Source: an uncultured Acidobacteriota bacterium (lineage in GTDB: Bacteria; Acidobacteriota; Thermoanaerobaculia; UBA5066; Gp7-AA6). Taken from it: a stretch of 64,000 nucleotides of DNA. Every line of letters begins with the position of its first letter. Position 1 is the first letter of the stretch. A program made the translations under genes and the position numbers. The notes beneath the pieces were generated by a model. It worked only from the letters and a program-made list of their open reading frames with translations. It ran no database searches and was not told the origin of the DNA. This document shows positions 1 to 64,000 of the stretch, piece after piece. Where the stretch lies: contig CAVXTP010000001.1 in assembly GCA_963764715.1 (NCBI GenBank), positions 11,504 through 75,503 on the forward strand. Direction: 5' to 3'.

Positions 1-513
1 GCCCGCGCGGCGGCGCCTGCCCACCCGGCCGAGACCGCCGGGAAAGCCTGGACCCTCCGCAAGTCGCTCTTCGTCCTGGCCGCGGCCGTCGTCGCGACCG
101 GGGCCGCGAGCGAGCTGCTCGTAGGCGCCATCGACCCGGTGTCGAAATCCCTCGGCCTCTCGCAGTTCTTCGTGGGCCTGATCGTGGTCCCGCTCGTCGG
201 CAACGTGGCGGAGAACTACGGGGCGATCAAGTTCGCGCGCCGGAACCAGATGGAGCTCGCGCTCTCCATCGCGGCCAATTCGTCGACGCAGATCGCCGTG
301 TTCGTGGCCCCTGTGCTCGTGCTCGCGAGCCTCTTCTTCCACCCCATGGACCTGGTCTTCCAGCCGATCGAGCTCGTGACGCTCTACGCCTCGACGGCGA
401 TCTTCGCCTACGTGTCGCTCGACGGCGAAACGAACTGGCTCGAGGGGTTCCAGCTCCTCGCGCTCTACCTGATCGCCGCGGTTTCCTTCTACTTCCTGCC
501 CGGCCGGATCTGA
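1..513 (+). CDS. Ca2+/cation:H+ antiporter (CaCA family), C-terminal portion; the 5' end lies outside the window
   Basis: The frame is open from base 1. It has a GNVAE alpha-repeat signature and a multi-TM hydrophobic profile. Confidence 0.6.
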   Translation, partial: ARAAAPAHPAETAGKAWTLRKSLFVLAAAVVATGAASELLVGAIDPVSKSLGLSQFFVGLIVVPLVGNVAENYGAIKFARRNQMELALSIAANSSTQIAVFVAPVLVLASLFFHPMDLVFQPIELVTLYASTAIFAYVSLDGETNWLEGFQLLALYLIAAVSFYFLPGRI

Positions 514-520
514 GCCCGTC

Positions 521-1429
521 TCAGGCGATCGCCGGCTCGGTCTTTCGTCTCGTCGCCGCGAGCAGCACGGCCAGCAGGATGAGGGCCGCACCCGCGAGGA
601 CCCTCGGGGACAGCGACTCCCCGAGAACGAGGCTGCCGAGGACGACGGCGATGACGGTGTCGACGATCGGGATCGTCCCGATCACCGAGACCGGCACGCG
701 GTGCAGGAGCCAGAAGAGCCCGGCAAAGGGCAGCGCCGTCCCGAACAGGGCGAGATAGACGAGCGCTCCGACGGAGCTCGGCGTCCAGCGCATGACGGCG
801 CCGGGCTCGAAGGCCGCCGCCAGCGCGAGCAGGAGGGCCGAGCCCGCGAGCGTCTGGAGCCAGACGTTCCAGACCGGCGGCACGGCCGAGAGGTACTTTT
901 TGTTGTAGACGTTGGCGTACGCCGCGACGAGCGAGGCCGCGAGGATGAGCGCGCTGCCGGCGAGGAGCGGCCGCGTCTGCGCCGAGAAGAGGGTCGCCAG
1001 CGCCGGCGCCTCGATCACCGCGACGCCGCCGAGGCCGAGGATCGCGGAGCCCGCCGTCCGCGCGGTCAGCGGTTCGGCCGCGAGCATGAAGTGCGCGAAG
1101 AGCCCGGCGAAGATCGGAAACGTCGCGAAGAGGACCGCCGAGAGGCCCGAGTCGATCCACTGCTCCGCGAGGAAGATGCACGCGTAGTTGACGCCGATCT
1201 GGAGGACGCCGCTCCAGAGGATGCGCCGCGTCCTTCCCCGCGCGCCCTCGCGGCCGCCCCGGGCGAGGGCGAAGGGCGCGAGCAGCGCGCAGGCGAGCGC
1301 CATGCGGACGCCGCCGAACCACAACGGCGGCAGGTCCCGCAGGCCGATCTTTATGACGAGCCACGTCGAGCCCCAGACCGCGCACAGCGCGACGTACATC
1401 GCGAGGCGGCGGCCCGAGAGCGCGGACAT
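521..1429 (-). CDS. EamA/DMT-family membrane transporter
   Basis: About 300 aa, 10-TM-like, with two EamA-like halves. Start chosen at MSALSGRR inside a longer GC-driven ORF. Confidence 0.6.
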   Translation of the reverse strand: MSALSGRRLAMYVALCAVWGSTWLVIKIGLRDLPPLWFGGVRMALACALLAPFALARGGREGARGRTRRILWSGVLQIGVNYACIFLAEQWIDSGLSAVLFATFPIFAGLFAHFMLAAEPLTARTAGSAILGLGGVAVIEAPALATLFSAQTRPLLAGSALILAASLVAAYANVYNKKYLSAVPPVWNVWLQTLAGSALLLALAAAFEPGAVMRWTPSSVGALVYLALFGTALPFAGLFWLLHRVPVSVIGTIPIVDTVIAVVLGSLVLGESLSPRVLAGAALILLAVLLAATRRKTEPAIA

Positions 1430-1456
1430 GGTCGCGCATCCTATAGAATTCGCGCG

Positions 1457-1954
1457 ATGTTCGAGGCCACGATCGACCACAGCCGCGGGAAATCGGCGCT
1501 CTACGGCGATCTCGCCGCCTCGCTCGCCGCGATGCTCGAGGGCGAGTCGGACCCCGTGGCCAACCTGGCGAACGCGTCGGGACTGCTCGCGCAGGCCCTC
1601 GACCGCATCAACTGGTGCGGCTTCTACCTGCTGCGCTCGGGCGAGCTCGTCCTCGGACCCTTCCAGGGCAAGCCCGCCTGCGTGCGCATCGCGATGGGCC
1701 AGGGCGTCTGCGGAACCGCCGCCGCGCGGCGCGCGACACTCGTCGTTCCGGATGTCAACGCGTTTCCGGGACACATTGCCTGCGACGCGGCCTCGCGCTC
1801 GGAGATCGTGGTCCCGATCCTCGACGGCGGGTCGCTCCGCGGCGTCCTCGACGTGGACGCGCCCGAGCCCGGCCGCTTCGACGCCGAGGACCAGGCGGGG
1901 CTCGAGGAATTCGTCCGCGTGCTGACGCCGCGAGTGGCCTGGACGAAGCTCTAG
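1457..1954 (+). CDS. GAF-domain protein, free methionine-(R)-sulfoxide reductase (fRMsr)-like
   Basis: 165 aa GAF fold with conserved Cys residues. Start taken at MFEATID. Confidence 0.55.
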   Translation: MFEATIDHSRGKSALYGDLAASLAAMLEGESDPVANLANASGLLAQALDRINWCGFYLLRSGELVLGPFQGKPACVRIAMGQGVCGTAAARRATLVVPDVNAFPGHIACDAASRSEIVVPILDGGSLRGVLDVDAPEPGRFDAEDQAGLEEFVRVLTPRVAWTKL

Positions 1955-1968
1955 GAGCGGCTTTCTAA

Positions 1969-2058
1969 GGGGGTCAGGTCTTCATTTTTCGGATCTCGGT
2001 TCCTGCGTCGCGTGAGCAAGACTCGCCTGAGATCTCGAAAAAGTGAAGACCTGACCCC
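1969..2058. terminator. Long inverted repeat (GGGGGTCAGGTCTTCATTTTTCGG ... CGAAAAAGTGAAGACCTGACCCC) between convergent genes; member of a 3-copy repeat family
   Basis: Perfect arms of about 23 nt. AT-rich in a 70% GC context. Sits between the 3' ends of two convergent genes. Confidence 0.6.
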
Positions 2059-2087
2059 GACCTCGTCTCGACGACCGTTCCGACGGT

Positions 2088-3257
2088 CTAGGTCAGCGGC
2101 AGGCGGCCGGCGAAGCCTTCGTCGTACGAGTGGAAGTGGTTGAGGCCCGCCTCGGGGTACTTCCAGCAGTAGTAGCCGCCGCCCGAGTCGAAGTCGACGA
2201 GCCAGACGCCCTTGATCTCGAGGCCCATCCCCTGGAGCTCCTCGGCCCAGGCGCGCACGATTTCCTGCCGCGCCTCCTCGAGGTCGCCCGGCAGCTTCGA
2301 GAACTGGGCCACGGCCTCCGAGGTGATCTCCTGGACGCGCGGAAGGAGCTCCCGGGCTTCCTCGAGCGTGAAGATCCGCCGCTCCGAGGCCGGGGCCGCG
2401 CCGTATTCCGAATCCTCCTCGTCGTCGATCTCGCCGGCCTCGCCGCGCAGACGCGCCCGCACCGCCTCGATGAGCCGGGTGATGCCCTCGGCGTCCTCGC
2501 CGGCGGCCACCGCGGCGTATGCCTCGAGCACCGGGAGCGCCTCCTCCGGCCGGCCGCACTTGATCAGCAGGAGCCCGCGCTCGCGGACGATCTCGGGATC
2601 GTCGGGCTCGAGCGCCTCGGCGCAGGTGAGCACCTCGAGGGCGTCCTCCCAGCGGTCGCGCTGCTCGTAGGAGCGCCGCAGGTTGAGCAGCACGCGCGCG
2701 AGAATCGCGCGGGGCGGGTCCGGCTGCAGGATCTCTGGCCCGACGGCCACCGGCTGCCCGAAGATCGCGGCGAGCCGGCGCGCCAGCCCGCCCGCCTCGT
2801 AGAGCTCGCCGCCGTCGAAGGGGTCGAGGTACATGCCGTCGGGCAGGTCCGGGCCGCCCACGACGAAGTGGCCGGGCAGCCCCACGCCGGTCAGCCGCAG
2901 GCCGGCGAGCCGGCCGACTTCGATCGCGAGGATCGAGAGCGTGATCGGAAGGCCGCGGTGGCGAAAGAGCGCCCGCGCGACCGAGGAGTTGGAAGGCTGG
3001 TCGTAGTCCTCGTCGTCGCCGCGGAAGCCCTCCTCCTCGAAGAGGACCTGGCCGAGCGCCGCGTGGGGCGCCGCGCCGGCGGCGATCTTCTCCTCGACGC
3101 GTGTCGCGAGGGCCGCGACGGCCTCGCGCGCCGCCCCGACGTCCTCGCCCGGGTCGACGAGCTCGGCGACGAGGAGCGCGCCCTCGAAGAGATCGGGCTC
3201 GGCCGCGTCGGCGAACCGGCGGAATCTCGCCGAGACGGAGTCCCGATCGCCGGGCAC
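2088..3257 (-). CDS. SirB1-like transglutaminase-like/TPR protein with DUF2203-like C-terminal extension
   Basis: N-terminal transglutaminase-like region, central TPR-like helices, C-terminal YCWKYPE...LNHFH motif. Confidence 0.5.
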   Translation of the reverse strand: MPGDRDSVSARFRRFADAAEPDLFEGALLVAELVDPGEDVGAAREAVAALATRVEEKIAAGAAPHAALGQVLFEEEGFRGDDEDYDQPSNSSVARALFRHRGLPITLSILAIEVGRLAGLRLTGVGLPGHFVVGGPDLPDGMYLDPFDGGELYEAGGLARRLAAIFGQPVAVGPEILQPDPPRAILARVLLNLRRSYEQRDRWEDALEVLTCAEALEPDDPEIVRERGLLLIKCGRPEEALPVLEAYAAVAAGEDAEGITRLIEAVRARLRGEAGEIDDEEDSEYGAAPASERRIFTLEEARELLPRVQEITSEAVAQFSKLPGDLEEARQEIVRAWAEELQGMGLEIKGVWLVDFDSGGGYYCWKYPEAGLNHFHSYDEGFAGRLPLT

Positions 3258-3262
3258 GCGCC

Positions 3263-3898
3263 CTACCCTTCCCGCCGCGCGATGGCGACGCCGTCGCGCA
3301 GGGGAACGATCGCGGTCTCGAACTCCTGCAGGGCGAAGAGGCGCCGGTTGAACTGCCGGATGCCTTCCGTCGCCGCGTCCTGGACCTTCGGGTCGACGAC
3401 CTTGCCCGACCAGAGCACGTTGTCGGCGACGAGATACCCGCCCCGGCGCACGCGCGGCGCCGCCGCCTGGAGGGCCTTCGGGTAGCCGTCCTTGTCGACG
3501 TCGATGAAGATGACGTCGTAATACCCCGTCGTCGCCTCGAGCGACGTGACGGCGTCGCCCACGCGAATCGCGACGCGGTCGAGGTAGCCGAGGCGCTCGA
3601 GGTACCCCTTCGCCCGCTCGGCGTTATCGGCGTTCCCGTCGGTGTAGGTGACCTGGCCGCCCTTGCCGACCGCGCGCGCGAAGAAGGCCGTGGAGTAGCC
3701 GATGGCGCTTCCGAGCTCGAAGACACGCTGCGCGCCGATCGAGCGCGCCAGGATCTCCAGCAGCGTCGCGACGGCGGGCCCCACGATCGGCACGTCGTGC
3801 TTCGCGGCGTAGGCCTCCATCTCCGCGATCACGGGGTCGCGCGGCGGCAGCAGGTCGAGTACGTAGCGGTCGAGCTCGGGGGCGATCAATCCGGCCAT
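3263..3898 (-). CDS. class I SAM-dependent O-methyltransferase (caffeoyl-CoA OMT-like)
   Basis: ELGSAIGYS SAM-binding motif and DVDK motif. 211 aa. Confidence 0.7.
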   Translation of the reverse strand: MAGLIAPELDRYVLDLLPPRDPVIAEMEAYAAKHDVPIVGPAVATLLEILARSIGAQRVFELGSAIGYSTAFFARAVGKGGQVTYTDGNADNAERAKGYLERLGYLDRVAIRVGDAVTSLEATTGYYDVIFIDVDKDGYPKALQAAAPRVRRGGYLVADNVLWSGKVVDPKVQDAATEGIRQFNRRLFALQEFETAIVPLRDGVAIARREG

Positions 3899-3963
3899 GG
3901 GCTGAATCTTATAAGGATCGCAGACATCCGGCAGGCCGGCCCGAACCCTATAATCCCGCGCGC

Positions 3964-5130
3964 ATGGAGAAGCTCGAAAAGCTGCTGGCCGACTTTCCGA
4001 CGGAGGAGCAGGCGCTCCTCGTCGCGACGCGGCGCGACCTCCACGTCCATCCCGAGCTCGCCTACGAGGAGACGCGCACCGGGCAGGTCGTCGCGGATCG
4101 GCTCGCGGCGCTCGGCCTGACGCCGCGGCGCGGGATCGGGCGGACCGGCGTCTTCGCGGACGCGGGGCCGGAGGGACGCCGGCTGCTGCTGCGCGCGGAC
4201 ATGGACGCCCTGCCCATCGACGAGGAGTCGGGCGAGCCGTACGTCTCGCGGAGCCCGGGGAGCATGCACGCCTGCGGGCACGACGGCCACGTCGCGATCG
4301 GCCTCGCCGTCGCCGGGCGTCTGGCGCGCCGTCCGGCGGAGCGCGGCCTGCGCTTTCTCTACCAGCCGGCCGAGGAGGGCCGCGGCGGCGCGGACTCCTG
4401 CGTGCGCGACGGAGCGCTCGAGGGCGTCGCGGCGGCCCTCGGCCTCCACCTCTGGAGCCCGCTGCCGGTCGGGAAGATCGGGATCAACCGGGGCGCGCTG
4501 ATGGCGGCCGTCGACCAGTTCACGATCGAGGTCCAGGGCCGAGGAGGCCACGGCGCGATGCCCCACGAGGCCGTGGACCCGGTCCTCGCCGCGGCGCGCA
4601 TCGTCGAGTCCCTGCAGTCGGTCGTGTCGCGGGAGATCTCGCCCCTCGATTCCGCGGTCGTCACGATCGGGTCGATCCACGGCGGCACCGCCTTCAACGT
4701 CATCCCCCCGAACGTGACGCTCGCCGGAACCGCCCGCTCCTTCACGCCGGAAACCGGCCGCGCGCTTCCCGAGAAGATCCGCCGCGTCGTCGAGGGCACC
4801 GCCGCGGCGTGCGGCGTCTCGGCGGCCCTGAAGTACGACCGCACCAACGCCGCAACGGTCAACGACCCGGCAATCGCCGACGTCGTGATCGAAGCGGCCG
4901 CGCGGCTCCTCGGAGAGGAGAACGTCGAGACCGATACACGCACGCTCGCCGGCGAGGACATGTGCGTGTACCTCGAGCGCGTCCCCGGCGCCTTCTTCTT
5001 CGTCGGCTGCGCGCGGGAGGGCGAGCCGCGGCCGCACCACTCGCCCCGCTTCGACCTCGACGAGCGGGCGCTCGCGATCGGGACGCTCGTCCTCGAAGAG
5101 GCCGCCCGGGAGCTCGCGCGACGCATCTGA
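3964..5130 (+). CDS. M20-family amidohydrolase (N-acyl-amino-acid / hippurate hydrolase-like)
   Basis: Metal-binding motifs (HACGHDGH, ...E) of the M20D family. 388 aa. Confidence 0.7.
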   Translation: MEKLEKLLADFPTEEQALLVATRRDLHVHPELAYEETRTGQVVADRLAALGLTPRRGIGRTGVFADAGPEGRRLLLRADMDALPIDEESGEPYVSRSPGSMHACGHDGHVAIGLAVAGRLARRPAERGLRFLYQPAEEGRGGADSCVRDGALEGVAAALGLHLWSPLPVGKIGINRGALMAAVDQFTIEVQGRGGHGAMPHEAVDPVLAAARIVESLQSVVSREISPLDSAVVTIGSIHGGTAFNVIPPNVTLAGTARSFTPETGRALPEKIRRVVEGTAAACGVSAALKYDRTNAATVNDPAIADVVIEAAARLLGEENVETDTRTLAGEDMCVYLERVPGAFFFVGCAREGEPRPHHSPRFDLDERALAIGTLVLEEAARELARRI

Positions 5131-5168
5131 CGCCGCGCCGGCCGGCGTCCAAGCCATAATGCCGCGCC

Positions 5169-6563
5169 GTGCCGACGCTTCCCCTCGCGGCCCTCGCCGT
5201 CTACCTCCTGGCCGTCCTCTCGATCGGCTTCGCGTACCGCCGCCGCGCCGGGCGTGACGAGGCGTCCTACTACCTGGCCGACCGCTCGCTCGGCACGTTC
5301 TGGGGATTCACGGGGCTGGCTTCGCTGACGACCGGCGGATCGACGACGATCGCCCTCGCCGCCCTGGTCTACACCCACGGGATCTCGGGCCTCTGGCTCG
5401 ACCTCGCCGGGGCCCTCGGCCTCGCCACGCTGGGCCTCTTTCTCGCCCGGCGGGTCCGCCGCGAGGGCGCCGTGACGCTGCCCGAGATCGTCGGCCGCTA
5501 CTACGGCGTCGCGGCGAGGCGTGTGGCGGCCCTCCTCGTCCTCGTCTCGGAGATCGTCTGGTTCGCGCTGCTGACGGAGACGACGCAGGTCGTCCTGACC
5601 GCTGCGCTCGGCCTCTCCCCCGTCCCCGCGATCGTCCTGTCGACCGCCGTCTTCGTGGCCTACACGTCGCTCGGCGGCCAGTTCGCGGTCGTGCGCACGG
5701 ACCTCCTGCAGTACGGCCTGATGCTCGTCGGGATCCCGGGCATCGCCCTCGTCTGCGCGCTCTCGGGGGCGGGCGGGCTCTCGGGGCTTCCGAAGGAGGT
5801 CTGGAGCTTCCCGACCTCGGCCTCCTTTCACTCCGGCGACATCGCGGCGATGCTCGTCCTCATCGGTCTTCCCCACCTCGTCGGCAGCGACGTGTACGCG
5901 AAGCTCCTCTCCTGCCGCGACGAGGAGACGGCGAGGCGCTCGGCGCTGCTCGCGGCCGGCTCGAAGGTCCTGTTCGGCTTCTCGGTCGCGGCGATCGCGC
6001 TCGCGGCGAGAAAGGCGCTGCCACCAATGGACGCCGCCGGCGCCCTGCCCGCCGCGGTCCTCGGCTTCGCGCCGCCGGCGCTCTCGGCCCTCGTCCTCGT
6101 GGCGCTCGTGGCGACGATGCAGACCTCGGCGGACGTCGTGCTGCTCTCGGCCACGGCCGTCACTGCGCGCGATCTCGCGCCGGCCGTTCTCGGGCGGACG
6201 CTGCCGCTCTCGGGCGCGCGCCTGCTCGCGCCGGTCTACGGTGCCCTGGGCCTCGCCGTCGCGCTCGCTCTCGACCGCAACGTCCTCGCGACCCTGAAGC
6301 TCGGCTACTCGATCTTCGCCGCGGGCCTGATCCTGCCGGTCCTCGCGGCGTTTCTCCCGGGGCGTCTCCGCATCCCGACGGGCGGGGCCATCGCGGCCAT
6401 GGCGGCGGGCGGCGCGATCGCGGCCGCGGGGCGCTTCGCGCCCGCCCTCGCGTTCGGGCGCGATCCGGTGCTCGCCGGCACCGCCGTCAACGCCGCGGTC
6501 CTCGCCGCCGCGTTCCTCGCGGGCCGCCGACGCGGCGCCTCGCCCGCGCCGGCCCGCGCATGA
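5169..6563 (+). CDS. sodium:solute symporter-family transporter
   Basis: 464 aa polytopic membrane protein. GTG start. Confidence 0.5.
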   Translation: MPTLPLAALAVYLLAVLSIGFAYRRRAGRDEASYYLADRSLGTFWGFTGLASLTTGGSTTIALAALVYTHGISGLWLDLAGALGLATLGLFLARRVRREGAVTLPEIVGRYYGVAARRVAALLVLVSEIVWFALLTETTQVVLTAALGLSPVPAIVLSTAVFVAYTSLGGQFAVVRTDLLQYGLMLVGIPGIALVCALSGAGGLSGLPKEVWSFPTSASFHSGDIAAMLVLIGLPHLVGSDVYAKLLSCRDEETARRSALLAAGSKVLFGFSVAAIALAARKALPPMDAAGALPAAVLGFAPPALSALVLVALVATMQTSADVVLLSATAVTARDLAPAVLGRTLPLSGARLLAPVYGALGLAVALALDRNVLATLKLGYSIFAAGLILPVLAAFLPGRLRIPTGGAIAAMAAGGAIAAAGRFAPALAFGRDPVLAGTAVNAAVLAAAFLAGRRRGASPAPARA

Positions 6564-7861
6564 AGTGGCGCCTGCGCCCCGAGGCGCATCCCGAGCTCGT
6601 CAAGCCGGCAGGGCCCAACCTCGGCGTCGCCCCGCCCCGCGGGGCCGAGGCGCCGCGCCGCGGGATGTTCGCCTCGCTCGCTCACACCCAGTACCGCCGC
6701 TACTGGACCGGCCTCTTCCTCTCGAACGTCGGGACGTGGATGCAGTCGGTGGCCCAGGGCTGGCTCGTCCTGCGCCTCTCGAACTCGGCGTTCCTGCTCG
6801 GCCTCGTCGGGTTCGTCGGCTCGATCCCGACGCTGCTGCTCGCGCCGCTCGCCGGCGTGGCCGCGGACCGCCTCGACCGGAGACGGCTCCTCCTCGCCAC
6901 CCAGGCGACCCAGATGGCCTGCGCGTTCACGCTCGCCGGCGCGGTCTACGGCGGCTTCGTCTCGGTCGGGCTCGTGGCCGGGGTGGCGATCGTCAACGGC
7001 GTGGCGAACGCGCTGACCACGCCGGCGCACCAGACGCTCTTCCTCGATCTCGTGGGGCCCGAGGACCTGACCAACGCCATCGCGCTCAACTCGATGCAGT
7101 TCAACCTCTCGCGCATCGTCGGCCCGGCGCTCGCCGGCCTCGCCATCGGCGCCCTCGGCGAGGCCGCGTGTTTCGCCCTCAACGGGATCTCGTTCGTCGC
7201 GATCCTCGTGCCCCTCGCGATCCTTCCCGCCATGCCCCCGTCCCGCCGCCGGGCCCGCAGCGCCTGGATCGACCTGCGCGCGGGCCTGCGCTTCGCCCGG
7301 CGGCATCCGCTGATCCCGCAGCTCCTCGTCCTGATCGCCTCGCTCGCCATCTTCGGGACGCCCGCGGTCACGATGGCCCCGCTCTTCGCGAAGAACCTGC
7401 TCGGCGTGGGGCCCGAGGGCCTCGGCGGCATGCTCTCGGCGGTCGGCGTCGGCGCCGTCGCGACCGCCCTGCTCATGGCTTCGGGCGGAGATTTCGGGCA
7501 CAAGGGCGCCGGCGTCCTCGCCGCCTCGACCGGGTTTGCGCTCTCGCTCGCGGGCTTCGCGCTGTCCCGCAGCTACGCGCTCTCGCTCGCCTGCCTGGTC
7601 CTGCTCGGCGGCTCGATGACCTCGACGGCCTCGCTCGTCAACACGCTCCTCCAGAAGAGCGCTCCCAGCCGCATGCGGGGCCGCGTGATCTCGCTCTACG
7701 CCCTGGCCTGGCTGGGTCTCGTCCCGCTCGGCAACCTTCAGGCCGGGATCGTGGCGGAGCGCTTCGGCGCGGCCTCGACGCTCCTCGTCGGCGCCGCCGG
7801 CATCACGCTGACTCTCGTGCTGCTCCGCCTCGTTCGCCCCGTGCCCCTCGAAGCGGCGTAG
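6560..7861 (+). CDS. MFS transporter
   Basis: 12-TM profile. ATGA overlap with the upstream gene. An alternative start lies at 6665. Confidence 0.65.
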   Translation: MKWRLRPEAHPELVKPAGPNLGVAPPRGAEAPRRGMFASLAHTQYRRYWTGLFLSNVGTWMQSVAQGWLVLRLSNSAFLLGLVGFVGSIPTLLLAPLAGVAADRLDRRRLLLATQATQMACAFTLAGAVYGGFVSVGLVAGVAIVNGVANALTTPAHQTLFLDLVGPEDLTNAIALNSMQFNLSRIVGPALAGLAIGALGEAACFALNGISFVAILVPLAILPAMPPSRRRARSAWIDLRAGLRFARRHPLIPQLLVLIASLAIFGTPAVTMAPLFAKNLLGVGPEGLGGMLSAVGVGAVATALLMASGGDFGHKGAGVLAASTGFALSLAGFALSRSYALSLACLVLLGGSMTSTASLVNTLLQKSAPSRMRGRVISLYALAWLGLVPLGNLQAGIVAERFGAASTLLVGAAGITLTLVLLRLVRPVPLEAA

Positions 7862-7865
7862 CTCC

Positions 7866-7903
7866 CTGCCTCCTGCCTCCTGCCTCCTGCCTCCTGCCTC
7901 CTG
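7866..7903. repeat. heptamer tandem repeat (CCTGCCT/GCCTCCT) x5
   Basis: Directly visible in the sequence. Lies in a convergent intergenic region. Confidence 0.85.
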
Positions 7904-7907
7904 AGGC

Positions 7908-9083
7908 TTACGGCTTCCCGCTCACCGGCGCCTCGCCCAGGCACTCGTACGCCGGCTCCTCGGGCGAGCGGATCAGGGCGAAGTCCCACAGGCTCTTGTC
8001 GCCTTCCCACTCGCGGAGAGGCTGGAACACGACGAGGTGCGCCGGGCAGTTGACGCGGTCGAAGTTGACGATCGCGAGCCCCGGCTGCCGTACCGTCACC
8101 TGGACGTCGCGCGCGTCGGGGTAACGCTTCTTCACGAGCTCGGTGGGGTCGAGCGCCCATGGCGCCTCGGCCACGACTTTCTTCTGGCGCTCCTGGAGCT
8201 TCGCGAGGTCGCTCGCAAAGGTCGACTGGTGGACGAGCCCCCAGTAGGAGAGATCCAGGCCGCCGCCCTGGGACCATTCCGGCTCGAGCGCCTCGGACGC
8301 GATCCGGAACTTGCGCTCGCCGAAGACGAAGTTGGTCGTCAGCGTGAAGCTCCGGTAGCGGGGCGGCAGCTCCTTGTTGATGAACGTGTCGACGGCGATC
8401 CGGCGCGTGATGCCCTCCGGGCCGAACTCGACGTCGACCGCCGTGCGCGGCAGCACGACCGAGAAGGTGGTGTCGAAGCGGTCGCGGTCGAGCCGGTAGA
8501 AGTGGGTCTCGGAGAGGCGCGGGTCGCCGGGGTGGATGACCTGGAGAGCGACCTGGGGCCGGTCGTCGAACCGGAAGTCGACGCTGCGGAAGGCGACGAG
8601 CTCGTCGCACTTGGTCGGGTCGTCGCTCTGCGAGCAGAGGAGCGGAAGGTGCCCTGCGAGCAGGAGCTCCCACTCCGCGCCCTTGCCCTTCTTGAAGACG
8701 GCGAGGATCGGGTTCTCGAACGGCAGGCGCGTCCGGGAGACGAAGCCGACGGCCGGAATGTCCGGCGGCAGCCCTTTGAACGAGCCGATGCCTTCGACGA
8801 GCGCCTCGAAGACGCCGTCGCGGTCGAGATCCACCTCCTCGACTCGCGTCAGCTTCGAGAAGGTCACGAAGCGGTTCTCGTACCGCGCGACCCGCGCGCC
8901 CGGGGCCGCGCCCTTGTACTGGCGACCCTCGCGCTCCGGCGGAACGGGCGTCGGGATGGGAGTCGGCGCGACCGTGGGCCGCGGGCGCGGGCGCGGCGTC
9001 TGGGCGGAGGCCGACGCGGGCAGCGACAGCGCCGCCGCCAGGGCGAGCACGCCGGCCAGGGCCGTTCGATTGTGGGGATGCAT
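7908..9083 (-). CDS. hypothetical secreted protein (signal peptide + Pro-rich linker)
   Basis: N-terminal signal peptide ALAAALSLPASASA followed by a PRPRPRP linker. Confidence 0.4.
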   Translation of the reverse strand: MHPHNRTALAGVLALAAALSLPASASAQTPRPRPRPTVAPTPIPTPVPPEREGRQYKGAAPGARVARYENRFVTFSKLTRVEEVDLDRDGVFEALVEGIGSFKGLPPDIPAVGFVSRTRLPFENPILAVFKKGKGAEWELLLAGHLPLLCSQSDDPTKCDELVAFRSVDFRFDDRPQVALQVIHPGDPRLSETHFYRLDRDRFDTTFSVVLPRTAVDVEFGPEGITRRIAVDTFINKELPPRYRSFTLTTNFVFGERKFRIASEALEPEWSQGGGLDLSYWGLVHQSTFASDLAKLQERQKKVVAEAPWALDPTELVKKRYPDARDVQVTVRQPGLAIVNFDRVNCPAHLVVFQPLREWEGDKSLWDFALIRSPEEPAYECLGEAPVSGKP

Positions 9084-9139
9084 CGGTTTCGCCGATTTTA
9101 CAGGACTCGGGCCCCGCTGGTTTAGGCTAGCGGCCGCGC

Positions 9140-9994
9140 ATGCGAGTCTTCGACGTCCACGTCCACGTCCAGCCCTGGGAGCAGATGAAGCCGGGCGTGC
9201 GCGCCCTGATGGCCGGGGGCCGCAAGGACCTTCCGGCGATCCAGGAAGCCCTCTCCGATCCGGCCGCGCTCCTGGCGCTGATGGACCGGGAGGGGGTCGA
9301 GAAGGCCGCCCTGATCAACTACGTGGCCCCCGAGGTGATGGGTTTCACGCCCGAGGCCAACGACTGGATCGCCCGCTACGTGCGCGGCCACGAGGACCGC
9401 CTGTACGCCGTCGGATCGGTCCACCCGCGGCACACGCGCGACGCCGCGGGCGACACCCGCCGCCTCTTCGAGTCGCTCGGCATCCGGCTCCTCAAGATCC
9501 ATCCGCCGCACCAGCTCTTCGCCGCCAACGCGTACCTCTCGGGCGAGCCGGGCCTCGCCGACGTCTACCGCGTCGCCGAGGAGCTCGGACGCCCGGTGAC
9601 GATCCACACCGGCACCTCGATCTTTCCGGGCGCCCGCAACCGGTTCGCCGACCCGATGCCGGTCGACGACGTCGCGGTGGACTTTCCGAAGTTGAAGATC
9701 CTGCTCGCCCACGCGGGCCGGCCGCTCTCCATGGAGACCGCCATGTTCCTCGTGCGGCGGCACCCCAACGTGCACCTCGACCTCTCGGGCATTCCGCCGA
9801 AGAAGCTCCTCGAGTACCTCCCCCGCCTCGAGGACCTCTCGGACCGTTGCCTCTGGGGGACGGACTACCCGAGCCCCGGGGTCGCCTCGATGCGAAAGAA
9901 CGTCGACGACTTCCTGGCGCTCCCGCTCTCCGAGGCGGCAAAAGAACGGATCCTCTGGGGCAACGCCGACCGGGTTTTCGGCCACTCCATATAA
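9140..9994 (+). CDS. amidohydrolase-2 family metal-dependent hydrolase (TIM barrel)
   Basis: HVHVQ motif at the N-terminus. 284 aa. Confidence 0.6.
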   Translation: MRVFDVHVHVQPWEQMKPGVRALMAGGRKDLPAIQEALSDPAALLALMDREGVEKAALINYVAPEVMGFTPEANDWIARYVRGHEDRLYAVGSVHPRHTRDAAGDTRRLFESLGIRLLKIHPPHQLFAANAYLSGEPGLADVYRVAEELGRPVTIHTGTSIFPGARNRFADPMPVDDVAVDFPKLKILLAHAGRPLSMETAMFLVRRHPNVHLDLSGIPPKKLLEYLPRLEDLSDRCLWGTDYPSPGVASMRKNVDDFLALPLSEAAKERILWGNADRVFGHSI

Positions 9995-10001
9995 TCCGGC
10001 C

Positions 10002-10901
10002 ATGGCCTCCGTCCTCGTCATCGGCGCGGGCACGATGGGCCGCGGGATCGCCGGGGTCTGCGCCCTCGCGGGCCACGACACGCGGGTCTTCGACGCCGAT
10101 CCCGACGCCCAGCGCGCCGTGCGCGGGCACGTGGAGTCGACCTGGAGCCGCGCCGTCGACAAGGGCAAGCTGACCGCCGCCGCGGCGGAGAGCGCGCGGC
10201 ACCGGCTGCGCATCATCGAGCGGCTCAAGGACGCGACGGAGGTCGACATCGCCATCGAGGCCGTGCCCGAGGCCCTCGACCTGAAGCAGATGCTCTTCTC
10301 GGAGCTCGACGACCTCTGCCCGCCGCGCACGATCCTCGCGTCCAACACGTCCTCGCTCTCGATCACCCGGATCGGAAAGGCCACGGGCCGCCGCGACCGC
10401 GTCATCGGCATCCACTTCTTCAACCCGGTCGCCGCGATGCCTCTCGTCGAGATCGTCCTGGGCCACGACACCTCCGCCGAGACCGAGACCCGGGCGCTCG
10501 AGCTCGTCCGCTCGCTCGGCAAGGAGGCGGTCCGGGTCCACGACTCGCCGGGCTTCGCCACCTCGCGCCTCGGCGTCGCGCTCGGCCTCGAGGCGATGCG
10601 GATGGTCGAGGAGGGGATCGCCAGCGCCGCGGACATCGACCGCGCCCTCGAGCTCGGCTACGGCCACCGGATGGGACCGCTCAAGACGACCGACCTCGTG
10701 GGCCTGGACGTGCGCCTCGCGATCGCCGAGACGCTCGCCGCCGAGCTGCCCTCGGACCGGTTCACGCCCCCGGAGATTCTGCGCACCCTCGTGGCCGAGG
10801 GGAAGGTCGGCCGGAAGTCCGGCGAGGGCTTCTACCACTGGGAGGGCGACAAGGCCGTCGGCCCGGGGCCACGGGCGGCCTCGCTCGCGAAGAAGCGATG
10901 A
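10002..10901 (+). CDS. 3-hydroxyacyl-CoA / 3-hydroxybutyryl-CoA dehydrogenase
   Basis: NAD-binding GAGTMG motif and HFFNP motif. Confidence 0.75.
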   Translation: MASVLVIGAGTMGRGIAGVCALAGHDTRVFDADPDAQRAVRGHVESTWSRAVDKGKLTAAAAESARHRLRIIERLKDATEVDIAIEAVPEALDLKQMLFSELDDLCPPRTILASNTSSLSITRIGKATGRRDRVIGIHFFNPVAAMPLVEIVLGHDTSAETETRALELVRSLGKEAVRVHDSPGFATSRLGVALGLEAMRMVEEGIASAADIDRALELGYGHRMGPLKTTDLVGLDVRLAIAETLAAELPSDRFTPPEILRTLVAEGKVGRKSGEGFYHWEGDKAVGPGPRAASLAKKR

Positions 10902-11404
10902 GCGTTCCGGACCGCCGGGGCCTGAACCTCGGGATCGCCCTGATGGCGCTCGGCGTCTTCTTCCTGGTGCGCCGCGAGCTGCACCTGACCGGTCCCGGGC
11001 CGATCCTGCTGCTGATCGGGACGGTGCTCTTCGCGATCTCGGCGCTGCGCAACTTCCGCGGGCCGGTCGTGCCCGCCGGGGTCCTCATCGGCCTGGGGAC
11101 GGGATTTCTCCTGCGCGACCCGCTCGAGCCCTGGATGCCTCACTGGGCGACGCTGCTCGCCTTTCTCGGGGGCGGCCTGCTCCTCGCCGCCGCCGTGGAT
11201 CGCTACGCGGGCCGGGAGCGGCGGCCGTCGACCCTGACCCCCGGCCTCGTGCTCGTCGCGATCGCGGCGGCGACCGCCTTCTCCCAGAACATCGAGCTGC
11301 CGGAGAACCTGTTCCAGATCGCCTGGAAGCTCTGGCCGTGGGCGCTCGTGGCGGCGGGGGTGATGCTCGTCGTCCAGGGGATGCGCGGGCGCCGGAGCAC
11401 GTAG
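10898..11404 (+). CDS. hypothetical membrane protein
   Basis: Several TM helices. ATGA overlap with the upstream gene. Confidence 0.4.
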   Translation: MSVPDRRGLNLGIALMALGVFFLVRRELHLTGPGPILLLIGTVLFAISALRNFRGPVVPAGVLIGLGTGFLLRDPLEPWMPHWATLLAFLGGGLLLAAAVDRYAGRERRPSTLTPGLVLVAIAAATAFSQNIELPENLFQIAWKLWPWALVAAGVMLVVQGMRGRRST

Positions 11405-11420
11405 GCCGGGCCCTCCGATT

Positions 11421-11628
11421 CGCGTCGAGGCACGACACGTCGCGGTCTGCGGCGTGCGAGGGCGGGGACGAGCCCCGCCCCTACGACCGGAGCGCGGCAC
11501 TCGCAGCGCCGGCTGCATCGTCGGCCCCACGGTCGTCGGGGCGCCCATGTCGCCGCCCTCTGCGTCGCGTCGAGGCACGACACGTCGCGGTCTGCGGCGT
11601 GAGGGGGCGGGGACGAGCCCCGCCCCTA
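11421..11628. repeat. two direct copies of a ~63 nt GC-rich REP-like unit containing the palindrome GGGGCGGGGACGAGCCCCGCCCC
   Basis: Near-identical 63-mers at 11421-11483 and 11565-11628. Related palindromes occur at about 20915-20945 and 45901-45957. Confidence 0.75.
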
Positions 11629-11651
11629 CTTTGTTCGACGGCGAGAGGACT

Positions 11652-12215
11652 TCAGTCCAGGTTCAGCACCCGCACGACCTCTTTCGGCTTCTCTGCCGGC
11701 GGCGGCGCGGAGCGGCGGGCGGCGAGCAGGCCCGCGGTCGCCACGAGCACCAGCGCGGCGGCCGCGATCTCGAGCGAGAAGAACCCCGTCGCCAGGCGGT
11801 GGTAGCGGTCGAGGAGGACGCGCGACGGGTCGGCGGCGGGCAGGCTGTCGATCAGCCCCGGCGCCTCCTCGCGGATGCGGTCGATCGGCGGGATCAGGAG
11901 CTGCCGGATGACGAGCGCCGCGAAGAACCCGAGGACCGGCATCCGGGTCAGGAGCGCGCGGGTCGCCTTCGGGGCGTCGCGCCGGGTCAGGAGCCAGGAG
12001 GTCGCGAAGAGCACCGCGAAGCTCGCCTCGGCGAGGACGCACATCTTCGAGAGGATCGGGCTCTGCACGGCCGCCGCGAGGTCGCGGGTCGGCAGGACGC
12101 GGAAGACCGACGGCGCGACGACCGCCCCGAAGAAGACCGGCGGAGCCAGCGCCAGGGCGAGGGCCGCCAGGTGGACCGTCAGGACGAGCGTGTCGAGCCG
12201 GCCGTCGGTCCTCAC
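11652..12215 (-). CDS. DUF4149-like membrane protein
   Basis: Small 4-TM protein. Confidence 0.4.
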   Translation of the reverse strand: MRTDGRLDTLVLTVHLAALALALAPPVFFGAVVAPSVFRVLPTRDLAAAVQSPILSKMCVLAEASFAVLFATSWLLTRRDAPKATRALLTRMPVLGFFAALVIRQLLIPPIDRIREEAPGLIDSLPAADPSRVLLDRYHRLATGFFSLEIAAAALVLVATAGLLAARRSAPPPAEKPKEVVRVLNLD

Positions 12216-12216
12216 C

Positions 12217-13056
12217 CTACGGAGCCCACTCGGCCTCGACCGCCGGGGTCAGGCCCGCGGCGTGCGCCCGATCGAGCAGGGTCTGGACCGCCCGGCGGCC
12301 CGCCTCGCCGTACCCCTGCGTCCAGGCGTTAACGTACATCCCGACGAATCGGTCGGCCTTTTCCCGGGGGAGCCCCCGGGCGTACTTCATGGCGTGATCG
12401 AGGGCCGCGCCGCGATGCGCCAGGCCGTACTCGATCGAGCGGGAGAGGGCGCGCGAGATGCGGCCGATCCGCTCGGCGCCGAGGTCCTTCCGGACGACGT
12501 TGCCCCCGAGGGGAAGCGGCAGCCCGGTCTCCTCCTTCCACCAGCGGCCGAGGTCGACGATTTCCGTCAGCCCCTCGTCGCGGAAGGTGAGCTGGCCCTC
12601 GTGGATGAGCAGGCCCGCACGCTCCTCGCCCGACGCCACCGCCTCCTGGATCCGGTCGAAGGAGAGCGGGCGCATGCGAACGCCCGGCGCCCAGAGCTGG
12701 AGGGCGAGCGCCGCGGTCGTCCAGGGCCCGGGCGACGCGACGACGACGTCGCCGGCGGCGATCGCGGCGCGTTCGATCGGCTCGCGCGCGACGACGACCG
12801 GCCCGTAGCCGTCGCCGAACGACGCGCCGTGGGGAAGGAGGAGGTAGCGGTCCGCCAGTCGCGTGTACGCGTGGAAGGACACGGCGGTGACGGCGAGCTC
12901 CCCGGCCATCGCGCGGCGGTTGAGCGACTCGATGTCGGACAGCTCGTGCGTGAACGCGAGGCCCTCGGTGTCGACGCGCCCCTCGGCGAGGGCGTAGAAC
13001 ATGAAGGCGTCGTCCGAGTCGGGACTGTGCGCGACGGTGATGGTCTCGGCGGTCAC
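12217..13056 (-). CDS. MqnA/MqnD-family menaquinone (futalosine pathway) biosynthesis protein
   Basis: HSPDSDDAFMFYAL N-terminal motif of the MqnA/MqnD fold. Confidence 0.5.
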   Translation of the reverse strand: MTAETITVAHSPDSDDAFMFYALAEGRVDTEGLAFTHELSDIESLNRRAMAGELAVTAVSFHAYTRLADRYLLLPHGASFGDGYGPVVVAREPIERAAIAAGDVVVASPGPWTTAALALQLWAPGVRMRPLSFDRIQEAVASGEERAGLLIHEGQLTFRDEGLTEIVDLGRWWKEETGLPLPLGGNVVRKDLGAERIGRISRALSRSIEYGLAHRGAALDHAMKYARGLPREKADRFVGMYVNAWTQGYGEAGRRAVQTLLDRAHAAGLTPAVEAEWAP

Positions 13057-13441
13057 GGGTCGGATTCTAGTCGCAGCCGGCGACGCGCGGGCGCGTCGGG
13101 ATCGCGGCCGGAGGAGACGCGAGGTCGCGCCGCGGGTCGCGGCGAGCCCGAAGTCGGGCTCCGGAGACGCCGCGGAGGTCGCGGCGACTTGACTTGCGTC
13201 CCCGCGAACGCCACAATGAAGTCAAGAGCGATTGCAAGGAAAAATCTTGTACCAACGCGAGGGATGCTTCTAAAATCAAATCGCCGGCTGGGTTGCGGCC
13301 CAACCGGCGATTTTGACGAGCGTATGACCCATCAAACATTCGGCAGCGGCAGACTGAAGGCGATACGCCCTTTGACGGGGGCGGAAAAACTAGCATCTCG
13401 CCCGAGGGCTGTCAATTGGCTGTCGGGAGGGAGGTGACGTA

Positions 13442-13501
13442 ATGGCGACGAAGAAGAAGGCCGCGAAGAAGGCGAAGAAGGCTACCAAGAAGAAGAAGTA
13501 A
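13442..13501 (+). CDS. 19-aa lysine-rich micro-protein (MATKKKAAKKAKKATKKKK)
   Basis: Strong SD (GGGAGGGAGGTGA) 6 nt upstream of the ATG, TAA stop, then an intrinsic terminator. Confidence 0.4.
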   Translation: MATKKKAAKKAKKATKKKK

Positions 13502-13534
13502 GTCAACGACTTACGCTTCGAACACGGTTTCTCG

Positions 13535-13560
13535 GGGGCCCGCGGGCCCCCTTTTTTTTC
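13535..13560 (+). terminator. rho-independent terminator GGGGGCCCGCGGGCCCCC-TTTTTTTT
   Basis: Perfect GC hairpin followed by a T8 run. Confidence 0.7.
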
Positions 13561-13609
13561 GCCTTGATTTTCACCACGAGAGGACACGCCCGGGCCGGAA
13601 CCCGCTCCA

Positions 13610-13633
13610 GACTATATCTATGTTGATATAGTC
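13610..13633. promoter_or_regulatory. palindromic operator-like site GACTATATCTA-TG-TTGATATAGTC immediately upstream of the PadR gene
   Basis: AT-rich inverted repeat 5 nt before the PadR GTG start. Confidence 0.5.
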
Positions 13634-13637
13634 GGCC

Positions 13638-14213
13638 GTGTCCCTCCCCCACCTGCTCCTCGGGTTGCTCCACGCCGAGCCGCGCACGGGCTACGATCTC
13701 GCGCGCGCGGTCCGCGACGAGGTCGACCCGGCGTGGAGCGCGGGCTACTCCCAGATCTACCCCGCCCTGGCGGGGCTGCGCCGCCGCGGGTGGGTCCTCC
13801 TCCGGACGCTGGGCCCCCGCCGCGGCCCCCCCCGCCTCCTCTACCGGGCGACCGCCGCCGGCCGCCGGGAGCTCCAGCGGTGGCTCGCGGAAGCTCCCCC
13901 GCCTCCCCGCCGCAACGACGCCATCCTCGCCCGGGTCGCGCTGCTCGACGCCCTCCCTCCCGCCGCCCGCGCCGGCGTCCTCTCGCGGCTCGCCGCGGTT
14001 CTCGCGGCGGAGGCCGACCGGCTCGAGGCGCTCGGCGCCGGCGAGGGGTCGCGCGGCTTCGCCCGGCGGGCCGCCGCGGCCGAGCGCCGGGGACTCGCGC
14101 TCTTCCTCGATCGCGGGGCCGCTCCCGCTCCCGCCGTCCGGCGCTCGGCGCTCTCCCGCCCCGGCTCGCCGCAAAGTCCTTCCGGCGCCCGCCGTCGGAA
14201 GTATCATCGGTAG
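13638..14213 (+). CDS. PadR-family transcriptional regulator
   Basis: N-terminal winged-helix PadR signature (LLLGLL...PRTGYDL...YPAL..LRRRGW). Confidence 0.6.
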   Translation: MSLPHLLLGLLHAEPRTGYDLARAVRDEVDPAWSAGYSQIYPALAGLRRRGWVLLRTLGPRRGPPRLLYRATAAGRRELQRWLAEAPPPPRRNDAILARVALLDALPPAARAGVLSRLAAVLAAEADRLEALGAGEGSRGFARRAAAAERRGLALFLDRGAAPAPAVRRSALSRPGSPQSPSGARRRKYHR

Positions 14214-14229
14214 CCCGAGGGGAGGAGCC

Positions 14230-14937
14230 ATGAGCGAAGAGCCGAAGGGCGGCTTCACGCGTCGAGACCTCGTCCGAGGCACGCTCGTCGGAGCGATCGC
14301 CGCCGGAGCACCCGTCAAGCTTCGCGCCGGCGAGACCGGGATCGTCGGCCCGGGTCCGGCGCCCGTCGACCTGAAGGTCAACGGCGAGGTGCATCACCTT
14401 TCCGTCGAGCCCCGGGTCACGCTCGTCGACGCACTGCGGGACCGCATCGGCCTGACCGGCACCAAGTCGGTCTGCGGCCGCGGCGCCTGCGGCGCCTGCA
14501 CGGTGCTCGTCGACGGAGTGGCCGTCTGCTCCTGCCTGACGCTCGCGCACGAGGTCGCGGGCCGGTCGATCACGACGATCGAGGGCCTCGCCGCCGACGG
14601 GCGGCTGTCTCCCCTCCAGGAGGCCTTCGTCGCCGCCGACGCCCTGCAGTGCGGCTTCTGCACCTCCGGCATGGTGCTTTCCTGCAAGGTCCTCCTGGAC
14701 CACAACCCGAAACCCTCCCGCGCCGAGATCCGCGCCGCCGTGGCCGGCAACCTGTGCCGATGCGGAACCTACCCGCACGTTTACGACGCCGTCGAGCGCG
14801 CGGCGGGCCTGAAGACGGCGGCGGCCGGTGAGGCGTTGCCGGAGGCCGCCGCGCTCGAGGCCCGGGCCCGGGGATTCCACGACGACTCCCGCGTCGCGCT
14901 CGCGACCGCGGAAGCCCTCGAAGCCGAGGAGGCCTGA
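14230..14937 (+). CDS. (2Fe-2S)-binding small subunit of a xanthine dehydrogenase/aldehyde oxidoreductase-family molybdoenzyme, with Tat signal
   Basis: TRRDLVRG twin-arginine motif. Two [2Fe-2S] Cys clusters (CGRGACGACT, CGFCTSG...CRCG). Confidence 0.75.
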   Translation: MSEEPKGGFTRRDLVRGTLVGAIAAGAPVKLRAGETGIVGPGPAPVDLKVNGEVHHLSVEPRVTLVDALRDRIGLTGTKSVCGRGACGACTVLVDGVAVCSCLTLAHEVAGRSITTIEGLAADGRLSPLQEAFVAADALQCGFCTSGMVLSCKVLLDHNPKPSRAEIRAAVAGNLCRCGTYPHVYDAVERAAGLKTAAAGEALPEAAALEARARGFHDDSRVALATAEALEAEEA

Positions 14938-14938
14938 C

Positions 14939-17236
14939 ATGACCGAGAAGCTTCGCGTCGGCTTCAACGGAGAGTTTCAGACCAAGGAGATCACGGTCTC
15001 GGCGGACGATCCCGCGCCCTGGGACCCGTCGGCCAGGCTGTCGATCGTCGGAACGCGCGTCCCGCGCCTCGACGGTCCGGCCAAGGCGAGCGGGGAGGCG
15101 CGCTACTCGATCGACGTCCGCCTCCCGGGGCTTCTCTATGGGCGGATCCTGCGGAGCCCCTGGGCGGCCGCCACGGTCAAGTCGATCGACCTCGCCCCGG
15201 CCCTGAAGCTCCCGGGCGTCCGGGCCGCGGTCGCGCTCGCCGAGCCGGGCGAGAAGGTCCGCTTCGCCGGCCAGGAGGTCGCCGCGGTCGCCGCCGACAC
15301 CCCGGAGCGGGCCGGCGACGCCCTCGCGGCGATCGTCGTCGCCTACGAGCAGCGTCCGTTCGTCGTCGGCATCGAGGCCGCCTCCAAGCCCGGCGCGCCC
15401 CTCGTCTTCGAGGGCCAGGCCCAGGAAAAGACCTCCGCCGGCGAGGTCGAGGAGCGCAAGTCCGGACTGCCCCGCAAGGGCAACGTCATGGGCCCCCGCC
15501 AGAGCGGCAAGGGCAGCGTCGAAGCGGGCTTCCGCCGGGCCGACGCCGTCGTCGAAGCCACCTACGTCACGCAGGTCCAGCTCCACACGGCCCTGGAGAC
15601 CCACGGCCTGGTGGCGCACTGGGACGGCGGGGACCTGAAGGTCTGGGCCTCGACGCAGGGCATCTTCTCGGTCCGCGACGAGCTCGCCGAGGCCCTGAAG
15701 ATCCCGGCCTCGCGCATCCAGGTGGTCACGGAGTACATGGGCGGAGGCTTCGGCGCCAAGTTCGGCGCCCGCATCGAGGGCGTCGCGGCCGCGAAGCTGG
15801 CGAAGCAGGCCGGCGCCCCGGTCAAGCTCTTCCTCGACCGCAAGGAGGAGCAGCTCGCGACCGGCAATCGCCCCTCCTCGATCCAGTGGATCAAGGCCGG
15901 CGCCACGAAGGACGGGAAGCTGACGGCCCTGCACCTGATCGCCCGCGGCACCGGCGGCACCAACGGGGGCACCGGCACGTCCGGGCCGATCAAGAACGTC
16001 TACGCCTGCGAGAACCTCAAGGTCGAGGAGTACGACGTCTTCACCAACGCCGGACCGTCGGCCGCGATGCGCGCGCCCGGGCACCCGCAGGGCGCCTTCG
16101 CCCTCGAGGCGACGATGGACGAGCTCGCGGCGAAGCTCGGCATGGATCCGCTCGAGTTCCGGATGAAGAACGACCCGTCGGAGGTCCGGCGGGAGGAGTT
16201 CCGGATCGGCGCCGAGAAGATCGGCTGGAAGACGCGCGACGCCCGCCGCAAGACCGACGACCCGGCCGTCCGGCGGGGCATCGGCGTCGGGGCGGCCGTC
16301 TGGTACGACACGGGCGGCACCGGCCCCCGGGCGACCGTCGCGATCAACCGGGACGGCTCGGCCGAGGTCGAGCACGGCGTCCAGGACCTCGGCACCGGCT
16401 CGCGCACGATGGTCGCGATCGTCGCGGCCGAAGAGCTCGGCCTGCCGCTCGAGAAGGTCTCGGTCCGCATCGGAAACACGCGCATGCCCTTCGGGCCGGC
16501 CTCGGGCGGGTCGACCACGACGCCCTCGAGCGCGCCCACGATCCGCCGGGCGGCCTGGCAGGCCAAGCAGAAGATGGCCGCGGCCGTCGCGAAGGAGTGG
16601 AAGGTCCCCGCCGCCTCGGTCTCGATCGAGCGCGGCGCGGTCACGGCCTCGGGCGGTACGCCCAGGAAGGCGAGCTGGGAGGAGGCCTGCAAGCTCCTGC
16701 CCGAGGAGGGCGTCTCCGCCACCGCCGACCGGGCCGAGAACAACGAGGGCGCCTGGAAGCGGTTCATCTGCGGGGCCCAGTTCGCGGAGGTCCTCGTCGA
16801 CACGGAGACCGGCCGGGTCACCGTCGAGAAGGTCGTCGCCGTGCACGACTGCGGCCTCGCGATCAACACCCTGACGACCGAGAGCCAGATCCAGGGCGGC
16901 GTCATCCAGGGGGTCTCCTACGCGCTGTTCGAGAACCGGGTGCTCGACCGCGGCAGCGGCCGGGTGCTCAACCCCAACGTCGAGCAGTACAAGATCGCCG
17001 GCGCGCTGGACTGTCCGGAGATCGAGACCGTCATCCTCCCGGTCTGGGCCGGGGTCAACAACACGCAGTCGACGGGCATCGGCGAGCCCGCGACGGTGCC
17101 CACGGCCGCCGCCATCGCCAACGCCGTCTCGCACGCCATCGGCGTGCGGATCACGAGGCTTCCGATCACGCCGGAGGTCGTTCTCGCCGCCGTGGACGCG
17201 GCCGGGAAGTCGAAGGCTAAGGGGGGTCGCGCATGA
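14939..17236 (+). CDS. molybdopterin-binding large subunit of the same molybdoenzyme
   Basis: 765 aa, MoCo-binding family. Start at MTEKLRV, inside a longer GC-driven ORF. Confidence 0.75.
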   Translation: MTEKLRVGFNGEFQTKEITVSADDPAPWDPSARLSIVGTRVPRLDGPAKASGEARYSIDVRLPGLLYGRILRSPWAAATVKSIDLAPALKLPGVRAAVALAEPGEKVRFAGQEVAAVAADTPERAGDALAAIVVAYEQRPFVVGIEAASKPGAPLVFEGQAQEKTSAGEVEERKSGLPRKGNVMGPRQSGKGSVEAGFRRADAVVEATYVTQVQLHTALETHGLVAHWDGGDLKVWASTQGIFSVRDELAEALKIPASRIQVVTEYMGGGFGAKFGARIEGVAAAKLAKQAGAPVKLFLDRKEEQLATGNRPSSIQWIKAGATKDGKLTALHLIARGTGGTNGGTGTSGPIKNVYACENLKVEEYDVFTNAGPSAAMRAPGHPQGAFALEATMDELAAKLGMDPLEFRMKNDPSEVRREEFRIGAEKIGWKTRDARRKTDDPAVRRGIGVGAAVWYDTGGTGPRATVAINRDGSAEVEHGVQDLGTGSRTMVAIVAAEELGLPLEKVSVRIGNTRMPFGPASGGSTTTPSSAPTIRRAAWQAKQKMAAAVAKEWKVPAASVSIERGAVTASGGTPRKASWEEACKLLPEEGVSATADRAENNEGAWKRFICGAQFAEVLVDTETGRVTVEKVVAVHDCGLAINTLTTESQIQGGVIQGVSYALFENRVLDRGSGRVLNPNVEQYKIAGALDCPEIETVILPVWAGVNNTQSTGIGEPATVPTAAAIANAVSHAIGVRITRLPITPEVVLAAVDAAGKSKAKGGRA

Positions 17237-18204
17237 AGCCGTTCACGCTGGTGCACGCGAAGTCGCTCGCCGAGGCCTCCCGCGCGACGGAAAAGCCGGA
17301 TACCGAGCTGAAGGCCGGAGGCGTCGACCTGCTCGATCGGATGAAGGAGGGCTGCGACAGCCCGGCGACCGTGGTCTCGATCGCCGAGGTGCCGGGGCTC
17401 GACCGCATCGAGGCGGGACCGCCCGGAAAGATCGGGGCGCTGGCGACCCTCGCGAAGATCGCGGCCGACCCGGGGCTCCGGAAGCACTACCCCGCCCTCG
17501 CCGCGTCCGCCGACGGGGCCGCCACGCCCCAGATCCGGAACATGGCGACCCTCGGCGGCAACCTCTGCCAGCGCCCGCGCTGCTGGTACTACCGCCTCGA
17601 GGAGTTCGACTGCCGCAAGAAGGGCGGCAACGACTGCTTCGCCCGCGACGGGGAGAACCGCTTTCACGCGATCTTCGACTCGAACCTGACCTGCTGCTGC
17701 GTCCATCCCTCGGCCACCGGGGTCGCCCTCTCGGCCTACGGCGCGACCCTCGAGGTCGTTTCCGCGAAGGGGCGGCGGACGCTTCCGATGGACAAGTTCT
17801 TCTTCCGGCCGGTCGACGATGCGACCCACGAGAACACGCTGTCGGCGGGCGAGATCGTCGAGACGATCGTGCTGCCCGCGCCGGCCGAGGGCGCCCGCTC
17901 GGTCTACCGGAAGCTCAAGGAGAAGGAGTCGTTCGACTGGCCGATCGTCGAGGTCTGCGTGGCGCTGACGATCTCGGGGGGGACGATCCGCAACCCGCGG
18001 GTCGTCTTCGGCTCGGTCGCACCGACCCCGCACCGGTCGCCCGAGGCCGAGACGGTCCTGAACGGCGCGAAGCCCTCGCCGGAGGTCGCCCGCAAGGCGG
18101 CCGAGGCCGCGGTCGCCTCCGCGAAGCCGCTCTCGCAGAACGCATACAAGGTCCGCCTGGCGAAAGTCGAGCTCGAGCGGGCACTCAAGGAGGTCTTCGC
18201 CTGA
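17233..18204 (+). CDS. FAD-binding subunit (CoxM/XdhB/PaoB-like) of the molybdoenzyme
   Basis: FAD-binding PCMH-type domain. ATGA overlap with the large subunit. Confidence 0.7.
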   Translation: MKPFTLVHAKSLAEASRATEKPDTELKAGGVDLLDRMKEGCDSPATVVSIAEVPGLDRIEAGPPGKIGALATLAKIAADPGLRKHYPALAASADGAATPQIRNMATLGGNLCQRPRCWYYRLEEFDCRKKGGNDCFARDGENRFHAIFDSNLTCCCVHPSATGVALSAYGATLEVVSAKGRRTLPMDKFFFRPVDDATHENTLSAGEIVETIVLPAPAEGARSVYRKLKEKESFDWPIVEVCVALTISGGTIRNPRVVFGSVAPTPHRSPEAETVLNGAKPSPEVARKAAEAAVASAKPLSQNAYKVRLAKVELERALKEVFA

Positions 18205-18289
18205 GGAGACCTCGGGTGGATGCGGGCTCTCGTCGTAGGGGCGGGGCTTGTGGCCGCCCGCTCAGAGAAGGGTTACGACCGGGGGCCCG

Positions 18290-18571
18290 ATGACGGACGA
18301 CCCGCTCGGCCCGATGCGGCGCTTCGCCCGCAAGGGCGAGGCGCCGATCGAGCCCGATGCTCTCCTCTGCCGCCACCTGCGGACCAAGACCTGGTTTTCC
18401 CCCGACGCGTTCGGCGAGGGGGATCCACGCCAGTCGCCCTCGACCGCGCAGTACTGGTGCCTGCGGACGATGCGCCCCAACGGGCCGGACGGCGACCTCG
18501 CACTGCCCGAAGAATGCACGGACGAGCGGATCTGCTTCGAGGCGCTGGTCGGAAAGAGCGGCGAGAGCTAG
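18290..18571 (+). CDS. hypothetical small Cys-containing protein
   Basis: ORF between the molybdoenzyme operon and the repeat hairpin. No recognisable family. Start uncertain. Confidence 0.25.
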   Translation: MTDDPLGPMRRFARKGEAPIEPDALLCRHLRTKTWFSPDAFGEGDPRQSPSTAQYWCLRTMRPNGPDGDLALPEECTDERICFEALVGKSGES

Positions 18572-18579
18572 AGGGCACC

Positions 18580-18678
18580 GGGGGTCAGGTCTTCATTTTT
18601 CGGCTCGGGGCGACAGTTCGCGACGGCTGAAAAATGAAGACCTGACCCCCTGCGGCTGAAAAATGAAGACCTGACCCC
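18580..18678. terminator. GGGGGTCAGGTCTTCATTTTTCGG inverted repeat plus an extra direct half-copy, between convergent genes
   Basis: Arms at 18580-18603 and 18623-18646. An additional copy of the right arm lies at 18650-18678. Confidence 0.6.
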
Positions 18679-18679
18679 T

Positions 18680-19264
18680 CTACCTCTTCTTCAGGTCCAT
18701 CAGGACCTGGCGCGCCACGGCCTTCAGGGTGTCGAAAACCCCGGCGCCGGTCGTGGCGACGGCTTCGAAGGTCGGCTCCCGCTTGATGTTGAGGCGCCGG
18801 TACATCTCGTCGGCCGCCATCGAGGTCGGCAGGTCCCGCTTGTTGAACTGCAGGACGTACGGCACGTTGGCGATGTCGTAGCCCTGCTCCTTGAGGTTCT
18901 TGTCGAGGTTGCGGATCGACTCGATGTTGGCTTCGAGGCGCGCCTCCTGCGAGTCGGCCACGAAGACGACGCCGTCGACGCCCTTGAGGATCAGCTTGCG
19001 CGAGGCGTCGTAGAAGACCTGGCCGGGGACGGTGTAGAGGTGGAACCGGGTCTTGAAGCCCTTGACCGTGCCGAGGTCGAGCGGCAGGAAATCGAAGAAG
19101 AGCGTGCGGTCGGTCTCGGTCGCGAGCGAGATCAGCTTGCCCTTGGCCGAGGGATTCGTGCGGTCGTAGATGTACTGGAGGTTCGTCGTCTTCCCGCAGA
19201 GGCCGGGGCCGTAATAGACGATCTTGCAGTTGATCTCCCGGGCCGCGTAATTGATGAACGTCAT
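18680..19264 (-). CDS. mglA: MglA-type Ras-like small GTPase
   Basis: [10 protein letters not shown]-loop, [10 protein letters not shown] switch region, FNKRDL motif. Confidence 0.8.
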
Positions 19265-19302
19265 GAGGGTGCCATCGCCCGCCGATCCCGGCCGTCCGCC
19301 GC

Positions 19303-19803
19303 CTACTCCGAGAAGAGGCGGTCGATGTCCTCGTCCGTGATCTCGGCGAAGGGCGAGTCGAAGTCGGCCTGGAGCGCCTGCTTCTCCTTCTCGGCCTTGC
19401 GGGCGATGTCCTGGAAGATGGTCTCGAGCTCGGCCATGGCCCGGCGGACGCGCAGGCGCACGAGCCCGAGGGAGGTCCGCTCGTCGAAGATCACGACGAG
19501 GATGACGCGCTGCGCCACGATCGAGATGTGGATGTTGTCGCGCTCGCCCTCGTGGAAGAGGATCGAGAACTCCTTCTCTCCGATCAGCCGGGCGAGGCCG
19601 TCGGTGGCGGCGACGTTGCCGGCGGTCAGGGAAGCGAGGGAGGTCGTGTCGAGCGTCGTGAGGTCGCCGACGGCCGCGATCTGCTGGCCGTTCTTGTCCA
19701 CCAGGAAGACCACGTTCGCGTTGGCGTCGGACGCCAGGCGGTGGAGCGATTCCTTGATCTTCCGGAATTCCTCGTCGTAGAGGACGAGGTCAGGCAGCGT
19801 CAT
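19303..19803 (-). CDS. mglB: MglB roadblock/LC7-domain GTPase-activating partner of MglA
   Basis: Roadblock/LC7 fold. Located immediately upstream of mglA in the same orientation. Confidence 0.7.
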
Positions 19804-19848
19804 GGATTAACTGATTCTCCTGTGAGGACTTATTCTAACAGCTTTATC

Positions 19849-20445
19849 TCACAACTCGCGCCGGTTCTCCAGCGACCGGGCCATCGTCACCTCGTCAGCG
19901 TACTCGATGTCTCCGCCGACCGGCAGCCCGAAGGCGATGCGGGTCACCCGCACGCCCGTCGGTTTGAGACGCCGGGCGAGATAGAGGGCCGTCGCCTCGC
20001 CCTCGACGTTGGGGTTCGTCGCGATCACGACCTCCCGGACCTCGGGCGTGACCCGCGACACCAGGCCGGCGACGTCGATCTCGTCGGGCCCGATGCCCTT
20101 CAGCGGCGAGAGGGCGCCCCAGAGGACGTGGTAGCGGCCCCGGAACTCGCGCGTCTTCTCCACGGCGGCGAGATTCCCGGGCTCCTCGACGACGCAGAGC
20201 AGCGACGGATCGCGCTGCGGGTCGGAGCAGATGTCGCACGGGTCTTCCTCGGTCAGCGTGTTGCAGGTCGAGCAGCGCTTGACCGAGGAGCGCGCGTCGG
20301 CGATCGCGTGGGCGAGGCGCTCGGCGTCCTCCGAGGGCGACCGGAGCAGGTAGTAGGCCAGCCGCGCGGCGCTCTTGGCGCCGATCCCGGGCAGGCGCTG
20401 GAACTCGGCGGCGAGGCGCTCCAGCGATTTCGGGGTTCCGGGCAA
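19849..20445 (-). CDS. recR: recombination protein RecR
   Basis: HhH motif, C4 zinc finger (CSTCN...CDIC), Toprim. Confidence 0.85.
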   Translation of the reverse strand: MPGTPKSLERLAAEFQRLPGIGAKSAARLAYYLLRSPSEDAERLAHAIADARSSVKRCSTCNTLTEEDPCDICSDPQRDPSLLCVVEEPGNLAAVEKTREFRGRYHVLWGALSPLKGIGPDEIDVAGLVSRVTPEVREVVIATNPNVEGEATALYLARRLKPTGVRVTRIAFGLPVGGDIEYADEVTMARSLENRREL

Positions 20446-20579
20446 GGCCTAGTGTCCTGTGGCGGGGGCCGTTTCGCGGGCCCGGCACGGCGACGACGGC
20501 CTCGCTCGGCCACAGGACCAGGAGCCGCTCAGCCGATCGCGCACCGTGCCGCCGACGTCAAGATCTCGGTGACTGAACA

Positions 20580-20876
20580 CTAGCGCATCCCCGGCATCAT
20601 TCCGCCGAGCATCGACGCCGTCTTCTTCTGTACGGCCTCGTCCACGCGCCGCGAGGCCTCGCGGGCCGCGGCGAGGACCAGGTCCTGCAGCGTCTCGACG
20701 TCTTCGGGATCGACGGCGGCCTTCTCGATGTGGACGGCGAGGACTTCCTTGGTCCCCGACATCTCGATCTTGACCATCCCGCCGCCCGAGGTCGCCTCGA
20801 CCCGCATGGCCGTGAGCTCCTCCTGCAGCTTCGTCTGCATGGCCTGGGCCTGCTGCATCATCTTCTGGATGTTCAT
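20580..20876 (-). CDS. ybaB: YbaB/EbfC nucleoid-associated protein
   Basis: 98 aa, typical YbaB sequence. Conserved dnaX-ybaB-recR synteny. Confidence 0.8.
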   Translation of the reverse strand: MNIQKMMQQAQAMQTKLQEELTAMRVEATSGGGMVKIEMSGTKEVLAVHIEKAAVDPEDVETLQDLVLAAAREASRRVDEAVQKKTASMLGGMMPGMR

Positions 20877-20949
20877 TGCGCCTCGGACGGGGTAGGGGCG
20901 GCCCTCGTGGCCGCCCGCCCGGGCGGGGGCAAGCCCCGCCCCTACTCCG

Positions 20950-22584
20950 CTATTCCTCCTCCTTGATCTCGGTCAGCTCGCCGTGGAAGAGCTCCATGGC
21001 CGAGCGCACCATCGGGTCGGCTTCCGCGCGGGTGCTCGCCCGCTCGCGGGAGATCGTCGAGCGCGGCACTTCCCGCGCGGCCTTGCCGAGATCGCCGTCG
21101 GCCGGCGGGCCCGTCTTCAGCACGATCTTGAGCGGCCGGCCGAAGGCCTCGCGGGCCACCTCGGCGAGCAGCTTCTTCGCGGCGTGCTCCTCGAGCGCCT
21201 CCTTGGCGGCCGCGCGGTCGATCCCGAAGCGCAGGACGAGCTCCTCGCCGGCCACGCCGATCGACTCGGCCAGGCTGACCTGGGCGGCCGTCACGCGGCG
21301 GCGCGAATCGAGGATCTCGTGGAAGCGCTCGATCGGATCGCCGGCCGCGGGCGCCGCCGCGGTCTCGCGGGGCTCCGGCTCGGGCTCGACCGGAACGAGG
21401 GAGACGATCCGGGGGCCCGCGTCCGCGGCGCGGGGCGGGACAGGCGTCGGCGGCGGCACGCTTCGCGCCGGGGGCGCTCCGCCGATCGACGCCTCGATGT
21501 CGCGCAGCCGCGGCAGCTCGGCGAGCTTCAGGACGAGCATCTGCACGACGAGGCCGGGGTCGTCGACGCGGCGCACCTGCTCCTCGGCCTGGAGCGTCAG
21601 CGAGACGGCGCGGAGCAGGTTTTCGTAGGGCATCGCCCGCGCGAGCGCCGCCATCCGCGCCTGCTCCTCCTTCGGGAGGTCGCTCGGGGCGCCGGCCGCC
21701 GAAAGGAGCGCGCGGCGCAGGAACACGACGAACTCGCGGAGCACGTGCCGCGGGTCCGCGCCCCCCTCGGTCAGGCGCGACAGGCTCGCGATCGCCGCGG
21801 CCCGGTCGCCGCCGGCGACCGCCGAGTACATGGCCTCGAGCAGGGTCGAGTCGACGAGCGCGAGGATCTCGGCGCAGCGTCCCTCGTCCACCCGGCCCGC
21901 GGCGAGGGTCGCCGCCTGGTCCAGCAGCGACAGGGCGTCGCGCAGGCTTCCCTCGGCGGCGCCCGCGAGCAGGCGCAGCGCGCCCGGCGTCGCGTCGATC
22001 TTTTCGGCCTTCGCCACCTTCGTGAGCTGCGCCGTGATCTCGGGGACGGTCAGCGCGCGGAACGCGAACCGCTGGCAGCGCGAGACGATCGTCGCCGGGA
22101 TCTTGTGGAGCTCGGTCGACGCCAGGATGAACCGCGCGTGGGGCGGAGGCTCCTCGAGGGTCTTCAGGAGGGCGTTGAACGCCTCGGTCGTGAGCATGTG
22201 GACTTCGTCGATGATGGCGATCCGGTAGCGGTCGCGCTGCGGCGCGTAGCGCACCGTCTCGATGAGCTCCCGGGCGTTCTCGATCTTTCGGTTCGACGCG
22301 CCGTCCATCTCGTGCACGTCGAGCGACTCGCCGCGATCCAGGATCTCGCGGCAGGACGCGCACTCGCCGCACGGACGGATCGTCGGCCCCTTGTCGCAGT
22401 TGAGGGCCCGGGCGAGCATCCGCGCCGTCGAGGTCTTTCCGACGCCGCGGGGACCGGTCAGCAGGTAGGCCTGCGCGACGCGCCCGTCGGCGATGGCGTT
22501 GGAGAGCGTCCGCGCGACCGCCTCCTGGCCGACCAGGTCTTCGAAGATGCGGGGCCGCCATTTGCGGGCAAGCGCGAGGTGCAT
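20950..22584 (-). CDS. dnaX: DNA polymerase III subunit gamma/tau
   Basis: AAA+ GPRGVGKTS Walker A motif and clamp-loader motifs. Confidence 0.85.
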   Translation of the reverse strand: MHLALARKWRPRIFEDLVGQEAVARTLSNAIADGRVAQAYLLTGPRGVGKTSTARMLARALNCDKGPTIRPCGECASCREILDRGESLDVHEMDGASNRKIENARELIETVRYAPQRDRYRIAIIDEVHMLTTEAFNALLKTLEEPPPHARFILASTELHKIPATIVSRCQRFAFRALTVPEITAQLTKVAKAEKIDATPGALRLLAGAAEGSLRDALSLLDQAATLAAGRVDEGRCAEILALVDSTLLEAMYSAVAGGDRAAAIASLSRLTEGGADPRHVLREFVVFLRRALLSAAGAPSDLPKEEQARMAALARAMPYENLLRAVSLTLQAEEQVRRVDDPGLVVQMLVLKLAELPRLRDIEASIGGAPPARSVPPPTPVPPRAADAGPRIVSLVPVEPEPEPRETAAAPAAGDPIERFHEILDSRRRVTAAQVSLAESIGVAGEELVLRFGIDRAAAKEALEEHAAKKLLAEVAREAFGRPLKIVLKTGPPADGDLGKAAREVPRSTISRERASTRAEADPMVRSAMELFHGELTEIKEEE

Positions 22585-22681
22585 CGGGGGTATCTTAATC
22601 GGTCGCTCGACGCGACCGGACGGGAGCGGAGAGCGGAATCGGCAAGATCGGGACCATCAAGAGTGTCCGGCGGCCGAAGAT

Positions 22682-22782
22682 GAGCTCAGGTTGACCTGCG
22701 GCGCACGGTGGCGCCTCCTGATCGCTGCTTCCTTCCGGACCTGACGAGGTTCGGAGACTTCCGTCGCACAGGGCCCGAACTC
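22682..22782 (-). ncRNA. ffs: signal recognition particle RNA (4.5S / ffs)
   Basis: Minus strand carries GTCAGGTCCGGAAGGAAGCAGC (the conserved SRP domain IV motif), flanked by pairing terminal segments. Sits at the usual position upstream of dnaX. Confidence 0.65.
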
Positions 22783-22807
22783 ATCTTCCGCCGCCGGACG
22801 AGCGATT

Positions 22808-23011
22808 CTATCCCACGGAGGACGGGCGGCGCGGACGGAGGAACGTCGCGAGAAGGACCGCGCCGAACAGCAGGCCCGCGGCGAGGTCCGAGCCGTGCAG
22901 GAATCCCTCGGGCGGCAGGGGCCACGCGCCGAAGGCCGCGCCCGCCGAAAAGACGAGAGCGAAGGCCGCGAGCCAGCCCGCGCCCGCCGCCGCGACCCGG
23001 GCGGGCGTCAT
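22808..23011 (-). CDS. small 2-TM membrane protein
   Basis: ATGA overlap with the anti-sigma stop. Hydrophobic segments. Confidence 0.3.
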   Translation of the reverse strand: MTPARVAAAGAGWLAAFALVFSAGAAFGAWPLPPEGFLHGSDLAAGLLFGAVLLATFLRPRRPSSVG

Positions 23012-23262
23012 TCCTTGTCGCGGCACCGCGCGCGGACGAACTCCATGACCACCTGGGCGAGATTTCGCGGCACCTCGCGCGGCTTGAGCATCCGGAGGGT
23101 TCGGCCGGTCGCCCGGTAGGTCTTCAGAAAGACCACGCAGGGCGGGCAATGGGAGAGGTGCTTCTCGAGGTCCTGGCGCACGTCCTCGGGCATGGAGCCG
23201 TCCTCGTAGTCCGCGAGGTAGTCGACGATCAGCTTGCGGCAGGAGATCTCGTCGTGGCTCAT
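23008..23262 (-). CDS. zinc-binding anti-sigma factor (ZAS/ChrR-like)
   Basis: HxxxCxxC motif (HLSHCPPC). Translationally coupled to the ECF sigma factor. Confidence 0.6.
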   Translation of the reverse strand: MSHDEISCRKLIVDYLADYEDGSMPEDVRQDLEKHLSHCPPCVVFLKTYRATGRTLRMLKPREVPRNLAQVVMEFVRARCRDKE

Positions 23263-23900
23263 GGCGCCACTCTCCTCTCCGCCGCGCGCCGGTCCGGGGG
23301 CGCCGAGGCGACTTCCGTGAGCCGCTGGCGCACGTAGAGACGGGCGCGGTGCAGCCGGGACTTCAGGGCCGCCAGGGAGATCTCGAGGGTCTCGGCCACG
23401 TCCGCCGGCTTCATCTCTTCGACGTCGACCATCCAGATCGCGTCCCGGTACGTCGGGGGCAGCTCGGCGATGAAGCCCTCCGCGCGCTCGGCCAGGTCGC
23501 GGGCGATCGCGTCGTTCTCGGTGCCGTCCACCCAGGCCGTGAACTCCGAGGACGGGGGCTGGCCGTCGCCGCCGAAGCGCGGCAGGTAGTCCTCGAGGGA
23601 GACCGTCGAGCCGGCGGACTTGCGGCGCCGGGCGCGGGTGTAGGCCGAATTCAGGGCGACGCGGTAGAACCAGGAGAAGAACTTCTTCGACTCGTCGAAG
23701 GTCCCGATCTTCCGGTAGAGCGTAAGGAAGGTGTCCTGCGTCGCCTCCTCCGCGTCTTCCGGGTTCCGGAGGACGCCGTAGGAGAGCGAGTAGACGCGAG
23801 CGTTGTATCGGTCGACCATGTCTCGAAAGGCCTGATCGTCGCCCCTCTTGATCCGCCGGACGAGGTCGAGGTCGGAGGCGTTGGGATCGTCTGCCATCAA
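23259..23900 (-). CDS. ECF-family RNA polymerase sigma factor
   Basis: Sigma-70 region 2 (FLTLYRKI..., YRVALN) and region 4 motifs. Confidence 0.8.
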   Translation of the reverse strand: MMADDPNASDLDLVRRIKRGDDQAFRDMVDRYNARVYSLSYGVLRNPEDAEEATQDTFLTLYRKIGTFDESKKFFSWFYRVALNSAYTRARRRKSAGSTVSLEDYLPRFGGDGQPPSSEFTAWVDGTENDAIARDLAERAEGFIAELPPTYRDAIWMVDVEEMKPADVAETLEISLAALKSRLHRARLYVRQRLTEVASAPPDRRAAERRVAP

Positions 23901-24000
23901 AAGTACGCTATCGCGTGCAGGGCTGATTCGGGAAATGAGTTGGGCGGGTTGCGCGATTTGGACGGGACAAGCGGGTTTGGGCGCGGATTCAGCTCAACTG

Positions 24001-24090
<90 letters not shown>

Positions 24091-24150
24091 GGGGCGGGGA
24101 ATCCTACAACACCAGGCGACAGTCGCATGCGAGTAAACGCCGCGCGCCGC

Positions 24151-24232
24151 GCGGCGTTGCCTACTGCCGGGGGTCTGCCTCTGGTGGTCGGCTCCAAGCG
24201 TGCTCCTTAAGCCACTCGGACACCTCTCCGGG
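24151..24232 (-). repeat. mosaic repeat: duplicated 5' half of tRNA-Ser (acceptor through anticodon loop) fused to core CCGACCACCAGAGGCAGACCCCCGGCAGTAGG
   Basis: 24195-24232 repeats the tRNA 5' 38 nt. The adjacent core also occurs twice downstream of tRNA-Ser(CGA) at 53.7-54.0 kb. Confidence 0.7.
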
Positions 24233-24334
24233 GCGCGGAATCCTAACAGGGTCACCGACCATAAACGAAGGGTCCGAGAGCCTGCGCCGAGTGATGTCCG
24301 GACGTTTTAGGGTTAGGGGGGTTACACTCAACGC

Positions 24335-24973
24335 GTGACGGGAGAGCGGGCGGCGAGGGGCGATCGGGCCGATTTCGTGTTTCTGGGGGGGCACCCCTGC
24401 CTCGATTTCCTCAATACGCGTCCTTTCGTGCGCGGACGGGCGGTCGAGCTGCTGCCGGACCTCGAGGCCTTCATCCGCTGGCTGGGGCGCGCGGGGAGGC
24501 TCGATCCGCGAACCGCGGCCGACGCACTCAAGCGGTGGGGTGAAAACCCCGAAGGCGCGCGAATCGCCGAGCGCGCCCGGGCCTTCCGCGAAACGCTCCG
24601 GCAAACCATCGACGGGCTGACCCGGGGACGCGGCGTCTCGACCGAGGGGTTCGCCGCGATCAACTTCATCCTGGCCGAGAACGACGGGAACCTCCGCCTC
24701 GAACGCATCGGCGGCGGATTCCGGACCCGCTTCACCTCCCGCCCCACGCACCCGATCTCGCTCCTCGGGAACGTCGCCGAGGCGGCCGCGGACCTCCTCT
24801 GCACGAAGAAGCCGGAGCTCATCCGCCGCTGCGGGAACCCGGATTGCGTGCTCTTCTTCTACGACGCGACGCGCAACCACCGGCGCCAGTGGTGCGCGAT
24901 GGGGACCTGCGGGAACCTGATGAAGGTGCGGGCCTTCCGCCGGCGGCACCGGCGTCCGACCGAGAAGCGGTGA
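24335..24973 (+). CDS. CGNR zinc-finger / ABATE-domain protein
   Basis: C-terminal CGNPDC...WCAMGTCGN zinc-finger motif. Confidence 0.6.
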   Translation: MTGERAARGDRADFVFLGGHPCLDFLNTRPFVRGRAVELLPDLEAFIRWLGRAGRLDPRTAADALKRWGENPEGARIAERARAFRETLRQTIDGLTRGRGVSTEGFAAINFILAENDGNLRLERIGGGFRTRFTSRPTHPISLLGNVAEAAADLLCTKKPELIRRCGNPDCVLFFYDATRNHRRQWCAMGTCGNLMKVRAFRRRHRRPTEKR

Positions 24974-25027
24974 GTTCGGTTCAGCGCGGGCGGTCGACTC
25001 GCTCCCGCTCGTAACGCTCATTCAAGT

Positions 25028-25336
25028 CTACGCGCCGGAGGCCATCCGCCGCAGCGACTCGAACGAATAGATCCCGTCGTTGTGGCCGTCGGCCCAGTCG
25101 ATCTGCAGGGCGTACGAGCCGACCCACCGGTGGGCCGCCGCCTGGATCGACAGGGGCGTGAGCGGCCGGTCCGGCCCGCGGTAGATCTTGCCGAAGAGGT
25201 CGGGCTCCCCCTTGCACATGGCGCACGGGCAGGCGCGGCGGAGCTTCTCGAGCGACAGGTAGTCCTCGCGCCCGTCGTCCCAGACGATGACGAGCTCCTG
25301 GCCTAGGACCTGGACCTGCTTCGGGACCGAGATCAC
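25028..25336 (-). CDS. DUF971-family protein (gamma-butyrobetaine hydroxylase-like N-terminal domain)
   Basis: CPCAMC motif. ATGA overlap with the stop of the first kinase. Confidence 0.55.
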   Translation of the reverse strand: MISVPKQVQVLGQELVIVWDDGREDYLSLEKLRRACPCAMCKGEPDLFGKIYRGPDRPLTPLSIQAAAHRWVGSYALQIDWADGHNDGIYSFESLRRMASGA

Positions 25337-27939
25337 CGGATGCCTTCGGCCAGGAAGAGGTCCGAGAGGATGCGGTTGTACGAGTAGACGTACGTCTTGC
25401 CGTCGGGCGTCAGGGCGGGAGGCGACAGGAGGTCAATCCCCGCGGGGTCGAGCGGCACGAGCTCTTTCCAGAGCTCGCGCTTCCCGGTCGAAAGCTCGAC
25501 GCGGAACACGCGGCCCGGAATCTTTTGCCGGTCGAAGAGAAACAGCCAGTGGCTGTCCCCCATCCAGCCGACCGGATCCTCTCCCGGCACGAGGCTCGGG
25601 ATCGGCTGCGGCTCCCCGCCGGCGAGCGGATAGAGATATCGGCGGCGGTCGGGTCCCTGCACGGACGCGAACTTCCCGTCCGGCGAAATCGACCGAAGGA
25701 AGGCCCGATAGCCGGGAGGACTGATGGAACGCGGTTTGGCATCGGCCGAATCCAGAAGGTAGAGGCGCTCGCCCCGGGTTCCCTCGCTCGCGGTGATGAG
25801 GATCGTCTGCCCGTTGGGGAACCACTCGGCGGTCTTGACGACGAGCCCCCCGGCGGTGACCGGCCGCGGAGATCCCGCGCCGGTTGGCAGCATCGAGAGC
25901 TTCGGGTCCTTCGAAATGTTCGTGACTCCCAGTACCCATCGGCCGTCCGGCGAGATCGACATCGGGATTCCCTCGCCGAGCCTGACCGGGGGCGATCCGT
26001 CCATGCGCCGCGTGTACGCCGAGTAGCCCGCTCCCCCGCCCTCGCCCGACTCGACGAACGCGAACCACGAGCCGTCGGCGGCGATGTCGCGCACGCCGGA
26101 CCAGTCGAGCCACGAGAGATCCTTTTCGCCCCTGTCGCCCGGGGCGTAACCGAGGATGCCCGACCGCAGTGTGTCGTGCGCGACGAGAACGCGCCCGTCC
26201 CGGGCCACGTCGTGGAGAGTCAGGTTGCCGGTCACGCGGGCGAGCACCCGCGTCCGACCCGAGAGGCTCGCGGCGTAGATGCTGCGATTCCCGCCGACCT
26301 CGGCGGCCGTAAACCACACCTCGCGGCCGCCCGGGGGCCACGCGAGGCCGCCCGCCGTGGAGAACTCGCGCGCCAGCGTCGTCATCTTCCCGGCCCGGTC
26401 GATCACGGCCACCGATCCCCCGTCGTCGCCGATGGAAGGATGGTTGATGAAGGCCACGGAATCGCCGCCCGGCGAAACGCGCAGGTTGGTGATCCAGCCG
26501 TCGGTCTCGTAGAGCGTCTTGCCGATCGGATATTCGACTCGGGTCTTGGATCCGACGGTGCGCACGATCGCGAGCGTCTGGCCGTCGGGAGCCCAGTCGG
26601 CGAACTGGACCTCCTCCTGGATCTCCCGGGGCGTTCCCCCGCCCGTGATCCCGATGCGGGCGAGCGTGCCGGCCCGCTCGAACGGTCCGACGAAGTGTCG
26701 ATTCAGGCCGACGGCCATCTCGCCGGACGACGAGATCGACAGGACGTCGGCTCCCACGAGCCCGAACGGCCGGGCCTCGGGGCTCTCCAACCGGCTCACG
26801 TAGATTTCGACCGGCCTCCCCTCCCAGGCCGCGGAGTAGATGATGGTCTGGCCGTCGGGCGCGAAGCGCGCCGTGAAGATCTCGCCGCGCTGGAAGGTCA
26901 GCTCCCGGAAGGACGGCGGGGTCGTCGCGCCCGCCTTCTTCCCGCCGGCGAACGCGGCGGCGCCGACGATCGCGGCGAGGGCCAGGGCGGCGAGGATCCA
27001 CGGCCAGGCCCGCCGGCCCGATCGGACCGCCGCCGTTGCCGCGGCCGTCTGATCGGTCGACGTCGAGAACGACGCTTCCGAGAGATGGTCGCGCACGTCC
27101 GCGAGATCGCGCGCGAGGTCCTTCGTCGTGCCGAACCGGTCCTCCGGGTCCTTCGCGAGGCAGCGCTCGACGAGCCAGCGCACGGGCGAGGGCACCTTCG
27201 GGTTGAGCTGCCCGAGAGGCGCCGGCTCCTCGCGGATGATCGCCGTCATCGTCTCCGCCGTCGTCGCCCGCTCGAAGGCGCGCTTGCCCGTCGCGAGCTC
27301 GTAGACCATCGATCCGAAGGAGAACTGGTCGGAGCGAAAGTCGACCATCCGTCCGGACGCCTGCTCCGGCGACATGTAGCCGACCGTCCCCATGACCATG
27401 CCCGGCCGCGTCGGCTCTCCGACCGCCGTCTTCAGGGCCGAGACCTCCTGGTCCTCGGGCGTGATGAGCTTGGCGAGGCCGAAGTCCAGGATCTTCGCGA
27501 ACCCGTGCTTGGAGACCATGACGTTCTGCGGCTTCAGGTCGCGATGAACGATTCCGGCGGCGTGGGCCGCGGCGAGCCCGTCGGCGATCTGCACCGAAAT
27601 CTCGAGGAGCTTCTTGACCGGCACGGGGCCGGCCGCCGAGAGGTCCTTCAGCGTCCCGCCCTCGACGAGCTCCATCGCGATGTAGACGTTCGACTCGTGG
27701 GTGCCGATGTCGTAGATCGTCAGGATGTTCGGGTGCGAGAGCGCCGAGGCCGCCCGGGCCTCCCGCTCGAAGCGGGACCGGCGCTCCGGGTCCGAGGCGA
27801 GCTCGGGAGGCAGCACCTTGACGGCGACGTCGCGTTTCAAACGCTCGTCGCGCGCGCGGTAGACCTCCCCCATCCCGCCGGCCCCGATGGGCGCGACGAT
27901 TTCGTAGGGTCCGAGCTTCGTTCCGGCGGCGAGGGTCAT
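25333..27939 (-). CDS. receptor-type Ser/Thr protein kinase with single TM and periplasmic TolB-like beta-propeller (paralog 1)
   Basis: GxGxxG, VAVK, HRDLKPQN, DFG and SPEQ motifs, then a TM segment, then PDGQ/PDG-repeat propeller. Confidence 0.8.
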   Translation of the reverse strand: MTLAAGTKLGPYEIVAPIGAGGMGEVYRARDERLKRDVAVKVLPPELASDPERRSRFEREARAASALSHPNILTIYDIGTHESNVYIAMELVEGGTLKDLSAAGPVPVKKLLEISVQIADGLAAAHAAGIVHRDLKPQNVMVSKHGFAKILDFGLAKLITPEDQEVSALKTAVGEPTRPGMVMGTVGYMSPEQASGRMVDFRSDQFSFGSMVYELATGKRAFERATTAETMTAIIREEPAPLGQLNPKVPSPVRWLVERCLAKDPEDRFGTTKDLARDLADVRDHLSEASFSTSTDQTAAATAAVRSGRRAWPWILAALALAAIVGAAAFAGGKKAGATTPPSFRELTFQRGEIFTARFAPDGQTIIYSAAWEGRPVEIYVSRLESPEARPFGLVGADVLSISSSGEMAVGLNRHFVGPFERAGTLARIGITGGGTPREIQEEVQFADWAPDGQTLAIVRTVGSKTRVEYPIGKTLYETDGWITNLRVSPGGDSVAFINHPSIGDDGGSVAVIDRAGKMTTLAREFSTAGGLAWPPGGREVWFTAAEVGGNRSIYAASLSGRTRVLARVTGNLTLHDVARDGRVLVAHDTLRSGILGYAPGDRGEKDLSWLDWSGVRDIAADGSWFAFVESGEGGGAGYSAYTRRMDGSPPVRLGEGIPMSISPDGRWVLGVTNISKDPKLSMLPTGAGSPRPVTAGGLVVKTAEWFPNGQTILITASEGTRGERLYLLDSADAKPRSISPPGYRAFLRSISPDGKFASVQGPDRRRYLYPLAGGEPQPIPSLVPGEDPVGWMGDSHWLFLFDRQKIPGRVFRVELSTGKRELWKELVPLDPAGIDLLSPPALTPDGKTYVYSYNRILSDLFLAEGIR

Positions 27940-27966
27940 GGAGAGCGGGGGGATTCTACCGGAGGC

Positions 27967-30546
27967 CTATTTCAGGCCTTCGACGAGCTGGAGATAGGAC
28001 AGAACCCGCAAATAGCTGTACGCGTAGAAGCTGCCGTCGGGAGTGCACACGAAACGGCTGGCGCCCGCGAGGCCCGCGGCGTCGGCGGGCGAAACTTCCT
28101 TCCAGAGGTCGAGCCGGCCCGTGACCGGGTCATACCGCCAGACCTGCATCGGAAGTCGGTTGGCGTCCTGCACGAAGAGGCTCCGCCCGTCCGGCGCCCA
28201 GCGGATGGGGCGATGGTTGGAGGTCAGGCCCGGGAGCGCGGTGGGCTCGCCGCCCCCGACGGCGTAAAGATAGATCCGCTGGTCCGGGCCGCTCACGACG
28301 ACGGACTTTCCGTCGGGCGTCACGGTTCCCCGGAAAAGCGAATAGCCTTCCGGCGAAATGGCGCGCGCTTTCGCTCCCGCGATGTCCCGCACGTACAGCC
28401 GCGTTCCCCGGCCGGCCTCGGACGCGGTAAAGATCAGCGTCTTCCCGTCGGGAAGAAAGTCGGCGTTGAACACGTCGAGCCCGTCGTGCGAAAGAGCCCG
28501 GGGCTCGCCCACGCTCGTGGGAAGCAGGTGAATCTGCGGGGTGGCCGTGTGCGTGATTGCGATCGCCCAAGCGCCGTCGGGCGAGAACGCCTCGGTGGAG
28601 CCGTCGCCGATTCGCACCGCCGGAGTGCCGTCGAAGCCCCGAAGGTATGAGGAGTAGGCGGGACCGCCGCCCTCTCCCGACTCCGTAATGAGGATCTTGC
28701 TCCCGTCGGAGCGAATGTCGGTCACGAGGGAGTAGTCGAGCCACGAAAGCTCCCGCTCCTTGGCATCGCTCGGCCCCCGCGCCAGAATCCCGAGCCGGGC
28801 GCTCTCGTTGGTCATCAACACCCGCCCCTGCTGAGAAATGTCGCGGATCGTGCTGATGCCCGGCACGCGCCCGACCAGGCGCACCTTCCCGGACAGCGTC
28901 ACGCCGTGGACGGCCCGGTTGAAGCCGCCCACGGCCGCCGTGTACCAGATCTCGCTGCCGTCCGGCCTCCAGACGAGGCCCTGGGCCGTCGCATAGAGAG
29001 GCGACACGTCCCGCTTCTTCCCGGCCCGATCCACGACGGAGACGACCCCCCCGTCGTCGTTGGGGACCTGATGGTCGAGGAAGGCGACGAGCCCCCCATC
29101 CGGAGAGATCCGAGGGTGGCTGATCCAGCCCGAGGTTTCGTAGAGCACCTTCCCGATCGGATACTCCACGCGACACTTCGCGCCGACGTCCCGCACGATC
29201 GCCAGGTCCTTCCCGTCGGGAGACCAGTCCGCGAACTGGACGTCGTCGAGGATGTCGCGCGGAGCGCCCCCGGCGATCGATATCCGGGCGAGCCGGCCCG
29301 TCGTCACGAAAGCTTTCGAGCGACGGGGAGCGAGCTTGATCGCCATCTCGCCGGCCTTCGAGATGGCGAGCACCTCGGCGGGGGGCAGGCCGAAGGGCCG
29401 CGATTCCGGGCTTTCCGGTCGGTTGATGAAGATCTCGAAGGGCGCCCCTTCCCAGGCGGCGGAATAGACGACCGTCTGGCCGTCCGGGGCGAAGAGCGAG
29501 CCCGCGACCTCGCCGCGCGAGAACGTGATCTGGTGAAACTCGGGCGGTTCGACGACGCCGGCCTTCTTGCCGGCGGAGTAGAGGAACGGCGCGGCGATGG
29601 CCGCGCCGAGGACCGCCGCGAGGATCAGCGCCGGCCAGGGCCGCTTCTTCCCGGCCGACGGCAGGGCGCGCACGCCGGTCGTCGTCCCGGAGACGCCGGA
29701 GAGCGCCTCGAGGTCGAACGCGACGTCGCGCGCCGACTCGAACCGCTCCTCCGGGTTCTTCTCCAGGCAGTGCCGCACGATCCGGTCGAGGCCCGGATGC
29801 ACCTCCTTGTTCGTCGCGGACAGGTCGGGCGGCTCCTTGGTCAGGATCGCCGTGATCGTATCGGCCGCCGTGTCCCCGCGGAATGCGCGCTGGCCCGAGA
29901 GCATCTCGTACAGGATCGTCCCGAACGCGAAGATGTCGGACCGGCGGTCGGCGGCCTTCCCGCGCACCTGCTCGGGCGCCATGTAGCCCATCGTGCCGAG
30001 GACGACGCCGGGCTCGGTGCCGCCCGAGACGGTGTTCATGTCCGTCTGGCCGTGCTCGTCCCGCTCGGTCTTCAGCTTCGCCAGTCCGAAGTCGAGGATC
30101 TTCACCCGCCCGTCCTTCGTCAGGAAGAGGTTCTCGGGCTTGAGGTCCCGATGCACGATCCCCTTCTCGTGCGCGGCCGCGAGACCCCGCGCCATCTGGA
30201 CGGCGTACTCGATGGCCTTCCGCACCGGGAGCGAGCCCGTCAGCAGCCGCGCCCGCAGCGTTTCGCCTTCGAGGAGCTCCGTCACGATGTAGGGCGCGCC
30301 CGCGTGCATTCCGAAGTCGTAGACCGCGGTGATGCCCGGATGGTTCAGCACGCCCGCCGCCCGCGCCTCCTGCTCGAAGCGCTTGAGGCGGTCGGGGTCC
30401 TGCGAGAAGGTCGCGGGCAGCACCTTGATCGCCACGTCGCGCCCCAGCCGCGGATCCTTCGCCCGGTAGACCTCGCCCATGCCGCCCGCGCCGATCGGCG
30501 CGAGGATCTCGTAGGGACCGAGCTTCGATCCGGCGGAAAGCGTCAC
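27967..30546 (-). CDS. receptor-type Ser/Thr protein kinase with TolB-like beta-propeller (paralog 2)
   Basis: Same architecture as paralog 1. N-terminus nearly identical to paralog 3. Confidence 0.8.
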   Translation of the reverse strand: MTLSAGSKLGPYEILAPIGAGGMGEVYRAKDPRLGRDVAIKVLPATFSQDPDRLKRFEQEARAAGVLNHPGITAVYDFGMHAGAPYIVTELLEGETLRARLLTGSLPVRKAIEYAVQMARGLAAAHEKGIVHRDLKPENLFLTKDGRVKILDFGLAKLKTERDEHGQTDMNTVSGGTEPGVVLGTMGYMAPEQVRGKAADRRSDIFAFGTILYEMLSGQRAFRGDTAADTITAILTKEPPDLSATNKEVHPGLDRIVRHCLEKNPEERFESARDVAFDLEALSGVSGTTTGVRALPSAGKKRPWPALILAAVLGAAIAAPFLYSAGKKAGVVEPPEFHQITFSRGEVAGSLFAPDGQTVVYSAAWEGAPFEIFINRPESPESRPFGLPPAEVLAISKAGEMAIKLAPRRSKAFVTTGRLARISIAGGAPRDILDDVQFADWSPDGKDLAIVRDVGAKCRVEYPIGKVLYETSGWISHPRISPDGGLVAFLDHQVPNDDGGVVSVVDRAGKKRDVSPLYATAQGLVWRPDGSEIWYTAAVGGFNRAVHGVTLSGKVRLVGRVPGISTIRDISQQGRVLMTNESARLGILARGPSDAKERELSWLDYSLVTDIRSDGSKILITESGEGGGPAYSSYLRGFDGTPAVRIGDGSTEAFSPDGAWAIAITHTATPQIHLLPTSVGEPRALSHDGLDVFNADFLPDGKTLIFTASEAGRGTRLYVRDIAGAKARAISPEGYSLFRGTVTPDGKSVVVSGPDQRIYLYAVGGGEPTALPGLTSNHRPIRWAPDGRSLFVQDANRLPMQVWRYDPVTGRLDLWKEVSPADAAGLAGASRFVCTPDGSFYAYSYLRVLSYLQLVEGLK

Positions 30547-33128
30547 TTCAAGCCCTCGACGAGATACAGGTCCGACAGCGTGCGCTGAAAGCTGTAGACG
30601 TAACCTGTGCCGTCCGGAGTGATGATGATCGGCGCGATGTCGACGATCCCCGAACCGTCGGCCGGCATGACCTCGCGCACGAAGTCCTTCTTTCCGGTGC
30701 CGAGGTCCAGTCGAAACACGCGCCCGGGCAGATCGCGTCTTCGGAAGACGTAGAGGGATTTGCCGCCGGCTCCCCAGCCTGCAGGCGACTCGTCATCGGC
30801 GAGTCCCGGGACCGGAACGGGCTCGCCACCGGCCATGGGATAGAAGTAGCGCTTCCGGTCGGGCCCGACGACCAGGACCCGGGTGCCGTCCGGCGTGACG
30901 CCTCGGGAGAACGACCGATACCCCTCCGGCGTCAGCGCCCGCGGTTTGCCGGCTTCGATCGGGATGACCCAGATCCGCGGGCCGTGCCCCGGCTCGTTCG
31001 CCGTGAAAACGATGCTCTTTCCGTCGGGGGTGAACGAGCTTCCGCCCTGGGTCTCGAGATCACCCGTCGCAAGGACCTTTTTCTCGCCGGCCCCCGTCGG
31101 GTAGAGGGTGATGGTGCGTTTCTCCCGACCGACCTGGACCGCGGCCCATTGCCCGTCGGGGGAAAGCGCCTGGCCGCCACCCTCGCCGAGACGGACCGGG
31201 GGCGCGCCATCGGTGCTCCGAACGAAGGTCGAGTACGCCGGACCCGAGCCTTCGCCGGTTTCCGAAAAGAGAATCGTTTTCCCGTCGTCGGAAAGGTCGA
31301 AGAGCGAGGACCAGTCGAGCCACGTGAGCTCCTTCTCCCTGGCCTGGCCTTCCCTCCCCCCGAGGATCCCGATGCGGATCGAGTCGTGCGCGACGAGGAC
31401 GCGCCCGTCCCGCGAAACGTCCTGGAGCGTGAGGCTCTGCGTCACCCGGGCGAGCAGGCGTTCGCCGCCGCTCAGCAGAAAGGCGTGAATCGCGCGATTG
31501 CCCCCCACCTTGGCTCCGGTGACCCAGATCTCCTTCCCGTTCGGCGACCACGCGAGGCCGTATTCCGACGAGAACGCCCCGGCGAGCGACGTCTTTTTCC
31601 CGGCCCGGTCGACGATCGCGACCGACCCTCCGTCGTCGCCGCGCTGCGGATGGTCGAGAAAGGCGACGATTTTGCCGTCGGGAGAAACGCGCGCATGGCT
31701 GATCCAGCCGGCCGTCTGGTAGAGGACCTTCCCCGCGGGAAACTCGAGCTGGTTGCGCAGGTTCACGTCCCGAACGAGCGCCAGATCTTTCCCGCCCGGC
31801 CCCCAGTCCGCCCATTGCACTTCTTTGTGGATCTCGCGGGGAGCGACTCCGCCGCTCACGCCCACCTCGGCGAGCGTGCCGCTCCGGGTGAAGGGCCCGT
31901 CGTTGTGGCGGTCGAGCGAGACCGCCATTTCGCCGGTCTCGGAGATCGCGAGAAGGTCCGCGCCGACGAGGCCGAACACGCGGGACTCGGGGCGGTCCGT
32001 GCGGGTCGAGAAGAGCTCGACCGGCCTTCCGTCCCACGCCGCCGCGTAGACCACGGTCTGGCCGTCGGGCGCGAACCTCGCGGAGTAGACCTCGCCCCGC
32101 CGGAACGTGAGCTGCTGGTAGTTCGGCGGCGGAACGTAACCCGCCTTCTTGCCGTACCGGTATCCGGCCGCGACGCCGGCCGCGAGGGCGAGCAGGGCGG
32201 CGAGAAGCGCCGGCCCGATCCAACGCGAGCGCTTCGCCACGACCGGGGTGAGGACGGCGCCCGTCTGCGAGGAGACGCTCGAAAGGGATTCCAGGTCGAA
32301 CGCGACGTCCCGCGCCGACTCGAAACGCTCCTCCGGGTTCTTCTCGAGGCAGTGCCGCACGATCCGGTCGAGGCCGGGATGGATTTCCTTGTTGGTCTGC
32401 GAGAGGTCCGGCGGCTCCTTGGTCAGGATCGCCGTGATCGTGTCCGCCGCCGTGTCCCCGCGGAACGCGCGCTGACCCGACAGCATCTCGTAGAGGATCG
32501 TTCCGAACGCGAAGATGTCCGACCGCCGGTCGGCCGTCTTGCCCCGCACCTGCTCCGGCGCCATGTAGCCCATCGTCCCCAGCACGACGCCCGGTGTCGT
32601 CCCGCCCGAGACGGTCTGCATGTCGGTCTGGCTGCCGTCGCCCTTCTCGGTCTTCAGCTTCGCGAGGCCGAAGTCGAGAATCTTCACCCGTCCGTCCTTC
32701 GTGAGGAAGACGTTCTCGGGCTTCAGGTCCCGGTGGATGATCCCCTTCTCGTGCGCCGCCGCGAGACCCTTCGCGAGCTGCACGGCATAGTCGACGGCCT
32801 TGCGGACCGGCAGCGAACCGGAGAGAAGGCGCGCCCGGAGCGTCTCGCCCTCGAGAAGCTCGGTCACGATGTACGGCGCATCGTCGTGCGTCCCGAAATC
32901 GTAGACCGCCGTGATGTTCGGGTGGTTCAGAAGGCCCGCGGCGCGCGCCTCCTGCTCGAAGCGCTTGAGGCGGTCCGGGTCCTGCGAAAACGACGCCGGG
33001 AGCACCTTGATCGCGACGTCGCGCGAAAGGCGCGGGTCCTTCGCCCGGTAGACCTCGCCCATCCCTCCCGCGCCGAGCGGCGAGAGGATCTCGTAGGGAC
33101 CGAGCTTGTTTCCGGCGGAGAGCGTCAT
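30543..33128 (-). CDS. receptor-type Ser/Thr protein kinase with TolB-like beta-propeller (paralog 3)
   Basis: Same architecture as paralog 1. ATGA overlap with paralog 2. Confidence 0.8.
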
Positions 33129-33154
33129 TAAGGCGGCAGGATTCTAACCGCGAA

Positions 33155-35725
33155 TCACTTGACGCCGTCGACGAGGTAGAGGTCCGACAGCAGCCGGAAG
33201 TAGCCGTAGACGTAGGACTGGCCGTCGCTCGCCGGCCCAGGATTGATGTTCGAGACGCCTGCGGCGTCGGCCGGCATCAGCGTTCGCCAGAGCTCCTTCT
33301 TCCCCGTGGCGAGCTCCAGGCGGTAGGCCTTCGCCGGCACTTCGCTGCGTCGGTGAACATAGAGAAAGCGGCCGTCGGCGCTGCGCTGGTCGACCGAGTC
33401 GTCGTCGTCGAGCCCCGTTATGGGAGAAGGTTCTCCGCCAGCGAGCGGATAGAGGTAACGCCGTCGATCCGGGCCGCCGACGACGGTCCACTTTCCGTCG
33501 GGAGCGGTGACTCCGGCCAGCGAGTAGCCCTCCGGAGTCAGGGCCTTGGGCTTGCCGCCCGCCACGTCGAGCCGGAAGACCCGCGAGCCGCGGCCCGGTT
33601 CGGCCGCCTCGATGAGAACGCTCTTTCCGTCGGGGACCCACGCGGCTCCGAAAACCCTGAGGCCGTCGGTCTTGAAGACCTTCATCTCTCCCGCCCGGGT
33701 CGGATACGCAACGAGGCGGGGATCGGAGGACGTGCGCTGGATCGCCAGTGCCCACTCTCCGTCCAGCGACAGGTCCCGGGCTCCGCCCTCGCCCAGCCTC
33801 ACGGCCGGAGAGCCGTCCGTCTTCCGTATGTAGACGGAGTACCCGGCGCCTCCTCCCTCCCCTGTCTCGGAGAAGAGGATCGTCCGGCCGTCGGCGGCGA
33901 TGGCGGCGCCGAGCGTCCAGTCGAGCCAGGTCATGTCGCGCTCCTTCGTCTCGCCCGGAGCCAGGCCGACCATCTCGGAACGAAGCGTGTCGCGCGTGAC
34001 CAGCATGCGGCCTTCCCGCGAGATGTCCTGCAGCGTGAGGCATCCCGGCACCCCGGCGCGAAGCGCCGCCTTCCCCGAAAGGGTGGTCACGTAAAGAGCG
34101 CGGTTGCCCCCGACCTCCGTCGCCGTGAACCAGATCCGCCCGTCGGCGCTCCATGCGAGACCCTGCGCCGACGCAAACGACTGCGAGGCTGTCCGCTTCT
34201 TCCCGGAGCGGTCGACCACCGCGATCGACCCGCCGTCGTCCCCGGGCGTGGGATGGTCGTCGAAGGCCACGAGCTCTCCGTCGGGCGAAACGCGCAGGTG
34301 ACTGACCCATCCGCTCGTCTCGTAGACGGTCTTGCCGACCGGGTACTCGATTCGGCTCTTTCCAGCTCCTCGGAGAGAGACGGCAAGGGCCTTGCCGTCG
34401 GGCGCCCAGTCCGCCCATTCCACCCCTTCGAGGATCTCGCGTGGCGCCGCGCCCCCCGCGACGGAGATCTGCGCGAGCGTTCCCTGGCGCCGGAACCCAC
34501 TCACGGATCTCCGGTTGAGCGAAACGGCCATGTCCCCCGTTCGCGAGATCGCGAGGAGCTCCGCGCCGACGAGGCCGAACGGCCGCGATTCCGGGCTCTC
34601 GGGACGCCCCACGAAGATCTCCATGGGGCCGCCGTCCCAGGCGGAGGAGTACACGACCGTCTGGCCGTCGGGTGCGAAGCGCGCGGCGTAGATCGTGCCG
34701 CGGCGGAAGGTGAGCTGACGAAACGACGGCGTGTCGAACTTCACCGTGCCGCGGCCGAGGAAGAACGTCGCCGCCATACCCGCGACTGCGAGCGCGCCGA
34801 CGAGGAGAAGCGCCCGGCGCGGCCGCGACATCACGACCCCCTTCGCCGCCGCGGCGACCGCCGCCGGGGTCGACCCGGACAGCGCCTGGAGGTCGAACGC
34901 CAGATCGTGCGCCGAGTGGAAACGTTCCTCGGGGTTCTTCTCGAGGCAGTGGCGCACCACGCGCTCGAGGCCCGGCGCCACGTTCTTGTTCGTCGCGGAA
35001 AGGTCCGGCGGCTCCTCGCGCAGGATCGCCGACATCGTCTCGGCCGCGGTGTCGCGGTGGAAGGCGCGCGATCCCGAGAGCATCTCGTAGAGCACTGCCC
35101 CGAACGCGAAGATGTCCGAGCGAGCGTCCGCCGGCTTTCCCTTGACCTGCTCGGGCGCCATGTAGCCGAGCGTCCCGAGGACGACGCCGGGCTCCGTCCC
35201 GTCCGCCGTCGGAAGGTTGGTCTGGGGATTCGTTTGATTTTCGGGCTGGGTCAGCTTCGCCAGGCCGAAGTCGAGGATCTTGACCCGCCCGTCCTTCGTC
35301 AGGAACAGGTTCTCGGGCTTCAGGTCGCGGTGGACGATGCCCTTCTCGTGCGCCGCCGCGAGACCGCGCGCGATCTGCGTCGCGTAGTCGGTGGCCTTGC
35401 GGACCGGCAGCGCTCCGCCCGAGAGGCGCGCGCGCAGCGTCTCCCCTTCGAGGAGCTCCGTGACGATGTACGGCGCGCCGTCGTGGGTGCCGAGGTCGTG
35501 GACGGCGGTGATGTTCGGGTGGTTGAGCCCGCCGGCCGTCTGGGCCTCCTGCTCGAAGCGCCGCAGCCGTTCCGGGTCGCCCGAGTACGACGCCGGCAGG
35601 ACCTTGACGGCGACCTCGCGCTTCAAGCGCTCGTCGCGCGCCCGGTAGACCTCCCCCATCCCTCCGGCGCCGATCGGCGCGAGGACCTCGTAGGGCCCGA
35701 GCTTCGTTCCGGCGGCGAGGCTCAT
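33155..35725 (-). CDS. receptor-type Ser/Thr protein kinase with TolB-like beta-propeller (paralog 4)
   Basis: Start taken at MSLAAGTKLGPYEV, inside a 1257-aa GC-driven ORF. ATGA overlap with paralog 5. Confidence 0.75.
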   Translation of the reverse strand: MSLAAGTKLGPYEVLAPIGAGGMGEVYRARDERLKREVAVKVLPASYSGDPERLRRFEQEAQTAGGLNHPNITAVHDLGTHDGAPYIVTELLEGETLRARLSGGALPVRKATDYATQIARGLAAAHEKGIVHRDLKPENLFLTKDGRVKILDFGLAKLTQPENQTNPQTNLPTADGTEPGVVLGTLGYMAPEQVKGKPADARSDIFAFGAVLYEMLSGSRAFHRDTAAETMSAILREEPPDLSATNKNVAPGLERVVRHCLEKNPEERFHSAHDLAFDLQALSGSTPAAVAAAAKGVVMSRPRRALLLVGALAVAGMAATFFLGRGTVKFDTPSFRQLTFRRGTIYAARFAPDGQTVVYSSAWDGGPMEIFVGRPESPESRPFGLVGAELLAISRTGDMAVSLNRRSVSGFRRQGTLAQISVAGGAAPREILEGVEWADWAPDGKALAVSLRGAGKSRIEYPVGKTVYETSGWVSHLRVSPDGELVAFDDHPTPGDDGGSIAVVDRSGKKRTASQSFASAQGLAWSADGRIWFTATEVGGNRALYVTTLSGKAALRAGVPGCLTLQDISREGRMLVTRDTLRSEMVGLAPGETKERDMTWLDWTLGAAIAADGRTILFSETGEGGGAGYSVYIRKTDGSPAVRLGEGGARDLSLDGEWALAIQRTSSDPRLVAYPTRAGEMKVFKTDGLRVFGAAWVPDGKSVLIEAAEPGRGSRVFRLDVAGGKPKALTPEGYSLAGVTAPDGKWTVVGGPDRRRYLYPLAGGEPSPITGLDDDDSVDQRSADGRFLYVHRRSEVPAKAYRLELATGKKELWRTLMPADAAGVSNINPGPASDGQSYVYGYFRLLSDLYLVDGVK

Positions 35726-38292
35726 TTCAATCCCTCGACGAGGTAGAGATTCGACAGGTTGCGGAAGTAGCTGTAGGCGTAGGCACCGTTCGGCGCATTT
35801 CGGAACGCGACCAGACCGTTCACGCCGGTCGCGTCGGCCGGAAAGAACTCGCGCCAGAGCTCCTCGCGTCCGGTCTCCGGGTCGAGCGCGTAGATCCGCA
35901 TCGGAATCTCGGTCGAGGTCCCCTTGCGCACGAGAAGGCGGCCGTCGGGCGCCCAACCGGCCAGCGATGATGATGCCTCGAATCCGGGAACCGCCTTCGG
36001 TTCTCCGCCGTCGACCGACACGATGAACGCTTCGCCCTTCGGTCCCCTGGCCGCGAAACGCTTTCCGTCCGGGGACACCGTGGCCCCGCTGACGCCCTCC
36101 GCGGTCAGCGGCCGCGGAGCGCCACCCTCGACGTCGAAGACGTACGTCCGCGCGGCGCGTCCCTTCTCGACGGCGACGCCTAGAAAGTGCCGTCCGTCGG
36201 GCAGCCACCGGGCAGCCCGAACCGCGAGGCCCCCGTTCGGCACCTTCTTCGCTTCGCCGGCGCCCGTCGGGTACACGACGAGCTCGGGCGCGTCGGGCGG
36301 GCCCACGAACGCCAGCACGCTCTTCCCGTCGGCGGAAATGGACTGCGCGTTGCCTTCTCCCAGCCGCACCGCCGGCGAACCGTCGATCGCGCGCACGTAG
36401 ACCGAATAGCCCTTTCCACCGCCCTCGCCCGCTTCGCTGAACAGGACGGTCCGACCGTCCTGGGAGATGTCCGACATCAGGCTCCAGTCGAGCCAGCTCA
36501 GGTCGACTTCCTTCGCGTCGCCGGCGCCGCGGGCGAGAACCCCGATCTGCGCGGTGTCGTGCGAGATGAGGACCCGGCCGTCCCGCGAGACGTCCTCGAG
36601 CGTCAGCGACCCCGCGACGCGGGCGAGCGTCCGAATCCGGCCCGACAGCGTGGCGGAGCGGAGAACGCGGTTGCTGCCGACCTCCGCCGCCGTGAACCAG
36701 ACTTCCGAGCCCCCGGGCGACCAGGCGAGCCCGCTCGACGACGCGTAGACGGGCGAGATCGTGGTCTTCTTCCCGGCGCGGTCGACCACGGCCACGGATC
36801 CTCCGTCGTCGTTGACCGCCGGATGATCCAGGAACGCGATCCGGGCGCCGTCGGGCGAGATACGGGGATTGCCGATCCATCCCGCGGTCTCGAACAGGAC
36901 CTTTCCGGTCGGGAACTCGAGCCGGCACTTGCGGTTCAGGACCCGCACGATCGCGAGGTCCTTGCCGTCGGGAGACCAGTCGGCGTAGTCCACGTTCTCG
37001 AGGAGCTCGCGCGGCGCGCCGCCGGTCGCGCTCACGCGCGCGAGAGTGCCGGCGCGCGTGAAGGCGGTGTCGAAGTCGGCCTTGAGGATGACGGCGACTT
37101 CGCCCGAAGCCGACACGGCCGCGACGTCGGCGCCGGGAAGGCCGAACGGCCGCGACTCCGGGCTGTCGGGACGGCTGACGTAGATCTCGGCGGGCTTGCC
37201 GTCCCAGGCCGCCGTCGTCAGGATCGTCTTCCCGTCGGACCCGAAGCGGGCGCCCCAGATGGCGCCCTTGCGGAACGTGAGCTGGTGGAACGTCGGGGGC
37301 TCGGTCGCTCCCTTCCCGTGGCCGAGGAAATAGCCGACCGCCACGGCGGCCGCGAGGGCCGCGGCGCCGAGCGCGTACGGAACGACGCGCATCCGCGCGG
37401 ACCGCTCCGGGACGGCCGGAACCGCGGTGGAGCCGGTCGTGCCCGACAGGGCCTCGAGGTCGAACGCCAGGTCGTGCGCCGAGTGGAAGCGCTCCTCGGG
37501 ATTCTTTTCGAGGCAGTGCCGCACGACGCGGTCGAGGCCGGGCGCGACGTTCTTGTTGGTCGCCGAGAGGTCCGGCGGATCCTCCCGCAGGATCGCGGAC
37601 ATCGTCTCGGCCGCGGAGTCGCGATGGAAGGCGCGCGAGCCCGAGATCATCTCGTAGAGGACCGCTCCGAACGAGAAGATGTCCGAGCGCGCGTCCGCCT
37701 TCTTTCCCTTGACCTGCTCGGGCGCCATGTAGCCGAGCGTGCCCAGAACGACGCCGGGTTCGGTGCCGTCGGCGGTCGGCAGGTTCGTCTGCGGGCCCGC
37801 AGCGCCATCGGCCTGCGTGAGCTTGGCGAGCCCGAAGTCGAGGATCTTCACCCGCCCGTCGTTGGTGACGAAGAGGTTCTCAGGCTTCAGGTCCCGGTGA
37901 ACGATCCCCTTCTCGTGCGCGGCCGCCAGCCCTCGGGCGACCTGGATCGCGTAATCGGTCGCCTTGCGGACCGGCAGCGCGCCGCCCGAGAGGCGCGCCC
38001 GCAGCGTCTCGCCCTCCAGAAGCTCGGTGACGATGTACGGCGACCCCTCGAACGCGCCGAGCTCGTAGACCGAGGTGATGTTGGGGTGGTTGAGCCCGCC
38101 CGCGGACTGGGCCTCCTGCTCGAACCGGCGCAGCCGCTCCGGGTCCTGCGCGAAGGACGCTGGCAGCACCTTGACCGCGACGTCGCGTTTCAACCGCTCG
38201 TCGCGCGCCCGGTAGACCTCTCCCATCCCGCCGGCGCCGAGCAGGCCGAGGACCTCGTAGGGACCGACCTTCGTACCCGCGGCAAGGCTCAC
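35722..38292 (-). CDS. receptor-type Ser/Thr protein kinase with TolB-like beta-propeller (paralog 5)
   Basis: Same architecture as paralog 1. N-terminus close to paralog 4. Confidence 0.8.
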   Translation of the reverse strand: MSLAAGTKVGPYEVLGLLGAGGMGEVYRARDERLKRDVAVKVLPASFAQDPERLRRFEQEAQSAGGLNHPNITSVYELGAFEGSPYIVTELLEGETLRARLSGGALPVRKATDYAIQVARGLAAAHEKGIVHRDLKPENLFVTNDGRVKILDFGLAKLTQADGAAGPQTNLPTADGTEPGVVLGTLGYMAPEQVKGKKADARSDIFSFGAVLYEMISGSRAFHRDSAAETMSAILREDPPDLSATNKNVAPGLDRVVRHCLEKNPEERFHSAHDLAFDLEALSGTTGSTAVPAVPERSARMRVVPYALGAAALAAAVAVGYFLGHGKGATEPPTFHQLTFRKGAIWGARFGSDGKTILTTAAWDGKPAEIYVSRPDSPESRPFGLPGADVAAVSASGEVAVILKADFDTAFTRAGTLARVSATGGAPRELLENVDYADWSPDGKDLAIVRVLNRKCRLEFPTGKVLFETAGWIGNPRISPDGARIAFLDHPAVNDDGGSVAVVDRAGKKTTISPVYASSSGLAWSPGGSEVWFTAAEVGSNRVLRSATLSGRIRTLARVAGSLTLEDVSRDGRVLISHDTAQIGVLARGAGDAKEVDLSWLDWSLMSDISQDGRTVLFSEAGEGGGKGYSVYVRAIDGSPAVRLGEGNAQSISADGKSVLAFVGPPDAPELVVYPTGAGEAKKVPNGGLAVRAARWLPDGRHFLGVAVEKGRAARTYVFDVEGGAPRPLTAEGVSGATVSPDGKRFAARGPKGEAFIVSVDGGEPKAVPGFEASSSLAGWAPDGRLLVRKGTSTEIPMRIYALDPETGREELWREFFPADATGVNGLVAFRNAPNGAYAYSYFRNLSNLYLVEGLK

Positions 38293-40871
38293 TTCAGGTC
38301 CCTCACGCGGTACAGGGTCGAAAGAATGCGATTGAACCCCGCCGTCATGATCCGCCCGTCGGGGATGACGCGGGCCGGGCCGAACGCCGTCACGCCGGCG
38401 CTGTCGGGACCGACGAGGTCCCGGACGTGCGTTCGGTGGCCGGAGACGATGTCGATCAAGTCGACGCGGCAGGGAATGCCCACAACCGAGACGTAGAGGC
38501 CCTTTCCGTCCGCCGACCAGCCCGCGGGATAGTCGCCAACCTGCGAGGCGGGCAGATCCACGGGCGGTCCGCCGCCGACCGGATAGAGATGGACCTTCTG
38601 GTCGGGGCCGGTCGCCGTGACGAAGCGACCGTCGGGGGACACAAACAGGCGGCTCGGGTTCAGACCTTCCGCGCTGATCGGGGTCGGCTTCCCTCCCGCA
38701 ACGGGCTGGGCATACAGCCGCGCTCCATGGCCCGGCGCCGCGGCTTCGAAGAAGAATTTCGACCCGTCCGGAAGGAACGCGCCGTACGTGGGCCTCCCGA
38801 GCCCGTCCGGCGGGAACTCGCGGGGCTGCCCCGCCTTGACCGGAACGAGCACGAAGTGGGACGGCTCGGTGTAGGTCCGCGTCAGGGCCCAGGCGGCGTC
38901 CGGCGAGAGCGCCAGCCCCACCCCGTCGCCGAGTCGCACGGCGGGGGATCCATCCGTTTGCCGCAGGTACACCGACCCGTTGGCGCCTCCGCCCTCGCCC
39001 GATTCGTCGAACAGAAGGAGCTTCCCGTCGCTGGACAAAGCGCGATCGCCCGACCAGTCGAACCAGCCCAGATCGCGGCCCGCCGACTGATCCGGCAGGA
39101 ATGCCAGGACTCCGGAGCGATAGTCGTCCTCCGTGACGAGAGCGTTCGTGCCGGCCAGATCGAGCAGGGCCGGTGTTCCTTGCATCGTCCGAAGCAGGCG
39201 CAGCTTGCCCGAAAGCGTAACCGCCCAGATCTCACGCTCGATGCCCTGGCTTGCGGCCGTAAACCAGATCTCGCGTCCTCCCGGCGCCCAGACGAGGCCC
39301 TGGACGGTGGACCATCCCCCGGCGAGGTCGAGCTTCTTCCCCGAACGGTCCACGACGGCGATCGTGCCGTCGTCCCCGAATCCCGGGTGATCGATGAAGC
39401 CGATCTGCGATCCGTCCGGCGAGAAGCGCGGGCCCTGGATCCAGCCGGCCGTTTCGTAGAGCACCTTGCCGATCGGGAATTCGAGGCGCTCCTTTCCCGA
39501 CGTTCGCTGGACCACCGCGAGATCCGTCCCTCCCGGCGCCCAATCGGCATACGTCACGTCCTGCAGGATCTCCTTCGGCGCGCCCCCCGAGAGCGGCGCC
39601 CTCGCGAGCGTTCCGGTGTAGGCGAAGCCGGCCGGAGACGGTTTCGAGTCGAGTTGAATCGCAACCTCGCCGCCGGAGGAGATTCCGAGCAGGTTCGCCG
39701 CCGGGAGATTCAGCGCGGAGGATTCCGGATTTCCCGGCCTCAGGGAATAGATGCGAGGAGCGGCGCCTTCCCAGGCGGCACCGTAATAGACGGTCTGGCC
39801 GTCGGGCCCGAACCGGGCCGCGAGGATCGTCCCTCGCTGAAACGTCAGGCGCTGGAAGGTGGGCTGAGCTGCCGGAGCCGCCCGACGGCCGACGAACAGG
39901 CCGACCGCCGCGCCGAGAAGGATTCCGGCCGCGACGAGCGGGATCGCCCACGACCTCCGGCGCACCGGCTCGGCGACGGCCATCCCTCCGGAGGCCGACG
40001 TCGTGACCTCCGAAATGTGCTCGCGCACGCTCTTCAAGTCCCTCGCGAGGTCGCGCGTCGACGCATAGCGCTCGTCGGCGTCCTTGGCGAGGCAGCGTTC
40101 CACGATCCATCGGAACGGGGCGGGCGCGCGCGGGTTGACCTGCGCGACCGGCTCCGGTTCGTCCCGGATGATCGCCGTCAGCGTCTCCGCGCCCGTGTTC
40201 TTCTGAAACGCGCGCTTCGAGGTCGCCATCTCGTACAGGATCGAGCCCAGCGCAAACTGGTCGGACCGGAAGTCGACCGGGCGGCCGCTCGCCTGCTCCG
40301 GGGACATGTACCCCACCGTTCCCATCACCGTGCCGGGCTGTGTCTCCTGGGGGATCGCGGTCGGGGCCCCGGACTCCTTGTCGCTCGGCGCGACGAAGAG
40401 CTTCGCGAGACCGAAGTCGAGGATCTTGACGAAGCCGTCCTTCGTGACCATCACGTTTTCGGGTTTCAGGTCGCGGTGGACGATCCCTGCGCCGTGCGCC
40501 TTGGCGAGGCCTTCCGCGATCTGGACGGCGACGTCGAGCAGCTTCTTGCCCGCGAGGGGCCCGGAGGCGAGCAGCTCGCGCAGGCTCGCGCCTTCGACCA
40601 GCTCCATCGCGAGGTAGGGGGACCCGTCCGAGGATCCGATCTCGTGGATCGTGATGATGTTGGGATGGTTGAGGGCGGACGCAGCTCGCGCCTCCTGCTC
40701 GAAGCGCTTGAGGCGGTCCGGGTCCTGCGAGAACGAGGCCGGCAGGACCTTGATGGCCAGCTCGCGCGAGAGGCGGGGATCCTTCGCGCGATAAACCTCC
40801 CCCATGCCTCCCGCCCCGAGAGGCGCAAGGATCTCGTAGGGTCCGAGCTTTGTTCCGGCGGAGAGGGTCAA
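38289..40871 (-). CDS. receptor-type Ser/Thr protein kinase with TolB-like beta-propeller (paralog 6)
   Basis: Same architecture as paralog 1. Kinase domain most similar to paralog 1. Confidence 0.8.
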   Translation of the reverse strand: MTLSAGTKLGPYEILAPLGAGGMGEVYRAKDPRLSRELAIKVLPASFSQDPDRLKRFEQEARAASALNHPNIITIHEIGSSDGSPYLAMELVEGASLRELLASGPLAGKKLLDVAVQIAEGLAKAHGAGIVHRDLKPENVMVTKDGFVKILDFGLAKLFVAPSDKESGAPTAIPQETQPGTVMGTVGYMSPEQASGRPVDFRSDQFALGSILYEMATSKRAFQKNTGAETLTAIIRDEPEPVAQVNPRAPAPFRWIVERCLAKDADERYASTRDLARDLKSVREHISEVTTSASGGMAVAEPVRRRSWAIPLVAAGILLGAAVGLFVGRRAAPAAQPTFQRLTFQRGTILAARFGPDGQTVYYGAAWEGAAPRIYSLRPGNPESSALNLPAANLLGISSGGEVAIQLDSKPSPAGFAYTGTLARAPLSGGAPKEILQDVTYADWAPGGTDLAVVQRTSGKERLEFPIGKVLYETAGWIQGPRFSPDGSQIGFIDHPGFGDDGTIAVVDRSGKKLDLAGGWSTVQGLVWAPGGREIWFTAASQGIEREIWAVTLSGKLRLLRTMQGTPALLDLAGTNALVTEDDYRSGVLAFLPDQSAGRDLGWFDWSGDRALSSDGKLLLFDESGEGGGANGSVYLRQTDGSPAVRLGDGVGLALSPDAAWALTRTYTEPSHFVLVPVKAGQPREFPPDGLGRPTYGAFLPDGSKFFFEAAAPGHGARLYAQPVAGGKPTPISAEGLNPSRLFVSPDGRFVTATGPDQKVHLYPVGGGPPVDLPASQVGDYPAGWSADGKGLYVSVVGIPCRVDLIDIVSGHRTHVRDLVGPDSAGVTAFGPARVIPDGRIMTAGFNRILSTLYRVRDLK

Positions 40872-40903
40872 GTCGGGGCGATTCTACGACGGCCGCGCTT
40901 CGT

Positions 40904-43594
40904 CTAACCGGCGGCAGCAATGAGCTTCTGAAACCGAGGATTCCCGCGCAGCGGATCGAAGTTCGGGTCGATCTTCAGCCAGCCGGGCGAAAGGATGTAG
41001 GGGATCTTTAGAAGGGGCTCGAGCTGGTCGAGCGCTTTGTCGGGCTCCCCCGCCAGGATGTAGATCCGCGCGAGCTGGTGCTGCAGGAATGGGCCGGTGA
41101 ACCCGTCCTTCGCGATCGGGAGCATCGCCACGCCCTTCTGCGCCTCGGCGATCCCCTGCGCGGTGTCGCCCGCGTAGGCGAGCGCCAGACCGAGGCCCAC
41201 GCGGCGCTGCGCGTCCTCGGGGGAGGACTGCAGCTGCTCCTCGATCGCCTTCCTTGCCGCGTCGGCGTGCGCGCGCGTCTTCGCCGCGTCGCCGCGGAGG
41301 GCCCAGGCCTGCGCGAGGCAGAGGCCCCAGGTGGCGCGATCGCCGTCGAAGGCGCTCGGCGCCAGGCTCACGAGAAGGTCTCGCTGCTTCTCGTCGAGGA
41401 GCCACACGACGTCCCAGTAGGCCGCCACGTAGGCGACGAGCGCCGCGGGTTCGACCTCCCGGGGCGCCGCGGCGAGCACGCTCCTCGCTCCCGCCAGATC
41501 GGCCTCTCCGAGAAACGTCATGGCCTTGCCTTCGATCAGGCCGAGGTGCGTCGGCGCGATGACGAGCCCCCGGTCGAAGGCCTCCCGCGCCGGGGAAAAG
41601 CGACGAAGCCAGTAGTACGCGTCGCCCAGCCGGCGCAGCACGCTGACCGAGCGGGGGTCGAGCCGTTCCGCCTTCTGCAGCGTCTCGACGGCGGCGTCCC
41701 ACCGGCCGAGCGCCACATCGGCCACGGCGATCGCCGAGAGCAGGTCGGCGTTTCCGGGCGAAAGGGCCCGCGCGCGGGCGTACTGCTCGAGGGCCCGGTC
41801 GGAGTCCTTCGTCACGAGCCGTTCGTACTGGCCCATGGCGACGTAACCGTCCGGGCGATTCGGCGCGAGGCGGACGGCCCGCTCGGCGGCCTGCCGCGCG
41901 GCCTCGGCGAGCGCGGGCGTCGGCCCGCTGTTGCCGTAGAGCATGGAGTTCGCCCTCGAAACCCTCGCCCAGGCCTGCGCAAACCCGGCATCGAGCGCCA
42001 CGGCCCGCTCGTAGAAGGAGAGGGCCTGGCGCAGGCTCGGCGGGTCCTGGACACCCATGCTCCGGGAGACCTGCTCGCCCCGGAGAAACTCGTCGTACGC
42101 GGCGAGGTCCTTCGTGGGCCTTTCGTTCAACTGCTGCTGCTCGCGCGGCTGGAGCACGACGCCGAGCTCCTGCGCCACGCGCGAGGCGATGTCCGACTGC
42201 ACCTGGAACACGTTGGTCAGGGCGGCGTCGAAGGGCTGCTGCCACTTGGACGCCGGCGCCTCCGAGCCCGCCACTTCGACGAGCTCCGTCGAGACGTGCA
42301 CCCGACTCTCCGCCGCGGCCTTGTCCCAGCGCACCGTCGCGGTCAGGAGGTATCGCACGCCGAGCTCCCGGGCGATCTCCTGAGGCGTCTTCGTCGTCTT
42401 GCGGTAGGGAGTCGAGCTGCCGCGCGCGATCACCTGCAGCCCCGGCAGGAGCGTCAGCTTGCCGCGGACCTCGTCGGCGATCCCGTCGGCGAAGTACTCG
42501 TCCTCGGGCGCGCCGAGATTTTCGAACGGCAGCACGGCGAGTCGGGTCGGGGCGGCCGGAGCCGCCGCGGTGGTCTTCGCCGGCCGTTGCGGCCTCAGCA
42601 GGAGGAAGAGGCCGACGGCGGCGGCGAGCCCGATCCCGCCCCAGAGGGCGAGCCGGCCGACCGGTCTCCGGCGCCTCCGGGGCGGAGGAGGCTCGGGCGC
42701 AACGGGCCGGGGGCCGCTTCCCGCCACCGCGGCCGCCGCGGAGAGCGAGGCCTCCGAGAGCGCGAAGACGACGTCCTTGGCCGACTGAAAACGGTGGTTC
42801 GGGTTTTTCTCCAGACAGTGGCGCACGACGTGGTCGAGAGCCGGCGCGATCCCGCGACCGGACTCGGCCGGATCGGGCGGTTCGTCGCGCAGGATCGCCG
42901 TCATGGTCTCGATCGCAGAGGTCCGCCGGAAGGCCCGCTGGCCCGACAGCATCTCGTAGAGGATCGCTCCGAACGAAAAGATGTCCGAGCGGTGATCGGT
43001 TTTCGCGGCGCGCACCTGCTCCGGTGACATGTAGCCGGCCGTGCCGAGCACGACGCCGGGTTCGGTCAGGCCCGGGTCGGTGAGCGCCGGCGACGCCGAG
43101 CCCGCGGGGTCGCCGCCGACGCGCTTGGCGAGCCCGAAGTCGAGGATCTTCAAATGCCCTGCGTTGGTCACGAAAATGTTCTCGGGCTTCAGGTCCCGGT
43201 GGACGACCCCCTTCTCGTGCGCCGCGGAGAGCCCACGCGCGATCTGGAGCGCGTAGTCGACGGCCGCCGCCTCGGTGAGAGGGCCCGCCTCGAGGCGTCC
43301 GCGCAGCGTGTCGCCCTCGAGCAGCTCGGTGACGGCGTACGCGACGCCCTGCGCGCTTCCGAACTCGTGGATCGCAAGGATGTTCGGATGCGACAGGGCC
43401 GCGACGGCCTTGGCCTCGCGCTCGAACCGCGCATACGCGTCCTGGTCCAGCGCGAGGTTCCCGGGCAGCACCTTGATCGCCACCTCGCGATCGAGCGTCG
43501 TGTCGCGGGCGCGGTAGACCTCCCCCATGCCTCCGGCTCCGAGGGGCGCAAGCACCTCGTAGTGGCCGAGGAGGCTGCCCTCGGAGAGTGGCAT
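40904..43594 (-). CDS. Ser/Thr protein kinase with TM segment, TolB-N-like region and C-terminal TPR repeats
   Basis: Kinase motifs ([15 protein letters not shown]). Start taken at MPLSEGSLLGHYEV. The C-terminal half is TPR-rich rather than a propeller. Confidence 0.75.
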   Translation of the reverse strand: MPLSEGSLLGHYEVLAPLGAGGMGEVYRARDTTLDREVAIKVLPGNLALDQDAYARFEREAKAVAALSHPNILAIHEFGSAQGVAYAVTELLEGDTLRGRLEAGPLTEAAAVDYALQIARGLSAAHEKGVVHRDLKPENIFVTNAGHLKILDFGLAKRVGGDPAGSASPALTDPGLTEPGVVLGTAGYMSPEQVRAAKTDHRSDIFSFGAILYEMLSGQRAFRRTSAIETMTAILRDEPPDPAESGRGIAPALDHVVRHCLEKNPNHRFQSAKDVVFALSEASLSAAAAVAGSGPRPVAPEPPPPRRRRRPVGRLALWGGIGLAAAVGLFLLLRPQRPAKTTAAAPAAPTRLAVLPFENLGAPEDEYFADGIADEVRGKLTLLPGLQVIARGSSTPYRKTTKTPQEIARELGVRYLLTATVRWDKAAAESRVHVSTELVEVAGSEAPASKWQQPFDAALTNVFQVQSDIASRVAQELGVVLQPREQQQLNERPTKDLAAYDEFLRGEQVSRSMGVQDPPSLRQALSFYERAVALDAGFAQAWARVSRANSMLYGNSGPTPALAEAARQAAERAVRLAPNRPDGYVAMGQYERLVTKDSDRALEQYARARALSPGNADLLSAIAVADVALGRWDAAVETLQKAERLDPRSVSVLRRLGDAYYWLRRFSPAREAFDRGLVIAPTHLGLIEGKAMTFLGEADLAGARSVLAAAPREVEPAALVAYVAAYWDVVWLLDEKQRDLLVSLAPSAFDGDRATWGLCLAQAWALRGDAAKTRAHADAARKAIEEQLQSSPEDAQRRVGLGLALAYAGDTAQGIAEAQKGVAMLPIAKDGFTGPFLQHQLARIYILAGEPDKALDQLEPLLKIPYILSPGWLKIDPNFDPLRGNPRFQKLIAAAG

Positions 43595-43664
43595 CGGGCG
43601 TTGTCCGGATTCTACCCGCAGTCGTGGAATATCCTTGCCGCGCTTACTCAATCGAAAGGCCGTC

Positions 43665-45872
43665 ATGAGACCAGCGCCGACGCGTCGCCTCGCCTCGCTC
43701 ATCGCCCTTCTCGGGGCCCTTCCGCTCCTGGCCCAGACCCCGCGCGAGCTCACCGTCGACTGGATCTACGGCGAGGAAGCGACCGCGGCGGCGAGGCTTC
43801 CGAAGTTCGCCTGGACGACCGCCGACGACGTCCTCGTCCTCGATGAGCGGGCCGCTCCGCCCCGGCGGACGATCGAGCGGATCCGGGCGAAGACCGGGCA
43901 GCGCTCCGCGGCCGTCGACGCCGCCGCCGCGCTCGCGAGCCTCCGGGCGATCTCTTCGGAGAACGCCCCGGCGTCCCTCGCCTGGCCGGAGGCGTTCGAT
44001 CCCGCGGGAGCCACCGGGATCTACGTCCTGGGAGACGACCTCTACGCCCTCGACCTGGCGGCGTCGCGCTTCTCGCGCCTGACCACGACGGACGCGAAGG
44101 AGACCCTGCCTCGATTCTCGCCGGACGGCCGGAAGCTCGCGTTCGTCCGAAGCAATGACCTCTACGTGATGGACCTCGCCACGAAGCGGGAGTCGCGGCT
44201 CACCTCCGACGGAAGCGACACGATCTTGAACGGCACGCTCTCCTGGGTCTACTGGGAAGAAATCTTCGACCGCGGCGATACCGGTTACTGGTGGTCGCCC
44301 GACTCGAAGTCCATCGCCTTTCTGCGGACCGACGAATCCGGCGTCGACGTCACGACGTTCACCGACTTCGCTCCGGCGGTGCCGCGCGAGATTCGCCAGC
44401 GCTACCCGCGAACGGGCCGGCCGAACCCGGCCGTCCGACTCGCAATCACGGACCTCGCCGGGGCGAAGACGGCCTGGATGGAGCCGTCCGGAGCCGCCTA
44501 CGAGTACCTCCTCGGCGTGGACTGGCTGCCCGACAGCTCCGCCGTCGTCGTCCAGACGATGAACCGGGCCCAGACGAAGCTCGACGTCTGGCGATTCGAT
44601 CGCGCCGCCGGGAGAGCGACCGTGGTCCTGAGCGACAGCGATCCCGCCCTCGTGTACCAGAAGGAGATCCAGTTCGCGGACGGCGGGAGAACGTGGATCG
44701 TCTCGTTCGAGAAGAACGGCTACACGCACCTGTACCGCTACGGCGCCGACGGCGTTCGGAAGAACGCGATCACGCAGGGCGACTGGTCGGTCCGCGGAGG
44801 CGGCGGGTACGACGCGCCCCAGGGTTCGACCTTCATCGACGACGTGAGCGGCGACATCTATTTCTCGTCGACCGAGAAATCGCCTCTCGAATCCCACATC
44901 TACCGGATCCGGTCCGACGGCACCGGAAAGGTCCGCATCACGAAGGACGACGGAACGCACAAGGTCACGTTCTCTCCGGACCGCCGCTACTTCGTGGATG
45001 CGTACTCGAACCGGAACACCCTGCCGTCGCTGGCGCTGTACGCCGCTTCCGGCGAGCGGCTGGCGACGATCTGGGAAACCGGGCCGGACTTCCTCGCGCC
45101 CTACGGTCTGACCGCCCGCGAGCTCCTCACGATCCCGGCGCCCGACGGCTTCCCCATCCCGGCGAGCATCCTGAAGCCGGCGGATTTCGACCCCGCCAGG
45201 AAGTATCCCGTCCTCATCCACGTCTACGGAGGGCCGGGCTCTCCGATCGTCCTGGACCGCTGGGGCCGCGACGATCTCTTCGAGCACCTTCTCGTCCAGC
45301 AGGGCTACGTCGTGGCGTCCTTCGATCCGCGCAGCGCCGCGGGTCGGAGCAAGGCGCTGGAGGACCCCGTCGTCGGCAAGATGATGAGCGACTCCGAGCT
45401 CGCCGACCTCCAGGCCGCCGTGAAGTGGCTCAAGGCCCAGTCCTGGGCGGACCCGTCGCGTTTCGGCATCTGGGGCTGGAGCGGCGGGGGCTCCTACACG
45501 CTCCTTGCGATGACCAGGACGTCGGAGTTCAAGGCCGGCATCGCCGGCGCGCCCGTGACCGACTGGCACTTCTACGACACGAAGTTCGGCGAGGCCTACA
45601 TGCAGACCGCGGAGACGAACCCGGAGGGCTACGCTTACACGTCCTTCGTGAAGCGCGCGAAGGACCTCTCGGGGCGGCTGCTCCTGGTCTTCGGGACCTA
45701 CGACGACAACGTCCACCCGCAGAACGAGTGGGCCTTCGCAGACGCCCTGATCGCGGCGGGCAAGCCCTTCGACATCATGGTCTACCCGATGCGCAAGCAC
45801 GGCTTCGTCGACAAGCCGGCGATCCGCCACCGGGCCGCGAAGATGCTGGAGTTCTGGAAGCTCTACCTTTGA
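43665..45872 (+). CDS. S9-family prolyl oligopeptidase / dipeptidyl-peptidase IV-like
   Basis: Signal peptide, beta-propeller region, and a C-terminal alpha/beta hydrolase with GWSGGG nucleophile elbow. Confidence 0.7.
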   Translation: MRPAPTRRLASLIALLGALPLLAQTPRELTVDWIYGEEATAAARLPKFAWTTADDVLVLDERAAPPRRTIERIRAKTGQRSAAVDAAAALASLRAISSENAPASLAWPEAFDPAGATGIYVLGDDLYALDLAASRFSRLTTTDAKETLPRFSPDGRKLAFVRSNDLYVMDLATKRESRLTSDGSDTILNGTLSWVYWEEIFDRGDTGYWWSPDSKSIAFLRTDESGVDVTTFTDFAPAVPREIRQRYPRTGRPNPAVRLAITDLAGAKTAWMEPSGAAYEYLLGVDWLPDSSAVVVQTMNRAQTKLDVWRFDRAAGRATVVLSDSDPALVYQKEIQFADGGRTWIVSFEKNGYTHLYRYGADGVRKNAITQGDWSVRGGGGYDAPQGSTFIDDVSGDIYFSSTEKSPLESHIYRIRSDGTGKVRITKDDGTHKVTFSPDRRYFVDAYSNRNTLPSLALYAASGERLATIWETGPDFLAPYGLTARELLTIPAPDGFPIPASILKPADFDPARKYPVLIHVYGGPGSPIVLDRWGRDDLFEHLLVQQGYVVASFDPRSAAGRSKALEDPVVGKMMSDSELADLQAAVKWLKAQSWADPSRFGIWGWSGGGSYTLLAMTRTSEFKAGIAGAPVTDWHFYDTKFGEAYMQTAETNPEGYAYTSFVKRAKDLSGRLLLVFGTYDDNVHPQNEWAFADALIAAGKPFDIMVYPMRKHGFVDKPAIRHRAAKMLEFWKLYL

Positions 45873-45900
45873 CGCCTGAACCTCGGCGAAGCTCCCGGTC

Positions 45901-45957
45901 GTAGGGGCGGCCCTTGCGGCCGCCCTCGGACGGGGACGAGCCCCGCCCCCTGCCCGG
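45901..45957. repeat. GC-rich REP-like palindromes (GTAGGGGCGG...CCGCC ; GGACGGGGACGAGCCCCGCCCCC)
   Basis: Same family as at 11.4 kb and 20.9 kb. Lies in a convergent intergenic region. Confidence 0.6.
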
Positions 45958-45975
45958 AGCCGGAACGACGCTGCT

Positions 45976-46809
45976 TCAGCCCCGCATCGCCAGAAGCCGC
46001 CGGATCCGCTCTTCGAGCGGCGGGTGGGTCGAGAAGAGCGCCATGAGGCCTCCGCCCGTCAGCGGATTGACGATGCAGAGGTGGGCGTTCGTCGGCGTCG
46101 CGCCCTCGAGCGGAATGCGGCCGGACGCGGCGCCGAGCTTCTCGAGCGCGCTCGCGAGCGGGCGCGGGTCTCCCATGAGCGTCGCTCCCGAGGCGTCGGC
46201 GCCGTACTCGCGGCTCCGGCTGACGGCGAACTGGATGAGCATCGCGGCGATCGGGGCGAGGATCACGAAGAGCAGGGCGAGCGGGTTCCCGCCGCCGCGG
46301 CGGTCGTCGCCGCTCCTCGGCGTCATGTAGGCGAACCGCGTCAGGAACGTCAGCGCGCCGGCGAGCGTCGCGGCGATCGACGACGTCAGGATGTCGCGGT
46401 TCAGGACGTGGGAGATCTCGTGGGCGAGAACCCCCTCGAGCTCGGCCTCGTTCATCGCCTGGAGGATGCCCTCCGTCGCGGCGACCGCGGCGTGCTGCGG
46501 GTTGCGCCCGGTCGCGAAGGCGTTCAAGGCCGGGCTCGGGACGACGTAGAGCCGCGGCATCGGGATGCCGGCCTTGCTCGCCAGGCGCTGGACGATCGCG
46601 TGGAGCTTCGGCGACTCGGCCTCGGTGACGGGCTGCGCCCGGTAGGCGGCGAGCGCGAGCTTGTCGCTGAAGAAGTACGAGACGAAGTTCATCACCGCCG
46701 AGAAGGCCAGGGCGAGGAGCATCCCCTGCTCGCCTCCGAGGGCGTACCCCGCGAGCAGGAAGAGTCCCGTGAGGAGCCCCAGCAGGAGCGTGGTCTTCAT
46801 CATGTTCAT
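45976..46809 (-). CDS. htpX: M48 zinc metalloprotease HtpX
   Basis: HEISH zinc motif. TM segments. Confidence 0.8.
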   Translation of the reverse strand: MNMMKTTLLLGLLTGLFLLAGYALGGEQGMLLALAFSAVMNFVSYFFSDKLALAAYRAQPVTEAESPKLHAIVQRLASKAGIPMPRLYVVPSPALNAFATGRNPQHAAVAATEGILQAMNEAELEGVLAHEISHVLNRDILTSSIAATLAGALTFLTRFAYMTPRSGDDRRGGGNPLALLFVILAPIAAMLIQFAVSRSREYGADASGATLMGDPRPLASALEKLGAASGRIPLEGATPTNAHLCIVNPLTGGGLMALFSTHPPLEERIRRLLAMRG

Positions 46810-46858
46810 CGCCGCACCTCCGCCGTGGTGTCGACGATATCGCTGTAACGGCGGGACG

Positions 46859-48138
46859 CTACTCGTAACGGAGCGCTTCGATCGGATCGAGCCGCGACGC
46901 CTTCACCGCCGGGTACAGGCCGAAGAAGATCCCGACCGACAGCGAGACGACGAGCCCGAGGACGACGGACCACAACGGCGTCTCGGCCGGCAGGGCGTCG
47001 AAGGCCGCCTTGATCGCGGCGGGCACCGCGACGCCGACGGCGACGCCGATGATGCCGCCGAGGACCGAAAGGGTCGTGGCCTCCGTCAGGAACTGCAGCA
47101 CGATGTCCCGGCGAAAGGCGCCGACGGCCTTGCGCACGCCGATCTCCCGCGTCCGCTCGGTCACCGAGACGAGCATGATGTTCATCACGCCCACGCCGCC
47201 GATCACGAGCGACACGAACGCGATGAAGATCATGGCCAGGGTGATGCCCTGGGTGATCCCGCGGAAGCTCTCGATCATCTTGTCCGGCGTGACGATCCCG
47301 AAGTCGTTCGGCTGGTCGAACCGGACGTGGCGCCGGGTCCGCAGGACCTGCTGGACCTTGTCGATGAGGGCGGGGACCTGGTCGGGCCGGTGCGGCACCA
47401 TGGCGATCCGGAGCGCGTCGCCGTCGAGGCCGCCGACCTTGATCCAGGGGAAGCGCCGGTCGAAGGTCGTCAGCGGGATCGTGACGAAGTTGTCCTGCGA
47501 CTCGCCGAACATCTTCCCCTTCTTCTCGAAGACCCCGATCACCGTGTAGGCGTCGTGGCCGAGCGTGATCCGCTTCTGCAGGGGGTCCTCGCCGGGGAAA
47601 GAGCTTCTCCGCGATCTCCGCTCCGAGCACGATGACGTCGGCCGCGTGCTCCACGTCGAGCTCGTTCAGGAACCGTCCCTGCGACACGAAGCGGCTCAGG
47701 GCGACGGCGTAGGGCTCCATCACGCCGAAGACCCTCGGCGACTGGACCTCGTTGTCGCGGTACTTCAGGTGGAAGTTCGAGTTGTCCCAGAGGTAGCGCT
47801 GCGGCGAGACGGCCCGCGCCTCCGGCACCTGCTTCCCGGATCGCTTCGGCGTCGGCGAGGGTCAGGTCCTTCCTCCGCAGCTCCCCTTCCGGGCGCGGCC
47901 CGCCGGGCCCGAAGCGCGGCTCGTACTTCTGGACCATGACGAGGCTCGCGCCGAAGCTCTGGAAGTTGCGGACCATGTTGTTGTTGAAACCGGTGACGAT
48001 CGAGACCATCGCGATGACCGTCGCCACGCCGACGACGATCCCGAGAACCGTCAACCCGGCGCGCAGCTTGTGCAGGCGCACGGCGAGCATCGCGAACCGC
48101 AGGTTCTCCCCGAACCCGCGCCTCAGGTGCTGGAACAC
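46859..48138 (-). pseudogene. FtsX/MacB-type ABC transporter permease interrupted by two +1 frameshifts
   Basis: Three consecutive ORFs (47539-48138, 46806-47828, 46859-47542) together match the intact 425-aa paralog at 48199-49476. Single extra bases near 47594-47597 (C4 run on the coding strand) and near 47830. Confidence 0.55.
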
Positions 48139-48167
48139 GGGCGGACGCTATCAGCAGTCAGGCGCCC

Positions 48168-48190
48168 TGCCTCCTGCCTCCTGCCTCCTG
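48168..48190. repeat. heptamer tandem repeat (CTGCCTC/GCCTCCT) x3; on the minus strand it reads (GGAGGCA)n upstream of the permease start
   Basis: Same unit as the x5 repeat at 7866-7903. Confidence 0.8.
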
Positions 48191-48198
48191 CGGGCGGG

Positions 48199-49476
48199 CT
48201 ACTCGTACCGCAGCGCTTCGATCGGGTCGAGCCGCGAGGCCTTCACGGCCGGGTAGAGCCCGAAGAAGATGCCGACCGACATCGACACGAGGAGGCCAAC
48301 GAGGATCGCCCAGAAGGGCGTCTCCGCCGGAAGGGCCGCGAAGGCCGCCTTGATCCCTGCCGGGACGGCGACCCCGACGACGACCCCGATGACGCCGCCG
48401 AGCAGCGACAGCGTCGTGGCCTCGGTCAGGAACTGGAGGACGATGTCGCGGCGGAAAGCGCCGACGGCCTTGCGCACGCCGATCTCCCGCGTCCGCTCCG
48501 TCACCGACACGAGCATGATGTTCATCACGCCGACGCCGCCGATCAGAAGCGAGATGAAGGCGATGAAGATCATCGCGCCCGTGACGCCGTTGGTGATGCC
48601 GCGGAACGACTCGATCATCTTGTCGGGCGTCAGGATGTAGAAGTCGTCCTCGGCGTTGAACGGAACGGCCCGGCGCGCGCGCAGCAGGGCCCGCCCCTTC
48701 TCGATCACGGCGTCGACCTGGTCCGGCCGGTACGGCACCGTCGCGATGTGGATCGTGTCGCCCCGGCTGTTCTTGATCTGCGGGAACTGGTGGTCGAAGG
48801 TCGAGAAGGGAATGAAGAACCAGTGGTTGCTCGAGCCTCCACCGAAGTCGCCCTTCTCTTCCATGATGCCGACGACGGTGTACTTCCAGCCGTTCAGCTC
48901 GACGGTCTTGTTGAGCGGGCTCTCGTTGGGAAAGAGCGCCTTCTGGACGTCGGTGCCGATGACGCAGACCTCGGACGAGTGCGCGATGTCCGTCTCCGTG
49001 AAGAAGCGGCCGTGCTCGACGAAATGGTTGTTCGCGAGCGTGTAGTCGGGATAGACGCCCGCGACGGTCGGCGAGGTCGACTCGTTGCCGCGGTACTTGA
49101 CCGTGACGTTGGTGCCGTCGAACAGGTAGCGCTCGGGCGACACGCCGCGGATCTCCGGGATCTGGGCCTTGAGCGCGAGCGCGTCCTCGAGCGTCAGGTC
49201 CTTGCGGTTGCGCTCCGTGTCGGAGCGGTGGCCGGGCCCGAAGCGCATCGAGAACTTCTGGAACTGCACCAGGGTCGCGCCGAAGCTCTGGAACTGGCGC
49301 GCCATGCTGTTGTTGAAGCCGTTGACGATCGACACCATCGCGATGACCGTCGAGACGCCCACGACGATGCCGAGCACCGTCAGCGAGGCCCGCAGCTTGT
49401 GCGCGCGGACCGCGAGCATCGCGAACCGCATGTTCTCGCCGAAACCGCGGCGCAGGTGGGAGATCAGGGAGGACAT
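48199..49476 (-). CDS. FtsX/MacB-type ABC transporter permease (no ATPase domain)
   Basis: N-terminal TM, large periplasmic domain, and a C-terminal 3-TM FtsX domain. Confidence 0.75.
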   Translation of the reverse strand: MSSLISHLRRGFGENMRFAMLAVRAHKLRASLTVLGIVVGVSTVIAMVSIVNGFNNSMARQFQSFGATLVQFQKFSMRFGPGHRSDTERNRKDLTLEDALALKAQIPEIRGVSPERYLFDGTNVTVKYRGNESTSPTVAGVYPDYTLANNHFVEHGRFFTETDIAHSSEVCVIGTDVQKALFPNESPLNKTVELNGWKYTVVGIMEEKGDFGGGSSNHWFFIPFSTFDHQFPQIKNSRGDTIHIATVPYRPDQVDAVIEKGRALLRARRAVPFNAEDDFYILTPDKMIESFRGITNGVTGAMIFIAFISLLIGGVGVMNIMLVSVTERTREIGVRKAVGAFRRDIVLQFLTEATTLSLLGGVIGVVVGVAVPAGIKAAFAALPAETPFWAILVGLLVSMSVGIFFGLYPAVKASRLDPIEALRYE

Positions 49477-49495
49477 GGCGACTAGCCCCCGGTCC

Positions 49496-50710
49496 TTACT
49501 CGTATCTCAGCGCTTCGACCGGCGGCAGCTTGCTCGCCTGCGACGACGGGATCCAGCCCGCCAGGATGCCGGTCACGGTGGCGACGCCGACGCCGAGCAG
49601 GATGAACGAGAGTCGGACCTGCGCCGGGAACACCTGCTTGACCGCGAGCGCGATGAGGGTGCCGAGGATCACGCCGATGACGCCGCCGATCGAGGACAGC
49701 AGGGCCGCCTCGAGAAGGAACTGCCGGCGGATGTCCCGGCGCCGCGCGCCGAGAGCCCGCCGCACGCCGATCTCCTTGGTCCGCTCGACGACCGACACGA
49801 ACATGATGTTCGCGACCACGATCGCGCCGACGACGAGCGAGATGCCCGAGATCAGGACCATCAGCAGGAACATCCCCGCCGAGATGCCGCGCCACAGGGT
49901 CTGGAGCAGCTCCGCCGTGACGAGGCCGAACGGATCGTCCTTCTCGAAGCCCGTCTTCCGGAGCGCCCGGAGGATCGTCCGGACCTCGTCGGTCGCGGCC
50001 GTCACGCCCTCGACGCCGCCTTTCGGCTTCAAGAAGATGCCGATGTCCTCGCTCGGCGCGATGTGCTTGTGGAAGAGCGTCAGCGGGATGTAGATCACGT
50101 TGTCCTGGCTCTGGCCCAGGACCGAGCCCTGCTTGGCGAGCGTCCCGATGACCTTGACCGGATAGCCGTCGATCTTCATCACGCGGCCGATCGGATCGAT
50201 ATTCGGGAAGAGCTCGTCCTGCACGTCCCAGCCGATGACGGCGACGGGGAACGACTGGTTGTACTCGGTCTCGGTGAAGTAGCGCCCGTTGACGATGTCG
50301 AACTTCATGGCCTCGCCCATGTTCGGCGTGTGGCCCTGGATCTCGACCTGCGGGAGCTTGCGGTCCTCGTACTTGACGGGACGGTTGCGGTCGCCGCGCG
50401 CGCCGATCGACGCACAGAGCTTGCACTCGCGGCGCACGACCTCCATGTCCGTCAGCGTGAGGTCCTTGCGCTTGCGGGCCATCAGCCACTCTTCGCGGCT
50501 CGTGATGATCCCGTACTTCGTGAAGATGACGATGTCGGGATTGAGGCCGATCACCTTGTCCTTGACGTAGGCGTTCAACCCCGAGATGACCGAGACGACG
50601 CCGACGACGGTGGCCACGCCGATGATGACGCCGAGCAGCGTCAGGAACGCGCGGAGCTTGTGCCGCGTGAGCGCCGACCCCGAGACGCGGAAGAGCTCGG
50701 CGGTGGTCAT
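49496..50710 (-). CDS. FtsX/MacB-type ABC transporter permease (no ATPase domain)
   Basis: Same architecture as above. A more distant paralog. Confidence 0.75.
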   Translation of the reverse strand: MTTAELFRVSGSALTRHKLRAFLTLLGVIIGVATVVGVVSVISGLNAYVKDKVIGLNPDIVIFTKYGIITSREEWLMARKRKDLTLTDMEVVRRECKLCASIGARGDRNRPVKYEDRKLPQVEIQGHTPNMGEAMKFDIVNGRYFTETEYNQSFPVAVIGWDVQDELFPNIDPIGRVMKIDGYPVKVIGTLAKQGSVLGQSQDNVIYIPLTLFHKHIAPSEDIGIFLKPKGGVEGVTAATDEVRTILRALRKTGFEKDDPFGLVTAELLQTLWRGISAGMFLLMVLISGISLVVGAIVVANIMFVSVVERTKEIGVRRALGARRRDIRRQFLLEAALLSSIGGVIGVILGTLIALAVKQVFPAQVRLSFILLGVGVATVTGILAGWIPSSQASKLPPVEALRYE

Positions 50711-50712
50711 CG

Positions 50713-51978
50713 CTAGCCCTTCTTCGGCCCGTCCTTGCCCGGCCCGCTCTCCTTCTCGATGATGACCCGGTCGCCTTCCTTGATCTGCCGCAGCACCTTG
50801 AAGGGCCCCGTGACGATCTCCTGCCCCACGGCCGGTCCCTGCTTGACCTCGATCATGAGCTCGCCGGCGATGCCCGGCACGACCTTCGTGAAGGCGAGCT
50901 TGCCGTCCTTGATGGTGTACACGCCCTCCTCGGTCTCGGGGCGGCCGGTCGACGGCGCCTTGCCCTTCTTGTCGACGTCGCGGACGATGAGCGCCTGGAT
51001 CGGGATCGTCGTCGCGCCGTCGCGGCGGCCGGTGACGATGTCGGCCGTCACCGAGAAGCCGGGGCGGATCGTGTCCGGCGGGTTGTCGATCTTGATCTTG
51101 ACCTTGAAGTTGATCGCCTCCGAGTTGGCGGTCAGCGCGAGCAGGTCCGGGTCGTTCTTGGGGATCGGCGAGGAGCCGACCTCGGTGACGGTGCCGATGA
51201 ACTTGGTGTTCGGGTAGGCGTCGATCGAGAGGGTGGCCTTCTGCCCGACCTTGACCTGCGGCACGGAGGTCTCATCGACCATCATGACCGCCTCGACCGT
51301 CGCCATGTCGGAAATCGTCATGAGCTGCGTGCCGGCGTTGTTCATCGTGCCGATGACCGTGACCTCGCCCTCCTTGATCGGAAGCGCGGTCACGACGCCT
51401 TCGAGGGGAGCCGTCACCGTCGTCTTCGACAGCGAGTCGCGACTCGCCGCGAGGCTCGCCGAGGTGGAGCGCATGCGCTGCTCGGTCGCCGCGAGGTTCG
51501 CCTCCGCCGTGTCGAGGTTCGACTTGGCCTTCTGGAGGTCGGCCTCGGCGAGGATGTTCCCCTTGAAGTTCGCGGCGGCGCGCTCGTAGTCGAACTTCGC
51601 CTGCGCGGCGGTCGCCCTGGCCGCGTCGAGGTCGTGGCGCATCGCCTCGAGATTCGACTCCGCTCCCTGGGCCTGGGCGGCGAGCTGCGCGCGGTCGATC
51701 TGGAGAAGGAGCTGGCCCTTCTTGACGTGGTCGCCTTCCTTGACCGCCAGGTTCACGATCTGTCCCATGACGAGGGCGGACATGTCGACCTTGCGCTGGG
51801 CCTGGATCTTGCCGTTGGCGGTGACCTTCGAGACGAGGTCGAGCTTCTCGACCTTGGCGGTCGTCACGCGGGGCACGTCCTTGTCCCGCCCGCGGATGAA
51901 GGCGGTCAGGGCGCCGATGACGGCGACCCCCAGGATGGCCCCCCCGATGATCTTGGTCCTCTTCGACATGGCCCTCAA
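50713..51978 (-). CDS. efflux periplasmic adaptor (membrane fusion protein, MacA/HlyD family)
   Basis: N-terminal TM, coiled-coil hairpin, beta-barrel and lipoyl-like regions. Confidence 0.75.
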   Translation of the reverse strand: MRAMSKRTKIIGGAILGVAVIGALTAFIRGRDKDVPRVTTAKVEKLDLVSKVTANGKIQAQRKVDMSALVMGQIVNLAVKEGDHVKKGQLLLQIDRAQLAAQAQGAESNLEAMRHDLDAARATAAQAKFDYERAAANFKGNILAEADLQKAKSNLDTAEANLAATEQRMRSTSASLAASRDSLSKTTVTAPLEGVVTALPIKEGEVTVIGTMNNAGTQLMTISDMATVEAVMMVDETSVPQVKVGQKATLSIDAYPNTKFIGTVTEVGSSPIPKNDPDLLALTANSEAINFKVKIKIDNPPDTIRPGFSVTADIVTGRRDGATTIPIQALIVRDVDKKGKAPSTGRPETEEGVYTIKDGKLAFTKVVPGIAGELMIEVKQGPAVGQEIVTGPFKVLRQIKEGDRVIIEKESGPGKDGPKKG

Positions 51979-52096
51979 TCCTCCGGTCTAACGCGGTTTT
52001 CCTGCGTATTCCTTTCTACGGAACGGCCCTCGGAAAGTTCAATTCCCCGGAGCCCATTGAAAAGACTGGGGCTTTTCGCTAGCCTTCCGCTCCCCT

Positions 52097-52173
52097 GCGC
52101 CCATAGCTCAATTGGATAGAGCGTCTGACTACGGATCAGGAGGTTGGGGGTTCGACTCCCTCTGGGCGCACCA
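52097..52173 (+). tRNA. tRNA-Arg (anticodon ACG)
   Basis: Manual cloverleaf with acceptor GCGCCCA/TGGGCGC. Anticodon loop CTACGGA. Confidence 0.85.
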
Positions 52174-52199
52174 CTTCCGACTGGGGTAGCCTCCCCGCG

Positions 52200-52658
52200 G
52201 TGTCTTTCACGGACCAGGACCGCCGTTTCATGGCCGAGGCCCTCGCCTTCGCGCGCATCGCCTATGCCGAGCAGGAGGTCCCCATCGGGGCGGTCGTCGT
52301 TCGGGACGGACGGATGATCGGCCGGGGGCGCAACCGCCGGGAACGGCTCGCCGACCCCACCCACCACGCCGAGATCGAGGCCATCCGGGAGGCCGCCCGC
52401 GAGGTCGGTCACTGGCGCCTCGAGGACTGCACCCTCTATGCCACGGTGGAGCCCTGCGCGATGTGCGCCGGCGCCGCGGTCAACGCCCGGATCCGACGGA
52501 TCGTCTTCGGCTGCACGGACCCCAAGGCCGGCTATTGCGGCACCCTCGGAAACATCCCGGGGGACGCGCGGCTGAACCACCGGCCCCAGGTCGAAGGGGG
52601 CCTTCTGGCCGACGAGTCGGCCGAGATGCTCCGCCAGTTCTTCCAGGCGAAACGCTGA
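52200..52658 (+). CDS. tadA: tRNA adenosine(34) deaminase
   Basis: HAE and PCxMC zinc motifs. Adjacent to tRNA-Arg(ACG), its substrate. Confidence 0.8.
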   Translation: MSFTDQDRRFMAEALAFARIAYAEQEVPIGAVVVRDGRMIGRGRNRRERLADPTHHAEIEAIREAAREVGHWRLEDCTLYATVEPCAMCAGAAVNARIRRIVFGCTDPKAGYCGTLGNIPGDARLNHRPQVEGGLLADESAEMLRQFFQAKR

Positions 52659-52682
52659 CGGGGTCAGGTCTTCATTTTTCGG
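52659..52682. repeat. single arm of the GGGGTCAGGTCTTCATTTTTCGG repeat family
   Basis: Exact 23-mer found immediately after the tadA stop, between convergent genes. Confidence 0.7.
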
Positions 52683-52704
52683 TTCGAGGCCCGACCCGGT
52701 TCCG

Positions 52705-53091
52705 TCAGGCCACCTGGTAGATCTGGATCAGGTTGCCGCAGGTATCGGCGAAGACCGCCATCGTGACCGGCCCGGCCGGAGTCGGCTCCATGGTGAACGC
52801 CACGCCCTTCGCCTTGAGCTTCGCGCACTCGCCGCGGATGTCGGACGACTCGAACGCCGCGATCGGGATCCCCTGCGCGAACATCGCCTCCTGGAACTTC
52901 TTCGCCGCGGGGTTCGCATTGGGCTCCAGCGCGAGCTGCACGTCGTCGCCCGCCTCCGGCGACACGACCGTGATCCAGCGGTACTCCCCGACGGGAAAGT
53001 CGAGCTTCGTCCTGAAGCCCAGGACCTCCGTGTAGAACTTCTGCGCCCGGGCCTGGTCCTCGACCATGACGCTCGTGAGCTTGATCTTCAT
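52705..53091 (-). CDS. VOC/glyoxalase-family protein
   Basis: 128 aa with the glyoxalase/bleomycin-resistance fold pattern. Confidence 0.6.
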   Translation of the reverse strand: MKIKLTSVMVEDQARAQKFYTEVLGFRTKLDFPVGEYRWITVVSPEAGDDVQLALEPNANPAAKKFQEAMFAQGIPIAAFESSDIRGECAKLKAKGVAFTMEPTPAGPVTMAVFADTCGNLIQIYQVA

Positions 53092-53144
53092 TGCGTCGCT
53101 CCTTTCTCTGACGGCCGGGCGGAAGTCTGCCCGAGCGCCGGGAG

Positions 53145-53588
53145 TCAGGCTTCTCGAAAACTGCGAAACGCCGACGGCGGCAGGCGGCCCATGAGCGAAA
53201 GGCAGCCCGGGAAGAGCTCCCGCGGCAGCCCGCCCGGCACCCGGACCATCGACCGAGCGCGGCGGCGGAACCCCGACGGCGTCTCCCCGACGCGGCGCGT
53301 GAAGACATCACTGAAGCTGCCGAGGCTCGAGAAGCCGACCTCCATGCAGACCTCGGTGACGGAAAGCTCGCCTTTTGCCAGGAGCCGCCGGGCGCGGTCG
53401 AGCCGCGCCTCGATCCGGTACTGGTGCGGCGTCGCGCCGAAGACCGCATCGAATCGCCGGATGAAGTGGAATGGCGAGATACCCGCAAGCCTCGCCGCTT
53501 CCTCGACCGAAAGCGGCCGTTCCGTGACGCTCCGGAGCGCCCGGCGAGCACGGCAGAGTCCGGAAAAGAGGCTCGGCCCGACCAGCAT
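53145..53588 (-). CDS. AraC-family transcriptional regulator (HTH only)
   Basis: Dual helix-turn-helix AraC signature (LSVEEAARLAGISPFHF, VTEVCMEVGFSSLGSFS). Confidence 0.6.
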   Translation of the reverse strand: MLVGPSLFSGLCRARRALRSVTERPLSVEEAARLAGISPFHFIRRFDAVFGATPHQYRIEARLDRARRLLAKGELSVTEVCMEVGFSSLGSFSDVFTRRVGETPSGFRRRARSMVRVPGGLPRELFPGCLSLMGRLPPSAFRSFREA

Positions 53589-53654
53589 TCGAGCCCCAGT
53601 CTACGACTGACAGCGCCCCAAAAATCCGCTAGGATGCGCCCCTTCCACCCGCGC

Positions 53655-53744
53655 GGAGAGGTGCTGGAGTGGTTGATCAGGCCGGTCTCGAAAACCGGTA
53701 GGCCCGAAAGGGTCTCGTGGGTTCAAATCCCACCCTCTCCGCCA
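53655..53744 (+). tRNA. tRNA-Ser (anticodon CGA)
   Basis: Manual cloverleaf: acceptor GGAGAGG/CCTCTCC, anticodon loop CTCGAAA, long variable arm, CCA encoded. Confidence 0.85.
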
Positions 53745-54084
53745 CTACTACTGCCTCGCGACAGTCGTGGGTTCACCCGACCACCAGCGGCAGACCCCCG
53801 GCAGTAGGGAGCCGTCCACCAGAGATCGACCCCCGATCTTAGGCAACGCTGGCCGAAGGCCAGCGGTAACCCACGCTGCGCGAAGCGCAGCGGTAAATCC
53901 CACCCTCTCCGCCACTAATGTTGCCTCGAGACAGTCGTGGGTTCGCCCGACCACCAGAGGCAGACCCCCGGCAGCAGGGAGCCGTCCACCAGAGATCGAC
54001 CCCCGATCTTAGGCAACGCTGGCCGAAGGCCAGCGGTAACCCACGCTGCGCGAAGCGCAGCGGTAAATCCCACCCTCTCCGCCA
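53745..54084 (+). repeat. two tandem ~170 nt units, each a tRNA-Ser 3' fragment (T-arm to CCA) whose T-loop is interrupted by a ~135 nt insert beginning CCGACCACCAG(C/A)GGCAGACCCCCGGCAG
   Basis: Units at 53745-53913 and 53914-54084. Each ends with AAATCCCACCCTCTCCGCCA, identical to the 3' end of tRNA-Ser. Confidence 0.75.
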
Positions 54085-54120
54085 TTATTGCTCCTCGAGA
54101 GAGTCGTGGGGTCGGCGCCC

Positions 54121-54423
54121 TCACCGGATCGGATCGATCGGCGTGCGCCTGGGCTCCTTGCCGAAGCGGATCCGCGACTTCTCGATCATCTTGCGGATCT
54201 CGACATCGCGATCCTTTGGCGGGGCGTTGGTCACCCACCCATGGACCAGTCGCTCGGCCGCCGCGGCGACCTCGTCCACCGCGCGTTGGAACAACGCCTC
54301 ATTGGCGCGCGAGGGCTTGTTGGCCCCGCTCAGCTTGCGGACGAACTGCAGCGACGAGGCCCGGATCTCGGCCGCGGTGGCCGGGGGCGCGAAGTTGGCC
54401 AGGGTACGGATGTTGCGGCACAT
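54121..54423 (-). CDS. DUF2277-family small protein
   Basis: MCRNIRTL...FxPPAT N-terminal signature. Confidence 0.45.
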   Translation of the reverse strand: MCRNIRTLANFAPPATAAEIRASSLQFVRKLSGANKPSRANEALFQRAVDEVAAAAERLVHGWVTNAPPKDRDVEIRKMIEKSRIRFGKEPRRTPIDPIR

Positions 54424-54515
54424 GCGTTCACACTAACCCAGCCCCCCGGCGGACGGGTGGTCTCCGGTTTTTCCTAAACCCCGCCCCAAGGAATCCGTAA
54501 TAATCCGCGAGCCCC

Positions 54516-55442
54516 ATGGAAAACGCGATCGAGCTGGAGCACGTCGCCAAGAGCTTCGGCCGCTTCAAGGCGGTCGACGACCTGTCGCTGAAGGTCCCGA
54601 AGGGCTCGATGTTCGGCCTTCTCGGGCCCAACGGCGCGGGCAAGACGACGACGATCCGGATGACGATGAACATCACGGCGCCCGACTCCGGCGAGATCCG
54701 GATCCTCGGGCACCCGATGGACCGCGCCACGCAGAACCGCATCGGCTACCTTCCCGAGGAGCGCGGGCTCTACCGGAAGATGAAGGTGATCGACCACCTC
54801 TACTTCCTGGCCGCGATCAAGGAGGTCGGCCGCGAGACCGCGAAGGAGCGCATCTCCGGCTGGATCGACAAGATGGAGCTGCGCCCCTGGCTCAACAAGA
54901 AGGTCGACGAGCTCTCCAAGGGCATGCAGCAGAAGGTCCAGTTCATCGCGACGATCGTCCACGATCCGGAGATCCTGATCCTCGACGAGCCGTTCTCGGG
55001 ACTCGACCCGCTGAACGTCGCCCTGATGCGCGACTACTTTCTCGACTTCCGCGCCAAGGGCAAGACGATCATTTTCTGCACGCACGTCCTCGAGCAGGCC
55101 GAGAAGCTCTGCGACGAGATCTGCCTGATGGCCAAGTCGAAGAAGATCCTCGAGGGCAGCCTCAGGGACTTGAAGCGCCGCAACTCGAGCGGGCTCCTGC
55201 GGCTTTCGACCAACGCCAGCCTCGCCGACGTCTCGGCTCTCCCGGGCGTCGACTCCGCGAAAGCCGTCGACGGGTCCTTCGTCATCGCGCTCGCGCCGGG
55301 CGTCGCGCAGAAGGACTTTCTGAAGCGGGCCCTCGACACGTACACGGTCGAGGCCTTCTCGCAGAAGGAGCCCGACCTCGAGGAAATCTACATCGACGCC
55401 GTCCGGAACGCGGGCCTGGAAGAGACCCGCACGATCGAATGA
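54516..55442 (+). CDS. ABC transporter ATP-binding protein (ABC-2 type)
   Basis: Walker A GPNGAGKTT, LSKGMQQK signature, Walker B ILILDEP. Confidence 0.8.
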   Translation: MENAIELEHVAKSFGRFKAVDDLSLKVPKGSMFGLLGPNGAGKTTTIRMTMNITAPDSGEIRILGHPMDRATQNRIGYLPEERGLYRKMKVIDHLYFLAAIKEVGRETAKERISGWIDKMELRPWLNKKVDELSKGMQQKVQFIATIVHDPEILILDEPFSGLDPLNVALMRDYFLDFRAKGKTIIFCTHVLEQAEKLCDEICLMAKSKKILEGSLRDLKRRNSSGLLRLSTNASLADVSALPGVDSAKAVDGSFVIALAPGVAQKDFLKRALDTYTVEAFSQKEPDLEEIYIDAVRNAGLEETRTIE

Positions 55443-55449
55443 GGCCCGC

Positions 55450-56775
55450 ATGAACTGGAAGAAGACCTTCGCGATCGTCCGGCGGGAGTACATCGAGCGC
55501 GTCCGCACGAAGTCGTTCTGGGTGGCGACGCTCCTCATCCCGTTCCTGTTCCTCGCCTACATCGCCTTCCAGATCTCCTCGTCCCGCAAGACCGGCGGCG
55601 AGCGGACGATCGTGGTCGTCGACCAGACCGGCACGCTGTACGCCCCGCTCGAGAAGGAGCTCGCGGCGACCGAGTCCGAGCAGAAGGCGAAGGGATCCGG
55701 GAACAAGGGGCCGCACTGGAACCTGAAGCTCGCTCCGGCCGGCGGAGATCTCGCGGCGACGAAGGAGGCCCTTCGCAAGCAGGTCCTCGCCAAGGACATC
55801 AGCGGCTACCTCGTCCTCGAGCCGCAGAAGATCAAGAACGACGAGGTCGAGTACTACTCGACGACGGTGTCGGACTTCATCGCGCTGAACCAGCTCGAAC
55901 GCTCCCTCAACCGCGTGCGCATGCGGGAGAAGATGCACGACCGCGGACTGCCCACGGACCTCGCCGGCGAGCTCGAGAAGCGGATCGACTTCAAGGCCTT
56001 CAAGGTCACCGAGAAGGGAACCGCCGAGGAAAAGGGCGCCGGCATCATCGCCGCGATCATCTTCATGGTGCTCATGTACACGACCTTCTTCGTGTACGGC
56101 GGCCAGGTCATGCGCGGGGTCATCGAGGAAAAGTCGAGCCGGATCGTCGAGATCATCATCGCCTCCGTGCGGCCGACCGAGCTGATGCTGGGCAAGATCA
56201 TCGGCATCGGCCTCGTCGGCCTGACGCAGTACCTGGTGTGGTCGCTCCTCGCGATGAACCTGTCGCTCCCGGGGATCGCCACCGTTCTGTCGTCGAGCGA
56301 CATGGGCGTGCCCCGGATTCCGGTCGCGATGCTCGGCTACTTCATCCTGTTCTTCGTGCTCGGCTACTTCGTCTACGCCAGCGTCTACACGACGATCGCG
56401 GCGCCGTTCAACAGCGAGCAGGAAGCCACCCAGTTCATGATGATCCCGATCATCCTCATCCTCGCCGGCTTCATGGTTTACCCGGCCGTGATGAACAACC
56501 CCAACGGCAACGTGGCGGTCTTCTTCTCGCTCTTCCCGTTCACGTCCTCGCTCGTTATGTTCCTCCGGACGGCCGTCTCCGAGCCCCCGGCCTGGCAGGT
56601 ACTTCTCTCGATCGCCCTCCTGATCGCCACGACCGTCGGCCTCGCCTGGTTCGCGGGCCGCGTCTACCGCGTCGGCATCCTCATGTACGGCAAGAAGCCC
56701 ACGATCCCCGAGATCCTGCGGTGGGTCAGCTACAAGCCTGGCAAGGCTCCCCAGCCGGCGGCGAAGGCGCCGTAG
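55450..56775 (+). CDS. ABC-2 family transporter permease
   Basis: N-terminal TM, large extracytoplasmic loop, then 5 TM segments. Confidence 0.7.
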   Translation: MNWKKTFAIVRREYIERVRTKSFWVATLLIPFLFLAYIAFQISSSRKTGGERTIVVVDQTGTLYAPLEKELAATESEQKAKGSGNKGPHWNLKLAPAGGDLAATKEALRKQVLAKDISGYLVLEPQKIKNDEVEYYSTTVSDFIALNQLERSLNRVRMREKMHDRGLPTDLAGELEKRIDFKAFKVTEKGTAEEKGAGIIAAIIFMVLMYTTFFVYGGQVMRGVIEEKSSRIVEIIIASVRPTELMLGKIIGIGLVGLTQYLVWSLLAMNLSLPGIATVLSSSDMGVPRIPVAMLGYFILFFVLGYFVYASVYTTIAAPFNSEQEATQFMMIPIILILAGFMVYPAVMNNPNGNVAVFFSLFPFTSSLVMFLRTAVSEPPAWQVLLSIALLIATTVGLAWFAGRVYRVGILMYGKKPTIPEILRWVSYKPGKAPQPAAKAP

Positions 56776-56838
56776 GGCCTGTCCCGGCGGGCGGTTGCCC
56801 CGATCGCGACGGCTGTGCTACCTTTCGCGCCCCCGTTT

Positions 56839-56913
56839 GGCCCATTCGTCTAACGGTTAGGACGCGGCCCTCTCAAGGCCGAAATACGGGTTCGATTCCC
56901 GTATGGGCTACCA
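56839..56913 (+). tRNA. tRNA-Glu (anticodon CTC)
   Basis: Manual cloverleaf: acceptor GGCCCAT/ATGGGCT, D-loop TTCGTCTAACGG, anticodon loop CTCTCAA, T-arm ACGGGTTCGATTCCCGT, CCA encoded. Confidence 0.8.
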
Positions 56914-57083
56914 GCTCCCCGCCGCTTCGTTATTAGCCCGCCGCGTCCTCCGGACGCGACCCTCTCAAGGCGGCTTCCTTTGAGCGCGCCCTTCCGGGCG
57001 CGACACGGGTTCGATTAGCGCCGGGCGGACCCGGCGCTTGTCGCGGCGCTTTCGCGCCGCTCGGTGCCCCGTATGGGCTACCA
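56914..57083 (+). repeat. degenerate tRNA-Glu-derived repeat unit, copy 1; ends with an exact duplicate of the tRNA-Glu 3' end CCCGTATGGGCTACCA
   Basis: Contains GGACGCGACCCTCTCAAGGCGG (tRNA-Glu anticodon-arm-like), then a GC hairpin insert, then ACGGGTTCGATT (the T-arm), then the 3'-end duplicate at 57068-57083. Confidence 0.75.
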
Positions 57084-57182
57084 GATCTCCCCGCGCTGTC
57101 AGCTCCCGCCGACGGGGGTCAACGCTGCTTTCCTGCAGCGTCACGTCGGCACAGGATTGCAGCGTTGACCCTGTTCACCTGT

Positions 57183-57716
57183 TTACCGGTCCTGCTCCTG
57201 CGGGACGCGAACGATGCGCGAGACGTCGTAACCCTGCTCGCCGACCAGCGCGAGGAGGCGCGCGTAGTCGGCCTCTGGAATGCGCGGAGTGCGCGCCATG
57301 ATCCAGACGTGATCGCGCTTGTTGCGGCTGATGATGGTGGTGGAGTAGTCCTCGTCCAGGTACGTGATCAGGTACTCCGCCTCGATCGGCCACACGAACT
57401 GCATGCCCCAGGTGGCGTTGGTGCGCTTGTCGCGCACGTACCCCCTGGGCGTGTAGCGCTTCGGTTTGCCGTCGAAGCCGCCCTTGCGGAAGGTGAAGGT
57501 CGTCTCCACGACGCCGTCCGGGCGCAGGCGGTACGACTCGATGGCGGCGTAGGCGCCCTTCTCGAGCGAGGTCGGGATGCTGGCGATGACGTACCAGTCC
57601 CCCATGAACCTCGCGAGATCCACGTGGTCCACGGTCTTCAGCGGCCGTAGCGCGGAGGTCGAGCATCCCGTCGCGGCGACGAGGAGGCCCGCCAGGAGGA
57701 AGCGGGCGCCGGCCAC
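57183..57716 (-). CDS. blc: bacterial lipocalin (Blc-like) lipoprotein
   Basis: Lipobox LVAATGC. Lipocalin SCR1 motif FMGDWYVIA. Confidence 0.7.
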   Translation of the reverse strand: MAGARFLLAGLLVAATGCSTSALRPLKTVDHVDLARFMGDWYVIASIPTSLEKGAYAAIESYRLRPDGVVETTFTFRKGGFDGKPKRYTPRGYVRDKRTNATWGMQFVWPIEAEYLITYLDEDYSTTIISRNKRDHVWIMARTPRIPEADYARLLALVGEQGYDVSRIVRVPQEQDR

Positions 57717-57720
57717 GATT

Positions 57721-58383
57721 TCAGAGCAGTTCGTAGAGGAGGCGGTGGCCGCCTTCGAGCTGCGACTCCAGGCCGAGCCAGCCTCCGCCGGGCGCGTACC
57801 AGAGGTCGATCGCCATGCCCGGCGCCTTCAGCCGGTATCGTTCCGCCCGGGTCACCGCGCCGCGCACCGGGAACGTCTCCTCGCCCAGCGGTTGCACCTC
57901 GACGGCCACGAGTTCGCCCGTCTGGCTGTTCAGCAGCGACGAGCGCTCGAGGAACTCCGGGTTCCAGTAGGCGAAAGAGCTGACGCAGGACGGCCCTGCT
58001 CGCCGCGCGCCCCGGCTTTCGACGAGGAATTGATTCCCGGCCGAGGCCCCGCGCACTTCGTACGTTCTGCCGTTGTCGTCGGTGCGCGACTGGATGCTGG
58101 CCAGACAGCGATCGTCCCAGACCTCCACGGCCTCGTGCCGGTACTCGTAGGCCGTGACGAAGAGGAGCTTGACCTTGAGCGCGGCCTCGCTCCGAAGCAC
58201 TTTCCGCGAGCCCTCGGTCCGGAGAACGAAGTCGTGACGCCCCACCTCGCGCCCGTCGAGGAGAACGCGGAAGCGCCATTGCTGCGTCGGCTCCGCGTCC
58301 GCCCGGGCGGCCCGCGCCCCGTTCGGAGTGATCGCGCCGAGCACGGCCAGCGCGAGTGCGGCCAGAACGTTCCGCGACTTCAT
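57721..58383 (-). CDS. hypothetical secreted protein
   Basis: Signal peptide MKSRNVLAALALAVLGA. Start chosen inside a longer ORF. Confidence 0.4.
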   Translation of the reverse strand: MKSRNVLAALALAVLGAITPNGARAARADAEPTQQWRFRVLLDGREVGRHDFVLRTEGSRKVLRSEAALKVKLLFVTAYEYRHEAVEVWDDRCLASIQSRTDDNGRTYEVRGASAGNQFLVESRGARRAGPSCVSSFAYWNPEFLERSSLLNSQTGELVAVEVQPLGEETFPVRGAVTRAERYRLKAPGMAIDLWYAPGGGWLGLESQLEGGHRLLYELL

Positions 58384-58708
58384 GCGAGCCCCCTCCTGAC
58401 TGCCAGGAGCCGGCATTCTCCTCGACCTGGGGCTCGATGCGTGCAGGTTGTCCAGGTCGGAAAGGCCGGCGCCGCCGAGCCGTGGGGCTACCCGATCTCC
58501 CGCCCTTCCCGCCGCCCGGAGCGCCGGCGCCCGGGGCCGAGAAAGCTTTCGCCCACCAGGACCGTGACGCCGTCCGAGCGGAACGAGAAGGTGTGCCCCG
58601 CCGGGTTGTCGTCTCCGGCCGGAGGACGAATGCGGACCGGGGTGCCACCTACGCCGGCCGCCGAAGGCGTTCGATTCCCGCGAAGAACGTCGAAAGGTTC
58701 CAGGTCGC

Positions 58709-58846
58709 GCCCGTATGGGCGACCAACTCCAGCCGGCTTCGCGAGGGACGGCTGCGTCCCGCCGCAGCCCTCTCAAGGCGGCTCACTCTCAGGCGTCGCT
58801 CCGCGACGCGCGCGCCCCTTCTCGCGCGACACGGGGTCGTTTGGCG
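58709..58846 (+). repeat. tRNA-Glu-derived repeat unit, copy 2 (most diverged)
   Basis: GCGCCCGTATGGGCGACCA ... CAGCCCTCTCAAGGCGGCT ... GCGCGACACGGGGTCGTTTGGCG. An upstream 3'-end-like 25-mer lies at 58479-58503. Confidence 0.65.
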
Positions 58847-58877
58847 TTGCCGCCGAGCATCGGCGTCGTGAACGCGG

Positions 58878-60236
58878 TCAGAACTCGCGTGGCAGGCCCA
58901 TTTTTCTCAGGCGATCGTCAAAGCGCGGATCATCGCGCAGGCCATCCCAATCCGGTGCGACCGCCAGGTGAACCAGTGCCGGGTCGCGCTGTGCGATGGC
59001 CTGATCGAGGCAGTCGAACGCTTCATCGAGCCGGCCTGCTCCCCCGTAGATTCTGGCGCGGAAGAACGGCATCTTGAGCAACACGTCGAAGTCCAGCTGC
59101 GGGTTCGAGATTTGATCCACCCAGAATTGGCTCAGTCCGGAGAGGCCGGCCGTCGCGTACGCGTGCTGCGCTTCCGCGGTGACCTGCTTCACTACCGCCA
59201 GCCACTCTTCGGGTAAGCCGAACTCGATGGCATTGCGGACGGCCAGGGCCGCGAATCGATCGAGGTCGACGATCTTCAAATAGACGTAGCCAATGAATTG
59301 GCACGCCTGCGCATGCTTCGGGTTGACGTCAAGCGCTCGCCGGGCCCAGCCAAGCGCGTCGTCGTACTTCCGCTGGTGCCAATACGAGATGGCGATCTGC
59401 ACCAGAACGCCGGGCGATCGCGGATCGCGCGCGAGCGCCTGTTGCTTGCATCGCAGCCCGTCGTCGAGCCGCCCGAGCGCTTCCTGGAGCGACCCATACT
59501 GCAGGAGCGCCTCGGTGTGATCCGGATTGATTTCGAGCGCGCGTTGCAGGCTGCGCTCCGCCGCCGTCCAGTCCCACTCGCTGAGAAAAAGGACGGTGCC
59601 AAGGGCAACCTGCGCGTCCGCCGAGGCGCTGTCCATCGCCAGCGCGCGTAAGGCAGACGCCTTCGCCTCTGCAAACGCCTCCTGGTGCGGCACCCCGTGA
59701 GACGCTGCCAGCACGCACTGTGCGCGCGCCAGGCCGGCGTGCGCCGGCGCGTAGGTCGGATCGATCTCGATCGCGGAACGAAAGGCTTCCACGGCGGCCG
59801 GCAGTTCGAAAAACGAGTCGGACAACAGGTGAGACCGGCCGCGGCCGACAAGCTCGTAAAGTTCGACGGGTCGCGCCACGGCGCTCGATACGAATGGCCT
59901 CTCGTCCTCCGAATCAACCCTGACTGCAGCGATGAAGCGGTACCCGGACCCCGCCACCGTTTCGATATAGATCGGCCGGTGGGCGTCCTCGTGAAGCGCC
60001 TTGCGCAGCGCCGACATGTGAACCGTGAGACCGCCTTCTTCGACGAATGACTCGGGCCAGATGCGCTTCAGCAATTCGTCCTTCGTGACCAGGCGGCCCC
60101 GCTGTCGTACCAACGCAACCAGCACATCGTAGGCCTTCGGTGACACGCGGACGACTTCCGCGCCGCGCAGGAGCCGCCGCTCTCGCACGTCGAGCGTGAA
60201 TTCGTCGAAATGAAATACCTCACTGCTGGTGGCCAT
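58878..60236 (-). CDS. CadC/OmpR-type winged-helix transcriptional regulator with TPR repeats
   Basis: N-terminal DNA-binding winged helix (FDEFTLDVRERRLLRG...YRF), followed by TPR-like helices. Confidence 0.6.
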   Translation of the reverse strand: MATSSEVFHFDEFTLDVRERRLLRGAEVVRVSPKAYDVLVALVRQRGRLVTKDELLKRIWPESFVEEGGLTVHMSALRKALHEDAHRPIYIETVAGSGYRFIAAVRVDSEDERPFVSSAVARPVELYELVGRGRSHLLSDSFFELPAAVEAFRSAIEIDPTYAPAHAGLARAQCVLAASHGVPHQEAFAEAKASALRALAMDSASADAQVALGTVLFLSEWDWTAAERSLQRALEINPDHTEALLQYGSLQEALGRLDDGLRCKQQALARDPRSPGVLVQIAISYWHQRKYDDALGWARRALDVNPKHAQACQFIGYVYLKIVDLDRFAALAVRNAIEFGLPEEWLAVVKQVTAEAQHAYATAGLSGLSQFWVDQISNPQLDFDVLLKMPFFRARIYGGAGRLDEAFDCLDQAIAQRDPALVHLAVAPDWDGLRDDPRFDDRLRKMGLPREF

Positions 60237-60321
60237 CAGATTTCGGCGAATCTTAGCAAGTCCTTAAGGACGCGTCACGGCCGGGACAGCTGTCATGAAC
60301 GCGCTTTCAAAGGAGAAGAGA

Positions 60322-60855
60322 ATGATCACCCGATCGTTGGTCGCCTTCATTCTGAGCTGCGGATTCACGGCACTCTCACTCGCGCAAGCTCCACCAGAGC
60401 CCCCGAAGCCGGGCCCCGAGCAGAAGAAGTTGGAGTACTTCCTTGGCACTTGGAGGGTGGAAGGCGAGGTTAAACCGAACGACTACATGCCGGCCGGTAA
60501 GAGTGTCATCACCGCGACATATGCATTGGGTCCGGGGGGATTCTCTGTCGAGTCCCGAGGTGAAGGGGAAAATTACCCGACGACCCACGGAATCACGGCC
60601 TACGACAGCCAGGCGAAGCTCTACACGACATTTTATGCGAGCAGTGCCGGACTCGTGGGTGGCGGCACAGCAACGGTTGACGGAAATACCTGGACGTGGA
60701 TGCTTGAAGACAAGTGGCTTGGCCAAGCATTCAGAGGAAGAACGACAGTCACCGTCAAATCGGCGTCTCAGTACACGGCCAAGTATGAATATCTCGACCC
60801 GAACGGCAGTTATGTAACGCTCGTAGAAAGCACCGCCACCAAAGTCGCGCCTTAG
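60322..60855 (+). CDS. DUF1579-like secreted protein
   Basis: AAGGAG SD. Signal peptide. The local GC content is clearly lower than the surroundings. Confidence 0.5.
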   Translation: MITRSLVAFILSCGFTALSLAQAPPEPPKPGPEQKKLEYFLGTWRVEGEVKPNDYMPAGKSVITATYALGPGGFSVESRGEGENYPTTHGITAYDSQAKLYTTFYASSAGLVGGGTATVDGNTWTWMLEDKWLGQAFRGRTTVTVKSASQYTAKYEYLDPNGSYVTLVESTATKVAP

Positions 60856-61107
60856 AGACGCAGACACCAGCCGTTCGAAGTGGAGCAGAACCTGGTCCTC
60901 GCCCTAGAAGCGAAGCGGGCTCGCCTCCCAGATCCGGACTTGGCGTCTTATCCGAACCAGCTTCTCGATGCCTGCAGCGAGGTCTGGCAGGGGTTCACGG
61001 CGATCCTGGAACACGGCTTTCCAGGTCAACCTTCAGTCTTCCCAGCTGCGTGAGCCAGTCTTGGATCTGGTTTCAGCTGGGGCCAGATCAACCCCACTCC
61101 AAGTCTC

Positions 61108-61225
61108 ACGCCGCGTCCTGCGGATGCAGCCCTCTCAAGATGGCTGCCTTTGAGCGCGCCCTTTCGGGCGCGACACGGGTGAAATTGGCGCCGGGGGGTA
61201 CCCGGCGCCTTGTGTCTGCTCTTCG
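61108..61225 (+). repeat. tRNA-Glu-derived repeat unit, copy 3
   Basis: GCAGCCCTCTCAAGATGGCTGCCTTTGAGCGCGCCCTTTCGGGCGCGACACGGGTGAAATTGGCGCCGGGG. Confidence 0.7.
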
Positions 61226-61257
61226 CGCGCTCGCGCGCTCTCCCCGGAGGGGGACCC

Positions 61258-61722
61258 CTACTTCACCGTGAACGTCTTCGAAGGCCCGGGTTTCCCGTCC
61301 ACCGTGGTTTCGACCTTGTAGCTGCCCTTCGGCCAGCCCGACGGCTTCTGGATCGAGAACTCCGTCGTCGCCGGACCCGTGGGCGCGATGGTCCTCGAGT
61401 CTTCCTTGACCACCTGTCCATCGCCGAAGGTCCACTTCACCGCGATCACCGAAGCGGCCGCCGAGCCGTCCGTCGATACGGCGGCAAAGATCGTGTCTTT
61501 CGGCGAAAACGTGTCGGTCGGCGCCTGGACCTTCTTGTCGGGTCCGAGGGACTTCCCGAGCGAGAGATCCGTGACGGTGACGGCGGGGGCCGGGACGGCC
61601 GTCGGCACGACCGGGACGGGGGTGGGCATCGGGGCCGGGGCCTCTGCCTTCTTGCATGCGCTCAGAGCGACCGCCGAAGCCAGGACTGCCGCCACGAGGG
61701 CGGCGTGAGTACGTGTCGTCAT
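61258..61722 (-). CDS. hypothetical lipoprotein
   Basis: Lipobox LSAC. Pro-rich linker. Confidence 0.45.
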   Translation of the reverse strand: MTTRTHAALVAAVLASAVALSACKKAEAPAPMPTPVPVVPTAVPAPAVTVTDLSLGKSLGPDKKVQAPTDTFSPKDTIFAAVSTDGSAAASVIAVKWTFGDGQVVKEDSRTIAPTGPATTEFSIQKPSGWPKGSYKVETTVDGKPGPSKTFTVK

Positions 61723-61756
61723 CTGCTCTCCTTCTGCCTGGGAACGGCGCTGCCGC

Positions 61757-62023
61757 TCATTCGGGAATCCGGAGCTTCCAGCCCGGCTGGATGAGGTCCG
61801 GATTTTTCACGATGTCCCTGTTCGCTTCGAAAATCCGCTTCCACGAATTCGCGTTGCCGTAGAACTTCTTGGAAATCTTCGAGAGACTGTCTCCGCTCTG
61901 GACGACGTACGTTCGGGAGGTCTCGGCGGCCACTCCCGCCTTGTTCCCCGAGGGCGATGGCGCCGTCGACGAGCTTCCGGATTCGACGTCCGAGAAGTCC
62001 GGCTTGTTGGGGTCATCCGTCAT
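61757..62023 (-). CDS. LysM-domain protein
   Basis: C-terminal LysM motif (YVVQSGDSLSKISKKFYG...W..I...N). Confidence 0.6.
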   Translation of the reverse strand: MTDDPNKPDFSDVESGSSSTAPSPSGNKAGVAAETSRTYVVQSGDSLSKISKKFYGNANSWKRIFEANRDIVKNPDLIQPGWKLRIPE

Positions 62024-62069
62024 TCCATCCTCCTTCTCGACCCGTTTGCCGGGTCGGCAGTGTTCGTTC

Positions 62070-62318
62070 TCACGCCGGCTTGGCCGTGAACTTCCGGTAG
62101 ATCCAGGTGACGGCGATCGCGCCGATGACCGCCACGATGATCGTATAAATCAGGCCGCCTTCCGCCTTGAAGCCGAACAGGCTCATCAGGAAGCCGCCCG
62201 CCAGAGCTCCCACGAGGCCGAGGATGATGTCCATGAGAACTCCACCCCCGCCTCCCATGATCTTGCCGGTGAGCCATCCCGCAATCAGGCCCACGATCAG
62301 CCACCAGATGATGCCCAT
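62070..62318 (-). CDS. GlsB/YeaQ/YmgE-family transglycosylase-associated membrane protein
   Basis: 82 aa with Gly-rich TM helices (GIIWWLIVGLIAGWL). Confidence 0.7.
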   Translation of the reverse strand: MGIIWWLIVGLIAGWLTGKIMGGGGGVLMDIILGLVGALAGGFLMSLFGFKAEGGLIYTIIVAVIGAIAVTWIYRKFTAKPA

Positions 62319-62321
62319 GGC

Positions 62322-62879
62322 TCATCTCCTCGCCTGAGAAATCTTGGACATGAGGAGCGCCAGTGCGCCGGCGCCGATCGCCTTGACGAGCGTCGGGTGT
62401 TGCGCGTAAAAGCCCGCGGCCTTGTCCATGATTGACGGATCTCTTGTCGCCGCCTGCCGGGCGATCGTCTGGACCGCCTCGGGGCTCACATCCTGAGCCT
62501 GCTGCGGCGTCACGCTCTGGCCGGCGACCGCCCCGGCAAGGCCTCCGAGTCCCAGGGAACCCAGGATCTGGGAGCCGGCGGGACCGAGCGATGCGAGCAG
62601 CTGGTTGAGAAGTCCCGCTTTCTGATCGGGGTTGGACTGGCCGAAGAGCCCGGACACCATCTGCTCGAACGGCGGTGTTTGATCGGACTTGAAGGCGTGA
62701 CCGAGGCCGGCCGCGAGGCTCCCCTGCGGAACGGCGGAGGCCACTTGATCGTAGGCCGCGTGCACGTCGGAGTCCGATGCACTGCCACGGGTGAACTGAT
62801 CGACGATGCTGCCGAGGTTATCCATAAGACCCATGGCGTCCTCCTTACGATTCGATGATTCGTCGACATCGAGAAACAC
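62322..62879 (-). CDS. hypothetical protein (DUF937-like, Gly/Ala-rich)
   Basis: ORF adjacent to the upstream gene. Start uncertain; an alternative is MGLMDNL. Confidence 0.35.
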   Translation of the reverse strand: MFLDVDESSNRKEDAMGLMDNLGSIVDQFTRGSASDSDVHAAYDQVASAVPQGSLAAGLGHAFKSDQTPPFEQMVSGLFGQSNPDQKAGLLNQLLASLGPAGSQILGSLGLGGLAGAVAGQSVTPQQAQDVSPEAVQTIARQAATRDPSIMDKAAGFYAQHPTLVKAIGAGALALLMSKISQARR

Positions 62880-63037
62880 GCCGGCGAAACAGCGACAGTG
62901 GCGTTCGCCGTCCGCGACCTCGAGGAACCGAGTCTATAACCGGTTCCTAACCCCACCTCGAACGTGCCGGGGGGCAGGACCGGGCCGCCGTCCGCCGCAA
63001 GATCCTTTAAGAATCTTTCGACGTGGTTCCATCTCGG

Positions 63038-63165
63038 GCCCGTATGAGCTACTTGCTCTCTGCCGCTTCGTTAGTTACCCGCCGCGTCCTGCGGTCACGA
63101 CCCTCTCAAGGCGAATCCCTTTGAGCGCGCCCTTTCGGGCTCGATACGGGTTCGATTCCGGCATG
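63038..63165 (+). repeat. tRNA-Glu-derived repeat unit, copy 4 (begins with the 3'-end-like CCCGTATGAGCTAC)
   Basis: CCCGTATGAGCTAC...CGCTTCGTTAGTTACCCGCCGCGTCCTGCGG..ACGACCCTCTCAAGGCGAATCCCTTTGAGCGCGCCCTTTCGGGCTCGATACGGGTTCGATTCCGG. Confidence 0.7.
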
Positions 63166-63404
63166 TGTTCCGAAAGCGGCTTCAAAGAGATAATGGTCGT
63201 GTGAAGCACTCGTCGCCCAACCGCCGACCTCAGTCGGCTGCCGCAAAAGCTCGTGTCAAGGCCCTGAGTCGCGGCGAGGCGCCGGTCGTGCGCGACCCGG
63301 AGGAGGCTCGAGGGCTCCCCTTCGTATCCCCGGCCGAACGCCAGGCGGCGTTTGCCATGGCGGCCAGGAAACGGGCAGCCGAAGAGAAGCGCCGGAAGAA
63401 GTAG
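63165..63404 (+). CDS. hypothetical small basic protein
   Basis: ORF only. Its 5' end overlaps the repeat unit, so the real start is probably downstream. Confidence 0.2.
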   Translation: MFRKRLQRDNGRVKHSSPNRRPQSAAAKARVKALSRGEAPVVRDPEEARGLPFVSPAERQAAFAMAARKRAAEEKRRKK

Positions 63405-63417
63405 TCCTTCGGGCCAG

Positions 63418-64000
63418 CTACGCGCGTCCCCTCATCAGCTCGTTGATCTTGCCGTACGGCAGCTCGCTCTCGACTGCCGCCTCGAAGGCTCCCGTCTTCA
63501 GGAATGACTCCGCCAGCGCCTCGGTCCTCGCGAGGACGGCGCCGGCGATTCCCGATCCCGCGCTCAAGCGGCGGACGCCCAGGGCCTCGAGCTCGGCCGC
63601 GCCCGGCAGTCCGGGCCAGGCCAGGACGTTGACGGGCAAGAGCGACGCCTTCGCGACGGCGCGGATCTCGGCCGCGTCGACGATGCCCGGCACGAAGATC
63701 CCGTCGGCGCCGGCGGCCCGATAGCGCTCGGCCCGCGCGAGCGTCTCGGCGACGCGGCTTTCGGGGGGCACGAGACCTCTCAGGTAGACGTCCGTCCGGG
63801 CGTTCACGAAGAGATCGACACCGCGCTGCGCCGCAACGCGCCTGACGCTTTCGAGCTTGGCGCAGAGGAGGTCGGGCGACTCGTCGCCGTCCTCGAGGTT
63901 GATCCCGACAGCGCCCGCGTCGATCACCGCGCCGACGGTCGCACCGACCTCCGCCGGGTGGCTCGAGTATCCGCCCTCCACGTCGGCCGATACGGGGACC
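63418..64000 (-). CDS. isocitrate lyase/PEP mutase-family protein (methylisocitrate lyase / carboxyvinyl-carboxyphosphonate phosphorylmutase-like); N-terminus beyond the window end
   Basis: TIM-barrel ICL/PEPM motifs (GINLEDG, CAKLE..R). Confidence 0.6.
   Translation of the reverse strand, partial: VPVSADVEGGYSSHPAEVGATVGAVIDAGAVGINLEDGDESPDLLCAKLESVRRVAAQRGVDLFVNARTDVYLRGLVPPESRVAETLARAERYRAAGADGIFVPGIVDAAEIRAVAKASLLPVNVLAWPGLPGAAELEALGVRRLSAGSGIAGAVLARTEALAESFLKTGAFEAAVESELPYGKINELMRGRA

Follow-up and report, generated by a model that had tools for sequence, protein, structure and literature searches.

A tRNA-Glu-linked repeat array as a likely insertion hotspot for small, recombinase-less gene cassettes in a soil acidobacterium

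Introduction

Several described systems accumulate DNA at one site or next to tRNA genes. Xer-dependent modules, such as IMEX elements and the pdif modules of Acinetobacter, are small and recombinase-less, accumulate at a single site and rely on a recombinase whose gene lies elsewhere. CIME-type elements undergo tandem accretion at tRNA genes, and are in this respect akin to tycheposon islands. In E. coli K-12 the tyrT-tyrV locus carries a 178-nt repeat in three copies, which overlaps the 3' end of tyrV. A close match to this pattern is present in the DNA studied here, a stretch of 64,000 nt (the window), in which tRNA-Ser(CGA) is accompanied by two copies of a 170-nt tandem repeat and no cassettes. 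The tycheposon islands of Prochlorococcus consist of tandem integrations separated by partial tRNAs, together with degraded elements, and tycheposons encode their own integrase and replication genes (bioRxiv 10.1101/2020.12.28.424599).

Here we describe the tRNA-Glu(CTC) locus of the same window, from a soil acidobacterium. We consider it somewhat more probable than not (roughly 0.55) that this locus is a tRNA-linked repeat array which acts as a hotspot for the insertion of small gene cassettes lacking a recombinase.

Results

Organisation of the locus

The features of the locus, with the evidence for each, are as follows.

56839-56913, + strand: functional tRNA-Glu(CTC) with encoded CCA, anchor of the array (ARAGORN; Rfam tRNA, 64.3 bits)
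56914-57083, + strand: spacer and unit U1 (covariance-model match 56936-57083, 84.9 bits)
57084-58493: cassette 1 (Pfam; repeat listing; sequence)
57116-57171: long hairpin, cassette 1
57183-57716, - strand: lipocalin Blc, cassette 1 (Pfam)
57721-58383, - strand: DUF6134, cassette 1 (Pfam)
58494-58725, + strand: gene-less cassette or unit remnant (repeats, motif matches)
58726-58846, + strand: spacer and unit U2 (nhmmer match 58752-58842, E = 1e-8; alignment)
58847-61085: cassette 3 (Pfam; GC content)
58878-60236, - strand: winged-helix (Trans_reg_C) and TPR regulator, cassette 3 (Pfam)
60295-60855, + strand: DUF1579, GC 0.56, cassette 3 (Pfam; GC content)
61086-61233, + strand: spacer and unit U3 (covariance-model match 61106-61203, 66.9 bits)
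61234-63054: cassette 4 (Pfam)
61258-61722, - strand: lipoprotein, cassette 4 (Pfam)
61757-62023, - strand: LysM, cassette 4 (Pfam)
62070-62318, - strand: Transgly_assoc/YeaQ, cassette 4 (Pfam)
62322-62834, - strand: 170-aa protein, cassette 4 (no Pfam match)
63055-63173, + strand: spacer and terminal unit U4 (covariance-model match 63077-63173, 68.9 bits)
63201-63404, + strand: small basic ORF, conserved right boundary of the array (no Pfam family)
from 63418, - strand: PEP-mutase family gene

An earlier note on this DNA had placed a tRNA-Glu(CTC) gene upstream of four same-strand units derived from it; ARAGORN and Rfam both call the gene, and profile and covariance-model searches recovered all four units 3' of it. 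The anticodon-loop motif CCCTCTCAAG occurs five times in the 64 kb, always on the + strand and between 56868 and 63110, against a chance expectation of 0.12, and none of 100 shuffles reached five copies. Allowing up to three mismatches, the window holds three copies of the GC hairpin GAGCGCGCCCTTYCGGGCGCGAC (0.01 expected) and four of the tRNA 3' end CCCGTATGGGCTACCA (0.17 expected). Decayed pieces of the array that had been overlooked lie at 58447-58493, 58494-58725 and 61069-61085. Four insertions split the array, each terminating in a mimic of the T arm and 3' end and followed by the next spacer and unit. The units do delimit accessory modules, as had been proposed. Pfam upheld Blc and placed its "secreted" neighbour as DUF6134, while the label "DUF937-like" was not confirmed because the 170-aa ORF has no Pfam match. 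The GC content of the cassette genes is 0.56-0.68, against a window average of 0.69.

The four units differ in their state of preservation. U1 runs, 5' to 3', from hairpin P1 through CCCTCTCAAGG and the GC hairpin P3 to the T-stem 5' strand and T loop; the loop holds a 51-nt double-hairpin insert (57017-57067), the end (57068-57083) is an exact copy of the tRNA 3' end, and the RNA fold z-score is -4.6. A last unit with a T-loop insert was also found at loci L034, L011, L012, L023, L029, L004 and L006 of relatives. U2 is the most diverged, has an extra hairpin and is broken off within the T loop. U3 is preserved as far as the T loop, including the first, terminator-like hairpin of the insert in that loop (61187-61209), beyond which it is interrupted. 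The U4 region (63055-63173) is 86% identical to 56898-57016; its 3' end is degenerate (CCGGCATGTGTTCC) and adjoins the conserved right flank. Terminal units homologous to U4 are present in L004 and L016, and sequence homologous to the 63201-63404 ORF region trails the last unit in L004, L016, L029, L034 and L035. The 3'-end copies at 58710 and 63039, formerly assigned to U2 and U4, belong instead to the gene modules before them, whose right ends they form.

A unit family derived from tRNA-Glu

The family to which the units belong is present at 36 loci in 36 species-level MAGs, almost all of them Thermoanaerobaculia/Acidobacteriota, and nearly all of these loci adjoin tRNA-Glu(CTC). Typically the units form a tandem array of 3-6 near-identical copies with a period of 116-119 nt, placed right after, or sometimes before, the tRNA gene and always on its strand. 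That such lineage-wide arrays normally hold no genes contradicts the view of the units as traces of serial integrations.

Complete units end in a T arm, 3' acceptor strand and CCA copied from the tRNA of their own genome: of the 36 canonical complete units (those fitting one sequence pattern), 30 have a final 26 nt identical to the resident tRNA, also in genomes whose tRNA differs. The 3' strand of P1 is the D-stem/anticodon-stem sequence of the tRNA, which together with the shared 3' portion bears out the earlier derivation of the units from tRNA-Glu. Upstream-type copies retain the whole tRNA 5' half and the sequence upstream of it, probably the tRNA promoter. The unit of about 95 nt is a remodelled ancestral duplicate of the tRNA-Glu gene, in which the D loop has collapsed to hairpin P1, the anticodon stem is broken and a GC hairpin occupies the variable-loop position, while the T arm, 3' acceptor strand and CCA have been kept.

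A conserved structure had been argued from stems around the CCCTCTCAAG loop that seemed to covary. Across 72 distinct units from 37 loci no such covariation is present; conservation is seen in P1, which lies 5' of the motif, and in P3 and the T arm, and not in a stem flanking the anticodon-like loop. The compensatory changes in P3 and the strict conservation of CCCTCTCAAGGCG are more than an att site requires, and hint at an additional RNA or protein-binding role.

Cassettes and their ends

The gene modules have been inserted into the array, in most cases at a unit's T loop or 3' end. They measure 0.2-2.3 kb and share a conserved end motif, GGTTCCA-N7-CCCGTAkGGGCTACCA, which imitates the T arm and tRNA 3' end. 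In its fuller form (GGAAy-N9-11-GGTTCCA-N7-CCCGTA...) the motif is distinct from the unit and common to unrelated cargo; about ten cassettes carry it at the right end, with cargo as different as MarC, a methyltransferase-like gene and a 353-aa ORF, among others. A second end type, conserved over about 200 nt, likewise occurs with differing cargo, and some cassettes have inverted copies of the site at both ends. In the window, cassette 1 has a degenerate right end, GGTTGTCCAGGTCGG...CCGTGGGGCTACCC (58447-58493), and both of its flanks read ...GGGCTACC(A/C), then the boundary, then GATCTCCC. In the gene-less remnant, GGCGTTCGATTCCCG (58666-58680) resembles a T arm, and GGTTCCAGGTCGCG-CCCGTATGGGCGACCA (58696-58725) forms the right end. 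The right end of cassette 3 is decayed (GGTTTCAGCTGGGGCCA, 61069-61085), and that of cassette 4 is GGTTCCATCTCGGG-CCCGTATGAGCTAC (63025-63052). Left junctions vary, some following ACCA and others lying within the T-loop insert.

Cassette content among relatives

In order to compare the locus we used 8-20 kb of sequence from each relative. The closest (L004/L040) is about 92% identical to the window. In L040 the slot that holds the lipoprotein-LysM-YeaQ-170-aa block of the window (61234-63064) is occupied by ArsR and AHSA1 genes, homology on the U3 side ending at 61233; the closest relative also lacks the 392 nt (58472-58863) that span U2 and the gene-less remnant stretch. With the same boundaries, the ArsR-AHSA1 cassette was found in two further species. 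Over the two genes the three species are 98-99% identical, and in their core flanks they show 86-92% identity to the window. The left boundary of the cassette follows ACCA and its right boundary ...GGTTCCATGyAAsG-CCCGTAyGGGCTACCA, and on both sides identity falls exactly at the 16-nt tRNA 3' end without extending into the flanking units. As the pair is also 92-96% identical in unrelated contexts without a tRNA, this near-identity is less proof of cassette transfer than it first appeared. The winged-helix regulator gene of cassette 3 recurs at about 90% nucleotide identity in L010 and L024, inverted and with another partner gene.

Cassette content differs among close relatives, and other species carry some of the same cassettes. 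The variation in module content that the earlier note had anticipated is seen at the locus in the ArsR-AHSA1 swap, the 392-nt absence and the new partner of the regulator. Modules without a repeat between them, which the note held would speak against it, occur at one junction, where Blc-DUF6134 abuts wHTH-DUF1579 in L004/L040; the other junctions keep their units.

Search for a recombinase

No recombinase was found among the recombinase-sized ORFs of the window, where module genes and 18 other ORFs were judged by Pfam and the rest by N-terminal sequence, in agreement with the earlier reading. The note had advised looking for one beyond the window; the genes called in 20.5 kb of L040, within 10 kb of the locus in the closest relative, include none. 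The cassette ORFs checked in relatives included no recombinase, no integrase fragment was seen in roughly 12 cassette-bearing loci, and viral contigs held neither unit nor cassette end. Since no recombinase was identified, the enzyme and exchange point proposed below are inferred from junction sequences alone.

Discussion

Serial site-specific integration at a tRNA predicts modules with a direct repeat of the tRNA 3' end on either side, and this part of the earlier proposal stands, although the units are not leftovers of four separate integrations. We suggest that a cassette is gained or lost when its own mimic undergoes site-specific recombination with the acceptor and T-stem 3' strand of a unit, with exchange probably within about CCCGTA. 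At the right junction the 7-nt loop expansion would remain with the cassette; at the left junction, in two genomes, a polymorphic base 3' of CCCGTA appears to move with it. The enzyme, most likely a tyrosine recombinase, would be encoded elsewhere in the genome. The copied tRNA 3' ends may act as spare attachment sites, thereby leaving the essential tRNA undisrupted, and this reaction, or else unequal crossing-over, might lengthen the gene-less arrays. Within the window, the left repeat of cassettes 3 and 4 has apparently been lost, and both are probably fixed in place. The units are probably co-transcribed with the tRNA, because the last unit has a terminator-like hairpin. If cassettes do move in this way, the junction expected in their circular form is GGTTCCA-N7-CCCGTA(G)GGGCTACCA-cassette start. 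Some observations fit less well: left junctions are not uniform, and site-specific exchange therefore needs later deletions; the T loop is 7 nt in the mimic and 12-14 nt in the unit, which is awkward for strand exchange inside it; and one directional att site does not predict the opposite orientations of the regulator gene.

It is conceivable, though unlikely, that no dedicated recombinase exists and that the units are ordinary tandem tRNA duplicates, kept uniform by unequal crossing-over and gene conversion, through which cassettes are exchanged by RecA, the units acting as portable homology arms, for instance after uptake of foreign DNA. The near-identity of tandem units and their concerted evolution with the tRNA would follow, as would the varying left junctions and the failure to find an integrase in the window, L040 or the checked cassette ORFs; every cassette is flanked by units of about 100-170 nt at 80-95% identity, and plain tandem repeats without cassettes exist at the tRNA-Ser of the window and at E. 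coli tyrT. Against this, the cassettes bear their own conserved end motif, which is distinct from the unit and common to unrelated cargo, the 16-nt tRNA 3' end exactly bounds the identity of the ArsR-AHSA1 cassette on either side, and the right end sometimes offers just about 30 nt of homology, short for efficient RecA exchange. We regard as very improbable that the modules are decayed integrase-carrying islands or prophages which integrated successively at tRNA-Glu and, after deletion of the integrases and most of their other DNA, left only cargo and att scars. Tycheposon islands, with their partial tRNAs and degraded elements, are exactly of this kind, and both the flanking direct repeats and the decayed left junctions of cassettes 3 and 4 agree with it. 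The cassettes are, however, uniformly tiny, several species share one of them intact, ends included, and the roughly 12 loci yielded no integrase fragment and the viral contigs neither unit nor cassette end. Moreover, arrays of 118-nt units that hold no genes cannot be integration scars, because their repeat also takes in sequence from outside the tRNA, on the wrong side of the att core, and because the units within one array are near-identical.

It seems distinctly doubtful, judging from sequence, that the units serve mainly as RNA genes or processing elements, RtT-like mimics of tRNA-Glu beside which the gene insertions are incidental. Such units would be co-transcribed with tRNA-Glu and released by tRNA-processing enzymes, and could serve in regulation or as a decoy or sponge for a tRNA-Glu-binding protein or nuclease. 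In favour of this, the last unit has a terminator-like hairpin in its T loop, and upstream-type copies keep the probable promoter of the tRNA. The family persists in species with flanks down to 72-92% identity; hardly any variation is seen in CCCTCTCAAGGCG, the T arm and ACCA; P3 shows CG to GC and P1 CG to TA compensatory changes in either direction; some units fold cloverleaf-like, closed by AGCCC/GGGCU, and ARAGORN calls a few as odd tRNAs. E. coli offers a precedent in rttR, inside the tyrT repeats. On the other hand, the units have no Rfam match and mostly insignificant fold z-scores, RNAalifold yields P3 and the T arm alone with a covariation term near zero, outer P1 pairs are often C.A on the + strand with no G.U versus A.C asymmetry, most units lack the acceptor 5' strand, and the cassette end motif is left unexplained. 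An RNA role is compatible with a cassette hotspot.

Comparison with known systems

Like the RtT (rttR) repeats of tyrT-tyrV, the units lie head-to-tail 3' of a tRNA, each with a tRNA 3' segment and CCA, and a small basic ORF lies in or beside the repeats in both systems. The two share no sequence or Rfam similarity, and the tRNA-Glu unit retains far more of its tRNA, with the anticodon loop, the whole T arm and, inside P1, the D-stem. Furthermore, its family is known from 36 species-level genomes, nearly all belonging to a single class, and has cassettes between or within units, whereas none are annotated at tyrT of E. coli K-12.

The array cannot be called an integron, or "integron-like" as had been suggested: it has no intI, attI/Pc or attC-type site, gene orientations are mixed, and the cassettes include regulator genes. 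It does share with integrons an array of small recombinase-less cassettes, each with its own imperfect-palindrome site, where the sites vary around a common core, one end type accompanies different cargo, and exchange occurs between species; the cassette site, however, mimics a tRNA T arm and acceptor and not attC. Inverted site copies at the ends of some cassettes recall Xer-dependent modules, but the site lies in tRNA-like sequence and not at a replication terminus or on a plasmid, and read by eye it has no convincing 11-6-11 dif-like symmetry.

With tycheposon islands the locus has in common a tRNA-adjacent hotspot, partial tRNA copies, cargo that varies among close relatives and decayed remnants. 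It differs in that the cassettes are only 0.2-2.3 kb and that they and the examined 10-kb flanks are without a recombinase, and in that the site is embedded in a conserved tRNA-derived unit which also makes gene-less arrays. The tRNA-Glu array is an unusual form of an already known type of tRNA-linked gene-exchange hotspot.

Tandem units derived from tRNA-Glu

The repeats that had been reported 3' of tRNA-Glu(CTC) (56839-56913, called by both ARAGORN and Rfam) proved to be real, with motif counts far above chance and matches to both a profile and a covariance model. The anticodon-loop decamer CCCTCTCAAG was observed five times in the 64-kb window against an expected 0.12, a count reached in none of 100 shuffles; the GC hairpin motif occurred three times (expected 0.01) and the tRNA 3' end CCCGTATGGGCTACCA four times at ≤3 mismatches (expected 0.17). 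All copies of these three motifs lie on the + strand between 56868 and 63161. A repeat search found 86% identity between 56898-57016 and 63039-63157, so the repeated block begins at the tRNA 3' end, crosses a spacer and reaches into the unit. Profile and covariance-model searches placed four units and found no unit-like sequence elsewhere in the window.

Units in the window (profile and covariance-model searches)
56936-57083, + strand, U1
58752-58842, + strand, U2
61106-61203, + strand, U3
63077-63173, + strand, U4

Among the gene calls made from the sequence alone, Pfam bore out the lipocalin, Trans_reg_C with TPR, DUF1579, LysM and Transgly_assoc; the "secreted protein" is DUF6134, and the "DUF937-like" gene had no family match. 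Between U1 and the 3' end of blc we observed a long, near-perfect hairpin (57116-57171; 20-nt arms, 90% complementary, 16-nt loop), which is conserved in the closest relative (L004) and is probably a bidirectional terminator. A weak Rfam match to mir-7147 at 57114-57171 is spurious and corresponds to this hairpin. The right edge of the array is marked by a small, very basic ORF (~68 aa) that comes consistently after the last unit and for which no Pfam family was found.

Small basic ORF after the last unit
Window, 63201-63404
L004, 7800-8000
L016, 4125-4442
L034, 6483-6713
L035, 6095-6300

In another part of the window (25333-43753) lie five or six tandem paralogues of ~860 aa, all starting MTLSAGxKLGPYEI. 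They resemble Ser/Thr kinases that bear a repeat domain at the C-terminus, and a frameshift may affect at least one of them (about 33155-35700).

Distribution, anatomy and origin of the units

The family was surveyed by one exact-pattern scan with one genome per species. Matches were obtained at 36 loci, all in MAGs of Acidobacteriota/Thermoanaerobaculia except one short contig binned as Fimbriimonadaceae, and a canonical tRNA-Glu(CTC) adjoins nearly all of them. That exception (L002; DATJYD010000683.1, 3.8 kb) has the same unit matches and scores as the Thermoanaerobaculia locus L022 and is therefore probably mis-binned. The usual state in relatives is a tandem array directly 3' of tRNA-Glu. 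In L034, for example, four near-identical 119-nt units come after the tRNA, then a fifth unit that has an insert in its T loop, and similar arrays were seen in L001, L016, L018, L023, L024, L030 and L035. Every non-tRNA match to the covariance model (79/79) is on the tRNA strand. Head-to-tail units that each contain the tRNA 3' end occur in L001, L016, L023, L034 and others and, in the window, in the tRNA with U1 and in a second set of repeats at tRNA-Ser.

Parts of a complete unit, 5' to 3'
Part 1 (5' end): spacer of ~25 nt
Part 2: hairpin P1, GCCGCGTCC-nnn-GGACGCrGC, whose 3' strand is the tRNA D-stem 3' strand plus the anticodon-stem 5' strand
Part 3: invariant CCCTCTCAAGGCG
Part 4: weak helix P2 (CTCAAGG/CCTTnGAG)
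Part 5: one or two GC hairpins, P3, at the variable-loop position
Part 6 (3' end): the tRNA's own T arm, 3' acceptor strand and ACCA

Some loci additionally hold "upstream-type" copies 5' of the canonical tRNA-Glu. These retain the tRNA upstream sequence CTGTGCTAaCTTT, probably its promoter, together with the entire 5' half of the tRNA; they share the variable-region insertion, have hairpin insertions at position 26/27 and/or in the variable loop, and usually have no CCA. They look like less-decayed duplicates of the tRNA gene and could be expressed.

Upstream-type units
L003, 165-251
L008, 7825-7947
L012, 4011-4123
L006, 217-327
L032, 30-125
L033, 6238-6332
L020, 1315-1383
L007, 7325-7370

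The anatomy of the unit and the existence of upstream-type copies together indicate that the family descends from a duplicated tRNA-Glu gene. We rejected the idea that the units are functional tRNAs or tandem tRNA genes: the anticodon stem is broken (GGCG for GGCC/GGCT) and most units have no acceptor 5' strand. ARAGORN and Rfam called only the canonical gene in the window, and across the loci the units drew no more than a few odd calls from ARAGORN. The last 26 nt are those of the resident tRNA in 30 of 36 canonical complete units, as defined by a single sequence pattern, and most of the other six differ from it only at the last few bases. The identity holds also in genomes with G or TT at the tRNA's variable positions, a pattern that is the signature of concerted evolution between units and resident tRNA.

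Cassette ends and junctions

Each module in the window leads to a conserved right end, directly followed by the next spacer and unit. The modules are cassette 1 (Blc-DUF6134), a gene-less remnant, cassette 3 (wHTH regulator and DUF1579) and cassette 4 (lipoprotein, LysM, YeaQ and a 170-aa protein).

Right ends in the window
58696-58725, right end of the remnant, GGTTCCAGGTCGCG-CCCGTATGGGCGACCA
63025-63052, right end of cassette 4, GGTTCCATCTCGGG-CCCGTATGAGCTAC
58447-58493 and 61069-61085, decayed right ends

The end motif has the architecture (C)AGGAAy-N9-11-tGGTTCCA-N7-CCCGTAkGGGCTACCA, and it closes cassettes with unrelated cargo in L001, L004, L034, L035 and three metagenome contigs. Right ends are not whole diverged units, as nhmmer similarity is confined to ~30 nt, from the T loop to CCA, with the loop expanded by 5 nt. 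A second type of end, in which ~200 nt are shared, is common to cassettes carrying different cargo, namely DinB_2 (L019) and hydrolase plus wHTH (L010, L024).

The left junctions are heterogeneous. The break in U2 and U3 falls in the T loop or the T-loop insert and a module follows, so that cassettes 3 and 4 sit inside units; cassette 1 and an ArsR+AHSA1 cassette of relatives start right after the ACCA of a unit. The 16-nt CCCGTAkGGGCTACCA is found at both ends of cassette 1, the remnant, the ArsR+AHSA1 cassette and a MarC cassette; of the two copies, cassettes 3 and 4 keep the right one only. The left repeat of L034 and L035 reads CCCGTAGGGG, which differs from the CCCGTATGGG of the tRNA and units of both genomes; the left copy thus travels with the cassette. 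The 7-nt loop expansion is specific to the cassette and remains at the right junction. Taking these two observations together, we infer that any strand exchange would occur within about CCCGTA.

Cassettes hold one to four genes in mixed orientations, some with regulators. In L019, L035 and apparently L043, an inverted copy of the T arm/acceptor at the cassette start is paired with a direct copy at the end, and such inverted sites could drive cassette inversion.

Inverted copies of the tRNA-Glu T arm/acceptor
L019, 5477-5496
L035, ~1860-1879
L043, ~70 nt past the cassette end

Cassette turnover between relatives

Module content at the tRNA-Glu locus varies among relatives. The closest relative (L004/L040, ~92% identity) holds the same tRNA, Blc-DUF6134 and wHTH-DUF1579 as the window; it has no counterpart of 58472-58863 (392 nt, the remnant plus U2), and the slot that contains lipoprotein-LysM-YeaQ-170aa in the window (61234-63064) is occupied by ArsR+AHSA1 in L040 (9562-11133). 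Cargo also differs at the locus in L001, L010, L016, L019, L034 and L035, and cassettes of relatives additionally carry MarC, DUF1254, an ECF sigma factor, DinB_2 and HXXEE. The GC content of the cassette genes in the window ranges from 0.56 to 0.68 against 0.69 for the whole window.

The two genes of the ArsR+AHSA1 cassette are 98-99% identical among L004, L034 and L035; in their core flanks, the three genomes reach only 86-92% identity to the window. The boundaries of the cassette are precise, with ACCA marking the left one and the end motif the right one; its non-coding ends are less conserved, the L035 copy having extra insertions near the right end. The wHTH gene is likewise present in L010 and L024 at ~90% nucleotide identity, next to another partner gene, and L024 is only ~80% identical in its core flank; this wHTH-TPR gene is inverted between the window/L004 and L010/L024.

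The ArsR(HTH_20)+AHSA1/SRPBCC pair was also observed at 92-96% nucleotide identity over ~0.9 kb in unrelated contexts with neither tRNA nor units, and its protein has 7792 related clusters in metagenomes at 90% identity or more.

ArsR+AHSA1 pair
L045, 9623-10511, no tRNA
L046, 9642-10530, no tRNA
L047, 9623-10518, no tRNA
L034, 3800-4680

The pair is either unusually conserved or mobile on its own. Because it is unusually conserved everywhere, near-identity by itself supports cassette mobility only weakly; the argument for such putative mobility is carried by the shared non-coding ends and the precise boundaries. The protein was rejected as a lead to an integrase-bearing parent element, the pair being ubiquitous and its contexts unrelated.

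Search for a recombinase

The absence of an integrase from the window held up: none was found among the Pfam-checked module genes, flanking genes (ABC_tran and ABC2_membrane_3 upstream of tRNA-Glu) and ten recombinase-sized ORFs of unclear identity, and the remaining window genes were judged from their sequences to be ordinary chromosomal genes. The region corresponding to that past 64 kb was read in L040 alone, where precomputed Pfam annotation covers every called gene in the 20.5 kb surrounding the array and none is a recombinase. Over the 8-20 kb searched per relative, there was none among the Pfam-checked cassette ORFs, and inspection by eye of wider ORF surveys revealed no integrase. A metagenome scan for the cassette end returned three contigs only, of the same architecture, in which a six-frame survey without Pfam check gave no recombinase-like ORF. 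A viral origin was rejected, since the unit and cassette-end patterns are absent from IMG/VR; matches there to the tRNA 3' end are phage tRNA-Glu(TTC) gene arrays only and are irrelevant.

Unit structure and possible RNA role

We aligned 72 distinct units to the covariance model. Three pairs of P3 have compensatory CG↔GC changes (56/10, 64/2, 37/6) and P1 shows CG↔TA (28/9) at one pair, its outer pairs often being C.A. Since the T arm hardly varies and the 5' strand of P2 is invariant, neither can show covariation. RNAalifold recovered P3 and the T arm alone, with a covariation term near zero. The stem around CCCTCTCAAG that had been described as covarying was inconsistent across the 72 units. 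Among single-sequence folds, U1 was significant (z = -4.6) and an L001 unit marginal (z = -2.6; P1 plus a cloverleaf-like body closed by AGCCC/GGGCU); the other units tested folded no better than shuffled sequence.

The structural changes seen imply that the hairpins are maintained, and they may act as RNA, single-stranded DNA or protein-binding palindromes; a comparison of G.T and A.C mismatches revealed no asymmetry that tells the strands apart. The first hairpin of the T-loop insert has an intrinsic-terminator-like score (61187-61209); U1 has it too, as does the last unit in many arrays, a placement that would fit co-transcription of tRNA and array ending in the last unit. No sigma-70-like promoter was detected in the spacers. 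In the window and five relatives the units gave no Rfam match at gathering score or at E≤10, the RtT model included. An RNA function would be compatible with site-specific or with homologous recombination.

Repeats at tRNA-Ser

A second tRNA-linked tandem repeat follows tRNA-Ser(CGA) (53655-53744) at 53725-54115; its two 170-nt units are 96% identical to each other, and a third is partial. Each unit ends in the last ~20 nt of the tRNA (AAATCCCACCCTCTCCGCCA) and contains GTCGTGGGTTCA, after which come ~125 nt of GC hairpins. Among relatives the repeats are variable: the unit measures 109 nt in L019 and 257 nt in L006, and L001, L003 and L029 have none. No repeats were found at tRNA-Arg(ACG).

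Interpretation

Serial site-specific insertion at tRNA-derived sites is likely, as the earlier note had proposed; its term "integron-like" holds by analogy only. The copied tRNA-Glu 3' ends would be the sites at which small, recombinase-less cassettes insert and exchange, which is in part shown and in part inferred, and a recombinase acting from elsewhere in the genome would be the simplest mechanism. The main rival is that homologous recombination between units exchanges the cassettes. In its fullest form, the reading of site-specific insertion is that Thermoanaerobaculia possess a dedicated integron-like capture system, whose site is the tRNA-Glu T-arm/acceptor mimic. The cassettes' variable mimic would take the role of attC, the unit array would provide renewable docking sites and might also furnish an RNA or arm-site cofactor, and a recombinase encoded elsewhere would shuffle cassettes between species. 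The similar repeats at tRNA-Ser would then point to a broader principle in which tRNA-linked repeats serve for docking. We give this full version a probability of roughly one in four.

Throughout the lineage, remodelled copies of the tRNA stand in a row next to the functional gene, and the cassettes at these copies are very small and recombinase-less, carry regulators and stress and envelope proteins, vary in close relatives and recur in other species. If a recombinase acting in trans were confirmed, integrons would be joined by a second cassette platform of independent origin, operating in abundant, largely uncultured soil Acidobacteriota, and it would offer a functional rationale for the long-unexplained tyrT/RtT-type tRNA-linked repeats. 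Should the arrays be only recombination-prone pseudogenes, they would still be a clear, mappable case of tRNA-derived repeats organising accessory gene turnover.

Comparison with known systems

tRNA genes are classic landing sites of mobile DNA, where the element normally brings an integrase and must rebuild the tRNA. The locus shares with tRNA-targeting islands the tRNA 3' direct repeats and the presence/absence variation, but no integrase of its own was found by an att site in the window's modules, in L040 or in the cassette ORFs surveyed in relatives. In tycheposon islands, partial tRNAs lie between successive integrations (bioRxiv 10.1101/2020.12.28.424599). Cassette accretion at the tRNA-Glu copies resembles this build-up of integrative elements next to tRNAs, except that the cassettes bring no integrase and that their site lies within a conserved unit.

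The array is not an integron, as neither intI nor attI/Pc was found at its end, in line with the lack of a recombinase in the Pfam-checked ORFs of the window and of L040. Integron cassettes comprise an ORF, usually promoterless, and attC in one orientation, whereas here orientations are mixed and the end motif is a T-arm/acceptor mimic. Xer-dependent modules (IMEX/pdif) have 28-bp XerC/XerD sites at their boundaries. Inspection by eye showed no convincing 11-6-11 symmetry in the T-arm/acceptor sequence. A CRISPR-like array was considered and rejected. We found no literature description specific to this tRNA-Glu array.

The units can be shown to be a tRNA-linked repeat family of the kind present at E. 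coli tyrT. In the tyrT reference sequence, which we checked, a 178-nt unit containing the tRNA 3' end is present in three repeats, with rttR and tpr annotated within; its protamine-like tpr ORF recalls the basic ORF at the edge of the array, possibly by coincidence. The tRNA-Glu units differ in having no match to the Rfam RtT model. Both arrays consist of head-to-tail units directly 3' of a tRNA, each with the tRNA 3' end, and this link to tyrT-type repeats of unexplained function stands, with the conserved tRNA-derived docking array and its micro-cassettes without a recombinase gene, among the notable features of the locus.

Follow-up and report, generated by a model that had tools for sequence, protein, structure and literature searches.

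In the CIMEs of Streptococcus (ICESt1/CIME), cargo without an integrase lies between att sites, and its mobilisation is attributed to accretion with a related element, which supplies the integrase. Integrons have intI and attI beside the array, and their cassettes carry an attC hairpin at the 3' end, are co-oriented and are mostly promoterless. At tyrT of E. coli, 178-bp tandem repeats lie distal to the tRNA gene and each contains the last 19 nt of the tRNA; we know of no gene cassettes intercalated between these repeats and of no horizontal exchange at this locus. Integrases classically target the T-arm and the 3' end of tRNA genes, and partial tRNAs and decayed elements are a documented result of serial integration (10.1101/2020.12.28.424599; 10.1101/2022.07.05.498093; PMC4119200).

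The locus described here, a lipocalin gene and a DUF6134 gene downstream of tRNA-Glu(CTC), lies in a 64 kb stretch of DNA from an uncultured Acidobacteriota bacterium (the window), where it forms part of a variable island. The island shares with the additive flexible islands of the Alteromonas fGI1 type a conserved tRNA target, strain-variable cassettes and direct repeats of the tRNA 3' end at the cassette ends (PMC4119200); it differs from them in that the cassettes are very small (1–2.5 kb, two to four genes each), that the tRNA copies are near-complete and decayed rather than bare 3' fragments, and that none of nine loci showed an integrase within the island or close to it. Prochlorococcus tycheposon islands are similar in their serial integration at tRNA genes, in the older elements pushed inward, in the scattered partial tRNAs and degenerate elements and in their niche-adaptive cargo (10.1101/2020.12.28.424599), but a tycheposon is recognised by a tyrosine recombinase and a replication module of its own, and here we found no such genes, whole or in fragments. 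The resemblance to CIMEs lies in cargo that sits between att-type repeats and lacks its own integrase; here, however, the repeats lie within arrays of tRNA pseudogenes, the mobility is inferred from comparative data and no helper element was found in the loci scanned. As in integron arrays, small and mostly recombinase-free cassettes alternate with structured repeats and the content varies among close relatives; unlike in integron arrays, there is no intI or attI, the repeats are tRNA-derived and not attC hairpins, and the cassettes hold several genes, occur in both orientations and have their own promoter regions. The tandem units 3' of the tRNA, each ending in a copy of the tRNA 3' end, are reminiscent of the tyrT repeats (this applies to the decayed tRNA copies, which we call psi units, and to units of 170 nt that follow tRNA-Ser(CGA)), whereas the gene cassettes between the units and their horizontal exchange are not.

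The features of the island are as follows, in window coordinates; numbers beginning with L denote the loci that were compared.

56839–56913, plus strand: intact tRNA-Glu(CTC), which anchors the island (ARAGORN; Rfam tRNA model, 64.3 bits, E = 6.5e-13).
56914–57016, plus strand: spacer and psi unit 2, a decayed tRNA-Glu copy; ARAGORN and Rfam make no tRNA call.
57017–57066, plus strand: hairpin-rich insertion of c-type, about 50 nt, which interrupts psi unit 2 after the T loop and before the T-stem 3' strand.
57067–57092, plus strand: left repeat, made up of the T-stem 3' strand, the acceptor 3' strand and the CCA of tRNA-Glu, followed by GATCTCCCC.
57093–57182, no strand: cassette leader, homologous as far as ~57128 to the post-repeat sequence of the empty site in L003.
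57183–57716, minus strand: lipocalin, a Blc-like lipoprotein (Pfam Lipocalin_2, PF08212, E = 1.3e-39, residues 32–173).
57721–58383, minus strand: DUF6134 protein that carries a signal peptide and is encoded upstream in the operon (Pfam PF19630, E = 1.7e-48).
58384–58478, no strand: operon upstream (promoter) region, homologous to L080 and L081 as far as ~58465; high identity to L013 stops at ~58468–58471.
58479–58503, plus strand: right repeat, a degenerate tRNA-Glu 3' part plus GATCTCCCGC.
58504–58846, plus strand: scrambled remnant segment, containing a 49-nt match (58550–58598) to L003 17939–17987, a T-arm fragment (58666–58681), an attR-type scar (58692–58725), and a spacer with psi unit 4 (58726–58846).
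58847–61233, no strand: next cassette (Pfam), with a Trans_reg_C plus TPR regulator (58878–60236, minus) and a DUF1579 protein (60295–60855, plus), ending in a scar and tRNA 3' part (~61005–61090), psi unit 5 (61091–61186) and a c-type hairpin (61187–61233).
61234–63165, no overall strand, all genes minus: further cassette, with a weakly matching PKD-like lipoprotein, a LysM protein, a Transgly_assoc protein and one unknown protein, ending in a scar and tRNA 3' part (62975–63054) and psi unit 6 (63055–63165).

Read directly, the sequence is CCCCGTATGGGCTACCAGATCTCCCC at 57067–57092 and GCCGTGGGGCTACCCGATCTCCCGC at 58479–58503. The original prediction described these as direct repeats of the tRNA-Glu 3' end that match at 21 of 23 positions; the repeat is real, but aligning about 57068–57091 with 58480–58501 gives 20 matches, two mismatches and one gap over 23 columns. 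The ungapped core, GGGCTACCNGATCTCCC, matches at 16 of 17 positions, and the 17-mer GGGCTACCAGATCTCCC with at most one mismatch has only two sites in the 64 kb, namely the left and right repeats (0.01 expected; none of 100 shuffles had two or more). Both repeats derive from the 3' end of tRNA-Glu(CTC), as had been proposed, the first 16 nt of the left copy being identical throughout to 56898–56913 of the tRNA. Directly past the CCA both repeats have GATCTCCC in common, which the flank of the real tRNA (GCTCCCCG) does not have. The sequence just 3' of the right repeat (58504–58530) is leader-like and resembles the L003 flank. The stretch at 58440–58466 had been considered as a T-loop remnant of the right repeat, a reading that we dropped on finding its homology to what natively precedes the operon in L080 and L081. 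Nor does the pair stand alone: other copies of the tRNA-Glu 3' end or larger tRNA-Glu-derived units are found at 56898–57016, 58654–58846, 61075–61233 and 63039–63165.

Between the repeats are the Lipocalin_2 and DUF6134 genes only, in agreement with the predicted content of a blc lipocalin gene and one secreted hypothetical gene. The N-terminus of the lipocalin, LLAGLLVAATGC, is of the lipoprotein type with a lipobox-like motif, as is characteristic of Blc, and the protein has 98.3% amino-acid identity (98.5% at the nucleotide level) to that of L013. The DUF6134–lipocalin pair is also found in L080, L081 and L082, and identical copies of both proteins are encoded on a Logan contig from ERR12037368. 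The cargo is an ordinary pair of envelope or lipid-stress genes, kept together in many bacteria. A long hairpin formed by an inverted repeat (~57104–57171; −47.5 kcal/mol, z = −4.8) lies just past the lipocalin stop codon. An Rfam search of 56000–59500 at a permissive E-value returned the real tRNA and chance hairpin matches (mir-7147, CyVA-1 and a Tymo tRNA-like match overlapping the tRNA), and the mir-7147 match, near 57104–57171, was rejected as a chance match to this hairpin.

The island as a whole is a series of such cassettes with psi units between them, situated between tRNA-Glu and core genes, and it is variable within a Thermoanaerobaculia-like lineage, the cassettes being gained, lost, reordered and inverted among relatives. 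A cassette starts with a copy of O, our working name for the T-stem 3' strand, acceptor 3' strand and CCA together with ~10–20 nt downstream, and at its far end there is usually a conserved non-tRNA arm sequence and then the next O copy. The regulator cassette has 93% identity to that of L023, with 81% in core genes, and in both L002 and L023 its orientation is reversed; no record matched the regulator or the DUF1579 protein exactly. Codon usage of the island genes is atypical: their scores per residue are 0.08–0.41, with one 82-residue gene at 0.53, compared with 0.61 for the flanking transporter genes.

The psi units are outside any known RNA family: neither ARAGORN nor Rfam calls one, the real tRNA-Glu being the sole tRNA detected. 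Psi unit 2 has a D-arm-derived hairpin (GCGTCC-TCC-GGACGC), a remnant of the anticodon arm (CCCTCTCAAGG), an additional GC hairpin at the position of the variable arm (GCGCGCCC-TTCC-GGGCGCGA) and the 5' half of the T-arm (ACGGGTTCGATT). In alignments, its c-type insertion is missing from L013, L003 and L132 and recurs in many other psi units and at 61187–61233. In most copies the two acceptor strands are not complementary, and the D loop has shrunk to 3 nt, so with acceptor-stem pairing lost and the D arm collapsed the psi unit as a whole is not tRNA-like. O plus an extension of ~20 nt is conserved in all psi units, and tandem arrays of two to three psi copies are present. Conserved non-tRNA sequence also precedes the orphan O copies, with a T-loop-like GGTTCCA 8 nt upstream; it looks as the arms of an attP site would be expected to look. 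Psi or O units adjoin tRNA-Glu(CTC) in 15 genome loci, and a full psi unit is present in ~30 of 80 scanned metagenome loci, in every case with tRNA-Glu on the contig or with the units at the contig end, which fits a locus-specific site and not a dispersed repeat. Analogous tRNA-derived tandem units with a common insert motif accompany tRNA-Ser(CGA) and tRNA-Ser(GGA) in the same window.

A comparison with relatives lacking blc at this position had been suggested, and L003 provides it: the site is empty, with the tRNA, a psi unit and the repeat followed at once by the regulator gene, and the lipocalin and DUF6134 genes were not found anywhere in its 21 kb. The flank shared with this empty site runs ~36 nt past the left repeat, with ~70% similarity over 57093–57128. 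The two genes are missing from 78 of 79 related loci, L013 being the locus that has them; the pair is also carried by L132, L203, L080 and L081, and in L081 it has a different island position from that in the window and L013. Over 57068–58468 the window and L013 differ at 21 of 1401 nt (98.5% identity), and the two cassette genes reach 97.2% and 98.6% identity at third codon positions. The corresponding values in the flanks are 80.9% (ABC ATPase), 88.1% (regulator) and 85.0% (DUF1579 gene), and relatives carrying the block have overall 87–93% identity to the window in the flanks, with 81–88% at third codon positions. Immediately to the left of the block, the psi unit and spacer have 59% identity to L013, including a 46-nt indel. 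In the metagenome contig L132 the block is 98.1–98.5% identical, lies behind yet another psi variant (56–76% identity), and similarity begins again at CCCGTATGGGC. The tract of high identity opens at the first base of the left repeat (57068) in three lineages with strongly differing upstream psi units. Most comparisons were made with MAG contigs, where misassembly at repeats can occur. These identities demonstrate exchange of the lipocalin cassette between lineages as one unit, far later than the lineages diverged.

An ArsR-like plus AHSA1 cassette behaves in the same way: between L013 and L001 it has 98% identity (96–97.5% at third positions), compared with 92% (81% at third positions) in core genes, and in both loci the block begins at an O copy (15360 in L013 and 12831 in L001). 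This cassette was exchanged recently as well, independently of the lipocalin cassette, and the left junction of both exchanged cassettes falls, on these alignments, at the first base of O. The right side is less regular. In L013 the block is present and the sequence corresponding to 58472–58863 of the window is missing, including the right repeat; in L203 the junction and the right repeat are shared and similarity runs on to 58565. The right end of the mobile unit is thus not fixed by the data. Compared with a cis-mobilizable element, the left repeat is the left end of the block in three lineages, while the right repeat occurs in the window and in L203 and is missing in L013. The module shares with tRNA-targeting elements adjacency to a tRNA gene together with repeats, variable presence with an empty site and horizontal exchange independent of its flanks; the integrase that such elements encode for themselves was found neither in the module nor in the island.

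We searched for recombinases in the window and in eight other loci (seven genome relatives and the metagenome locus L118). Pfam found no integrase, resolvase or transposase domain in any of 36 proteins; these came from the window and its island and, 20 of them, from the corresponding islands of L001, L002, L003, L008, L009, L013, L023 and L118. Among ~60 loci with psi arrays we saw no intact autonomous element and no cognate integrase-bearing element with this att site. Viral contigs gave no match to the 3' half of tRNA-Glu and none to the scar pattern TGGTTCCAN8CCGTATGGGC. The anticodon-arm pattern GGACGCNNCCCTCTCAAGGCG had 27 matches in viral contigs, and those inspected proved to be genuine but unrelated tRNA-Glu genes, in tRNA arrays of phages or as tandem tRNA genes, resembling psi units only in the tRNA-like parts. 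In the Myxococcus phage Mx8 the 3' end of the integrase overlaps attP. An intact gene of this kind, ending in the conserved 'tail' peptide, may exist here but was not among the sequences examined: the long open frames through the repeats are low-complexity artefacts, and a padded profile search with the arm-encoded peptide against 5.8 billion proteins returned only six short spurious ORFs over scars. We also rejected an integron cassette (no intI was found and there is no attI, the repeats are tRNA-derived, and the genes are on both strands with several per cassette), an IS element or MITE (the block ends have no terminal inverted repeat, the long inverted pairs are internal or at chance level, and no transposase domain was found) and a phage, the defining features of which are missing.

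The original prediction interpreted the repeats as the attL and attR of an integrated element. What stands of this is a discrete and variably present unit; against it are the lack of a recombinase, the inconstant right repeat and the position of the pair as one of many repeats in a cassette array. Of the two forms suggested, a remnant or a miniature element, a miniature, cargo-only element in a tRNA-anchored island fits; a classical integrated element is unsupported. Membership of the repeat in a larger unit family, without variable presence of the segment, had been named as what would refute the interpretation; the repeat does belong to such a family and the block is variably present, so only half of this was found.

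The explanation that we favour, although we put it no higher than evenly balanced, is that the lipocalin and DUF6134 genes form a cargo-only, recombinase-free cassette with att-type repeats in an additive island anchored at tRNA-Glu(CTC), which is probably mobilised in trans. Exchange would take place by site-specific recombination of the tyrosine-integrase type at the T-arm/3' part of tRNA-like sites, with an enzyme that would act in trans from a gene at another place in the genome or on a helper element; 57068–57092 would be the element-borne core copy on the attL side and 58479–58503 the displaced older host copy on the attR side. The absence of a recombinase from the 36 proteins and the L013 block without a right repeat count against this, as does the ~70% likeness between 57093–57128 and the post-repeat sequence of the empty site, which is unexpected for a simple attP arm. 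A tentative alternative, which we consider rather unlikely, is homologous recombination by the host once DNA has been taken up, with the repeats acting as portable homology on one side and being old scars reused passively; the other side would be joined either by means of another repeat or, through illegitimate joining, at microhomology (homology-facilitated illegitimate recombination). It agrees with the lack of a recombinase near the psi arrays and with the presence of O and its ~20-nt extension in every unit, since crossovers limited to O would also yield tracts that begin at O. The right junction of L013 looks like a microhomology join (GGCCG/CCGTG) with 392 nt lost, a 380-nt segment missing from L013 lies between 10-nt repeats (GCCGCCGAGC, at 58469–58478 and 58849–58858), and tandems of two to three psi copies are easily made by unequal crossing-over. 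The homology at the left junction is only ~17–40 nt, however, because the psi units to the left differ so strongly (56–76% identity), and this is short for RecA-dependent exchange; nor does host recombination account readily for a left junction at the same base in two cassettes (in three and two lineages, respectively), and it leaves the arm-like non-tRNA sequences beside the orphan O copies unexplained. We regard as doubtful a more far-reaching reading in which the psi arrays would be a reusable, integron-like landing platform, where a dedicated recombinase encoded elsewhere would insert, excise, invert and exchange between lineages small recombinase-free cassettes (1–2.5 kb) at T-arm/3' sites derived from tRNA-Glu and likewise at other tRNA genes, including tRNA-Ser(CGA) and tRNA-Ser(GGA).

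That the operon is an old vertical resident, with the repeats as unrelated scars and its presence and absence due to differential loss in a deletion-prone region, is quite improbable. Deletions clearly do occur in the region, the DUF6134–lipocalin combination is a widespread functional pair (in L082, for example, it lies within a CFA-synthase/desaturase cluster), and the more distant relatives L080 and L081 (75–79% amino-acid identity) have it in this neighbourhood too, next to redoxin, pyruvate kinase and ftsZ–ftsA core genes and a psi fragment. Descent could not, however, produce 97–99% identity at third codon positions and in intergenic sequence beside 81% third-codon identity in adjacent core genes, and it explains neither the sharp switch in identity at 57068 nor the different position of the pair in L081; as far as the alignments go, the identity step is strong evidence against vertical residence. 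Very improbable, too, is a functional role at the RNA level for the psi units and 3'-end copies, for instance as terminators, stabilising hairpins or tRNA-like processing signals in one transcript with the tRNA or the cassettes; this role would account for their conservation, and their position at cassette borders would be secondary. In its favour, the hairpin at the variable-arm position is retained in all 65 distinct psi variants, with varying loops that are C(UUCG)G-like in many variants and a few compensatory stem changes (GCGCGCC/GGCGCGA versus GCGCGGCG/CGCCGCGA). L008, L010, L011 and L015 have psi copies 5' of the tRNA in which the promoter region and the 5' half of the tRNA are retained almost perfectly, and shuffles fold somewhat less well than psi unit 2 of L003 (z = −2.2). 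The stems hardly vary, though, so a covariation test has little power and covariation support is weak; the loss of acceptor pairing, the collapsed D arm and the lack of Rfam or ARAGORN calls also speak against a functional RNA, the conserved parts are those that match the real tRNA, as would result from gene conversion, and the identity step at the repeats is left unexplained.

What began as a bare pair of repeats is now a documented recent horizontal exchange of a 1.4-kb, two-gene, recombinase-free cassette with its junction on a tRNA-derived repeat. For annotation and assembly, psi units can pass for tRNA fragments, and they break assemblies, as many contigs end in them. A tRNA gene with arrays of its decayed copies behind it and cassettes in between is a locus type that could be mined for the recombinase responsible. 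If a trans-acting enzyme exists, the island would be a compact natural platform for cassette exchange; if there is no such enzyme, it would be a clean case of repeats serving as portable homology in an additive island; and if the landing-platform reading were true, it would represent a form of cassette capture distinct from both integrons and self-encoded integrative elements. For the Acidobacteriota, a poorly studied soil phylum, the island in this Thermoanaerobaculia-like lineage constitutes a route by which accessory envelope and stress genes are shuffled.

Two copies of the tRNA-Glu 3' end had been noticed bracketing a small gene set, and both are present, at 57067-57092 and 58479-58503, enclosing the lipocalin and DUF6134 genes alone. 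The match between the repeats is real but slightly weaker than the 21 of 23 positions originally given: with one gap, 57069-57091 and 58480-58501 agree in 20 of 23 columns. Without a gap, 16 of the 17 positions of the core GGGCTACCNGATCTCCC agree, and a search for this core tolerating one mismatch returned two sites only in the 64 kb window (G+C 69%), where shuffles gave an expectation of 0.01. The first 16 nt of the left repeat are identical to the T-stem 3' strand, acceptor 3' strand and CCA of the tRNA. The relevant features are as follows.

56839-56913, plus strand: tRNA-Glu(CTC)
56914-57016, directly after tRNA-Glu: spacer and psi unit, a decayed second tRNA copy
57183-57716, minus strand: Lipocalin_2 lipoprotein
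57721-58383, minus strand: DUF6134 protein
58654-58846, 61075-61233 and 63039-63165: other psi units or unit parts

The pair is not isolated, however, but belongs to a larger family of tRNA-Glu-derived repeats. The psi unit at 56914-57016 contains a collapsed D arm (GCGTCC-TCC-GGACGC), a remnant of the anticodon arm (CCCTCTCAAGG), an extra GC hairpin (GCGCGCCC-TTCC-GGGCGCGA) at the position of a long variable arm, and the 5' half of the T-arm (ACGGGTTCGATT). No psi unit was detected by ARAGORN or Rfam, which called only tRNA-Glu itself. A hairpin-rich insertion of ~50 nt (57017-57066) separates this unit from the left repeat; in the closest relative (L013), the empty site (L003) and a metagenome contig from a third genome (L132), the unit passes to the repeat with a 6-nt insertion only. 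We collected 62 distinct full-length psi copies and 65 variable-arm insert variants, every one of the latter (65/65) terminated by the same hairpin adjoining the T arm. The repeated tRNA 3' piece itself (O) is followed in every copy by a conserved leader of 10-45 nt, which is why both repeats share GATCTCCC past the CCA end; 57093-57128, after the left repeat, is ~70% similar to the L003 sequence, and 58504-58530, after the right repeat, resembles the same L003 flank.

Related genomes were retrieved via the adjacent ABC-2 permease, the relatives of which place the window lineage in the Acidobacteriota (Thermoanaerobaculia-like), and 15 related loci have the same tRNA-Glu with adjoining psi units. 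A psi-specific 18-mer matched 93 metagenome stretches, and 80 loci among them (L110-L189) were scanned. Full units were present in ~30 of the 80, each with tRNA-Glu on the same contig or with the units at the contig end, so that psi units are a property of the tRNA-Glu locus and not a dispersed repeat. Most comparisons use MAG and metagenome contigs, in which misjoins are possible at repeated units; contigs of 0.5-2.9 Mb among the relatives lower this risk but do not abolish it.

A recurrent insertion of ~46-50 nt consists of two GC hairpins (AGCGCCGGGCGGACCCGGCGCT, TGTC, GCGGCGCTTTCGCGCCGC) and is placed exactly where, in psi units, the T loop meets the T-stem 3' strand (window 57017-57066 and 61187-61233; L013 15314-15359; L124, L125, L115, L142, L148 and others); some genomes have it and others lack it in the orthologous unit. 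In more distant relatives (L008 12190-12640; L010 11400-12030; L005, L011 and L015) psi units stand upstream of the real tRNA-Glu; their promoter region is near-identical and their tRNA 5' half perfect, and a 50-68-nt hairpin insert and a T arm follow, without a matching acceptor 3' strand.

The bracketed segment was expected to vary in presence, and it does. L003 is without the block and runs from tRNA through psi unit and O to a regulator gene 45 nt on, and tblastn with the lipocalin and DUF6134 proteins against the 79 permease-fetched loci matched L013 alone. Between the window and L013, core genes are ~87-93% identical: 90.9% for the ABC ATPase (80.9% at third codon positions), 93.1% for the regulator (88.1%) and 89.5% for DUF1579 (85.0%). 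The corresponding values are 98.5% (97.2%) for the lipocalin gene and 98.9% (98.6%) for the DUF6134 gene, with 21 differences in all within 57068-58468. Directly to the left, identity falls to 59% over the psi unit and spacer, a 46-nt indel included, and to the right of ~58471 similarity is wholly lost; the left switch in identity falls on the first base of the left repeat. In L132 the block is 98.1-98.5% identical and stands behind yet another psi unit, a third and very different one (56-76% identity); here too the similarity of the block starts at CCCGTATGGGC. As selection cannot yield near-identical third positions and intergenic DNA, the ancestor of the block must be much more recent than that of the host genomes. 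The block includes a long, nearly perfect hairpin (~57104-57171; 13-bp outer stem plus inner stem; -47.5 kcal/mol, z -4.8; no U tract) starting 12 nt 3' of the lipocalin stop codon, across which the window and L013 differ at two positions only (57151 and 57160). It probably serves the lipocalin operon as a terminator-like or stabilising element; an Rfam match to mir-7147 was judged to be due to chance.

The block lies in an island that extends from tRNA-Glu to core genes (a PEP-mutase-family gene, an AhpC/redoxin gene, pyruvate kinase and ftsZ-ftsA) and varies in gene content, order and orientation among close relatives. Its modules, bounded by O copies and psi units, are listed here.

Recurrent: Trans_reg_C + TPR regulator, with or without DUF1579
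Recurrent: ArsR-like HTH protein and AHSA1 protein
Recurrent: alpha/beta hydrolases
In single genomes: P450s, methyltransferase, L,D-transpeptidase, CLC channel and others

The regulator module is inverted in the related loci L002 and L023, and in L023 tRNA-Glu itself is inverted too. Codon-usage scores per residue are 0.08-0.41 for island genes (0.53 for one 82-aa gene) versus 0.61 for the flanking transporters. Between L013 and another relative, L001, the ArsR-like/AHSA1 cassette is 98% identical (third positions 96-97.5%) and core genes 92% (81%), and this block too begins at an O copy (L013 15360; L001 12831). The regulator cassette is 93% identical to that of L023, with core genes at 81%. 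These patterns indicate that it is whole island cassettes, with O copies as their borders, that are exchanged.

The gene pair also occurs elsewhere: at another position in the same neighbourhood in L080 and L081 (75-79% protein identity), in L081 with a psi fragment on one side and the redoxin gene on the other, and in a proteobacterial-type context in L082, within a cluster of cyclopropane-fatty-acid synthase, desaturase, DUF1295 and related genes. The cargo is thus an ordinary, widely conserved functional pair. In full, the conserved L082 cluster (JGI 3300005829 contig, 648-8633) has CFA-synthase-like methyltransferases, the fatty-acid desaturase, DUF1295, DUF2878, DUF1365, an amine oxidase and a MerR/B12-binding regulator, and it suggests a role of the cargo in lipid or photo-oxidative stress.

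The right repeat fares less well as an attR partner: the window and L203 have it next to the block, but L013 has lost it. In L013 the block passes from ~58470 straight to the regulator 3' flank, and window 58472-58863 (right repeat, leader-like stretch, gene remnant, scar and psi unit 4) is missing, the join showing short microhomology. L203, a short metagenome contig (SRR31279431), shares the window junction, right repeat included, at ~97% identity as far as 58565; at that point it has an insertion, window 58710-58812 in inverted copy. This inverted insertion comprises the tRNA 3' part, spacer and psi-unit 5' part, so single units are also rearranged independently. The right repeat may be either the original attR or the beginning of the remnant that follows.

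Many orphan O copies have a conserved non-tRNA sequence, or scar, on their left, with a T-loop-like GGTTCCA 8 nt before CCCGTATGGGC.

58692-58725, ~61005-61090 and 62975-63054: scars in the window
L001 14130-14202, L013 16438-16510 and others: scars in relatives

Translated on the minus strand, the scar reads VAHTGxxWNQ[IL]xxFLRDLxxLRxAA, after which nine of 17 distinct copies have a stop in the same position, and variability peaks at third codon positions (entropy 1.37 versus 1.08 and 1.06). The scar looks like an arm of attP, possibly overlapping a gene 3' end; neither the loci nor a profile search of 5.8 billion proteins yielded an intact gene with this peptide ending.

Partial tandem copies occur at three of the four window tRNA genes. 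tRNA-Ser(CGA) (53655-53744) is followed by two ~170-nt tandem units (region 53655-54086), roughly 95% alike by eye, each with a spacer, a T-arm 5' half (GTCGTGGGTTCA), a ~120-nt hairpin-rich insert and the last 20 nt of the tRNA (53892-53914 and 54062-54084). By BLAST coordinates L013 has ~66 nt here versus ~300 nt in the window, so unit number appears variable among relatives. At tRNA-Ser(GGA) (region 24001-24232, minus strand), ~140 nt upstream, the promoter-proximal region and 5' half to the anticodon loop are duplicated, followed by CCGACCACCAGAGGCAGACCCCCGGCAGTAGG, the motif opening the tRNA-Ser(CGA) insert.

In the best reading, the lipocalin-DUF6134 operon is a cassette of cargo only, set in an additive island with a tRNA anchor, a kind of locus known in Alteromonas (PMC4119200) and Prochlorococcus (10.1101/2020.12.28.424599); integration usually leaves partial tRNA copies as its footprint (10.1101/2022.07.05.498093). 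The identity step contradicts a vertically inherited, resident operon that was lost differentially. For the movement itself we favour, with roughly an even chance of being right, site-specific recombination at the T-arm/3' part, in which an enzyme acting in trans would recombine the cassettes: two different cassettes have their left junction at the same base, the target is a classical integrase target and orphan cores come with arm-like sequences. Homologous recombination, with the repeats as portable homology and an illegitimate join on the other side, is a serious rival that we consider possible but doubtful. The microhomology at the L013 join speaks for it, as does the absence of integrase, resolvase and transposase domains from the 36 proteins tested (drawn, in the window, from the island, from genes next to each of the four tRNA genes and from several mid-size ORFs without annotation, and otherwise from the islands at eight further loci). 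Other window genes appear, by their N-termini, to be housekeeping or kinase paralogues; 25333-43594 (minus strand) holds seven tandem paralogous genes of ~856-896 aa with Ser/Thr-kinase-like N-termini, as judged from N-terminal sequence only. That psi units are instead a functional RNA is possible but weakly supported: their stems are nearly invariant, they form no cloverleaf, and folding is only somewhat better than in shuffles (z-score -2.2).

Islands linked to tRNA genes, with 3'-end repeats and decayed elements, are already well known. Four things are less usual here: the cassettes are very small and recombinase-free, the tRNA copies between them are decayed yet near-complete, the evidence for recent exchange is clean, and two tRNA-Ser genes of the window have analogous tandem units derived from tRNA. 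These four features leave room for what we regard as an unlikely reading, a dedicated cassette-exchange system.
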